From: Negaprion brevirostris
Lineage: Eukaryota
Direction: 5' to 3'
Length of the DNA stretch: 64,000 nucleotides
Assembly: GCA_030324005.1 (NCBI GenBank)
Contig: JARDVH010000025.1
Coordinates: 120,095,670 to 120,159,669, forward strand
In this document: positions 1 to 64,000 of the stretch, piece after piece
Position numbering within the stretch: the stretch's first letter is position 1
Layout: every line of letters begins with the position of its first letter
Notes under the pieces: model-generated
Told to the model about the DNA's origin: nothing
The model's input: the letters and a program-made list of their open reading frames with translations, nothing else
Databases searched by the model: none
Position numbers and translations under genes: made by a program

Positions 1-598
1 ATCCCAACTAGAATATACCCGATTTCATGTATCTAGAGCAACTGTTTCATCCATGTTATTTCTAATGCTTCAAACATTCTTGTACAAAAACTTTAGCCAA
101 CACGTTAAATCTCCTTCTCCATTCCTTTGTTTTTACTGTGCCATTATCTATTTCTGTTCCTTGAATCCTCTACGTATCAGTTTTCTCATTCTTCTTCCTT
201 TCTTTTTTATCCTTTTAAATGATTTATTACATGTATCTTCCAGTCTGGCATTCTGTAGTCATTTCCACATACTGACTTTTGCTCAGGTTGTTTTCCACGG
301 GCTTCCAATGATCAAACATGACCTCAAACGCCTCTTCAGCATTCGTTTTCATTCATCTCCCCCACTTTTATCCAACTTGAATCCCAGGATGGGAGGGAGG
401 GTGCTGGATCATGTTTTGAATTTCAATAATGCCTGCAGAGATTTATGGGCGAAACACAGAACTTCTGCATTTTCACATTAGCTCATTTTGTAAGTTTGCT
501 GTTACAACCTCCATCATGAGCGTACATTTTGCATATTCTCCTCACAACTCATCATATCACAAATACATGAAACCAGACAGGCAAGCACTCGAGGGCGT

Positions 599-599
<1 letters not shown>

Positions 600-636
<37 letters not shown>

Positions 637-748
637 TCATCATTTGCANNNNNNNNNNNNNNNNNNNNNNNNNNNNNNNNNNNNNNNNNNNNNNNNNNNN
701 NNNNNNNNNNNNNNNNNNNNNNNNNNNNNNNNNNNNNNNNNNNNNNNN

Positions 749-800
<52 letters not shown>
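600..800. repeat. (CA)n microsatellite interrupted by N gap
   Basis: Direct reading. Confidence 0.95.
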
Positions 801-802
<2 letters not shown>

Positions 803-880
803 TCATCATTTGCAGCTACGTCTAATGATACACTGTTGTTACCGATGTATATTTGTTTTGTTTGTTTCATGTATTTCTTT

Positions 881-1296
881 CATAGAAACATAGAGACAAG
901 AAGCAGGATTCGGCCATTCTGATATTCCAGCCTGCTCTGCCATTGATTCTGATCATGGCTGATTATCAAATTCAATATCCTGATCACCCTTCTCCCGATG
1001 TTCATTGATCCTTGTAGCCCCGAGAGCTATATGTATTTTTTTTACGTTAAATCAGACAACATTTTGACCTCAACTACATTCTGTGCAAGTAAATTCCACA
1101 CGTTTAATACCCTCTGGGTAAGTAAAATTCTCCTCACATGAGTTGTAAAAATTTTACCCCATATCATTAAACTATGACACCAAGTTATATACTCCCCCGC
1201 CATCGGCAACTTTCTTTGTGAATCTACCCTGTCTAACTCTGTTAGAATTTCGTAAGTTTCTGTGAGGTCTCCTCTCACTTTTCTAAACTCCAGTGA
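881..1296 (-). mobile_element. CR1-type LINE 3' fragment
   Basis: SLEFRKVRGDLTETYEIL..QRVLNVWNLL RT C-terminus plus (tctatgtt)n-like tail. Confidence 0.85.
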
Positions 1297-1557
1297 CAAA
1301 ACAAAACTCTACTTTGATTCGACATATTGTTCCCTACATTATAGTAGAATAGACTTAGGTTCATCTTTGTACGACGACTGAAAACCATAACCATTGACTA
1401 CACCACAAATCCGATTTCTTCACTAATATGATCTACAACAAATTACCCAGCGATCAGTTACTTATATAGAATGAGGAATCTGAAATTGCATTCTTAACAT
1501 TACAACACCAGGATTAATGTAGATTTTCTTTTTCTCTATTTCTATCTTCCATTCCAG

Positions 1558-1863
1558 CCGAACTTGAAATGCCGATCATCTATTCAACTTCTGAATCTGC
1601 CGTTGTACTCGGAGGAACGACTATATCTGTTTTCTGCGAGAGTTCAGATCATTATCCAGGCAGCACATTTTATTTGTATGAAAACAACTTGACGACTCCT
1701 GTTCAGCTGCAGACAGCTGGAGAAGGGAACTTTTCCGTTTTCTTTGAGGTCGAAATGGTAGAACGGAAGGAGGAAGTATTTTTCAAATGTGATTATAAGA
1801 CAACAGTGCATGGAAGATCTGTGCAATCTCCTACCAGTCGCAGTATCAAAATATTGGTAAAAG
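1558..1863 (+). CDS. Ig-like domain exon (C2/LRC-type) of plus-strand receptor gene; upstream exons outside window
   Basis: Polypyrimidine tract + ttccag acceptor (ends 1557), donor G|GTACGG at 1863/1864; 306 nt, phase 1-1. Encodes xELEMPIIYST..ISVFCESSDHYPGSTFYLYE..FFKCDYKT..SIKILVK with two Cys; aligns without gaps to the minus-strand Ig exons. Confidence 0.9.
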
Positions 1864-3682
1864 GTACGGTCACAAAGTTTACACCCTATTTTTGCACCCT
1901 ATTTATATAAAAAGGAAAATATTTGCAGTTTGTCGATTTTCATATTAATTATGTGTAGGCTGATAAAGTAATACATGTTGTCGAATTTATTCAAACTACA
2001 CTCAATTGGACAGTTCGAAAAAAAATCAGATTGTAACAGAAACAACGATTTATACTGTACAAGAAAGGGCTTCTGATTTGTTTGCAGGTAGACAATGAAT
2101 ATTTGAGCTGATGTGTTAGGAAGATGTTAGGGACTGGATGCGTTAGGGATCAGGTCAGTAATTCCAATGCATTTTATGTAGTCAGCCTAGACTCTAACTT
2201 AACCTGATTTTGGCTGTATGGGAGCATAAAATGTGTCGTTCCTGGTATGATATGATTGACCCACTAGAATGCTTTCATTGAAATAAACTTAATAGAAGAA
2301 CGCAGTGAGAATTTAACAAAAAATAATTAGCGTATGCTCTGCCAATTGAAACACTTAAACATAACAAAATATATATTTTAACAGCTATCCTTCGCTAAGG
2401 TTCCAATGACATATTATTCCCATACACTCAATTCCCATAGCAGAGCTAATTTGGAACAAATATAGATATATTTACTCGGATGCCAGATTTTCAGCCTTTC
2501 TAACCCCCTGAGAAAAGGCACGTAAAGAATACAGCGTTCTGACTCTAAACAAATCGATTTCCCGAGAACGATCTATCCTCAAGCAGCAGAAGTTTCCAGA
2601 AAAAAAAACTGTTTTATGGCAGGCCCCAGTCTCCAGACCTCAGAGTTACACAGAACAAATTAGACGAGTTAAAAATCACTCCCCCCACCCCCCCGAAAAA
2701 AAAGAACAATGGAACTGTTTGGTTTTTTTCTCTCTCTCTCTGTGAGCATAGCCCCACCAGTCAGCTAACCTTACTTCTAAATCAATCTAGTAAGAACCCG
2801 GGGCAAATAAAAATCAGCAATCCTCCAACAGTCCATAATAAAACAAACATTGTAGCAATTAAGTTCGATTACGCAGTTGCAGTGACAACAAAGAGCTGCT
2901 TGATGCAGGCAAAATTTCTTTGAAAATATAAACAGTTGCTGAAACAGGTCATGCAGAATCAAGATAACAGTCATTCATTTCTTATCGGCACAATATCGTC
3001 ATACACTTAGAATCGCTCGTGATCGGATAGCTGACGGCTTTGCTTAATTTCAAACCAGCAATGCTATTGTTGATCGGTCAAAACATTGCCCTGATAGAAA
3101 GCAGCAGGGAATTTCTTTTGCATATTTTGTGTCGAGGAAAAAAGGCAAAATATGTGTAAATCTACTGTTAACTACTTATTTTTGTTCGAAATATATTCAG
3201 GTGAAGGTTTTGTTTTGCTACCCCATGAGAATGCTGATCTTTCAAACACAGTCTTGTTGAAAGTCCGACGATATGAGTCAACAATGTTCGACCTATTTCT
3301 ACGATATTCTCAGAACTTCCTATTTTTACTCTCCAATATTTTGTTTTTTTTACACGGAACATTTCACTCCCAACATTAGTTTAACCCTTAAGGGAATTGT
3401 TTTCTGATATATTATTGGATCATATATTTACAGAAACGTATAGCAGGGAAAGACATGTTAGCATAGTGCGACCAAGTGCCTGTTCCGTTTCAGTCTGACT
3501 CCCGTGTCGTTTAAAAGTATCAATGCAAGTTAATCACTTTTCAACGGTGTACCCAGTTGTGTATTGGAAGCCCAACACCATGTTTGTATGGTAATAGTAA
3601 TGGTAAAGCTAACTTCTTCCAGAATGTTGCGTGGGTGGCCCTGGCAACACCAGTGTTTATGGTTCATTAGGGTAAATGTGAA

Positions 3683-5900
3683 ATAGAAACTGGGCAGGAA
3701 TAGGCCACAAGACCCTTAAATTCTGCGTCGCCATTGAGTAGAATCACGTCTGATCAATTTATTCTTTGTGCCATTTCCCCAGAACCATCTATTTCTCAAT
3801 GTATCAAATTTGCCTCCACCTTCACTTTAAATGTTTACAATGATTCGACCTTCAGTGTCCTTTAGGGCAGCGATTTCTAGAGATTGATTAACTTCTGAAG
3901 AATACATTTCTACACTCCTCAGCTTTAAATGACCGATTCCTGATTTCGTAGTTCTGTCCCATTTTTCGAGACTTTACTAGCATTAAAAACGTCCCACCAT
4001 ATATAGTGTCAAGCCCCGGCAAGACTCTTTATGCTTAAAAAGTTCACCACTCCCTCGTATATACTCCAGGGAATAAAGACCCAGTTTACTTAATTTCTTT
4101 TGATAGTGCGATCCTCTCATCCCCGAAATTAGTTGGCAAACCTCCTTTGGGCAGCTTTAATGTCACCATATTCTTTATTTCATAGTTCATAGAATATATA
4201 GTACAGAAGGAGGCCATACGGCCCATCGAGCCTGCACAGACAACAATCCCACACAGGTCCTATCCCTGTAACCCCATACATTTGTCTTCCTAATTCCCCT
4301 GACACTAAAAAGAAAATTAGCATGGCCAATAAAACTCATCCACGCATCTTTGGACTTTCATAGTTTTATAATTAAGGGGACACAAGCTGTACTGTGTGAC
4401 CCAACAGTGACCCAACCAGCATTCTGTACAATTTCAACAAAACATCTCCCCATTTTTAAATTTCAATCCCTTTGCAATGAATACAATATACAATTTGTTT
4501 TTCTAACTACTTATTGGACCTGTCTGCTAGCATTGTATGATTCATGCAGCAGAATGCCTAGGTCCCTCTGTAATTCCCTCGCCTACTGACATGTTAATCT
4601 GTCTTTTGATTTATCGTGCTAAAATACATGATTTCACAATTCCCCGCATTAAAATCCATCTGTCAGGTTTTCGCCCTGTCGCCCAATCTGTCAAAATCCC
4701 TTGGCAGACTGACAACATCTTCCAGGTAACATAACCTCCTACCTATCTTCATGTCGTCAGCAAATTTGGAAATCTTACAGTCTGTTACTTTCTCCGGGTC
4801 ACTAATAAAACCAGTTAAAATATATAGACCAATAAGTGATCGTTGCGCCATGTCACTAGTCATATCTTTCCACTCTGAAAGCAAACATTTTTTCCAAGCC
4901 GCTGTTTTATGGATGAGAACGATTTTCCAATTCATGCTAGCACACTTCCTCCAATTACGCCGGCTTTTGTTTGATGCACCAGCCTCTTACGCGGTATCTT
5001 GTCAAATGCCTTTTTAGAAATATAAATACACTACATCCGCAGGTTCTTCTTTTTCAGCTCTGTCTGTTCCTTTTCAAAGGATTGGACCAGATTTGTCAAC
5101 CGTGAACTGCCTTTCATAAAATCACGTTGCCTAGATTTCATTTTTATTTAGCTTCCCGAAAGGAATCATTATTTTCGCTTTCACTGTGGACTCAGTATCT
5201 TGCCAAGAATTAATGTTAAACTAATTTGCCTGTAGATTCCTGCCGACTGTCTTCCTCCATTTTTGAGGGAATAAGTCACCTTGGCTGTTTTCCAATTGGC
5301 CGGGAGCCAAATTGTAAACGTTTGGCGAACTGCAAAAAAATGTTCAAGCAATGGGTCCGTTATCTCTGCAGCCACATTCCTTAAAACATTAGGGTGGACT
5401 TCATTCGGTCTTGGCAACTTGTCCACGTTTCGCCCTCGAGTTTCTCTCATACTCTTGTGAAAGCATTTTTTGTGATTTCTAATATATTACTTGAAATCAG
5501 CGCACCTCATAAGATCATGATTTTGCAATGGCTTCCATTGTGATACTGATGTAAAAACATATTTGGCATATACACCATTTCATTGTTTGTTGTTATCAAT
5601 TAGTCTGACATGTTCAGTAGTGGTCCTATATTTACCTTGGCCACATTTTTATATTTATACGTTCATGTAAATGTCTACTGTTTGTATTAATGTTGGCTGC
5701 AAGCATTCTCTCAAAGTTTGTTTTCCTCCTTTTTATGAGCTGTTCTTCTTTTGTTACTGGATATTCAACAGACGCCCAATCCTTTCTGTACAACTATCAT
5801 TCGCCATTTTATAGGTGCCTCTCTTCAGTTTAACATTATCCTTGACTTCCTTTGTTAATGGTGGATTTTGATTTTTCATTGAATCCCTCTTTTTGATTGG
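3683..5900 (-). mobile_element. Degenerate CR1 LINE ORF2/3' end
   Basis: WKTAKVT..K.GGRQ..YRQISLT and ISKFADDMKIG RT motifs; boundaries approximate. Confidence 0.85.
4188..4355 (-). mobile_element. 5'-truncated HE1-like SINE nested in CR1, with 10-bp target-site duplication
   Basis: Same sequence family as 36845-37165; TTTCATAGTT at 4178-4187 and 4356-4365. Confidence 0.75.
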
Positions 5901-6913
5901 GATAAACGACTACTGAGCATATCTGCAACAGTTCTTCTACTCATTTTTTATCTCAGCTTGCTTGTCCAGTTCCCTTTAGTGAAGTTCTGCCTCCATCCAT
6001 TATGATTGCCCTTGTTGAATTTACATTCACGGGTTATGGACATATTGCCTTCAAACTCCAATAAATTCGTTGATCTATCACAATGTGGTCAACACATCCT
6101 GCCATATCCAAACCACACAATCCGTTATACAACGTATTGTTCTTAAAAACAATCGTTGATTCAGTCTACACTTACAAAAATATATATATATTCTAACCTT
6201 ACCTGTTTGGTTTGTCCAATCATTATGCAAACACCTCGTATTACATATTCTCCGCAACCCGAGTGCATTCCTAGTGGGAAGATAAGAGGCAGCTACCTCA
6301 TTGCGGCTCTAGATTTTCAGATGGCAAGGCTCGGTAAGCATGGCAGATTTTCTTCCCGATGGATATTGATAACCCAAACCGATTGGAATGGTGTTCCAAG
6401 TTAGTTATTGGCCAATATCACTGAGTCATTTCCCAGAAAGTTATTCAAACGGCTTTGCACTAATAGTTAAGTGATATCACCACTATCCTTTCTTCATCCC
6501 CAATACAACAGCTAAAATGTGTCCATCCGATCTTCTCTTTACACATTCCATACATATGTCCCTCTTTTAACGCTCTTGAAAATGAATGCAGCTCAACCCG
6601 GTAGGGCACACTGATTATTTTCAACATCCCTATCAAATCTCCCCTTAAATTCATCTTTCACCTCACAATAACTTATATATCACATTTGAAGCCCCTGCTT
6701 CGTTTTTTTTTAACTAAATACTATTCAGAGATGTGAGCTCTTTCTCGTTCCAAGTTTTGCATATCAATTTTGAAAGGGATACACGGCAGCGCTATTTCAC
6801 AAATGTTATTTCATCAATTTGCATATGATTAATTCAAAAAAAGATCTGACTATATTTCAGTAGTTTCTTTTTTGGAGAATATTCTGATAATGTGTGTTGA
6901 TCATATATCACAG

Positions 6914-7006
6914 ACTTTACACAAACAGAAGAAACTGCATTGGACTTTGAAAACTCTTCGTGGGATAATGACACTTGTTCTGTCACACCACCCTGTAATT
7001 ACACAG
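6914..7006 (+). CDS. Stalk exon of plus-strand receptor
   Basis: atcacag acceptor, ACAG|GTAC donor; 93 nt, phase 1-1, open: DFTQTEETALDFENSSWDNDTCSVTPPCNYT with three N-glycosylation sequons; frame-compatible with flanking exons. Confidence 0.7.
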
Positions 7007-8064
7007 GTACAAACGTCCACATGTATTAAAGCAAAGAACTATCATTGAGGCAACCATACATTTATTTCACTTCAATTGATTATGGTTGTGTTACCGTACC
7101 TCAATGGTGCTTCAGTTTGTTTGGACGATTCAGCCAAGTTGTCTGTCCATGGTAGTATTGAGTATTAGAGCAAATTCATTTTTTGGAGGGTTGGGGGTGA
7201 GAGGCGAGTCGGGTGGTCCTGAAGGCATTGCTCGGTATTTGCTGTGTTTACACAACATTTATACTATTTGAGAAGATAAAAAAAAATCGTATGATAGAAC
7301 GTGGGAAAGCTGCCTAATACCTAAATATTGCTATTACAGCAGGCAACACATTCATGGCTGATTCTGTGCCTCAGTATCAAATGTTACACCCTTTTTTTTA
7401 CATCAAGAGTTACCTGGAATATTTGTATCTCTTGATTTTTATCCTCATTGATGGTGCATTTAGAACAGAGTGGGGAAAACAGTTGAAAACGATTTATCAC
7501 TGTCTGAGTGAAAATAACATTTTCTAATGTCAATGTTGTTTACTCCATATCTTAACCTGGCACACATCCCCAGCTTATTTATATCGAACAGAAAATGAGA
7601 ACATCATTCCAGTGTCTAAATTGGCCCAAACCTTCAGAAGCTTACCATTGTGGGGCTCTTGTCGCCCCATTCGATTACAACGTGTTTAGGCCAAATTGAC
7701 GAGACGTCCATTCATAGGGCAACTCTTTCTTTCAAATAATCAACTTTATTGACGTTATAAGGAGCACCTCTGACACAAGCATTCCAGTTCTTAGATGCAG
7801 AGATCAAAATTGTGGACAATGTTCAAATAAATACTGTCAATTTTATTATGACAACTTGATCTTGCATTCCAAACACCTTCAGAACAGGATAAAAACAAGA
7901 TTTTGGATCTATTTGCATGACAAAAATCCAGCAAATATCTATGTCATGCGATGAAAGAAACCACGTCCTTGCATTCTGTGTTTAATTCATTCAATGTACA
8001 AACAAATACTTTATGAGAATACAAGTGCTTAATAACTATTTTTTTCCCCTATGTTTTCCCACAG

Positions 8065-8177
8065 AGGCATGTTACATGGAGCCCCTGATTCGGATGTCGC
8101 TTAGTGGCGTGTTTGTTCTACTTTCTCTGATATTCATTGGTGAATATCTGATCAATGTAGGAAATAAATCAATTTAA
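8065..8177 (+). CDS. Terminal exon: transmembrane helix with Arg plus short cytoplasmic tail
   Basis: Strong acceptor tttttcccctatgttttcccacag; phase 1 gives EACYMEPLIRMSLSGVFVLLSLIFIGEYLINVGNKSI-TAA(8175-8177). Confidence 0.8.
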
Positions 8178-8656
8178 AATACCAGGCGTGAATATTGATT
8201 TATTTAATTTTACATTTTTCTCTTTCTTTTTTGCTGTCTCGTATACCTATATACACGCAACCTTTTGCATGTATATGTTCCGTGAAACAGCTACCTAATT
8301 ACATTATGTATCTTATTTCATATGCATGCTATACATGGTGAAATTTAAGTCACGAAGGGTTATTGACGGATAAAGTTCATTGAGGAATTCAGGATCATTG
8401 CTGCGTCATTCACAGTAGAACATATGTACCGACAGCCCCAACTTTCACTGCATTCCAGCAGAATATAACTACGTGACAACGACAGTTGCTGGGAACAACT
8501 TGTGTTGGATCTCATGCAATTGTCTCGGACTCAAAATAGTAGGAGCTTGTGTGGGGCAAAGGTTTTGATGCAGGGATATTTAAACGCGCAGACAGGTTTA
8601 GTGTTCTCCTAAAATGTATTTTCTGTGCATCGGTAATTGATTAAATGTATTTTGAT

Positions 8657-8662
8657 AATAAA
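8657..8662 (+). promoter_or_regulatory. Candidate polyadenylation signal of plus-strand gene
   Basis: AATAAA about 480 nt after the stop, before the next CR1 insertion; motif only. Confidence 0.3.
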
Positions 8663-8869
8663 AGTCACATTTTACCAACAATATGAACAGAGAAATGAGG
8701 AACATTAATAGGGTGTTCATCCTCTGGACCATTCTCCACCACTAAGTTCAACGTGTCTCATCTGAATTTTGGCTCATCTCCACGTTCTAATATTTCACAT
8801 TCTTTGACATTGAAGATAATAATCACATATCCTTGTACTTTCTGCAGTTGGACGAAACGGATTGAGTCA

Positions 8870-9480
8870 AATCTATCATGGATCTGAATGGTGGCAGCAC
8901 AAATGGAGAAGATTGTGAAGAAAGCCTCTGGTTTGTTCGCCTTTATAGGAAGGGGTATAGAGTATAAGAGCTGAAGTCTAATGTTGCAGTTGATTAGGCC
9001 GCATTTAGAGTACTGCGTCCAATTCTGGTCGCCTTATCACCGGAAGGACGTGGAGACTCTGGAGAAAGTGCAGAGGAGGTTTACCAGGATGTTGCCTGGT
9101 ATGGAGGAAAGATTGAGCAAATTGGAGCTGTTTTCCCTTGAAAGACGGCGACTGAGGGAGGATCTAATAGAGGTATATACGATTATGAAGGGNNNNNNNN
9201 NNNNNNNNNNNNNNNNNNNNNNNNNNNNNNNNNNNNNNNNNNNNNNNNNNNNNNNNNNNNNNNNNNNNNNNNNNNNNNNNNNNNNNNNNNNNAAGATGTG
9301 CTATTAGACAGATTGGAGGTAATAAATTGTCCCTAAATTAGTTTTCCCTCAATGTGGAATGCCACAAACAAAAGATAAGGGTCATGGGTGGAGGGAGGAC
9401 TGGTAACGTTAAAATGGCGGCGCGGGCTCGTTGGGCCGAAGGGCCTGTTTCCCGGGCTGTTTTTGTTCTTTGTTCTTTGA
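8870..9480 (+). mobile_element. CR1 LINE 3' fragment (young)
   Basis: [46 protein letters not shown]; tail (tgttctt)n. Confidence 0.9.
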
Positions 9481-10490
9481 ATAAATTGCGGATGATTACT
9501 CTGTTAGAAATCATTTAACTGCAATTCACAAAACTCCAGAAAGAATGTGTGCCTTTGATAGGTTTATATTGCACCACTTAATTATGGAAATATATTTAAT
9601 TGTGTGAGTTTTCCGTGAAGCACTATGAATGACCTCGCAAAAATTAATGATATGAGCACAAATTAGCTGAAAATCGAAATATAACAATCAAAACACAATT
9701 ACAGATGAAATCAGTGGTAGTCATGTAACAGCATCGGAACACCATGCTCATGAAATAAATATTAAGTTGCATAAACATAGGGATGCGATCTCATATGAAC
9801 ACGTAAAGTACTCGCCTACAAAATGGATTGATTGAAGCAATGACATACATGTGGGGAAGGCGAATGCTTAAAGAGATGTATATATGTAAATGTCAAAGAT
9901 ATATACGTAGTGGACTGTGGATTTAAGTAAAGTTTGAGTTTCTCAGCAAAAAAAAATGTTGATCATGAGAATCATTTTCAACATTCATAAGTTTCCTATC
10001 GAAACAGTCCGTAAGTTCATTGACTAGCGATTATCATCAAGAAACGGGACAGGGTAACTGACATTTGAATAGGCATCATAGAGAAGTGGTATCAAGTTTC
10101 TTTTGAATGCGAACTGTCTGATTTAATATTAAAAATGAACAGCGGCCCTTAAATGTGCATTGGTCAATTAGACGCATCAGGTTCAGATCATTCAATAAAG
10201 AACGTTGCTAGAGAAAACTGCTGCAAGGTATGATGCTGGGAATATCATGCAAGCATACAACGTTGTCGTTGGAACATACTGAGGAATCAGGCCAACTGAA
10301 CATTTGGCAAATCCATTACCATTATGGCCTTTCACTCAGTATCATCCCCAAGAACCATGATTTACAGTGCGAGAAATAAATTGCATATTTTGCCTTGAAT
10401 TCATGCATTATGGAGACTTAAGAAGTGCAATTATGAGAGGCATTAAACACGTTGGGTGTATGAGAGATTGTGAAGATGAAAAAGAGATAA

Positions 10491-10493
<3 letters not shown>

Positions 10494-10523
<30 letters not shown>
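10494..10523. repeat. (GA)n microsatellite
   Basis: Direct reading. Confidence 0.9.
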
Positions 10524-10525
<2 letters not shown>

Positions 10526-10784
10526 AAATCCTAATGAACTACTTCGGATGAAGAATGGTAGCTGGATGCAATAGAAGAGCACAGGAGAGGGATAGAGTGG
10601 CAGTTTGCACGAAACAGAATCATTTTTTTCTTCGTAACAAAGCCCATTCCTAAGTTTTGATTACTTAAGCCGCATAATGCCCCTGCACTGGCTACATTTA
10701 TCCATTAGCTTTACGGTTTTGTGTTTTTTTTTGGGGGGGAGGGTTGTTGGGAGTGGGGGGGGGGGTGGAGGGTGCGGGGGGCAG

Positions 10785-11058
10785 GGGAAGTGTACATGTT
10801 ACAGAGAAGAAGGTGCTGGAAGTCCTAAAGCAAATCAAGGTAGATAAATCCCCAGGATCTGATGAAGTGTATTCCAGGACGTTGTGCGGGCCTAGGGTGG
10901 AAATTATGCGTCCCCTAGCCGAGATATTTGAAACATCTAGAGTCACGAGTGAGTTGACTGAAGATTGGAGAGTGGCAAATGTTCTACGTTTATTAAAAAA
11001 AGGCTGCAAGGTAAAGCCTGGGAACCACAGGCCAGTGAGCCACACATCTGTGGTGGAT
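10785..11058 (+). mobile_element. CR1 ORF2 fragment
   Basis: IKVDKSPGSDEVYSRTL..EDWRVANV..KKG..PGNHRPVS. Confidence 0.9.
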
Positions 11059-11829
11059 NNNNNNNNNNNNNNNNNNNNNNNNNNNNNNNNNNNNNNNNNN
11101 NNNNNNNNNNNNNNNNNNNNNNNNNNNNNNNNNNNNNNNNNNNNNNNNNNNNNNNNNNNNNNNNNNNNNNNNNNNNNNNNNNNNNNNNNNNNNNNNNNNN
11201 NNNNNNNNNNNNNNNNNNNNNNNNNNNNNNNNNNNNNNNNNNNNNNNNNNNNNNNNNNNNNNNNNNNNNNNNNNNNNNNNNNNNNNNNNNNNNNNNNNNN
11301 NNNNNNNNNNNNNNNNNNNNNNNNNNNNNNNNNNNNNNNNNNNNNNNNNNNNNNNNNNNNNNNNNNNNNNNNNNNNNNNNNNNNNNNNNNNNNNNNNNNN
11401 NNNNNNNNNNNNNNNNNNNNNNNNNNNNNNNNNNNNNNNNNNNNNNNNNNNNNNNNNNNNNNNNNNNNNNNNNNNNNNNNNNNNNNNNNNNNNNNNNNNN
11501 NNNNNNNNNNNNNNNNNNNNNNNNNNNNNNNNNNNNNNNNNNNNNNNNNNNNNNNNNNNNNNNNNNNNNNNNNNNNNNNNNNNNNNNNNNNNNNNNNNNN
11601 NNNNNNNNNNNNNNNNNNNNNNNNNNNNNNNNNNNNNNNNNNNNNNNNNNNNNNNNNNNNNNNNNNNNNNNNNNNNNNNNNNNNNNNNNNNNNNNNNNNN
11701 NNNNNNNNNNNNNNNNNNNNNNNNNNNNNNNNNNNNNNNNNNNNNNNNNNNNNNNNNNNNNNNNNNNNNNNNNNNNNNNNNNNNNNNNNNNNNNNAATTT
11801 GGAAGTATGGTATGTTTTTTTCGGGAAGC

Positions 11830-12495
11830 ATACTTTCATATAAGGATGATGTGATGTTCAAGAATGTGCACACTAATGGAAAAAGATTGGGCAGAGTCAA
11901 AATGGATCTTTGTCAGGGAAATCTCTTTCAATGTATTTGTTGACAATTTTGAGAACTCTATTGGGATGAAGCTTGTGTCTGTGGTCGGAGGGGGTCAGGC
12001 TGTTAGTTCTGTATTTGCATTTTTCGAGGGATTTTGATAAGGCCTGCCAAATAAGATGAGAAGGTAAAAATAGACGGGATGTGATTGGTGAAAATGTGTT
12101 AGGATGCATGAAGAATTTGCTGTCAGACGGAGCAGAGGGAAGGAACGAGCACATAGCAGACTCTAACCAAAGTACTATTGCAAGTGCCAGTTACCTGCGC
12201 ATAGATCTTCGCAATCTCCATCAATTATGTGAATATGGCAACCAATTGTAACATATCCTGATAGGCTGAAGATACAAAACAGAGCAGCAACATAAGTTCT
12301 AAGGGGAATCTAAGCAGACTTCAAAAAGATTTGGACTAATTACGTGAACGCCCAAGGATTCGGCAGAGTAAATATCACATGAAGATCTGTAAAGTCATTC
12401 ATTTTGGCCGAGAAATAATGCAAAACTAGCATATTTCTAAAATGGCTGGAATTTCGGAAATTTGCATGTTTAAATGGACCTTGGCAGCCTTGTTT
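11830..12495 (+). mobile_element. Old CR1 RT fragment (5' part; resumes about 15640-15970 after a nested insertion)
   Basis: Decayed YLDFxKAFDKV / FADDTKL / QRDLG-like sequence that continues collinearly after 15640. Confidence 0.65.
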
Positions 12496-15400
12496 CTTTC
12501 CTTATTCATTCGGGGGACATGGACATCGCTGGTTGGTCAGCATTTATTGTCCAACACTGGCTGCTTTGAAAATTCGGTGGTGAGCTGCATTTTGAATCTC
12601 TGCATCCATTTTGTGTGGGTTGATCCACAATCCCTTTTGGGACGAAATTGCAGGATTTTGATCCAGTAAGTGCGAAGGGAAGTCAATCCTTTTCCAAGTC
12701 AGGATGGTGAATGTCTTGGACAGAAATTTGCAGGTCGTGGTGTTTCAATTTATCTGGTGCCTTTGCCCTTCTAGATGGAAGTGGTCGTGAGTTTGGAACG
12801 TGCTGTCTGAGGATCTTTGGTGAAATGCTGCAGTGCATCTTACAGATAGTAAACATTGCTGTTACTGAGTTCTGGGGTGGAGGGGTTGAATGTTTATAGA
12901 TGTGATGTCAAACAATCGGGCTGTTTTGTCCTGAATGGTGTCACGCTGCTTGAATGTTGTTGGAACTGCACCCATCTAGGCAAGTGGGGTGCATTCCACC
13001 ACACTCCTGACTTGTGCACTGTAGATGGTGGATAGCCTTTGGGGAGTCAGGAGTGTGCTAGTCGCCGCAGTACTCCTAGGCTGTAACCTGCTCTTGTAGC
13101 CACCGTGTTCATATCATGAGTCAAATTGAGATTCTGGTTAATTGTAACCACAAGGATGTTGACAGAGATGGATTACGCCATTTAATGTCAAGGGGAGGTT
13201 ATAAGAGTTCTCTTATTTGTGATGGTCATTGTCTGGCACCAATGTGGCGCACATGTTGCTTCCTACTTGTCAGCCCAAACCTGGATATTGTCCAGATTTT
13301 GTTGCATTTGAGCATGGGCTGCATCAGTATCTGAGGAATTGTGAAAGGTGCTGGAAATTGTGCAATCATCGGCGAACATCTCGCTTCTGACCTTATGAAG
13401 GAGGACATGTTATTGATGAAACAGCTGAAGATTATTGGACCTAGGACATTACCCACAATTTTTCCAACATTGATATCCTAGAGTTGAGATGCCAACCTCA
13501 AAGATCCTCCAATGGACCAGCTACGACTCCAACCAGCAGATAATTTATCCCCTGGCTCCCATTGATTCCAGTTTTGCTGGGGCTCATTGATGCCACACTC
13601 AGTCGAATGCGGGCTGAATGACAAGAGCTGTCACCCTCGCTTCACCTCTGGAATTTCGCTCATTGATTGGACCAAGGCAGAAATGAGATCTGGAGCTTGG
13701 TGACCCCGGCAAAGAACAAACTGGGCGTTTTGAGCAGATTATTGGTTAACACGTTCTGCTTGACAGCGCTGTGGATGACCCCTTCCATCACTGTGCTGAT
13801 GATCGAGAGTAGAATGCTTGAGCGGGAAATGGGTTGGTTGGATTTGTCCTGCTGTTTCTGTACATAACATACCTGACCAATTTTCTGCAGTATTTGCAAC
13901 ACGCTAGCATGTTAACTTTACTGGAAGTGCTTGGCTAGGGGAGCGGCAATTTCTGGAGATTAAGTCTTCAGTACTATGTTATCAGTGCCCGTTGTTTTTG
14001 TNNNNNNNNNNTGTAGTACACAGTGCCTCCAACTTGTTTATTGATATCATGTGCACTGAATCGATTTGGCTGGAGACTGGCATCTCAGATGCTGGGGACT
14101 TGATGCAAAAACTTCAGCCTTATCTATTGCACTAATGGGCTGGTCTCTTCCATCAATGAGGATGGGGATATTTGTGGAGCCTCCTTCTCCAGTGAGTTGT
14201 TTAATTGTCCACCAGCATTCTCGACTGGATGTGTGAGAATCTTTTGACCACTTCACTCTATCAAGTCTATTGCTTGCCCCTTTTGCCATTTGGCATGCGA
14301 GTAGTCTTGTCTGGAAGCTTCACCAGGTTGATACCTCATTTTTATGTGTTCCTGGTTCTGCTCCTGGCATGCCCTCCTGCACTCTCCATTGAACAAATGT
14401 TGATACCTGGCTTGATGTCATTGGTTGAGTCGGGATATGTTGGGCCATGGGATTGTAGATTGTGCTGGAGTACAGATCTGTTGTTGTTGATGGCCCATCG
14501 CGCCTCATGGATGCCTAGCCTTCAGTTGCTAGGTTGGTTCGATGTCTATCCCATTTAGTATGGTGATTGTGCCAAACAACATGATGGAGGTTATTCTCAA
14601 AGTGAAGGTGAGACTTTGTCTCCACAAGGACTGTGCGGCGGTCACTCTTGCCCATACTGTAATGTACAAATGCACCTGCAGCATGCGATTTGGTAACGAT
14701 GATGTCGAGTATGTCTTTTTTTTTCTTGTTCATTCCTTCACCAAATGCTACAAACCCAGTCTAGCAGTTATATCCTGTATGACCCGACCAATTCGATCAG
14801 TAGTTCTGCTTCCGAGCCACTTCTGGTGGTGGACATCGAAATCCCCCTCCCTGAGTGGATTTTGCGTCCTTGCTACCCTCAGTGCTTCGTCCAAATGTTG
14901 ATCAACATGGTGGAATATTGATTCATCAGCCCCCGCAGAAGCATGGTATGTGGTAATCAGTAAGAGGTCTTGTTCCCCATGGTTAACCAGAAGCCACGGG
15001 ATTCACGAAGCCCGGAGTCCATTCCGACTGTATACCACTGTGGCCCCACCTCGGTGTGACAGGGCATATCCACGTGTAGAAATAGTGGTGTCCGGTCTGT
15101 TATCTGTAAGGTATGATTCCATGAGTTTGATTATGTCAGGATATTGCTTTACCATTCTGTGACTCAGCTCTCCCAATTTTGGCACTCGCTCCCAAGTGTT
15201 AGTAAGGAGGACTTTGCAGGGCCGAAAGTGCTGTTTGTTTTGCTGTTCTCTTTTTCGGTGCATGGGTCGACAGCAAGTGGTCTGTCCAGATTCCTTTCTT
15301 TCTTCATTCTGTGGAGGGATTGTACCAACTGAGTGGCTTGCTAGGCCATTTCAGAGGGCAAGCAAGAGCCAAGCATATTGTTGTGGCTCTGAAGTCACAA

Positions 15401-15638
15401 GCAGGCCAGGCCAGCTAAGGACGACAGACTTTTGTCCCTAAAGGAGAATAGTGAATCAGTTTTTTTTTTCAGACAATTAACAATGATTTCATGTCAGTAG
15501 ACTCTTAATTCGAAATATTTTTATTGAATTCATATTCCACCAACAGTTGTGGTGGGATTCAAAACCAAGTGCCCAGAACATTTTCTAGGCTTCTGGATTA
15601 TTAGTCGAGCAATAATGCCACGAGGCCATCGCCTCCCC
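12496..15638 (-). mobile_element. Near full-length decayed CR1/L2-group LINE (APE + RT) with tRNA-like 5' head
   Basis: PDIIKLMESYL, RGGATVVY, ILDIIVT, GKSDRRTVLVETK (APE); ILLSIISTVMEGV, GNVLGPIIFSCFINN (RT); A/B-box-like motifs at 15618-15628 and 15555-15566. Confidence 0.8.
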
Positions 15639-16906
15639 AAGTGTGTTCACTTGGCACAAAATTTTTGCATGCAGTTGCAACAATTAATACAGAAGGAAAA
15701 TACTATGTCAGAGACCTGGTGAGATGATTTGAACAAACAATCATTGTTGTAGTTGTATTGTAGCTTGGGCAGACGTAATATGCAGAATTGTGCACAACTC
15801 TAGTCTCTACATCTTAAGAAGAGTGTACTTGCAATAGAGGGAATGCAGCGAACGTTGGCCAATTAATCGCTGGGATGGTGACATTTTCATATGGGAAGAA
15901 CTTGTGGACTCCAAGGTTGCACTGTCTGGAATTTCGGATAATGAGTGAGATGTGACACAACATGCACGCACAGAGTTCANNNNNNNNNNNNNNNNNNNNN
16001 NNNNNNNNNNNNNNNNNNNNNNNNNNNNNNNNNNNNNNNNNNNNNNNNNNNNNNNNNNNNNNNNNNNNNNNNNNNNNNNAGTTCACACTGGGGCTAGCAG
16101 GGTGAAGAGTGATACGATGTTATCCTTTGAACAAACAGTCAAAATCATTTGGGCTATAACTCTCTGCCTGATGTCGAATTAGAGAGGTTCAACGAAGTAT
16201 GGTGGGAAATCAATCTCGAAAAACTCAAGGTAAGTGTTTGTATGCAATAGCCTAGAAGCAATGAAACAATTTGGGCAATAGTGTTGCGCTGTCAGCCATT
16301 CCAACGCATGAATAACATTTCTAACTTTGGATTATTCCGCCTGATTCAGGGCAATTGTTGCTAAAAATATAGGACAGACAAAACATTTTCCAGCTTAATG
16401 ATTTAAAAAAATACTCTTTTGAAAACCTAGATCATTCGATGCACTGGTACGCCATAATTTCCCATCCACAATGATCACCAATCCATAATATTCCCCACTC
16501 CTGATGGGATTTCCTCCACTCTCCGTCCATTGAGGTTACGCCGTTCCAAATCTAAGGGCTCGGCTCTCATATCTGACTTGACTACCATACTCCACAACTG
16601 ATTTCACTATCCAAAGCACTCTATCTGACTCCGGAGCATGACCAACAGCAGCTCCACTCCACTGTTTGCTATACCGCTGTGCTCAATACGATGAGATAAT
16701 AACTTTACAGTTCAAGTCCCGCTTAGTAAATGAACGCCAAATAATTTGCTTATCACACCTTTTGTTTTGCAAAGGGGTTTCGCTTCAATATCTTGCCCAT
16801 GGATTACCATTCTCATCCTTTGAGGAAAGAACTGAAAAATAGCAATTGCGATTTGATACTAATTTTGTGCCCTTCATTAAATTATTGCCGTAAACATTTT
16901 TTTCAC

Positions 16907-17223
16907 CTGAACAATTGACAGACGCCGCCTCATGATGCCTGCAGTTGTGATCTCCCAAAGCTTTTTTGTTCCGCAGTGCAGTAAGTTGTCCTCGTTTCCG
17001 GTACAATTTACATCATCCAGCCAGAAGGAACCAGGTGAGTCTCCAAAATAAGCGTCTGTCAGAGCTCTGTTGGCGGACCCAAAGCCCAACTGCGTGCACA
17101 CGACGTCGGCATCATGTTTGTCCCAATCGTCATCGCACGCTGCCCCCCACGTGTTGTTATAATATAATTCCACTCTTCTTGAAGCAGAGTTAAAATCATT
17201 TGTCAATCGTAATGTGGCGTCAG
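16907..17223 (-). pseudogene. SRCR exon with +2 frameshift near its 3' end
   Basis: cttttag/GTGAAA bounds give 317 nt; the frame shifts in an A6 run after LLHCGT; ALGDHNCRHHEAASVNCS lies in another frame. Confidence 0.75.
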
Positions 17224-17765
17224 CTAAAAGAAAGAACATGGTGGGTGGGGGGACAACACCAATTTCACTTATTGAATCTATTATCCTTTGTGAGAAAACC
17301 TCGGCAATCAAAGAGATTTGATTTTCCCTATATTGGCCTGAGCTTATTTTTATTATTGCTTTACTTTATTCTATTCACAGACCTTGTTCCTCGCGTTATG
17401 TAACGTCAGTTATTCACGTTACGTAAGAAGTATCTCCTATTGAGTCGAATTCTAAGAGATGCAAATGTCATTTGAAAGCTATTGTTTTCTTTGCAGTGTC
17501 GGACACGAAATTTCACTTGAACAAAAACATAAGTTCGCGGCTATTTTGTGCTGCAGTGTTTTTTTTTCGGAAATATTCATTTTGCTTGGGATTCGTGCTC
17601 TGGAATGTTCCTTAAAAATATTAATTGTTTTGACATGTCCGCCAATCGCACGCCAGAAATCATTATTAGGCTATCCCTTCAGTCGCGAACTTTGTATCTT
17701 ATTTCCATCATATTTCTGTTTGGATATAATACATGCATTCTGTAGGTAAAACGAACGTTTGATAC

Positions 17766-18080
17766 ATAAGCAAATTACAGACGCTGCTTCGCCCGCATTG
17801 CAGTCATGCTCTCTAACGGAGTTTGAACGACGCTGGAATAAATTCCACTCGATCCCTTTGGCATTTAACATCATCCAACCAGAAATTTCCAGACGCAGCT
17901 CCAAAATGAGCATTGCTGAGAGCTGATTTAGCGCGCCCGTAGCCCAACTGTCGACAGACAAATCTCGCAACTTCCATATTCCAGTCGTCATCACAGACCG
18001 CACCCCAGCTGTCATTAAATGTAGTTCCACACCTCCGGGGCAAGGATTGGATCCATCAATCAAGCGCACTGGGATGTCAA
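17766..18080 (-). pseudogene. Degenerate SRCR exon with compensating -1/+1 frameshifts
   Basis: cctttag acceptor, weak T|GTATC donor; SRCR motifs split between two frames ([14 protein letters not shown] / [19 protein letters not shown] / KGIEWNL..EAASVIC); Cys4->Tyr, Cys6->Arg. Confidence 0.8.
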
Positions 18081-18666
18081 CTAAAGGAATGAAGCGTGGA
18101 AATCGAATCATTTGTATCCTGATTTGTTTACTCTTCGAATTACAGCGTGATTATTATTATAATAATAACAATAATAATGGAAGATGAACGACACTAAAAA
18201 CTAATTCCCCATTCACTGATAATCTACTTCCCGGCGAAATAAAGAGGTAATCATGAAAAAAAAAGACGTCTCCGTTGACGTCATCCTTTTTTTTGATTCT
18301 GGAATAATTCTTCCGGATGGCGGGTGACAATATTAATCCTTGTATTCAGGAAATAAATGAGGGACGGTTAAAACAGGGAATTAAAACGGTTAACCCGCCA
18401 GCAGTAATAATGAAAATTGAAGTGTCCATTATAAAATATTTGGTAACAAAATAGAGGAGAAACATTTTCTTTGTTCCCAAGTACGGTGTATATCTCCCAT
18501 TGGCGCTTACAAAAAAACCCTGAAAATGTGTACAGAGTAATTTGTACTTACGATGGACAGAACATAATTAAATGTGTAACTGAATAGATAGACCGCTAAG
18601 CAGTTGTTGTTTCTAGTGAAAAATAATTATGATGTGGAGATGCCGGAGTTGGACTGAAGTAAACAC

Positions 18667-18770
18667 AGTAAGATGTCTTACAACGCCAGGTTAAAGCCCA
18701 CCAGGTTTATTTGCGTTTATTATCAAATAAACCTGTTGGACTTTAACGTGGCGTTATGAAACTTCTTACT
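18667..18770. repeat. Imperfect inverted repeat (47-bp arms, 10-nt loop), MITE/Penelope-derived-like
   Basis: 18667-18713 versus reverse complement of 18724-18770: 40/47 identical by eye. Confidence 0.85.
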
Positions 18771-18829
18771 ATGAAAAATAAGTATCCAGCTTTAGTTGAA
18801 CAGTCAACGCTTGAGAACATCCAGTTACA

Positions 18830-20115
18830 TTGGACAGAAGTCTATAGCATTGCGAAAGAAGAAAACACCGTAAACCCAAATTCGAAGCTCACCTGGAATG
18901 CCTGGTCAGGATAGTAGTCTTGTTACTCGCCGCCATAATTCATCGACAACATCCAATGTTGTAGTGTTGCAACAAAAGGGTTCTGTACGCATCTATGGAG
19001 AATTCACTGTCACTGTTAACCTCGTGTGGCGTGCTGAAAAATGCCCACTTCTCAGATTCAGGACATTGTTTGGCTGGTCTGGACGGTGGGCAGAAATGCT
19101 GCAAACACGGGACACTTAACACATGCTAAATGATGAGAAGTATCATAACTATTTTAACATCAAGACACACACAGGACTGTACAAAATCGCAACATTTCAT
19201 CAGTACCTATTTGAAAGGATATTAACGCTGTTGGCTGATCACCCAACACTCGCCTCAATACCCACCACACATATGCCTACCTTCTTCATTTGAAAACGCG
19301 ATGTAGCGCTGGACATTTACATTGTGTGCACACACATAACATGTGAATAGCCAATGTGCAGTAGAATGAATTTTCGAGGCTGGCCCGCCAGTCAATCTCG
19401 AGGGTTCCGCTCACACAGGCTTCTGCTACCTGGCATACGTATAGAACACAAGCAGTGTCTCAGTCCAAACCATGAAGGCTATCTTTGTGCATCCACCTTC
19501 ATCCAAAGTCATTGAACTTGTGGTGCACAGAAATACGGCCGATGTCTTACAAGTCTCACCTGATCTTCGTCATGGCGTTATCAAGATGACAGAATTATCA
19601 GTCACTTCATGGTGTTTGCTTTGGGGCATGCAGTCTTTATTTATAATTCATGAAACGGACGTTGAATAAACTGCATTATGGGATAGAGATCGATAGAGAT
19701 CGATAGAAATTACTTTTAATATGCTAGTCTGGATCAAGATATTGAAGTAAAGGCATGGACGTGTTCCTCATTTTCGAGTGTGAAAAACCTGCCTCAAATG
19801 GTACATCTCTATGCATAGAGTTGGCCGTCCATCTCATGCGAACGCTTCAACCTTCATGTTACTTGTCCATTTGATGGAAGAATATTCGTGGCGGTCGTAT
19901 TTTTTCTTCCACTCCAAAGAAACAAAAATTTAAATTAGGTGTTCCATTACAGTTGAGAGTGCAAGTCAAAGGCCAGGAACTGTACTACGTAACCAGAGTT
20001 GCAGAGCAAATTTTGGCTGACAAAGGGCTTCGTTTGCCTCGCAGGATTTTGGGGAATTTTTAGAGAAGTAATCGAATCCCGCACAGCACCTCAACACCTC
20101 AGCCTTGTTCTCCAA
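18830..20115 (+). mobile_element. Highly decayed Ty3/Gypsy pol relic
   Basis: KGSVRIYGEFTVTVN..EKCPL (RT), HQYLFERILTLLADH (RNase H), LADKG..F..FL..N.I.H (integrase) in Gypsy order. Confidence 0.7.
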
Positions 20116-23100
20116 ACGAAACATACTGCATCAGAGTCNNNNNNNNNNNNNGTCTATATCTACCGACATTCGTGATCGTATAACTGATAGACGTGCAGAT
20201 TGCAATAGATTTACACTGCAGTGATTCCAAAATTGTATGTTATGTCCAACAAGCTGTTTACGGAACACTATTTTACATACGTGTACCTGAACTTGACAAT
20301 TCAAAAATAGGTAACTTGCAAATAATGTAATTGCATCGAGTCCACTCCATAACAATGAGTATTATGTGCACATTTCCCACAATGTTATTTGGCAACTGCT
20401 GCAGCAACAGATAGAGTTGCACTCTGTGAGTCATGTTACTAATTATAATGTGAAGGGACTGTGGTTGTGCGCACTTTGTCAAGGGATACAACAGTAGGAA
20501 GCTGTAGTCGGTGTCACGATATTCTAGCTCAATGTATAATAAATCTATAATTCCAAATGTTCCTTAAATAAATGACTGGCAATTCAGAATATTATTTTTC
20601 TGTATTTCATTGTGAGGGTGTGGCAAGGTGGCGGGGAGTAAGGCTGAGTCTTTGCCTATGTTTGCCATATGTCCCTGACGTGGAACAGATAAGGCTCACG
20701 GGACTGTTGGCCTACTGCATCTCCCTTTTTGTCAGGTAATATATGGATAGGATTGTTAAGTGTGAAAAAGATGTTTAAAATATCAATGATGCAAGGAAAA
20801 TCTAAGAATTTGCATATAAATTGTTACTTCCACTGGAAAAGGAGAAGACAAGGCACCGCAAAAGCTGCTTCTGACTGTTTTGATCCCATAGCTAAACAGC
20901 CAGTCTGGTGAGGCTCAAGCTAATCTATCTAATGATGTTAAAGATTTTGACGGGAAAGTTAATGGGATCTCACTCAACGGTATAACTTGGGATCGACTGT
21001 AAAGTAACATTCTAATTCAGGAAATTCTAAGAATTTATAAAAGGTTAGGCAATTCCTGAAGAATCTAATTAAATTCATTCGATATTTAACTAAATAAGAA
21101 TAATATGGCAAAATTAGTTTTCCAACTCAAATGTTATTATATACTCCAAGTATGAATCAGAGCAACGACATGTGTATGCAATTATTTGAAAATATTTTGC
21201 CAGTTACTCGTCCACCAATGTCCATATGCTTCATGTCTTCGAGCTAACAGACAAAAAAAAACGAGTTTCAAGCATTGCTTACTCCAATGCAATCCTTCAC
21301 TATTAGAAACGTAGGTAGACCTACTTGAGACTCGCACAGCATCTATAGATGGCGGTTCAGCATCAATTTTCCACCGTAATTAGGAATGTGCAAGAAATGT
21401 TGGTCTTGCGAGTGACAACAGCTCAAAAGTCGTACTCCAGACTCTCTGCTTTGTGAGAGCAACTACCTTATAACATTCAGAAAGAAAATCCTACCAAATT
21501 CAACAGTTCTCAACGATATACATCGTTAAAGTAGACAGTAGCATGCAATTTAATTCTGCCTCAATTTCGTTGTGCCACCTAAATGCCACCCACGATTGAA
21601 AATATTAATCTTGGAAATGCCACTATCTCTCCTCACGTCGGTTGCATAGTTTTATTTTCAGGGGCAGTTTGAGTAAGTTTCCATTAAAAAGAAACGTATC
21701 AAACGAATGACCTCAATATATTCGCAAAGTTCCGCAAAATAAAGAAGTTTGAGAGCGAGAGAGAAGGATTTATACGACTAGGATTGTTGTAATATGTAGC
21801 CATCAAACAACTGAGATGGAAACAATTATTACCATCCGGCTGGAATGTTCTGGAGGATTTCGTTGTTTAGAAATTAATTGGTAACTTCCTTACATTGCAT
21901 ACTTTTCTAAAACATTTTCATTTAAGTTCACGACGACATCTTGCGGCCATTAAACGTATAGATCAATGCAAGTTTTATTTCTTCACTGGATTGTATTGTG
22001 GCCGTCATCGGCTCGGGTCACTTGTTAATGGCCCGATCTCCAAGTGCGTTTTCTGGGTTTTAGATACAAATGATGTCTTGGCCTTGCCTTATGTTATTAG
22101 GGAAGCGATTGTGAGCAAGGGAAGGAGTTAAACTGCACGCCAATAGTAAATATGTGAAAATACGTTGTGGTTGGGGAACGGGGGCGGAAGTGGGGGGGAT
22201 GGAGGGTTGGCGGGTGCGGGAGGTGGTGGGGGGGCGGACAGGCTTGCGTGGAGAGAAGTGGGGGCAGGGGTGGGGGGGACGGCGTCGGGGGAGTCCAGGG
22301 CATGCTAATGTATCCCGATCATGCCTGTGCAGAGTCAAAAGGCCAGGCATTCTTTGATCTGCTGTCTGTGTCCAGAGGTACATTTGAGGGGAGTCCGGAT
22401 CATCCGGCACTCCGTCACAATTGGCTGCTGTCCCTGAATTAAAACCGAGTGTCTTAGTCCATATGTTTGACATTTACTGACTATTGATTGCGGAGGCCAT
22501 AGAGCGCTTATCCAGTCACTGCGGCTACTTTCAGAGCAGCNNNNNNNNNNNNNNNNNNNNNNNNNNNNNNNNNNNNNNNNNNNNNNNNNNNNNNNNNNNN
22601 NNNNNNNNNNNNNNNNNNNNNNNNNNNNNNNNNNNNNNNNCGGGGGGGGGCGGGGGGGGGGGCGGGGGCGGGCGGGGGGGGGGGGCGTTGGGGCGAAGGG
22701 AAGAGCAACCGGCTGAGTCCCTGCCTGAGCCTAGCCTTTGCAATGAACTGGCTGCTCTAATCTCCCTTCCCGGCCAACCACTTTGACCACAAATTTGATG
22801 AATGGGATCATGTTACCTCGTCTGTCGGATATGTTCAATAACGGCAGGAAATAACATTGAACCGTTATCAGACTGCAGCTTGGATGCGGAAAATGTAAAG
22901 TTGCATTTTATTGAAATATGGCGTTTCGCTCCAACGCAGATCCGTTTCCCGTTGAATGAGGGATACATTCAGATCGAAATGCCTGTTTTTTTTTTGTTAC
23001 TTTTTTTTCCTATGTTAAGAATCTGGTCATCGATATTTGGGGAATTCCAAATAAGTTTTCCGAATACAAAGATTGCTGAACACATTTTACAAATCTGCAT

Positions 23101-24559
23101 TTCATACAGTCATGCAATATGTTGACATTTTACATCTATTGCATATAACATCAGCGCATGGTGGGTGCTGCATTTACCATAAAAAGCATGGGTAAAAAAA
23201 AAAGTTAAATCTTACTGGCACCTCCTGCCATTTGGCCCAGTCCGAAAATAACCTCTGAGGTCCAACCGTAATTTTATTTGCAATGATCTCAGCAAGTGAG
23301 TTACTTTGTTGTCTGAACCCTTCGTGACCATTTGGCCACACATGCGATTAGATTTGGACCATGCCTACTGGCTCTCCTCTCATCCTAATGGCAAAGGCCG
23401 ATGCCATTGGCAACGGAAATTGTCAATTCAGTTTTTTTTTCCTTTCGGCAAGTGAAAGGTTATTGATAAAGCAACTCGATGAAGAAATCAGGTACCGCAA
23501 ACGAAGCAAGTATTCACGACCATTGGATTGTCCGATGATTATGCTTTGCTCAGTGTGGCCGTGGCTCGTCGGTGTCTCCAGAGCATTGTTTACCAGGGGG
23601 AAAAAATGCTGCCATGAGGCGTATTGCATGGATTTGCAGGCTTATAACCAATGTAAAACCATCTTATTCGGAGTGTTGGAGGGGAACTTGAACACGCACC
23701 TTCCAGCCCTGAGGTACGGATGGCCCTTTTGTGCAACAAGGTCCCACTGGAATGAAGACTCCTTGGCTTACGTTGCCCAAAAGCCATTGGTCGAAGTTAT
23801 AATTTTTAAAAAGTAGCAACTGGCGTGGCTGATACAATGTGAATATTTCTGAATGTTATTCTTCATCCAATTTTCCGAGATGTCTCCTAAAGAGGAAGTG
23901 ATTCCACCTTTCTACAATATTTCAAGTCAGCTTTTTTTTCCCTGCTAGGTGTTTCAGCTCATAACCTCTCTATTATATTTTAAACACACACACATATACA
24001 CAAACCTACATAGGCACACAGACACAAACGCAAATATCCACATTGGTGGACGTACATAAATGACATGAACACAGAGGCACATGCACACACACACGAACAC
24101 AGACACGCACACACACACACACGCCCACACGCATGCCCCACGCACACAATGTCCATATTATTAGCATTTAGGAGGAATGTTTTTCAATTTTATCAGCGCT
24201 TATGGCAGTTGATGCTCCACTCCGCGTGCAAGAAGTGGTCATTCTTTGATTACCTTGATTAAAACATTTGAGTGAATCATGGAAAGCAGTGTAATCATGT
24301 AGAATAATAAAAAAAAAGTGATGCCCAGTGTACTGGTGCTGGCAAATGTAATTACACCCTTTTTTTGTCAGATAAAACTCTACTCCATTCTTTTCAGAAG
24401 GAGTGGGACAGGACGGGAATCCAAGGTGGGTTCGGTTGGACTGAGATGGAGGAGGCTCAATCTTAATTTCTGCAGGTGTGAGGTCAAATTCCACCTTGGG
24501 TATGCAAGTGGAGATCAAAACAACAATGTACTTAGAATGGAAAGCATTTGTCACTGACG

Positions 24560-24752
24560 GTAGCCAGGAAAATATCCACGAGTGCTTATAGGTCACTTTA
24601 CGGTACGCAATCTGATATCTTAATTTTTCTGGCTTATATGGAAGTCCTCGCTTGGTATGCCCTCTGAATGAACTGGCATTCAAGGAAACACAAGGGTTGG
24701 CCCCAAATACTGGCCTTTATAGCGACACCCAATTACAATGGAGAACAAAAAA
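24560..24752 (+). mobile_element. Old tRNA-derived (SacSINE1-like) SINE 3' portion
   Basis: Resembles both the head-proximal part and the 3' tail of the 12.5-15.6 kb element, ends in an A run; heavily diverged. Confidence 0.45.
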
Positions 24753-24944
24753 ATTAGATAATTGGTTGGAGAAATGGCCAGACCAGCTATAGTTTTCTAA
24801 TTGACGGCTGTGTGCATCGCTTATTTCGGCAGAAGTTATTACCCAAATTTAGTAGCCATTGATAAGGAAGAAGCGAATTGCCTTCTTGAACCAGCACTGT
24901 CCCTGAAGTGTACGTACACCCACAGAGATGTTCAGTATGGAGTT

Positions 24945-25034
24945 AAAAACAAAAACAAAAGAACAAAAACAGCCCGGGAAACAGGCCCTTCGGCCCACCG
25001 AGCCCGCGCCGCCATTTTAACATTACCAGTCCCC
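24945..25034 (-). mobile_element. Young CR1 3' end running into N gap
   Basis: Nearly identical reverse complement of 9395-9480. Confidence 0.8.
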
Positions 25035-27517
25035 NNNNNNNNNNNNNNNNNNNNNNNNNNNNNNNNNNNNNNNNNNNNNNNNNNNNNNNNNNNNNNNNNN
25101 NNNNNNNNNNNNNNNNNNNNNNNNNNNNNNNNNNNNNNNNNNNNNNNNNNNNNNNNNNNNNNNNNNNNNNNNNNNNNNNNNNNNNNNNNNNNNNNNNNNN
25201 NNNNNNNNNNNNNNNNNNNNNNNNNNNNNNNNNNNNNNNNNNNNNNNNNNNNNNNNNNNNNNNNNNNNNNNNNNNNNNNNNNNNNNNNNNNNNNNNNNNN
25301 NNNNNNNNNNNNNNNNNNNNNNNNTGGGGAGTCAGGAGGTGAATTACTTGCTGCAGAATTCTGGAAAAAATCGTCCTGCTCGTGTAGCATAAAGTTCACA
25401 TCAGGGAGTCAATATATATTTTCTCATCAGATTTTTAACTGATTATTTATCTGGGGGTGGTGTGAACCATCATGATGTAACAGCTGATAAATCAAGACTC
25501 GTAAACCAAGAGAACTTAGCCTATTCACATTCTGAGACTGAGCCTCTTGACTTGGAATGACTATACTATGGCTTTCCTATTCAGAAGACTTTGTGGATGG
25601 TTAAGTTCTTTCAGCGTCACACTGAAAGAAACAAAGGCGAACAGCGCACCATTGGAAGGGGATTCAAATACCTACATCCAAATATGAATGGTTAACAACA
25701 CTCATTGACATGGCAAGCCGAGTTCGCAAGGACGGTTTTCATGAAATGCAACTTGTGGGGGAAGAATAATCAGTTGGATCTCCTGTCCATGCTATTTGAC
25801 GCAGTTTCTAGTGTTACATCTGCAGAAATGCCGATCCCATTGTATTTGTGGAGACGAAGTCCGTCCTCACACGGATTTGCAAGAAAACAAACCTACAACT
25901 TATCTAGGAGTCGGGAACTGAGCGCCACTCTGGCGCTGTGACACAACAGAACTCGTATTGTACTTTGCATTACTTAACCTCAGGGCTAAGCACATCAGTC
26001 TATCCATCAATAACATCAGGCAAAGGAACAAGCTGTGATTCAACGATACCTGGTGGAATCATGCCATAACTGCAATCGGAACACATGAAGACACTTAGAA
26101 AACTTGAGGAACTAGAGAACAGGCCTTCCTGAATGCTGCTCAAAGGACACAAAATGCTTCGAGTGAAAAGAAAACGATTCCACAGCTATCGGAATAGATG
26201 TGAATTCAACATCATTGTGCAGCCTGTTTGTGTCAATTCACTCCAAGAACGTGGCAAACTCGGCACAGGCAGCGACCTAAGCCGGGAACTGAACCCGGGT
26301 CCCTCGAGCTGTGAGGCAGCAGTGATAACCACCATGCCACATGACCATGTGGATAGCTACTTAATAGTGAAATGATTTTTATTTTTGTCTACAATGCACT
26401 TTTTCTATTAAAAAACCCTCCATTTTTCACACGATTACATTTTGCAACATGTTGCTTTTAATTGCTTTGCTTACTCTGCATTTCGATTATAGAGACATAC
26501 AAACTTCGCATTTGATTTCATGAAAATGACTTGTTAAAACATTAGTTGTCATTGTGCTTACACTATTCATTGTTGTTAATCAATAGCAGGCACAGTTATG
26601 ATTATGTAAGATTGGAAACCAACGAGAAAGCATAACATGTGGCGATGCATAATGAAATTCTGGCTGGATATTTGCAATATCTCAATGGATCTCAAAGGAC
26701 GCGAGCAATATTAATTGTAAACTCATTTCAGTTGCATCCGTTCAGGTTGCCGGGTATGCGTCAATAAATCGGCTGAAATCTCCTGAATTATTAGCTTGCT
26801 AGCTAAGTTCTGTTGTAAAAAAAAAGGAAAATCCGTTAGACAAAATGAGGATTATTATATACGCCTCAGCATTTTGGTCTTTCAAATCCGGTCCCGATAA
26901 TAATATTACCTCTTTCCTGACGAAATTTCCACAAAAAAATGAAACAAAAAAAAATCCATGCTTCCAGATCCCCTTTTTCCCATTTGTGAGCTCTTATATA
27001 AAGTTACAGGGACTGTACAATATGTTCGACACGAATTTGTTGTGCTTTGCTGAACGAATTGTGAAAAGCCACGTGATTATATGTCAGCAATACTAGAGAC
27101 CTCTAGCAAATAATACACGTAGTTGCGTTTACTTGTGATTGATGCAACAAATGTCATTACACGCAGAAGAATAAGGTAAACAGAATACTTGCAGATGATG
27201 AAGCTTTTTCTTTTATAGGAATTGTCTCTTTCTCCTTAGAACATGAACGTTAACGTTTTAAGGAGGCATTGGAAAAGCAAAGGGATATCCATAAAATGAT
27301 TACGTAGAACCACATGTTCTATCTAATCAATTTGTGGCCAAATGGCAGATGTTTTGAAAGGTTATACTGTTCCATTTGACATTCAACACATTTTTTTTTA
27401 CTGTAAGGGGAAACTCAGTGTCACAATGGCGTCTCCATCAGTAGGATCATCTGTACTTCATACTTCTGATACGTTATGATATAAGTATTACATCGTCAAT
27501 CAAATCCCCAACTTTAC

Positions 27518-27832
27518 CTGCGCAAATAACAGATGCAGTCTGGCCAGATCTGCAGTTGTTTTGTTCCAAGGGGCTCATTTCACATTCCAAAAGAGTAGAT
27601 TCTGTCCCATTGCATTGAACGTCATCAAACAAGAAAGGACCTGGCGCTAGTCCGAAGTGATCACCCCCAGGAGCTGATCGAGCCGTTCCACATGCTAATT
27701 GCCTACATACAACAGTTGCATCAAGCACATCCCAATGATCATCGCAGACTGCTCTCCAGGAATTGTTATAATAAGTTTCCACTCTTCCGGAACAAAAATG
27801 TGTGCCATTTGTCAACCGTATTGGAATCTCAT
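27518..27832 (-). CDS. SRCR exon, type A, unit 7 (last intact exon seen)
   Basis: 315 nt cttttag/GTAAAG; DEIPIRLTNG..WRAVCDDHWD..TASVICA, 8 Cys. Confidence 0.93.
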
Positions 27833-29073
27833 CTAAAAGACATGACAACGGATAAGGTAAATTATTGACCATCATCCACTGAAGGGCTGAATTCCTAACA
27901 CAAAATCAACCCAGGTTTTAATAAAGGAAGAATCGCATAGCACGTGGTGTTCAGCTGAAAGGTCATCAACTTAAAATGTGAATTGAAAATTGTTATTTCT
28001 TTACTGGTGTGGTGTCAGAAAATACATGCAAAATGACAGATATATAATGTTGTTAATATTTTATGGATCAGTGCGTTTTATAACTTTTCAGATATATAAC
28101 ATAAGATATGGTTGAGTGACAGACATGAGCTGATGTCTTAATGGAGTGCTATATCTCTCTGATGTCACGTTTTTTGCAAGGAATGAACAGGATAAATTTA
28201 ATTTCCTGATTCTGATGATTTAGTTTCCTCATTAGACAATGTGCTTTCTTTAAGTATGGCTTCAATAACATTGAACAAAGCTCCAATATTGGGGTACATT
28301 TCTATCTGCAAATGACCTGTGCTCCGTCTAATGACCCCCTCCTCCCAACCCCAACCCCAACCCCAAAATGATTCTTGCAATTCGATTCATTTCGGATTAT
28401 TTAGAAATCCTGTAACACAAGGGCTATAGATTTAGAGCCACGCATTTCTGACGACTGCAATGGGCTTTGTGGAGAAACAGTTTTATTGAGTCAGGATGGA
28501 GTCTGTCCATTTCTGTCATAATGTGTTATTGAGTCCGTCTGAGAAGAAACAGAAATTTGGAGAAACCACGCTGCAGTGAATGAGATGCAACTCAAAATGT
28601 TCAGCGAAGTGTTCTATATAAAAGAGTTGATTTGTTGGGTATTCTGGGCTACTATTTTGTTGTAAACGATGCGAGTTCCTGCGGTAGAGGTACAGAAAAG
28701 TAAATTTGAGGATGTAACTCCTCTAATTACTTTTATATTCCAGTGTTAGGACTCGGAGGGATGGCACTGATTTCAACAGATTGCTAAATTCTAGGGCATT
28801 GATTCGAAAACAGCAACATTGATGGTAGAATATAAATCAATTAGGGATTCAAAGCCAGCGGCAGTAAGGATGGCCATTAATCTAATACCGATTGTCTGTA
28901 AAAGTAATCACCAAAATTAAATGGTTAATTGTTGACGTCTTGCTTGGTGGTCCTTCATGTAATTTCATGGTCACAATTTTAATGGTGCAGCAACAAAAAA
29001 GTAAATAAATTAAATGCAGTTATGGGGTTGGCAACAAATCAGGGAGTAAAGTATGGTCTGCGTTTTCACCTAC

Positions 29074-29379
29074 CTGTTACATATACATGCACGGAGTTGC
29101 TGCTTGTTGAATTGGAAATATGCCCTGATTTGCGTGTTTGGTAGTGACACGTGTAATCACCATCTTCCCTGGCACCCACTTCCAGGAGAGTGAAAGTAAT
29201 GCTCGCTGCTCCATTTGGAGCATATTGTGTGGCAATTGGATGAACTTCACCTGCTTTCATCAGAAGAAAGCTACTTCCTGCGTAAATGTTCAATGCTCTG
29301 CAGGTCATTCTTATTATTTCTCCTGCAATGAAGATACCAGATGTCCTTTCCAAAGATAAAATGAGCTGAAGCGGTTGAG
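29074..29379 (-). CDS. Ig-like exon, unit 6
   Basis: 306 nt ttatag/GTAGGT; AQPLQLILSLE..MTCRALNIYAGSSFLLMKAG..GDYTCHYQT..SVHVYVT. Confidence 0.93.
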
Positions 29380-30184
29380 CTATAAATAGAATCAAAGCCA
29401 ATAGAATGAAGACAAGCTTTTCGGAAGATAGAGCTGTATTTCACTCAGGAATTGAGAAGCACAGGTCCCAATCTCCAGTCAGTCTGTTCCCCATTGTGTA
29501 ACTTTCTGCGATGGACTTTAATTTATCATTAACTCGTACTTCACCAACAGTCCCTATCGGCACATGCAATTAATTAATAGTGATCAACAAATAGTTTAAC
29601 TGATGAGGCCATAGATTCAGATAATGGATTTGGCTGTTAATAATGTCTGAAACAGACTGACAGCTTTTTCAAGGATAAATCGGGCTAAAACTTAGATATA
29701 TTAATGGACTTCACAGCTCGGGGACAGGTTAAACGTTGTGTTTTTAGTTAGTTCTTTCCCCTAAAAATCGGGACATCCCTTCATTGCTATTCTGCCCAGG
29801 GAAGGATGTTAGTTCAGAAAATCTGGTGAAACTATTGCATTTTTCTATTATACAACTAAAATTGACAGTTTCAATTTTAGAAATGAAGAAAACATCACAT
29901 AAAGAGCCTTGGCAACACATTCAACCAACCCGCCACTCTACTCCCCTGCACATCCAGATAATTTCTCCACTTTCAAACAATTCATTGAATTATTTCTTTG
30001 GATCGCAGCTCTGTAACACTACCATGGGTCCAAAAACACCCTACGGACTGCAGCCTTTCAGCCTGGTAGCTCAGAATCACTTTCCGAAGAATCAAATTAG
30101 CATGAGCAAAAATTGCATACCTCGCCAGAAATGCAAATGTCTCATGCTTTATTCGCAACAAAATCAATGAAAAGCTCATAGTAC

Positions 30185-30499
30185 CTCTGCAAACGACAGA
30201 TGCATCTTCTTTGTGGTTGCAATTGTGCTGACCCAAGGCATTTTTTTGGCATTCCCATAGGTTTCCTTCTAACCCATTGCACTGAACATTATCAAGCCAG
30301 ATGTGCGAGTTCCCAGCCCCAAATTTGGCTTTTCCAGGGGCAGAGACAGCAAAGCCACAATGCAGCTGTGCACAGACAACCTCAGCGTCGGATATGTCCC
30401 AGTCATCATCACACACGGTTCCCCAGCTTCCGTTGTAATATACCTCCAATCTTCCTGAACAGTTATTTTCCCCATTCATCAGCCTGGCTTGAATTTGCT
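30185..30499 (-). CDS. SRCR exon, type B, unit 6
   Basis: 315 nt AG/GT; [28 protein letters not shown]. Confidence 0.95.
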
Positions 30500-31169
30500 C
30501 TATAGGAGGTAACAATAAAGTTTTACGTCGTCAGACTCAGTTGTACAAACCTTGTGAAGGGAAAAACACAAGCATCTGAGGCAAGAAAATGAGGGAAACA
30601 AGTTGAGCGAAGTTTGTGTCACAGTCTACTTAGGTCACTGCATCAAACAGAACGATTAGTAACGGTCACCATCGTATAGACCACCTCGTGTTGCGTCAAC
30701 TATACATAAAAAAAAACTGAGTTATACATGCCATATAAGGGCAAACAACAATGATAACAAATGTATTTGTAGTCGATAAAAACCACCTTCAGGAGCAACC
30801 ATCACATTTTAAGAGAAATGCACTTCAAAAGGACAATTGCGTTCTAGTGGGCAGTGCTATAACAAAGCTCCTCGCATTTCCCAAAATCTCACACAAACAC
30901 ACCACACACACTTTCCACAATGATAATGACACACATTGACAAAGACTCTCATTCAATCACTCGCTATCTCTCACTTTCGCTCTCCTACACAAACACTCAT
31001 ACAATCACACTGGCACATTACCGTACACTATCACTCAAACACGTATCATTACTCACTCTCTATTCTCTCTCATATATACCCACACTCAGTCATATGAACA
31101 CAGGAATTAAAAAGAAAATCTCATTCGACGTCTGTCACTCACACCAATAAAAGCAAACACCCACAGCAC

Positions 31170-31373
31170 CGCTCCCTCTTCTCTCTCTCTCTCAAACACA
31201 CACACACACACACACAAACACNNNNNNNNNNNNNNNNNNNNNNNNNNNNNNNNNNNNNNNNNNNNNNNNNNNNNNNNNNNNNNNNNNNNNNNNNNNNNNN
31301 NNNNNNNNNNNNNNNNNNNNNAATAACAGCAAACACACACCGCACCGCTCCCTCGTCTCTCTCTCTCTCAAAC

Positions 31374-31432
<59 letters not shown>
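31170..31432. repeat. (CT)n(CA)n compound microsatellite with N gap
   Basis: Direct reading. Confidence 0.9.
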
Positions 31433-31438
<6 letters not shown>

Positions 31439-31599
31439 TTACATGCACACACAACGCCAGCACCATAACAGCTTACCAGGCATGCGTATGTTTTACCTTC
31501 TTGCATATTGTTTTTACTCGGCTGAAGATGAAATAAATCTTAAAGTTGCAATTTGTACTTGATCATTAAACAGTTACTTGTAAAAACATTTTTTACAGG

Positions 31600-33480
31600 G
31601 TCTATCACTCAAGCTAGCCTCCTATCCATGGACATTGTCTACACTTCCTGCAGTGTCGGAAAAGCAGCCAGTATAATCAAATATCTCATCCACACCAACT
31701 TTCTTGCATCTTCTTCCATCAGCGAACATGATGCAACGTTTTGAGGACATGTACCAAGCGATTCAAAAACAACTTCTTCCCTGCTGCCGTCAGACATTTG
31801 AATGAACCTACCTCGCATTAAAACAATCTTTCACGACAGCCACCTATAACTGTAACATTACATTCTAAACTCTACCCTTTCCTTCAATATCCCTGTATGT
31901 TTTATCTGTACAACACACTAGAAATAATACTTTTCGCTGTATATAATGCATGCGGCAGTAATGAATCAAATCAAATCAAATGATTTGCAGATGTTCTTAC
32001 GTATTAGCCAGAGAGCGTACTTAAATAACTATCGCCCAGTGGCTCTCACATCCATCATTATCAGGTGCTTTGTAAGGGTAGTTATGGCACAGAATAACTC
32101 CGGCGTTCCAGGTTGCCTGGATCCACTGTAGTTTGCTAATCACCGCAACAGGTCCACAACACATCTTACCTGCCTGGCCCTACACTCAACCTTGGAAAAC
32201 CTGGTTAGTAAAGACACCTATATCAGACTCCTAATTATTGACTGCAGCTCAACCTTTGACATCATTATTCCTTCAAAACTCACCTCCTAGCACCGTGACC
32301 GAGTGTTCGGCCCCTTCCTCTCCGATTGCAGCCGGGACTTCGTAACCCACAAATCACAGGTAGCAAGCCAAGGCAATGAAATTTTCTCCACGATAATCCT
32401 CAACACTGCTGCCCCGCGAGGCTGTGTCCTCAGACCCTGATTATAATCGTCACACACTTATCACGGTGTGGCCAAACTCTACTCCGCCTCCGGTTTCAAT
32501 TTTGCTGCTGACACCACCACCGTGGGTAGGATCTCAAACAATGATTTGACGGAGTAAAGTAAATTAAAAAAAAAACACCTTGTGAAATGGTGTGATGAAA
32601 ATAATCTCTNNNNNNNNNNNNNNNNNNNNNNNNNNNNNNNNNNNNNNNNNNNNNNNNNNNNNNNNNNNNNNNNNNNNNNNNNNNNNNNNNNNNNNNNNNN
32701 NNNNNNNNNCGGAGTAACGTAAATTACAAAAAAAACACCTTGTGAAATCGTGTGATGAAAATAATCTCTCCCTCAATGTTAGCAAGATGAATATGATATT
32801 CATCAAATACAGGACGCGTAGTGAAGACTCCTGTCTACACCAAAAGGGACAAAGTGGTAATAGTCGAGAGCTTCACTTTACTAGGCATCGAGACCACTAA
32901 TAACCTGTCCTGATCCTTCCACGCCTACGCTATAGTTGGGAAAGCCCAACATCTCCTCTGCATTCACAGGAGGTTATGGGAATTTGGCATGTCTGCAACG
33001 ATTTTTGCCAGCTGTTACGCATGCACCATAGGAGGCATTAGTTCCGGATGGTTCACATCTTGGTATGGCTCCTGCTTTGGCCAAGTCCTCGAAATATCAA
33101 ACGTATTCTGGTCGTAGCCCAGTCTAGCAAGCAAACCTGCTTCCCATCCATTGAGTCTGTCCACATTTCCTGGTGCTTCAGAAAATAAACCAGCCGGCAT
33201 AACGAAGAAATATACACATAGGTCTGAGGTCACATTCCAAATCCCTCAAGAACAGTTTGTCCCTGCTGTCATCTTTCATTTGATTGGACCTATCTTATAC
33301 TAAACTGATTTTCGTAAATATCCAAGCTATGACTGAAGAACCAAATTCTGCGCCATCTCCTTTCCTTCTCCCTTACATACACTATGCGAAAAAAGTGCTT
33401 TGTCTGTACAGCATGCAAGAAAAATAACTTTCACCACATAATCCGTGAGAAAATAACAAATCAAATCAAATCTAAATCTA
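31600..33480 (+). mobile_element. Two tandem Rex1/Babar-like LINE fragments (about 31600-31980 and 32010-33480)
   Basis: NNYRPVALTSIIIRCFVRVV..LDPL RT motif; both end in (AAATC)n tails. Confidence 0.75.
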
Positions 33481-33487
33481 ACCATAC

Positions 33488-33796
33488 CTGTGCAAGTAAC
33501 ATAAACTGCCTTTCCATGGTTGCAGTTGTGCTCTCCCAAAGTTTCTCTTGGACACTGCATCACACTAGTTTCATTGCCATTACACCGAAGATCTGCCAAC
33601 CAGAAAAGCTCAGCCGGTCCTCCATTATCACCAAGTCCGGGAGCTGCGGCCCCGCAGTCCAATTGCCTACAAACGACATTTGCGTCAAGCATGTTCCAAC
33701 CTTCATCACAGACTGCTCCCCATTTGTCATGATAATATATTTCCAGCCTTCCAGAACAAGAGCTTCTACCTTTGACCAACCTCATTGGGAGCTGAT
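33488..33796 (-). CDS. SRCR exon, type A, unit 6 (2 codons shorter, divergent)
   Basis: 309 nt AG/GT, open; DQLPMRLVKG..WGAVCDEGWN..8 Cys..AVYVTCT. Confidence 0.92.
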
Positions 33797-34629
33797 CTAT
33801 AAGAAAAGAGAGTGAGAACGGTGAACGATTTTACTCTGTCATTAACTGCATTCTTCTGAGAGTTGGCACTTCTTCCACGGCAGAATGTATTCAGTGCCGC
33901 TCTGTGAAAGTCTGTCTCTTTCTGAGAAACGGTCTGAAGCCAGTCTCTCGTAGTCAGTGCAAACAGTAATGCATATTTCTCCAGATATACAGGAGAAAGG
34001 TAGAGTGGTGAGAGAGAAACAAACAGATAAAGACCTAGAGAGAGACAAATCGAGACATCGATATAGCAAAACACAGAGACAGAGAGATATACATAGACGT
34101 AAAAAAACACACCATACTATGCAGTTAAGATCGAAACAGACAGAGGGATGGAAGCCAATGAATGGAAGCGAATTGAGAAGGGGGAAATGTGTGTGCTTGT
34201 GGGCGTGTGTTTGTGTTTGTGTGTGCGCATTTGGCTCTGTTTCTGTATGTCTATGTGTGTGCAGATATGAGTGAGAGTGAGAAAGGGGGAAAGGTCTGTG
34301 TGTGTGTGTGTGTGTCTGCATGCTGTGTGTGTGTGTGTCTGCNNNNNNNNNNNNNNNNNNNNNNNNNNNNNNNNNNNNNNNNNNNNNNNNNNNNNNNNNN
34401 NNNNNNNNNNNNNNNNNNNNNNNNNNNNNNNNNNNNNNNNNNNNNNNNNNNNNNNNNNNNNNNNNNNNNNNNNNNNNNNNNNNNNGTGTGTGTGTGTTGG
34501 TGTGGGGGGGGGGGTGTGTGTGTGTGTGAGTGAAGGGGGGGGGGGGGGGGTGGGGAGAAATAAAATGTTTTCCCTGGTCTCTAAAAAGATGATCATAGCT
34601 TATTGACTCGATGGTTGGATTTTGCTTAC

Positions 34630-34935
34630 CTGTAACGGCTAAATGCACTGATTTACTGCTGGTTGAGTTGGTAAAAGTTCCATGTTTACTCGTTTGATAG
34701 TGGCATGTATAATTCCCACTGCTGCTTTCATCCACATCTTGGATTGAGAAGGTAATGCTGTACGCTCCCTCTGTCGCAGTTTGTGAAGCAACTGGATATG
34801 CTTCACCAACTTTCTTCAAATAAAATGTGCTCCCCGCGTAAAAGCTCAAAGCCGTGCAAGTCATCGTGATTGTGTCCCTTGTAAGGAAAGCGTCCTGTTT
34901 AACTTCCAGAGACAGAGTGGGCTGTAATGGTCGAT
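34630..34935 (-). CDS. Ig-like exon, unit 5
   Basis: 306 nt tttcag/GTAAGC; DRPLQPTLSLE..MTCTALSFYAGSTFYLKKVG..GNYTCHYQT..SVHLAVT. Confidence 0.93.
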
Positions 34936-35998
34936 CTGAAATCCAAAGTGGTGATACATGAAGGTGTTTGTGCGTTTATACCTGGCACATTTTATGTAGA
35001 AAAACCATAAACTTTGTTTATACATTTTACGATCTGCAATTCTTGACAATGTGCTTTTCGGCATGCGTCGTACATTTTACAGTACGATGCAGCATTTGAA
35101 TTCAAGATGGATAAACTATGTGTTTTTTTTTTATTGTGTTTAATTTCCCAAATTTATCTTGTTTCATTGTTCAGTAGCTGATGCACAACACGCTGTATTC
35201 CTGCAATAGGGACCAATGAATTCATTTCTCAGTATTTAGCCAACCTACACCGTTAAAGCAATTACAAATACAACGTTCCGCATATAGATGAAATCGGGAA
35301 TAATAATTACAAATATTAGGCAAATTTCTGCAGGTCTGTGGACGCCTGTGGTGAAGGAAGCAATCGACATTTCCAGCATATTTGACTGTTCCTCGAGGAC
35401 ATCGTAAGGATTTTGACAATCTATGGTCCATTATAAAATAATGTGGAAACGGTTATGCCAGTTCAGTCGTAATGGGCAATCACACCTCATCCAACTGGAA
35501 TCTTCTACTTGAATACCTATATATAAATGTCACCCTTCGACTCCAAAGTAATCTTGACTGCCTTTTGTCTTGATCGTCACGCCATAACTTGCTAGCACAT
35601 AACAACGCTGTCTGGAAGTAAGTTCGCTGCGACAATTCATGCCTTATAGTTTTGGTGGATACAATTTTTCTCACTACTCCAAGATCCGCCTGTAACCCAC
35701 CGAACAAATTTAACAGAGTACACAATCAACGGAATTCAACAAATACAAAGCAGAAGCCAAAGCAATGGAGTTGGAGTTGGCATTTCCCCGCTCACCAGCA
35801 CATAAAGTAATACGCTGTCTTTATCATCATTTGAATTCAAATGTAAACGTAAATTTACNNNNNNNNNNNNNNNNNNNNNNNNNNNNNNNNNNNNNNNNNN
35901 NNNNNNNNNNNNNNNNNNNNNNNNNNNNNNNNNNNNNNNNNNNNNNNNNNNNNNNNNNNNNNNNNNNNNNNNNNNNNNNNNNNNNNNNNNNNNNNNNN

Positions 35999-36172
35999 CT
36001 TTTCCCTCCTTCCTTGTTTCCTTTTTCCCTCCTTCCTTCTTCCTTCTTTAATTCCTTCCTTTCTTCCTTCCTTCCTTCCTTTCTTCCTTCCTCCTTTCGT
36101 TCCTTCCTTGCTCCTTTCCTTCCTTCCTTCCTTCCATTTATGCTTCCTTCTTTCCTTACTCCCTTCCTTACT
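35999..36172. repeat. (CCTT)n polypyrimidine low-complexity tract
   Basis: Direct reading. Confidence 0.9.
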
Positions 36173-36239
36173 TTTGCAATTTTCCTATTTTTAATGAGTG
36201 CATCAGCTCAGTCCCTAATTAAAATACTACTTAACGTAC

Positions 36240-36554
36240 CAGAACAAATCACCGAGGCATCGTATTCATGACTGCAGTTGTGCTGTCCAAGAGGTTTGTA
36301 TTGGCACTGCCACAAGTAGGCCTCTGAACCGTTGCATTGAACAGAACTCAGCCAAATAGACGATTTGCCTTTGCCATACTTCGCGTTTCTAGGTGCAGAT
36401 TCAACAAATCCACATTGTGCTTGCGTGCAGGCCACTTCACCATCCATTAAGTCCCAGTCATCATCACAAACTGTTCCCCACATATGGCTGTGATAGATCT
36501 CCACTCTTCCGGAACAAGGGCTTTCCCCATTCACGAGTCTTGTCTGAAAATTAT
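36240..36554 (-). CDS. SRCR exon, type B, unit 5
   Basis: 315 nt AG/GT; [30 protein letters not shown]. Confidence 0.95.
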
Positions 36555-36844
36555 CTAGTTGTAAACAAAATATAGACGCAATATTAGTTGTTTGGTTGCC
36601 CAGAAAAGTTGAAACAGTTGATGGGAATTTTGGCATTTGGAGTAAATGATTAATGCTACATTTGATTAGATTAGTTCGGCAAATCATAAAACTTCAACGA
36701 TATGTATGTACCGCGTGTGCTAAAGGAAGATAACTCTAGGTCAGAATCACTGTGCAAAATGATTATTTCCGCAAGATTACTGTGCACTTAATGCGGGCAA
36801 CTGTACGTTTGCCAAAGGCTGATATAGTATTGTCCTCTTTTACA

Positions 36845-37165
36845 GACTAGAATCCCGACATGCAGAAGGAAGGTATTCGGCCCATCGGATATGCACTAAC
36901 CACAATCCCACACAGACTCTATCTCCATGATGTCATGCATTTAACCTACCTAGTCCCCCTGACACTAAGGGGCAATTTAGCAATCCACCTAACAGAGACA
37001 CACCTTGAGAATGTGAAAGGAACTGAAGCACCCAGAGGAAACCAACCAAAAACGGGGAGAATGTGCAAACTCCATATGGACAGTGACCCAAACCGGGATT
37101 TGAACACAGGTCTTTGGTGCTGTGAGGCAGCAGTGCTAATCAGTCTGCCACTGTACATTCCATAA
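36845..37165 (-). mobile_element. HE1-like tRNA-derived SINE, near full length
   Basis: Minus strand has tRNA-like head (..AGCACTGCTGCCTCACAGC..GTTCAAATCCC), V-domain-like GGAGTTTGCACATTCTCCCCG body and CR1-derived tail. Confidence 0.8.
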
Positions 37166-51490: not shown

Positions 51491-52606
51491 AAACACTCAG
51501 CAGCTAAAAGCTCCGATTCGATTCACTTTTTTTTAATTGAAATTAATTACACTCGCCTATCACACCTGTACTGTCCGTCAAATGCTCCTCCTCCCAAAAC
51601 TCAAATATGCGTGATAATCACTTGTCAAAATTTTGGCAGTCATAGCGCCCCGATGTTGAAAGACATGATGCAATAATCAGAAAACAGGGGCACTTGCAAC
51701 TTGATTGCAACCAACACCACCATACCAATCATTCAGAAAAATCGATAGATTGACTTCTATCCGTAAAGTTTTTCACTTTGTTTGTTTTCCTGTCGTAGAA
51801 TCTGACACTTGTTTGCCTCTCACTGGCAAATCTGTCCATTAGCAGGACATCTGCGGACTTCTGCTTGACAAGCGCAGAATAGCAAAATTGGGAGTCACAA
51901 TGACACATTTTACCTTAAATGAGTAATCCAAATACAAAGTTCACGGTGACCAGTGATGCAACACGTAACAAGCAAATAAGGGAAGACCTCCAGGATTATC
52001 TATTAAAGGAGAAGAATGCCCAACCACGACATTTTTGAATTAAATTCACCTTTTACTCGCCAGTTAATAGGGTTTGGAGCAAACGACTCTTTGTGGCATG
52101 ACTTGTTTCATTCGCATATCTAGTCTTAATTAGCATAGGAACATTGAATATCTTTGCTGATAGATTTTGCAAACTAATGAAATTGATCAGTTTGATCGAC
52201 CGCTATGTTCATGTATTCTTTACTCGTCTAAGTGTCTTTTTGGGAGCTATGGATCATGAGTAGCATGCATGCAGTATGCCCAGGCCATGCTCTTCTTAGA
52301 ACCCAACTGGGGAAGCTACTTTTCCTTGTGTTAACTATTCAAAAAGCTCGAAACTATTATGAGGAATAAATATATGAAATTAACTTAAGTTACTTCGGCC
52401 TACTTTTATCCAGAACTCGAAAGACTTGAGGGAATTGTTTACCAATTTTCATTAGATTGAGTCTAATATGTTAAAATTAATCTTGTGAAACGAGTCTTTC
52501 AGCGGTGAATGCAATTCGCTGAGGAAACAAAGAATGTAATTATCTTTAACTTAATTAATGATGCACAGCGAAATGATTTTACATTGCTATTAATTAAACA
52601 CTATAC

Positions 52607-52921
52607 CTATGCAAACAACAGAAGCTGCCTCGCCTGGACTGCAGTTGTGTTCGCCTAGTGGATTTTTTCGGCACTGCAATAAAGATGGTTCAGTACCATT
52701 GCATTGAACATTATCCAACCAATAGGACCCAGACATTGATCCAAAAGCACCACTTCCAGGTGCGGCTACGGCGGGCCCGCAGCCAATTTGCCGACACACA
52801 ACTTCCGCATCCAGAATGTCCCAATCATCATCGCACACTGCTCCCCAAGTATCGTTGTAGTAAAACTCGACTCTTCCAGAACAAGAGCTTTTCCCGTTGG
52901 TCAATCGCATTGGCAACTCAT
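52607..52921 (-). CDS. SRCR exon, type A, unit 3
   Basis: 315 nt AG/GT; [29 protein letters not shown]. Confidence 0.95.
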
Positions 52922-53759
52922 CTAAAGAACAAAAATGAAAGAAATTGAACCATTAAATCTTTTCAAATGTTTCTAAACAACGTAACAGGAAGTGATCATC
53001 AAACATTTCTCAACTTGCCACCTTGTAGAAGCTTCACATTTCTGCCAACGTGCGTCGATGGTGGAGGGAGTGATTATTTGTCAAAATGGTACAAGTCAAG
53101 TGGTCTATATTGTCATGGATACACTTAAGCATTTTTTCTGTTGTTCACAAAACAGCATCAGAGAATTATATATCCATTCGGCCCATCAAGTCGTACGGAC
53201 GCGCGAGAAGTACCTGAAGTCCCACCTATTTCCATTTACCAGCAGTAAAATTTAAATTATTATTAGGGTCACAAGTAGGCTTACACTGTGGCCCATGGCC
53301 ATAAATGGTTCGATTTGCCAAGTATTCATCCAGCTACTTTTTAAAGAATGTGAGGCAACCGCCTCTACTATTCTCCCAGGCGGCAGATTCGAGTCTATCA
53401 GTACTTCGAAAGTGAAAAAAACCTTTTTTTTCCCCGACAAATTGTTGGATTTGCATTTTATATTGTGGTTCTTGTGATGGGGTATGTCTAAAATGCAGCA
53501 ACGTTTTACACAGTGCAAATTTCTCTGCGAAACAGGCAGCTCACATGTTGAGAATTTAGAATAGTGCTTGATTTTAGCAGGTGATTTGCTTGTTTTACCT
53601 TGAGATCATGCATTTTTTGTTTATTTGTTTCTCCCGCGGGTCTTCAGAGGAGGGTTTTGATTCATTTGATTGACAGAGTCACGTGTTTAAGGAGCGGAAT
53701 TAAGCTTATCAAGGAAAACAAATAGGTAGTGACTTTCAGGTTCTAAAGGCAGCAAGAGG

Positions 53760-53778
53760 TCTCTCTCTCTCTCGCGCG

Positions 53779-53811
<33 letters not shown>

Positions 53812-53821
53812 ACACACACAC

Positions 53822-53866
<45 letters not shown>
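53760..53866. repeat. (CT)n(CG)n(CA)n alternating purine-pyrimidine microsatellite
   Basis: Direct reading. Confidence 0.9.
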
Positions 53867-53867
<1 letters not shown>

Positions 53868-54525
53868 TGCCTCGAGGCTGTTGTTTGGAAACTGCTGGGT
53901 GAAATGTGCATTTCTCTCCGTACCTTTCTCAAGGGGTGTTCTCGAATCTGTAAGGCAGGCAGCCCAAGCAAACAGTTTTTGTGTTGCACACTAATTTTCA
54001 AGAGGATTTTAAGTGCAAAAGTGTATTATTGCTTGAATCGAAACGAATATAGAGAGTTTAGCAGTTAAGAAACTTTATGTGTTCACGTTTAAGTAGTTCA
54101 ATTGTTGATAGTTAAGTTAATTAATTCGTTATAATTAATCTGCATAGTTGAAACATGTTTATTCTGGCAAAAGCTGCCTTGTTTCTCAATAGAAGCCGAA
54201 CTGGACTGAAACACAGCATTCTCCTGCTAATGCCAAAATGAAAAATAAATGTCGGGGGCTAGTCAGGTGTCATAACACGCACTGAGGTTTGTGAGACATA
54301 CATTAACACAAGGCCCACTATCTGAAATCTTGACAAGTCCGACATTGCAACATTTGAATTGTATATGTGCAATTTATAATTTCAGTTCCCTGAGATAAGA
54401 ATTCCGCCCCCCCCCTCCTTTCTCTACAGCAGGAAGGATATTTACATAGAACAGGGTTGGCAAAGGCAGGCTGAGTCAGATACTCGCACCCCGCTATTGA
54501 TGTTGGAAATCATCTTCTGGTTTAC

Positions 54526-54831
54526 CTGTTACAAACACATGCACTGAATCGCTGCTGCTTGAATTGGTAAATTTTCCTGATTTGCTGGTCTGATAGTGGC
54601 AAGTATAGTTTCCACTAGAGCTGACATTCAAATCTTGGATGATGAACTTCATTTGGTAAGCTCCCTCTGCAGCATTTCCATAAGCAACATCATGCAAGTC
54701 ACCATCTCTCTTCAAATAAAACGTGCCACCTGCGTACAAATCCAACGCTGTGCAAGTAAGTCTGATTGTATCTCGTGCTATGTAAACGGCAGGGCTCCTT
54801 TCCTGAGTCAGAATTGGCTTAATTGGTCGAT
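54526..54831 (-). CDS. Ig-like exon, unit 2
   Basis: 306 nt AG/GT; DRPIKPILTQE..LTCTALDLYAGGTFYLKRDG..GNYTCHYQT..SDSVHVFVT. Confidence 0.93.
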
Positions 54832-55339
54832 CTGCAATCATATTAAAAAATGCACACGTTATCTGTAGCTCGGTCCCGAAAAACACGAAAGTCCGAAAAG
54901 TCATCGGCAAGGCATTGTACTCCCTCTGTGACATGTACATTTCCTCATTGTGTTTTAACTTCGTTCCAGTCCATGAAGAATTCTACAAGGATATTGATCA
55001 GAATTCTCTGGCTGCTCATGCCTGGGGTATTCTCTGGTCCCACTGGCAGTTTACCCTCGCTCGCGGGTTACTCATCGAAGTGGGGTGACGTCAATGGGAA
55101 TTCCCATTAACAGCGCTGGGATTGAGAACCCTGTCCCTTGCAAGCAGCACACCATCTGCTGTCAGAAGGAAACATACTGCTGAGACGCTGGAGAACCTCT
55201 CGCAAATTGCCTTTCCGAAAAACAGGGAAGCAATCTTCGAAAATAGATGGCAACCCACTCGATGTGATAAATTAATGTCCCTATTGTTCATCAAGAATGT
55301 TGGACTGAAAGCAACCACGCAATATTCGATAATGACTCT

Positions 55340-55660
55340 TATGTTGGGAGAGTTCAGGACTAGGGGTCAGAATTTGAACATAGGTGTAAATCTATTAGGA
55401 TGGAGATCAGGAAAATTGTCATCACCCAAAAATTGGTGTATCTGTGGAACTCAAGGAAGGAAAAGTAGTACAGGACAAAACATTGCGTGATTTGTTGAAG
55501 AAATTAGATATAGCTCTTGGAGTTAAAAGAATATCAGGGGAGGGCTGATGCGTTAGGGTGTAGAAATGATGATCAGCATTAATCACAGTGAATGGTGGAG
55601 GAAGGTCGAAAAGTCGAAAAGCCTAATCCTGCTTTTATATTCTGTGTCTGTTTCTAGGTG
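55340..55660 (+). mobile_element. Old CR1 3' fragment
   Basis: GEFRTRGQNL-like motif and CR1 3' UTR resemblance. Confidence 0.6.
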
Positions 55661-56420
55661 TAACGGGATTTGCATGTCTTGATGTTCATCATGGCGCCAA
55701 ATCATGGTATATTCCCTTGCAATTTGAGTAAAATAAATAACATCGAACAGAGTGGATACCCCGAATGCAAATTAATGGCAAGGCTGATAGTTCTTTTTTG
55801 TTCTGTTAGTCTACGATAGCCAAGTGTTAAAGGAATTTCGTAATTCATCTCTAGTTACTTGTCATGATTTGATTTCCAGATGGAACATCCTGGTCACTAT
55901 AGTTTGAGAAGCCATTCATAATGTGTCTACGTGGAACAGCAATGCATTGGAACATTTCATAAATGGTGCGGAGTCAACAGCATTCGTTGTTTTTCCAGTG
56001 GAAGCTGAACAAGTCACTTTGCGAGCTCAGGGGAATGACCTTATATCTATTAAGCCATTTTGATTTGACTAATTCTGCACAATTAATTGCATTACTATAT
56101 ATTTTGTGGAAAAAAAACACCAAGAATTATACGAAAAATATGTATATTGTGAATGCATTATATGTATATCGAGAATTATATGAAAAATATGAATATTGTA
56201 AATGCATTATATGTATATAAACACACTTTCTCCTTTATAAACAAGTAGAATAATCACACTGGAAATAATTCAGTCATTTACACTTTTGAGAAGTGTTTAT
56301 GTTCTAACCTTCCTTTGATCTTTTAAAATGTACTTTCTCGTCTTCTTTTACAGACACATCCATGCGTTTTTAATGTGTTAAACCATGCCACCTTTTACTG
56401 AAACAAATAGTTTCGCATAC

Positions 56421-56735
56421 CTGAGCAAATTACAGATGCATCCTCCTGATGGTTACAGTTGTGCTGACCTAATGGTTTTGACTGGCACTGCCATAAGGAA
56501 GACTCGGACCCATTGCACTGAACTGAGTCCAGCCAGATCGGTGAAGTGCCTTTCCCAAACGTGGAGTTGTCAAGTGCTGATTCAGCGAACCCACAATCAA
56601 GTTCTGTACAGACAGTTTCGGCATCGTATATGCCCCAGTCATCATCGCAGACAGTTCCCCAGGCGTAATTATAATAGATCTCCACTCTTCCAGAACAGGG
56701 GATGTCTCCGTCCGCCAGTCTGATTTCAAATCTTT
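56421..56735 (-). CDS. SRCR exon, type B, unit 2
   Basis: 315 nt AG/GT; [27 protein letters not shown]. Confidence 0.95.
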
Positions 56736-58085
56736 CTATTGTGGATGAAAAGTAAAAATTCGGAATTATTAGCAAAACTATATTCTATGAATATTAAGGT
56801 GGAATTCAAAGCACATGACAAATTGACGAGAGTAAATCCCCATGCATGTTAGTCACCCCGATGAGCTGCTATGTAAGGATAATTCGGCACAAATAGCTAC
56901 TGATATGGACAATGATGTGACGCTGCAGTGTTTTTTTCAAAAATAATTTGTTAACTCAACCTATGTTACTGGTAATTTCACCTATTTTAACACTTCGTTT
57001 ATCTCATGTCCCAAGTTGAGATTTCTAAGGCTCTTTTTTTTTGTTCAAATTAAATGCATCTTAATAATTAGCATCATTATTAAGCCAGAACGATCTGTTG
57101 GCAAAACTTTACAGCGTATAACATTAGTAGAGACTATTAGTAGAGATGATAGAGAGTATTTCTTCAGGATGCACTTAAGTGGAAAAGCCCGTGTTATTTG
57201 AAAGCCATAACAAGAATGAGTGATGAGTTCAAAACATAAATCTTTATGCAAAGAATTTTGGAAATGGCAAAATTGCTCTCACATGGAATAGTTGAAAAAT
57301 AACTCAAGAAGGAATTGGAAAGCGACTGATATACTACCACAGCAGGCAGTTTTGGTCACGGAGCTCTGAAGAAGTGTCACCTGGCTCGAAATGTTGGCTT
57401 CATTCTCGGCCCACAGATGCTGTCTGAGCTGCTGACATACACCAACATTTTCTGATTTTTGTTTTTGTCAGATTCCAACATCGCAGTGTTTTGCTTTTAT
57501 GTTATTGTCAATGAATCCCCTGACATTGGGAGGGGAAGGGGCGGGTTTTGTGGGAGAGGGGCACAAAATGCGGAGTGTACACAACGCCATTAGACTGAAA
57601 CATTGACTTGTGTTTCTCCGTTAAATCCTATGTCTCAAAATTTTATCCCTCCTTCAAAACTTTAATCCTCATTTGCACCCTTCAGAGGTCAATTCCTTTT
57701 TACCTGATTGAAGAAAAATGAAACCTGCCCCGTAATTGACTTAAGTCCAACACTAATACCATACCGTAATGCAGGTTTTCATGTCCTATGGCTCGACTGG
57801 GAACTTGTTTTATGGGATGCGATGCCATTTCCTATACTGTTGACATTTGTCTTGTGGATGATTCGAATTCTGAATGCTCCCCCTTCATTTTATCTCACAT
57901 TGAGACTTGATACTCCAGTGAAATGTGGTTTTCGGCGGTTTCAATGAAATATTTCTTATTGTTGCAATGTTATTATTTGATGAGTGTGAGCATATGCACA
58001 AATGAACCATGAAAATGATTACTTTGTCATAATGGAATTTACTGTGATCCCTGCATAAAATCGATAAAACTAAATGAAAAATTAC

Positions 58086-58400
58086 CTGAACATATAACAG
58101 ACGCCGCAGTTCCGGCACTGCAGCTGTGCTCTCCCAGTGGGTGCCTTTGGCAGTGCAATAAATTCGTCTCAGTCCCATTGCATTCAACATTAGTCAGCCA
58201 AAAAACCCGAGGTGTTGGTCCAAATAAGTCATTGTCAGGAGTTGATCTTGCTGGTCCGCAGCCCAGTTGCCGGCAGATAACATTTGAGTCGTGTATGTCC
58301 CAACCATCATCGCATACTGCTCCCCAAGCGTTATCATAATATACCTCCACATTCCCAGAACAATTACTTCTCCCATTGATTAACCTAATCTGCACCTGAT
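58086..58400 (-). CDS. SRCR exon, type A, unit 2
   Basis: 315 nt AG/GT; DQVQIRLING..WGAVCDDGWD..AASVICS. Confidence 0.95.
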
Positions 58401-59717
58401 CTGTGGAAGTAAAATCAAAACGGTGATTCATTCAATTAACTTTCATCAAGTTACAGAAAGCACGTGTCCATATTAGATGAATCTGTTCCATTTGCAATAC
58501 CTGCATTTCAAATGTATCCTTACCCTATCGGAATCGCATCATCTTTATAAGCAATAAACAGAGACAAGGGGGCATAAAGAAGGAGAAGGAGATAATTGAG
58601 CCCCCACCGCTGTTCTTTATGAAAATGGCTGATCATTCAAATCAATAGCCTGATGCCATTTCTCTCCATATCATTTGGTCTGCTTGACTTGAAGCCCTAT
58701 ACCTAGTTTCTTCTTGAAAACAGGCAGACTAGTATCAGACAATATTGTACATTAAGAAACGCACTGCCAGATACAAGAAATGCCTGTCCTTAGATACATC
58801 AATTGGTCATATCATCTGGGATGACATTTTCGCCGATTGCAAATTCAAAAGGACCCGAGAAATGGAACAAAATACGTGCATCCATCTGTAATATTTCAAA
58901 ATTGCCTTGGTCGTAAGTAGAAAGGCACTCAGACTTTGACCTCTACAAATCAAATAAGGACCTTTACGAAGATCCCAAATTTGTGCTGACTTGTATTATT
59001 CTTTTTGGGATCTCAAAACATCGTGGAGAGATTGCTGCGGAACAAACTGGTTCAAATGCACCATTGTAACGTTGGACCGAGGCAAGCTAGGTCAACACAA
59101 TATAATCTGTGTTTTTGTGTGTCTCGTTGCCAGACAGATTGACTTTGGGTAGGGCTTCAGGTGAGGTCTCTGCTTCATTAATATATGTTACGAAATGGGT
59201 CAAACATAACCTGGCCGGGAAAAATAGGTCTGGGTACAAATGTATTTAACAGTCTATACGTCAGAAACATGTATTCTTTACTAGAAGTCTGGTTTTGGGG
59301 GTCGGGAAGTATGTTTGTGGTTATATACGAATAGTGTTGAGGCTGGAACATTTGAATTTATTGGTCATGTTCTACTAATGTATATAAATATACAACATAA
59401 AAGGTTACACTTTTTTCAAATCGAAATTATGAGTATTCATTAATGGAGTTGTTGGAGCATTCAAGGAAGGCACTTTAAATGTAATATCTGTTATAGTGAC
59501 ACCCCTATTTTTGTGTTAAAATTCTACTTTTCATTGCTGTCTTCGAAATTGCAGCACTCCCTCACTGTTACTTTGTGTGATATACCATGAGCCTGAAAGC
59601 AGCCTTGAACATCCACTTCTTTGTCTCTCATCTCCCAGAGGTCATGAGGAGATATGCTTCACACTTTGCTTGCCTGTTTCACGGAGCCACCGACGCTGAC
59701 GTTGTATACTCGCTTAC

Positions 59718-60017
59718 CTGTTACTTGTACATACACCGAGTCGCTGACGCTTGAATTGGTAAGCGTTCCGGATTTCCTTGTTTGATAGAGACAGGTGTAA
59801 TTACCAGTTGTGCTGACATTCACATTCTGTATGGAAAACGTAAAGTTGTAAGCTTCATCTTGTGCAGTTCCAGAAGCAATAGTATTTATGCCACCAATGT
59901 TCATTAAATAAAACGTGCACCCTCCATAATAGCTCATGCATGTCATTAGTATTGTATCTCCAGTTATGAAGGTTCCATGTTTTCTCTCCAGGGCAAGAAT
60001 TGGCTTTAGCGGTCGAT
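59718..60017 (-). CDS. Ig-like exon, unit 1
   Basis: 300 nt, tttcag/GTAAGC; DRPLKPILALE..MTCMSYYGGCTFYL..GNYTCLYQT..SDSVYVQVT. Confidence 0.92.
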
Positions 60018-60037
60018 CTGAAATAGATTTCAGAGAA

Positions 60038-60370
60038 CATAGATTTCCTACAGTACAGAAGATTTCATTCGACTCATCGAGTCCACACTAACTTTCTGAC
60101 AGATTATTTTACACAGGAACAGAATTGTCAACCCGCCCTGCCCTAGAAATCACACGCTTTAAGCATGGTGAATCATACACATTTGGGACACTGACAGGCA
60201 ACTTTGCATGATCAATTCAACTTACCTGCACATTTATGGGCTGTGGGAGGAAATTAGAGAACGCGGACGAAATCTACATGCAAACTCCACACATTTTCCC
60301 AAAGCCCGAATGAATCCCGGGTCCCTTGAACTGTGAGGCAGTGGTAATTAGTACGGTGCCACCATGCCCA
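60038..60370 (-). mobile_element. HE1-like SINE, diverged
   Basis: Similar to 36845-37165 (ctgtgaggcagtg, caaactccacac motifs). Confidence 0.65.
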
Positions 60371-61266
60371 TCGCAACCCGCAACCCCGACTTGCATGAAA
60401 ATCAATTTAATAAACAGAATCTTTTGCTCAAGATCTATAAGTGAGAATATATTAACATTATTTACATGTGGGAACCAAATTATATTGTTTCCTCTCTGTC
60501 ATACGATGTTACGCACTGCCGTTCGCTGTCACTGAACTGTCATGCCAAATGCAACACCTTCAATGCTTTTCAAAAACGACACTAGGTTTCTATTGAAACT
60601 GACCAATTCAGCACTGCAACGCTACTGGTTGCCATTGCCCAATAGGACTGCTCCAGTTAAATCAGTCATGCGGACACATGACATGGGATTACCATGACAC
60701 GACTCCATTGAATGCATAGATACATTTTGTGGCTTTGCCAAGCGATTGAAAACATTGAATTCAAATTATGACGTGTGGGAACAGAATTGCAAACGTTTGG
60801 TCAGGCAGATAGTGATTGTCTGAAATACGGTTACGCCACAGGACAGGGCTAAATAGATTTGAAATCTTAACCCTATGTGTGGTATCATCAAATGAAAGTC
60901 GGAGGGAGCATCGTGGACGTTATGAATTCAACATTTTTATTCTTCTTACAGAATAATCAGTGGATCAGTTCTGAACAGTACAAAATTCAAATAGTTTGTC
61001 TGCCTTTGTAGTGGAAGTTGAAGATCAAACTTTGGAAGGAAAGGAAATTAGGTGCATATTTTCTGCAAATCCCCGTTTATTTTAGGCTACAGGCTGTACA
61101 ATAAGTACATGTGTTAAATAAACAAGGTTGTCAGTATGTTGTACCTTTTTTTCCCTCATCAATTTTTCAGTTTTTTGCTTTCCTTTCTTCATATCCAGAT
61201 ATTTTACAAAGATCCATTCATGTTATAATAATTCGGACTTTCAATGTGAAAGGACCCTTCACGTAC

Positions 61267-61581
61267 CTGAGCAGACGACTGATGCGTCCTCACTGTGAGT
61301 GCAGTTGTGGTGTCCCAAAGGTTTCGACTGGCACTGCCACAAGTAAGATTCGGAACCTAGGCAATGGACTGAATCCAGCCAGATGGGTGAGGTGCCTTCC
61401 CCAAAATAGGAGTGCCCAGGGGCTGATTGTGCAAACCCACAGTTCAGCTCTGTGCAGACAGCTTCGGCGTCAGAGATGTCCCAACCATTATCACAGACTG
61501 TACCCCAGGCGTAATTGTGGTAGATTTCCACCCTTCCTGAGCAGGAACTGTCTCCGTTCACTAGTCTGGTTTGAAATGCTT
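61267..61581 (-). CDS. SRCR exon, type B, unit 1
   Basis: 315 nt AG/GT-bounded; [33 protein letters not shown], 8 Cys. Confidence 0.95.
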
Positions 61582-61739
61582 CTGAAGTGGGGAAAAAGTC
61601 ATACATTTATAAACTCTTCTTGGCACAGTTTTGTAAACTGTTGAAGAAACATAACTAAACGGATAGTAAACAAAAACAATGTAAGGCAACTATTTTAGAG
61701 GGAACTGGCGTGATGTTAATCTTTGGAAATGTTCAGATT

Positions 61740-62105
61740 GACGCATTATGTTATACCAATAACTACAGTTAAGACGATAGATCGGAGAAATTGAGACTGT
61801 TCTTAGATTTAAGACACCTAAGGCAAGATTCGATAGAGATTTTCCAAACCACGATGATGTCCAACAAGGTAGATAGGCAGAATATTTTCTCACTCGTAAA
61901 ATGATCAACAACAAGAGGATGCCGTAACACAGTACATATGAGAAACAAAGATAACATGAGAAAATTAAAAAAAATACATTTTCACACAATGACTGAATCC
62001 GGGTCTGGAATGCGTCAGCTGGAAGGTTGGCTGTGACAGATTCATTCGCGACTTTCAAACGGGCACAAAATGATTACTTGAATAAAGAAAGAAACGGGCT
62101 AGAGT
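61740..62105 (+). mobile_element. Old CR1 3' fragment
   Basis: Decayed LRGDLIE.FK / TRG / VWN motifs. Confidence 0.55.
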
Positions 62106-63592
62106 GATCGGGGATGGGGGCTGGGGAAGACNNNNNNNNNNNNNNNNNNNNNNNNNNNNNNNNNNNNNNNNNNNNNNNNNNNNNNNNNNNNNNNNNNNNN
62201 NNNNNNNNGGTGGGGGGCGACGGGAGGGGGCGTCGATGTTGGTGGGGCCGGGGTGGAAGTAGTGAAATGAGACGAATTCATGCTGCTCATTTTCAAATTC
62301 GGTGCAGAAAATTTGGACCGAATACCTTCCTTTACATCGTAACAATTATGCAATTTTGTGAGACAATTACAAAATATCGAGAGGTACAGCTATTCAGTGC
62401 ATTCCACCTATACAATTATTTGTTGCAAAAATTTAATTCATTGTTTTATACTTCTCTTCCTGGGATGACAATCTTTGACTCATGTGTGTGTTTATGGATA
62501 TCTATAATTTTCTGCATTGCGATGCATTTGAGACACTCTAGAAATATTTCAAATCGGAACTGAAAGTCGCACTCAGCACGGCTATCAACCACTCTGAATG
62601 GAAGGCGCAATGCATTGAATATGCAATTCAGCTATTCTACAAGTATTTGCCGGACCTGCACTTGCAAGCACATTTTTCTCCATTCAGTGACCTTCAAACC
62701 CTTCCCCACCTCCTCGGCCTAGCAGCCCCTTCGTCCTATTTTCTTTGTCTTTAACTTTGACCAAGGGTCATCCGGACTCGAAACGTTGCCTCTATTACCT
62801 CTCCACAGATGCGGTAAGACCTGCTGAGATTGCGCAGCAACTTCTGGTGGTGTTTGACCTTTCTTTCTGTCATTCTTTTGAACTGGCATGCAGCAATTTT
62901 TTATTGAAGACTCGCTAAGTCTCTTTAATATACTCAGTGGACAGATTTACAATTTCTTTGGTGTTCAAGAAAAAAATGTGTTATATATTTCCAACATGAC
63001 GGACCAATAACAAAACATGTGCATACACAAATAATTAACGATTTAGGCCCTCGGCAATATTCAGGGTTTATTGGAATCGCAATCAATTAGACTCGTAATC
63101 ACCAGCATCAGATACCCACTCAGAAAATCAACATTAATTCAAGGCATATTTTTTGACCTTTTAAGTTTTACAAAATAATTTTGCTTGAATGTGCAGTTGC
63201 TAAATCTGATAATATAGAGAGTAAAAGCTGAAATGTAGGACAATATAATATTAGGCTGGCTGCTCCCCATGAAGAATTATGTGGCAGTTGAATTAAACAT
63301 CAGTTTCGGAGAGTCTACCTTTACGCTTCATGTTGTTGCCTAAAGACTGTCCTCGATATGAGGGGGCAATATAGCGTCATGTCAATAATAATTTGGTTTA
63401 TTTACTTTAATGAAGTGAACTACTGAGCGGAGAACGATGAAAATGCCAACGTGTGCATGGAAATTATTAAGGCAATTCCCTGTAATTCGACTGCTGAAAT
63501 TCATAAGTTGCCTTCAAATAACTGGAATTAATACGTTCCAATAACGCAGGCCGAGAACACAACACCCTCAAGCATAAAAACAAAAACTATAC

Positions 63593-63907
63593 CTGAGCAA
63601 ATGGCAGATGCTGCATCTCCAGGGCTGCAGTTGTGCTCTCCAAGTGCGGTCTTTTGGCAATGCAATAAGTTCAACTCAGTTCCGCTGCACTCAATGTTAT
63701 TGAACCAAATGGAATCAGCTGCTGCTCCAAAGTGAGCATTAACAGGTGCCGATTTTGCCGGTCCACAACCCAACTGCTTGCATACAACATTCGCATCAAG
63801 TATGTCCCAGTTGTCATCACAGACTGCTCCCCAAGTCTGATTGTAGTAAAGCTCAACTCTCCCTGAGCATGCGTTTATACCTTTGAATAGTCGCAGTGGG
63901 ATCTGGT
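63593..63907 (-). CDS. SRCR (group B) exon, type A, unit 1
   Basis: cacttag acceptor / GTATAG donor; 315 nt phase 1-1; [32 protein letters not shown]..8 Cys. Confidence 0.95.
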
Positions 63908-64000
63908 CTAAGTGAAGAAAGAATTCATGCAATGAACAAGGATAATGCATGGAAATTTTTATCAACCTAATGCCCAAGGTACTGCGACTGCGACAGAATT

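What the first reader, a model, noticed from the sequence alone, without database searches (positions are those of the whole stretch)
8065..8177. LRC-style activating transmembrane segment (LIRM...E-aromatic) in a probable shark gene
Seen: YMEPLIRMSLSGVFVLLSLIFIGEY followed by about 9 residues and a stop, with no ITIM or ITAM. This exon is too short for the ORF track. Known: FcR-gamma-associating receptors of the leukocyte receptor complex have Y-x(2-3)-N-L-[IVL]-R-[MIL] at the TM start, an acidic+aromatic pair at the end and short tails (LILRA NLIRM, FCAR NLIRM, NCR1 NLLRM, GP6 NLVRI, OSCAR NLVRL). Inference: an activating receptor that pairs with FcR-gamma/CD3-zeta through this Arg, which would place LRC-type signalling in cartilaginous fish.
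Basis: partly seen in the sequence, partly recalled or inferred. Interest (0 to 1): 0.85.

Follow-up and report, generated by a model that had tools for sequence, protein, structure and literature searches.

The report
Shark LRC-like activating immune receptor
This is the membrane-anchor exon of a shark-type immune receptor gene resembling mammalian LILR, OSCAR and NKp46, and its buried arginine probably recruits a signalling partner, which would make this way of switching on immune cells as old as jawed vertebrates.

Summary
The exon is real and conserved. Window 8065-8177 is a phase-1 terminal transmembrane (TM) exon, following an Ig exon and a stalk exon. All three match a horn shark three-Ig protein in order (51%, 64%, 50% identity), which keeps the Arg, the Glu 17 residues later and the Tyr. 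A sevengill shark SRCR-Ig protein carries the same kind of Arg TM.

The Ig domain sits nearest leukocyte receptor complex (LRC) receptors: 8 of the top 9 non-redundant structural matches, and 34 of 42 PDB sequence matches for the orthologue. FCRL5 ranks first in two other searches, and HIDE1 and PECAM-1 are close.

NxxR TMs also occur outside the LRC, in Xenopus FCRL and SLAM receptors. No LRC marker gene was seen in the window.

Verdict: probably an activating receptor that couples to a zeta/FcR-gamma-type dimer through the Arg (about 0.55, inferred, not shown). It belongs to the LRC/FCRL radiation, but strict LRC membership is open. A 2014 survey reported no such genes in sharks, and my ten literature searches found no description. 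Interest 0.6.

The parts
1558..1863 (+). Membrane-proximal C2-type Ig exon (306 nt, phase 1-1; Cys26 and Cys77, no Trp). Orthologous to the third Ig domain of the horn shark protein P0002. Upstream Ig and signal exons were not found in 1-1557 and probably lie left of the window.
   Evidence: Splice sites; Pfam Ig_C19orf38 E 8e-5; 51% to P0002; tree support 0.997; model pLDDT 90.6; structural matches; no upstream Ig
6914..7006 (+). Stalk exon (93 nt, phase 1-1) with three N-glycan sequons and two Cys six residues apart; the Cys spacing is kept in the orthologue
   Evidence: 64% identity over 28 aa to P0002, E 7e-10
8065..8177 (+). Terminal exon: TM helix, 9-residue tail after Glu-Tyr, and stop, all in one exon
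   Evidence: 50% over 36 aa to P0002; profile and shuffle tests
8091..8093 (+). Arg near the outer end of the TM; the proposed contact for the Asp pair of a zeta/FcR-gamma dimer (inferred). Pro, not Asn, three residues before it (8082-8084).
   Evidence: best 19-residue hydrophobic windows include it; it lies in helix 387-418 of the orthologue model
8142..8147 (+). Glu-Tyr at the cytoplasmic end of the TM (Arg+17 and +18), in the same register as in the horn shark orthologue
8640..8662 (+). Candidate polyadenylation signals (ATTAAA at 8640, AATAAA at 8657) about 470 nt after the stop; unverified
27518..63907 (-). Neighbouring paralogous gene or genes: 13 SRCR and 6 Ig exons in SRCR-Ig-SRCR repeats. 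The Ig exons are homologous to the 1558 exon and form a clade with the sevengill Arg-TM protein P0032. No TM exon was found for it in the window.
   Evidence: 16 of 16 gap-free exons open and AG..GT phase 1; 24-31% identity; clade support 0.998; TM searches
16896..18099 (-). Two frameshifted SRCR exons lying between the two genes
   Evidence: Each splits over two frames

Best explanation
This is the 3' end of a cartilaginous-fish gene for a type I receptor. It has LRC/FCRL-type C2 Ig domains (probably three, as in the horn shark orthologue), a glycosylated two-Cys stalk, and an Asn-less version of the Arg-bearing TM class used by activating LILR, FCAR, NKp46, GPVI, OSCAR and Xenopus XFL receptors. 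It has no signalling motif of its own. Ligand binding would be relayed by an ITAM-bearing dimer of the zeta/FcR-gamma family, held by the Arg against the dimer's two Asp residues, and then by Syk/ZAP70. SHOWN: exon structure, orthologue, conserved Arg and Glu-aromatic end, short motif-free tail, LRC-nearest Ig fold, and related proteins in both Arg-TM and ITIM forms. INFERRED: expression, membrane burial of the Arg, adaptor binding, which adaptor, activating output. UNKNOWN: the ligand.
For: Orthologue matches all three exons in order and is a RefSeq horn shark protein auto-named DM43-like; DM43 as an A1BG-related protein is recalled. A sevengill SRCR-Ig protein carries the same TM type. In 7 Arg-TM proteins the run free of charged or amide residues after the Arg is 16-20 long (median 17) and ends in Glu in 6 of 7. 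In 29 other TMs of the set the median is 25 and 24 of 29 end in Lys/Arg. So a normal span must include the Arg or the Glu. 0 of 6 Arg-TM hits have an ITIM or ITAM. P0117 (Arg TM, 17-aa tail) and P0115 (neutral TM, two ITIMs) are 54% identical in the ectodomain and sisters in the tree at 0.994, which is the paired-receptor pattern; their species are unknown. TM, tail and stop share one exon, as in Xenopus TM1 genes, and negative charge at the TM end is a listed feature of this TM class (PMC2413239, PMC6557307). Correct placement of the basic residue can suffice for assembly, and the role of the Asn is untested (PMC13107469). LRC-first rankings; Atlas nearest clusters KIR-like and TARM1. cd247 and zap70 are used as T-cell markers in bamboo shark.
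Against: The Asn of NxxR, treated as defining in PMC6557307, is absent in all 7 compared (the five NxxR-bearing hits were left out of that set). Pro at that position may break the helix before the Arg. Three Arg-TM relatives (P0053, P0087, P0081) are not significantly similar to the window TM in the ungapped shuffle test. The best 21-residue hydrophobic windows start just after the Arg, so it could sit at the interface. A 2014 survey found no FcR-gamma in sharks. In the bamboo shark study's supplements all 16 fcer1g rows are in bony-fish sheets, though that file was cut when stored. The window tail is 25 residues shorter than the orthologue's. No expression data. The seven Arg-TM proteins were picked for having the Arg, so their count is not a conservation rate.
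Confidence: 0.55

Rival explanations
1. It is an activating Arg-TM receptor, but of a separate fish SRCR-Ig/HIDE1-like or FCRL-like family. Its likeness to the LRC TM is convergent or borrowed by exon shuffling, so it says nothing about when the LRC arose.
For: Best Pfam family for the window Ig is Ig_C19orf38/HIDE1. 48 of 150 best hits are SRCR+Ig hybrids, an architecture I do not recall in the LRC. FCRL5 ranks first; PECAM-1 ties at the top; HIDE1 and Allergin-1 clusters score within 0.01 of the LRC ones. Asn is absent, and no LRC marker gene is seen in the window.
Against: Single-domain structure ranks LRC entries above Fc-receptor-family ones (Z 13.6 at rmsd 2.0 over 93 residues for CHIR-AB1, against 10.1 for Fc-gamma-RI and 9.4 for FCRL5). 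FCRL5 has many domains, which inflates whole-chain scores. The orthologue is Ig-only. The TM shares several features at once: Arg near the start, upstream aromatic, acidic end, tail in the same exon.
Confidence: 0.2
2. The Arg is only a boundary residue at the outer membrane face. The protein is an adhesion, scavenger or decoy receptor that signals through no adaptor.
For: Best 21-residue windows begin 1-3 residues after the Arg; Pro three residues before it; no shark FcR-gamma confirmed here; SRCR-rich relatives suggest pattern binding.
Against: The Arg-to-Glu run of 16-17 residues is far shorter than the family's neutral TMs. The Arg sits on the outside with no basic cluster inside in the window or the orthologue (0 Lys/Arg in the 8 residues after the run). 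An ITIM-bearing counterpart exists among relatives.
Confidence: 0.17
3. The window copy is a decaying or alternatively spliced gene. The stop is premature, or a donor at 8140 or 8157 leads to another cytoplasmic exon.
For: Tail of 27 residues after the Arg against 52 in the orthologue; two donors match 6 of 9 consensus positions; frameshifted SRCR exons nearby; assembly gaps downstream.
Against: All three exons are open with canonical splice sites. Residues past 8140 are conserved in horn shark. No tail-like exon was found among 1052 candidate comparisons in 8178-16800. Very short tails are normal for this TM class.
Confidence: 0.08

Closest known systems
Activating LRC receptors (LILRA, PIR-A, FCAR/CD89, NCR1/NKp46, GPVI, OSCAR, TARM1, IGSF1)
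   Same: C2 Ig domains nearest in sequence and fold; Arg near the TM start in an L-I-R context (CD89 QNLIR, PMC13107469); acidic TM end; short tail without motifs.
   Different: No Asn (Pro); no DYT inside the TM exon; a Cys-pair stalk exon; paralogues mix SRCR with Ig domains; synteny unshown; domain identity only about 15-24%.
Xenopus XFL (FCRL-like) and SLAM-like receptors with TM1/NxxR
   Same: Arg TM with tail and stop in one exon; paired with neutral-TM, tyrosine-motif forms; FcR-gamma association shown for XFL2 and XFL1.7 (PMC2413239).
   Different: Their ectodomains are FCRL or SLAM type and they keep the Asn. The window domain fits LRC structures better than Fc-receptor-family ones.
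Heterodontus francisci 'venom metalloproteinase inhibitor DM43-like' (P0002) and Heptranchias perlo 'DMBT1-like isoform X2' (P0032)
   Same: P0002 is the probable orthologue (three exons, 50-64%); P0032 has the same Arg TM type on an SRCR-Ig ectodomain like the minus-strand neighbour.
   Different: These are database predictions with automatic names, not described receptors. Their tails are longer (52 and 62 residues after the Arg) and have Ala at the Asn position.
HIDE1 (C19orf38) and fish SRCR-Ig ('DMBT1-like') proteins
   Same: Share the Pfam Ig_C19orf38-type domain; many of the best hits are of this kind.
   Different: Of 27 SRCR+Ig hits with a TM, only P0032 has this Arg motif; most have long neutral TMs, several with acidic Tyr-x-Asn tails.
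Skate MDIRs; teleost NITR, NILT, LITR
   Same: Fish paired Ig receptor families with activating and inhibitory forms (PMC3031540, PMC2413239 passages).
   Different: MDIRs have CD300/TREM-like V domains, whereas this domain matches C2 LRC structures. LITR was not compared directly.

Membership tests
NxxR (TM1) FcR-gamma-associating TM class | Arg near the N-terminal end of the TM | tested here: met
   Arg at 8091-8093; in register in P0002, P0032, P0117; within the predicted helix of the orthologue
NxxR (TM1) FcR-gamma-associating TM class | Asn three residues before the Arg | tested here: not met
   Pro in the window; Ala, Ala, Thr, Ile, Ile, Thr in six relatives. PMC6557307 writes 'invariable Asp at -2', which I read as the Asn of NxxR.
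NxxR (TM1) FcR-gamma-associating TM class | Negatively charged residue at the TM C-end | tested here: met
   Glu at Arg+17 in window and P0002; the run ends in Glu in 6 of 7. The mammalian spacing could not be read from any call.
NxxR (TM1) FcR-gamma-associating TM class | DYT consensus N-terminal to the TM | tested here: inconclusive
   A Tyr lies 5-7 residues before the Arg in all 7, and the stalk exon ends in x-Y-T, but there is no DYT in register; the papers' alignment figures are not held
NxxR (TM1) FcR-gamma-associating TM class | Short tail without ITIM/ITAM, on the same exon as the TM | tested here: met
   criterion from PMC2413239
NxxR (TM1) FcR-gamma-associating TM class | Arg-dependent association with FcR-gamma or zeta | not testable with these tools
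   No shark or vertebrate adaptor sequence was available to the complex predictor; needs co-expression
Leukocyte receptor complex (LRC) family | C2 Ig domains matching LRC proteins better than other IgSF families | tested here: inconclusive
   For: 34 of 42, 48 of 50, 8 of top 9, profile A1. Against: FCRL5 first, PECAM-1 tied (Z 13.4 against 13.6), best Pfam is the HIDE1 domain, and the single exon finds nothing in the PDB by phmmer.
Leukocyte receptor complex (LRC) family | Phylogenetic grouping with named LRC domains | not testable with these tools
   The tree of 282 domains holds no named mammalian, bird or amphibian sequences
Leukocyte receptor complex (LRC) family | Linkage to LRC markers (TTYH1, LENG8, RPS9, CNOT3, PRPF31 and others) | tested here: inconclusive
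   None recognised among 171 ORFs of 80 aa or more read by eye; the rest of the 64 kb is an SRCR-Ig array; flanks not available
Leukocyte receptor complex (LRC) family | Paired activating and ITIM-bearing inhibitory forms | tested here: inconclusive
   P0117 and P0115 form such a pair by sequence (54%), but their species are unknown and neither is the window gene's direct partner
Leukocyte receptor complex (LRC) family | Leukocyte expression | not testable with these tools
   No expression data for this gene
FCRL / Fc receptor family | Ig domains of FCRL subtypes | tested here: inconclusive
   FCRL5 is top by whole-chain sequence score for profile A2 and P0117 but about 4 Z units below the best LRC match for the window domain
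HIDE1 (C19orf38) | Single Ig_C19orf38 domain protein | tested here: not met
   The domain just passes the Pfam cut-off (23.3 against 23.2), but the orthologue has three Ig domains

The most novel reading that the evidence does not exclude
Cartilaginous fish carry an undescribed multigene family of LRC-lineage paired receptors, some Ig-only and some fused to SRCR arrays. Its activating members use an Asn-less form of the FcR-gamma-coupling TM. The LRC lineage and its Arg-to-ITAM-dimer wiring would then predate the split of cartilaginous and bony fish, and the adaptor might be CD3-zeta if sharks lack FcR-gamma.
Probability: 0.4. Interest if true: 0.8.

Novelty: new variant of a known kind. Interest (0 to 1): 0.6.

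Why it matters
When the LRC family arose is stated as unresolved in PMC6557307 (2019), which traces this TM class to amphibians and birds. PMC4016189 (2014) placed C2-only LRC homologues and FcR-gamma at the base of bony fish, finding none in sharks. A conserved Ig-only shark receptor with LRC-nearest domains and this TM, plus ITIM-bearing relatives, would move the paired-receptor system back to the jawed-vertebrate ancestor. It gives concrete candidates for the missing NK and myeloid receptors of sharks. It is also a natural test of whether the conserved Asn of NxxR matters, which PMC13107469 says is untested. The mechanism itself is known, so the surprise is in date and lineage.

Tried and rejected
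- phmmer of the Ig exon alone against the PDB gave only chance hits; the TM exon gave none.
- The word-index search with the Ig exon found nothing among 60 candidates. With P0032 it returned itself and one bird SRCR protein; with P0002, only itself. So only two relatives are named, and no set of orthologues could be gathered.
- Cluster look-ups for names and taxa could not be made. The species of P0115, P0117, P0053, P0081, P0087 and P0019 therefore stay unknown.
- No downstream cytoplasmic exon, no upstream Ig exon inside the window, and no TM exon for the minus-strand array.
- The three-domain model of P0002 (pTM 0.47) ranks PIR-B, LILR and KIR first by E-value, but at rmsd 9-18 A, so domain arrangement is uninformative.
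- No complex prediction was sent, for lack of an adaptor sequence.
- No contig collection was searched; the one open is prokaryotic. Synteny and genomic orthologues stay unchecked.
- Rejected: 'artefact' (orthologue across three exons); 'fragment of the SRCR gene' (opposite strand, separate clade); 'plain NxxR member' (Asn absent); MDIR (V-type domains).

Full report
1. Observation. The + strand frame at 8065-8177 reads as reported, ending 9 residues after Glu-Tyr at a TAA. It follows a pyrimidine-rich AG. Two upstream exons, 1558-1863 and 6914-7006, are open and phase 1 at both ends. It is the best of 3 TM-exon candidates on either strand, and the Arg-plus-hydrophobic motif occurs only twice in six frames. 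The motif is E-P-L-I-R-M: the Asn that names the NxxR motif is not there. Possible internal donors lie at 8140 and 8157.

2. The gene. The first exon encodes an Ig domain (Pfam Ig_C19orf38, E 8e-5). A full-library phmmer search gave 159 proteins at E up to 0.001, of which 150 were listed. Of these, 48 are SRCR+Ig hybrids and 5 have NxxR at a TM (not used further). One hit, P0002, matches all three exons in order: 51% over 100 aa, 64% over 28 and 50% over 36. Its third domain is sister to the window domain at 0.997 in a tree of 282 domains from 56 usable hits and the window. NCBI calls it 'venom metalloproteinase inhibitor DM43-like' from Heterodontus francisci. It has three Ig domains, the stalk and one TM helix. 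It keeps the Arg, the Glu at +17 and the Tyr, and 7 of 12 residues beyond the 8140 donor, so read-through is favoured. The window is therefore very probably from a cartilaginous fish; I did not seek the species. Earlier exons probably lie left of the window.

3. Surroundings. The minus strand from 27.5 to 63.9 kb holds 13 SRCR and 6 Ig exons in SRCR-Ig-SRCR repeats, with two frameshifted SRCR exons at 16.9-18.1 kb. All 16 gap-free exons checked are open and correctly bounded. These Ig exons are 24-31% identical to the + strand one. They form a clade (0.998) with P0019, P0061 and P0032. P0032 is a Heptranchias perlo 'DMBT1-like' protein and has the same TM type. So the two neighbours are paralogues, and the Arg TM is used on both Ig-only and SRCR-Ig ectodomains. 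No LRC marker gene was recognised in the window (read by eye).

4. The TM. Seven sequences were compared, the window and six hits picked for an Arg at the TM start. The -3 residue is Pro, Ala, Ala, Thr, Ile, Ile or Thr, never Asn. An aromatic residue lies upstream, and no tail has an ITIM or ITAM. Ungapped scores against P0002, P0032 and P0117 exceed 2000, 2000 and 1999 of 2000 shuffles; those against P0053, P0087 and P0081 do not stand out. After the Arg, the uncharged run has median 17 and ends in Glu in 6 of 7, against median 25 and Lys/Arg in 24 of 29 other TMs (relatedness not corrected). The best 19-residue windows include the Arg and the best 21-residue windows start just after it, so burial is likely but not certain. 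P0117 (Arg TM, short tail) and P0115 (neutral TM, two ITIMs) are 54% identical over 166 aa and sisters at 0.994. That is the paired-receptor pattern, in unknown species. Only 2 of 29 non-Arg TMs have ITIMs.

5. Ectodomain affinity. For LRC: a profile of six window Ig exons ranks PIR-B, LILRA6 and LILRB3 first, then FCRL5, then LILRB1 and NKp46. P0002 gives 34 LRC entries of 42 matches, with 7 non-LRC and 1 unlabelled. The AlphaFold model of the window domain (pLDDT 90.6) matches LRC chains in 48 of 50 rows of the Foldseek-filtered alignment. In the non-redundant search it matches them in 8 of the top 9: CHIR-AB1 Z 13.6 (rmsd 2.0, 93 aligned), PECAM-1 13.4, PIR-B 12.8, OSCAR 12.6, against Fc-gamma-RI 10.1 and FCRL5 9.4. 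The Atlas puts P0002 nearest KIR-like and TARM1 clusters at 0.97 (the exon alone). Against: FCRL5 is first for a wider profile (154 against 150 bits) and for P0117. HIDE1 and Allergin-1 score 0.96, PECAM-1 is tied, and LRC entries are over-represented in the PDB. The family thus lies in the LRC/FCRL/HIDE1 neighbourhood, nearest the LRC, without proof of membership.

6. How it probably works. In mammals the Arg near the top of the CD89 TM binds both Asp residues of the FcR-gamma dimer, and NKp46 is assumed to assemble likewise with zeta or gamma. Correct placement of a basic residue can suffice, and the role of the Gln/Asn above the Arg has not been tested (PMC13107469; passages and section 2.2.1). 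Xenopus TM1 receptors have TM and tail on one exon and associate with FcR-gamma (PMC2413239; passages). By analogy, the shark receptor binds an unknown ligand through its Ig domains and signals through an ITAM dimer held by the Arg. The anatomy is shown; binding and output are inferred (0.55). The adaptor is open. cd247 and zap70 mark bamboo shark T cells (PMC11372145; passages). All 16 fcer1g rows in its supplements are in bony-fish sheets, in a file cut when stored, and PMC4016189 found no shark FcR-gamma in 2014 (section on cartilaginous fish). Rivals: a separate family with a convergent or shuffled Arg TM (0.2); a boundary Arg with no adaptor (0.17); a decaying or differently spliced copy (0.08).

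7. Comparison with what is known. It works like an NxxR/TM1 activating receptor: Arg, acidic end and one-exon short tail are met, the Asn is not. It should be filed as a variant of that TM class and not as a plain member. NxxR TMs are also used by Xenopus FCRL and SLAM families, so the TM alone cannot place a gene in the LRC (PMC6557307, introduction and discussion read whole; PMC4536121, passages). Phylogeny with named LRC domains, synteny, expression and binding could not be tested.

8. Novelty. Ten full-text searches found no paper describing LRC-like or Arg-TM C2 receptors in cartilaginous fish. I saw most results as listings only. I also read passages of PMC6795676 and PMC3031540, and a term search of PMC8455134 returned nothing. 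The library lacks most subscription journals, where much fish immunology appears; figures are not held, and bioRxiv supplements are closed. Absence from print is therefore not established. The proteins are already in NCBI under automatic names, one of which hints at LRC likeness; PMC6557307 warns that such names mislead. The result conflicts with the 2014 statement that sharks lack C2-only LRC homologues.

9. Verdict. This is a new variant of a known kind, interest 0.6. The boldest reading, an LRC-lineage paired-receptor family with zeta/gamma coupling in the jawed-vertebrate ancestor, has probability about 0.4 and would merit 0.8.

Noticed in passing
window 27518-63907 (-): Large intact array of 13 SRCR and 6 LRC-like Ig exons in SRCR-Ig-SRCR repeats, like unnamed P0019 and sevengill P0032. 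No TM or terminal exon was found, so it may be secreted or end in an assembly gap. An SRCR plus LRC-type Ig hybrid with an Arg TM (P0032) is itself unusual.
   Followed up: partly
window 16896-17236 and 17761-18099 (-): Two frameshifted SRCR exons about 9 kb past the last intact exon of the array; probably a decayed gene end or remnant.
   Followed up: partly
proteins P0115 and P0117: Apparent inhibitory and activating pair, 54% identical ectodomains, one with two ITIMs and one with an Arg TM; species unknown.
   Followed up: partly
proteins P0005, P0052, P0121, P0124, P0130, P0134, P0075: Relatives with neutral TMs and acidic tails bearing Tyr-x-Asn motifs, often repeated: a third signalling type in the same family.
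   Followed up: no
window 6914-7006 (+): The stalk keeps two Cys six residues apart and N-glycan sequons in both window and horn shark; possible disulfide loop or dimerisation site.
   Followed up: partly
window 8163-8168 (+): An AATAAA lies inside the last codons, just before the stop; probably chance, but it could affect 3' end formation.
   Followed up: no
window 8758-9307, 10678-11058, 39979-40383: ORF fragments that look like CR1-type LINE reverse transcriptase remnants (recalled likeness, not tested).
   Followed up: no
search hits P0023, P0035, P0043, P0063, P0095: Five of the 150 best hits to the shark Ig exon carry true NxxR TMs, linking this domain to NxxR receptors; unnamed, origin unknown, not examined further.
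   Followed up: no
window 600-648 and 766-814: Identical sequence on both sides of the gap at 649-748, around a CA repeat; likely an assembly overlap.
   Followed up: no
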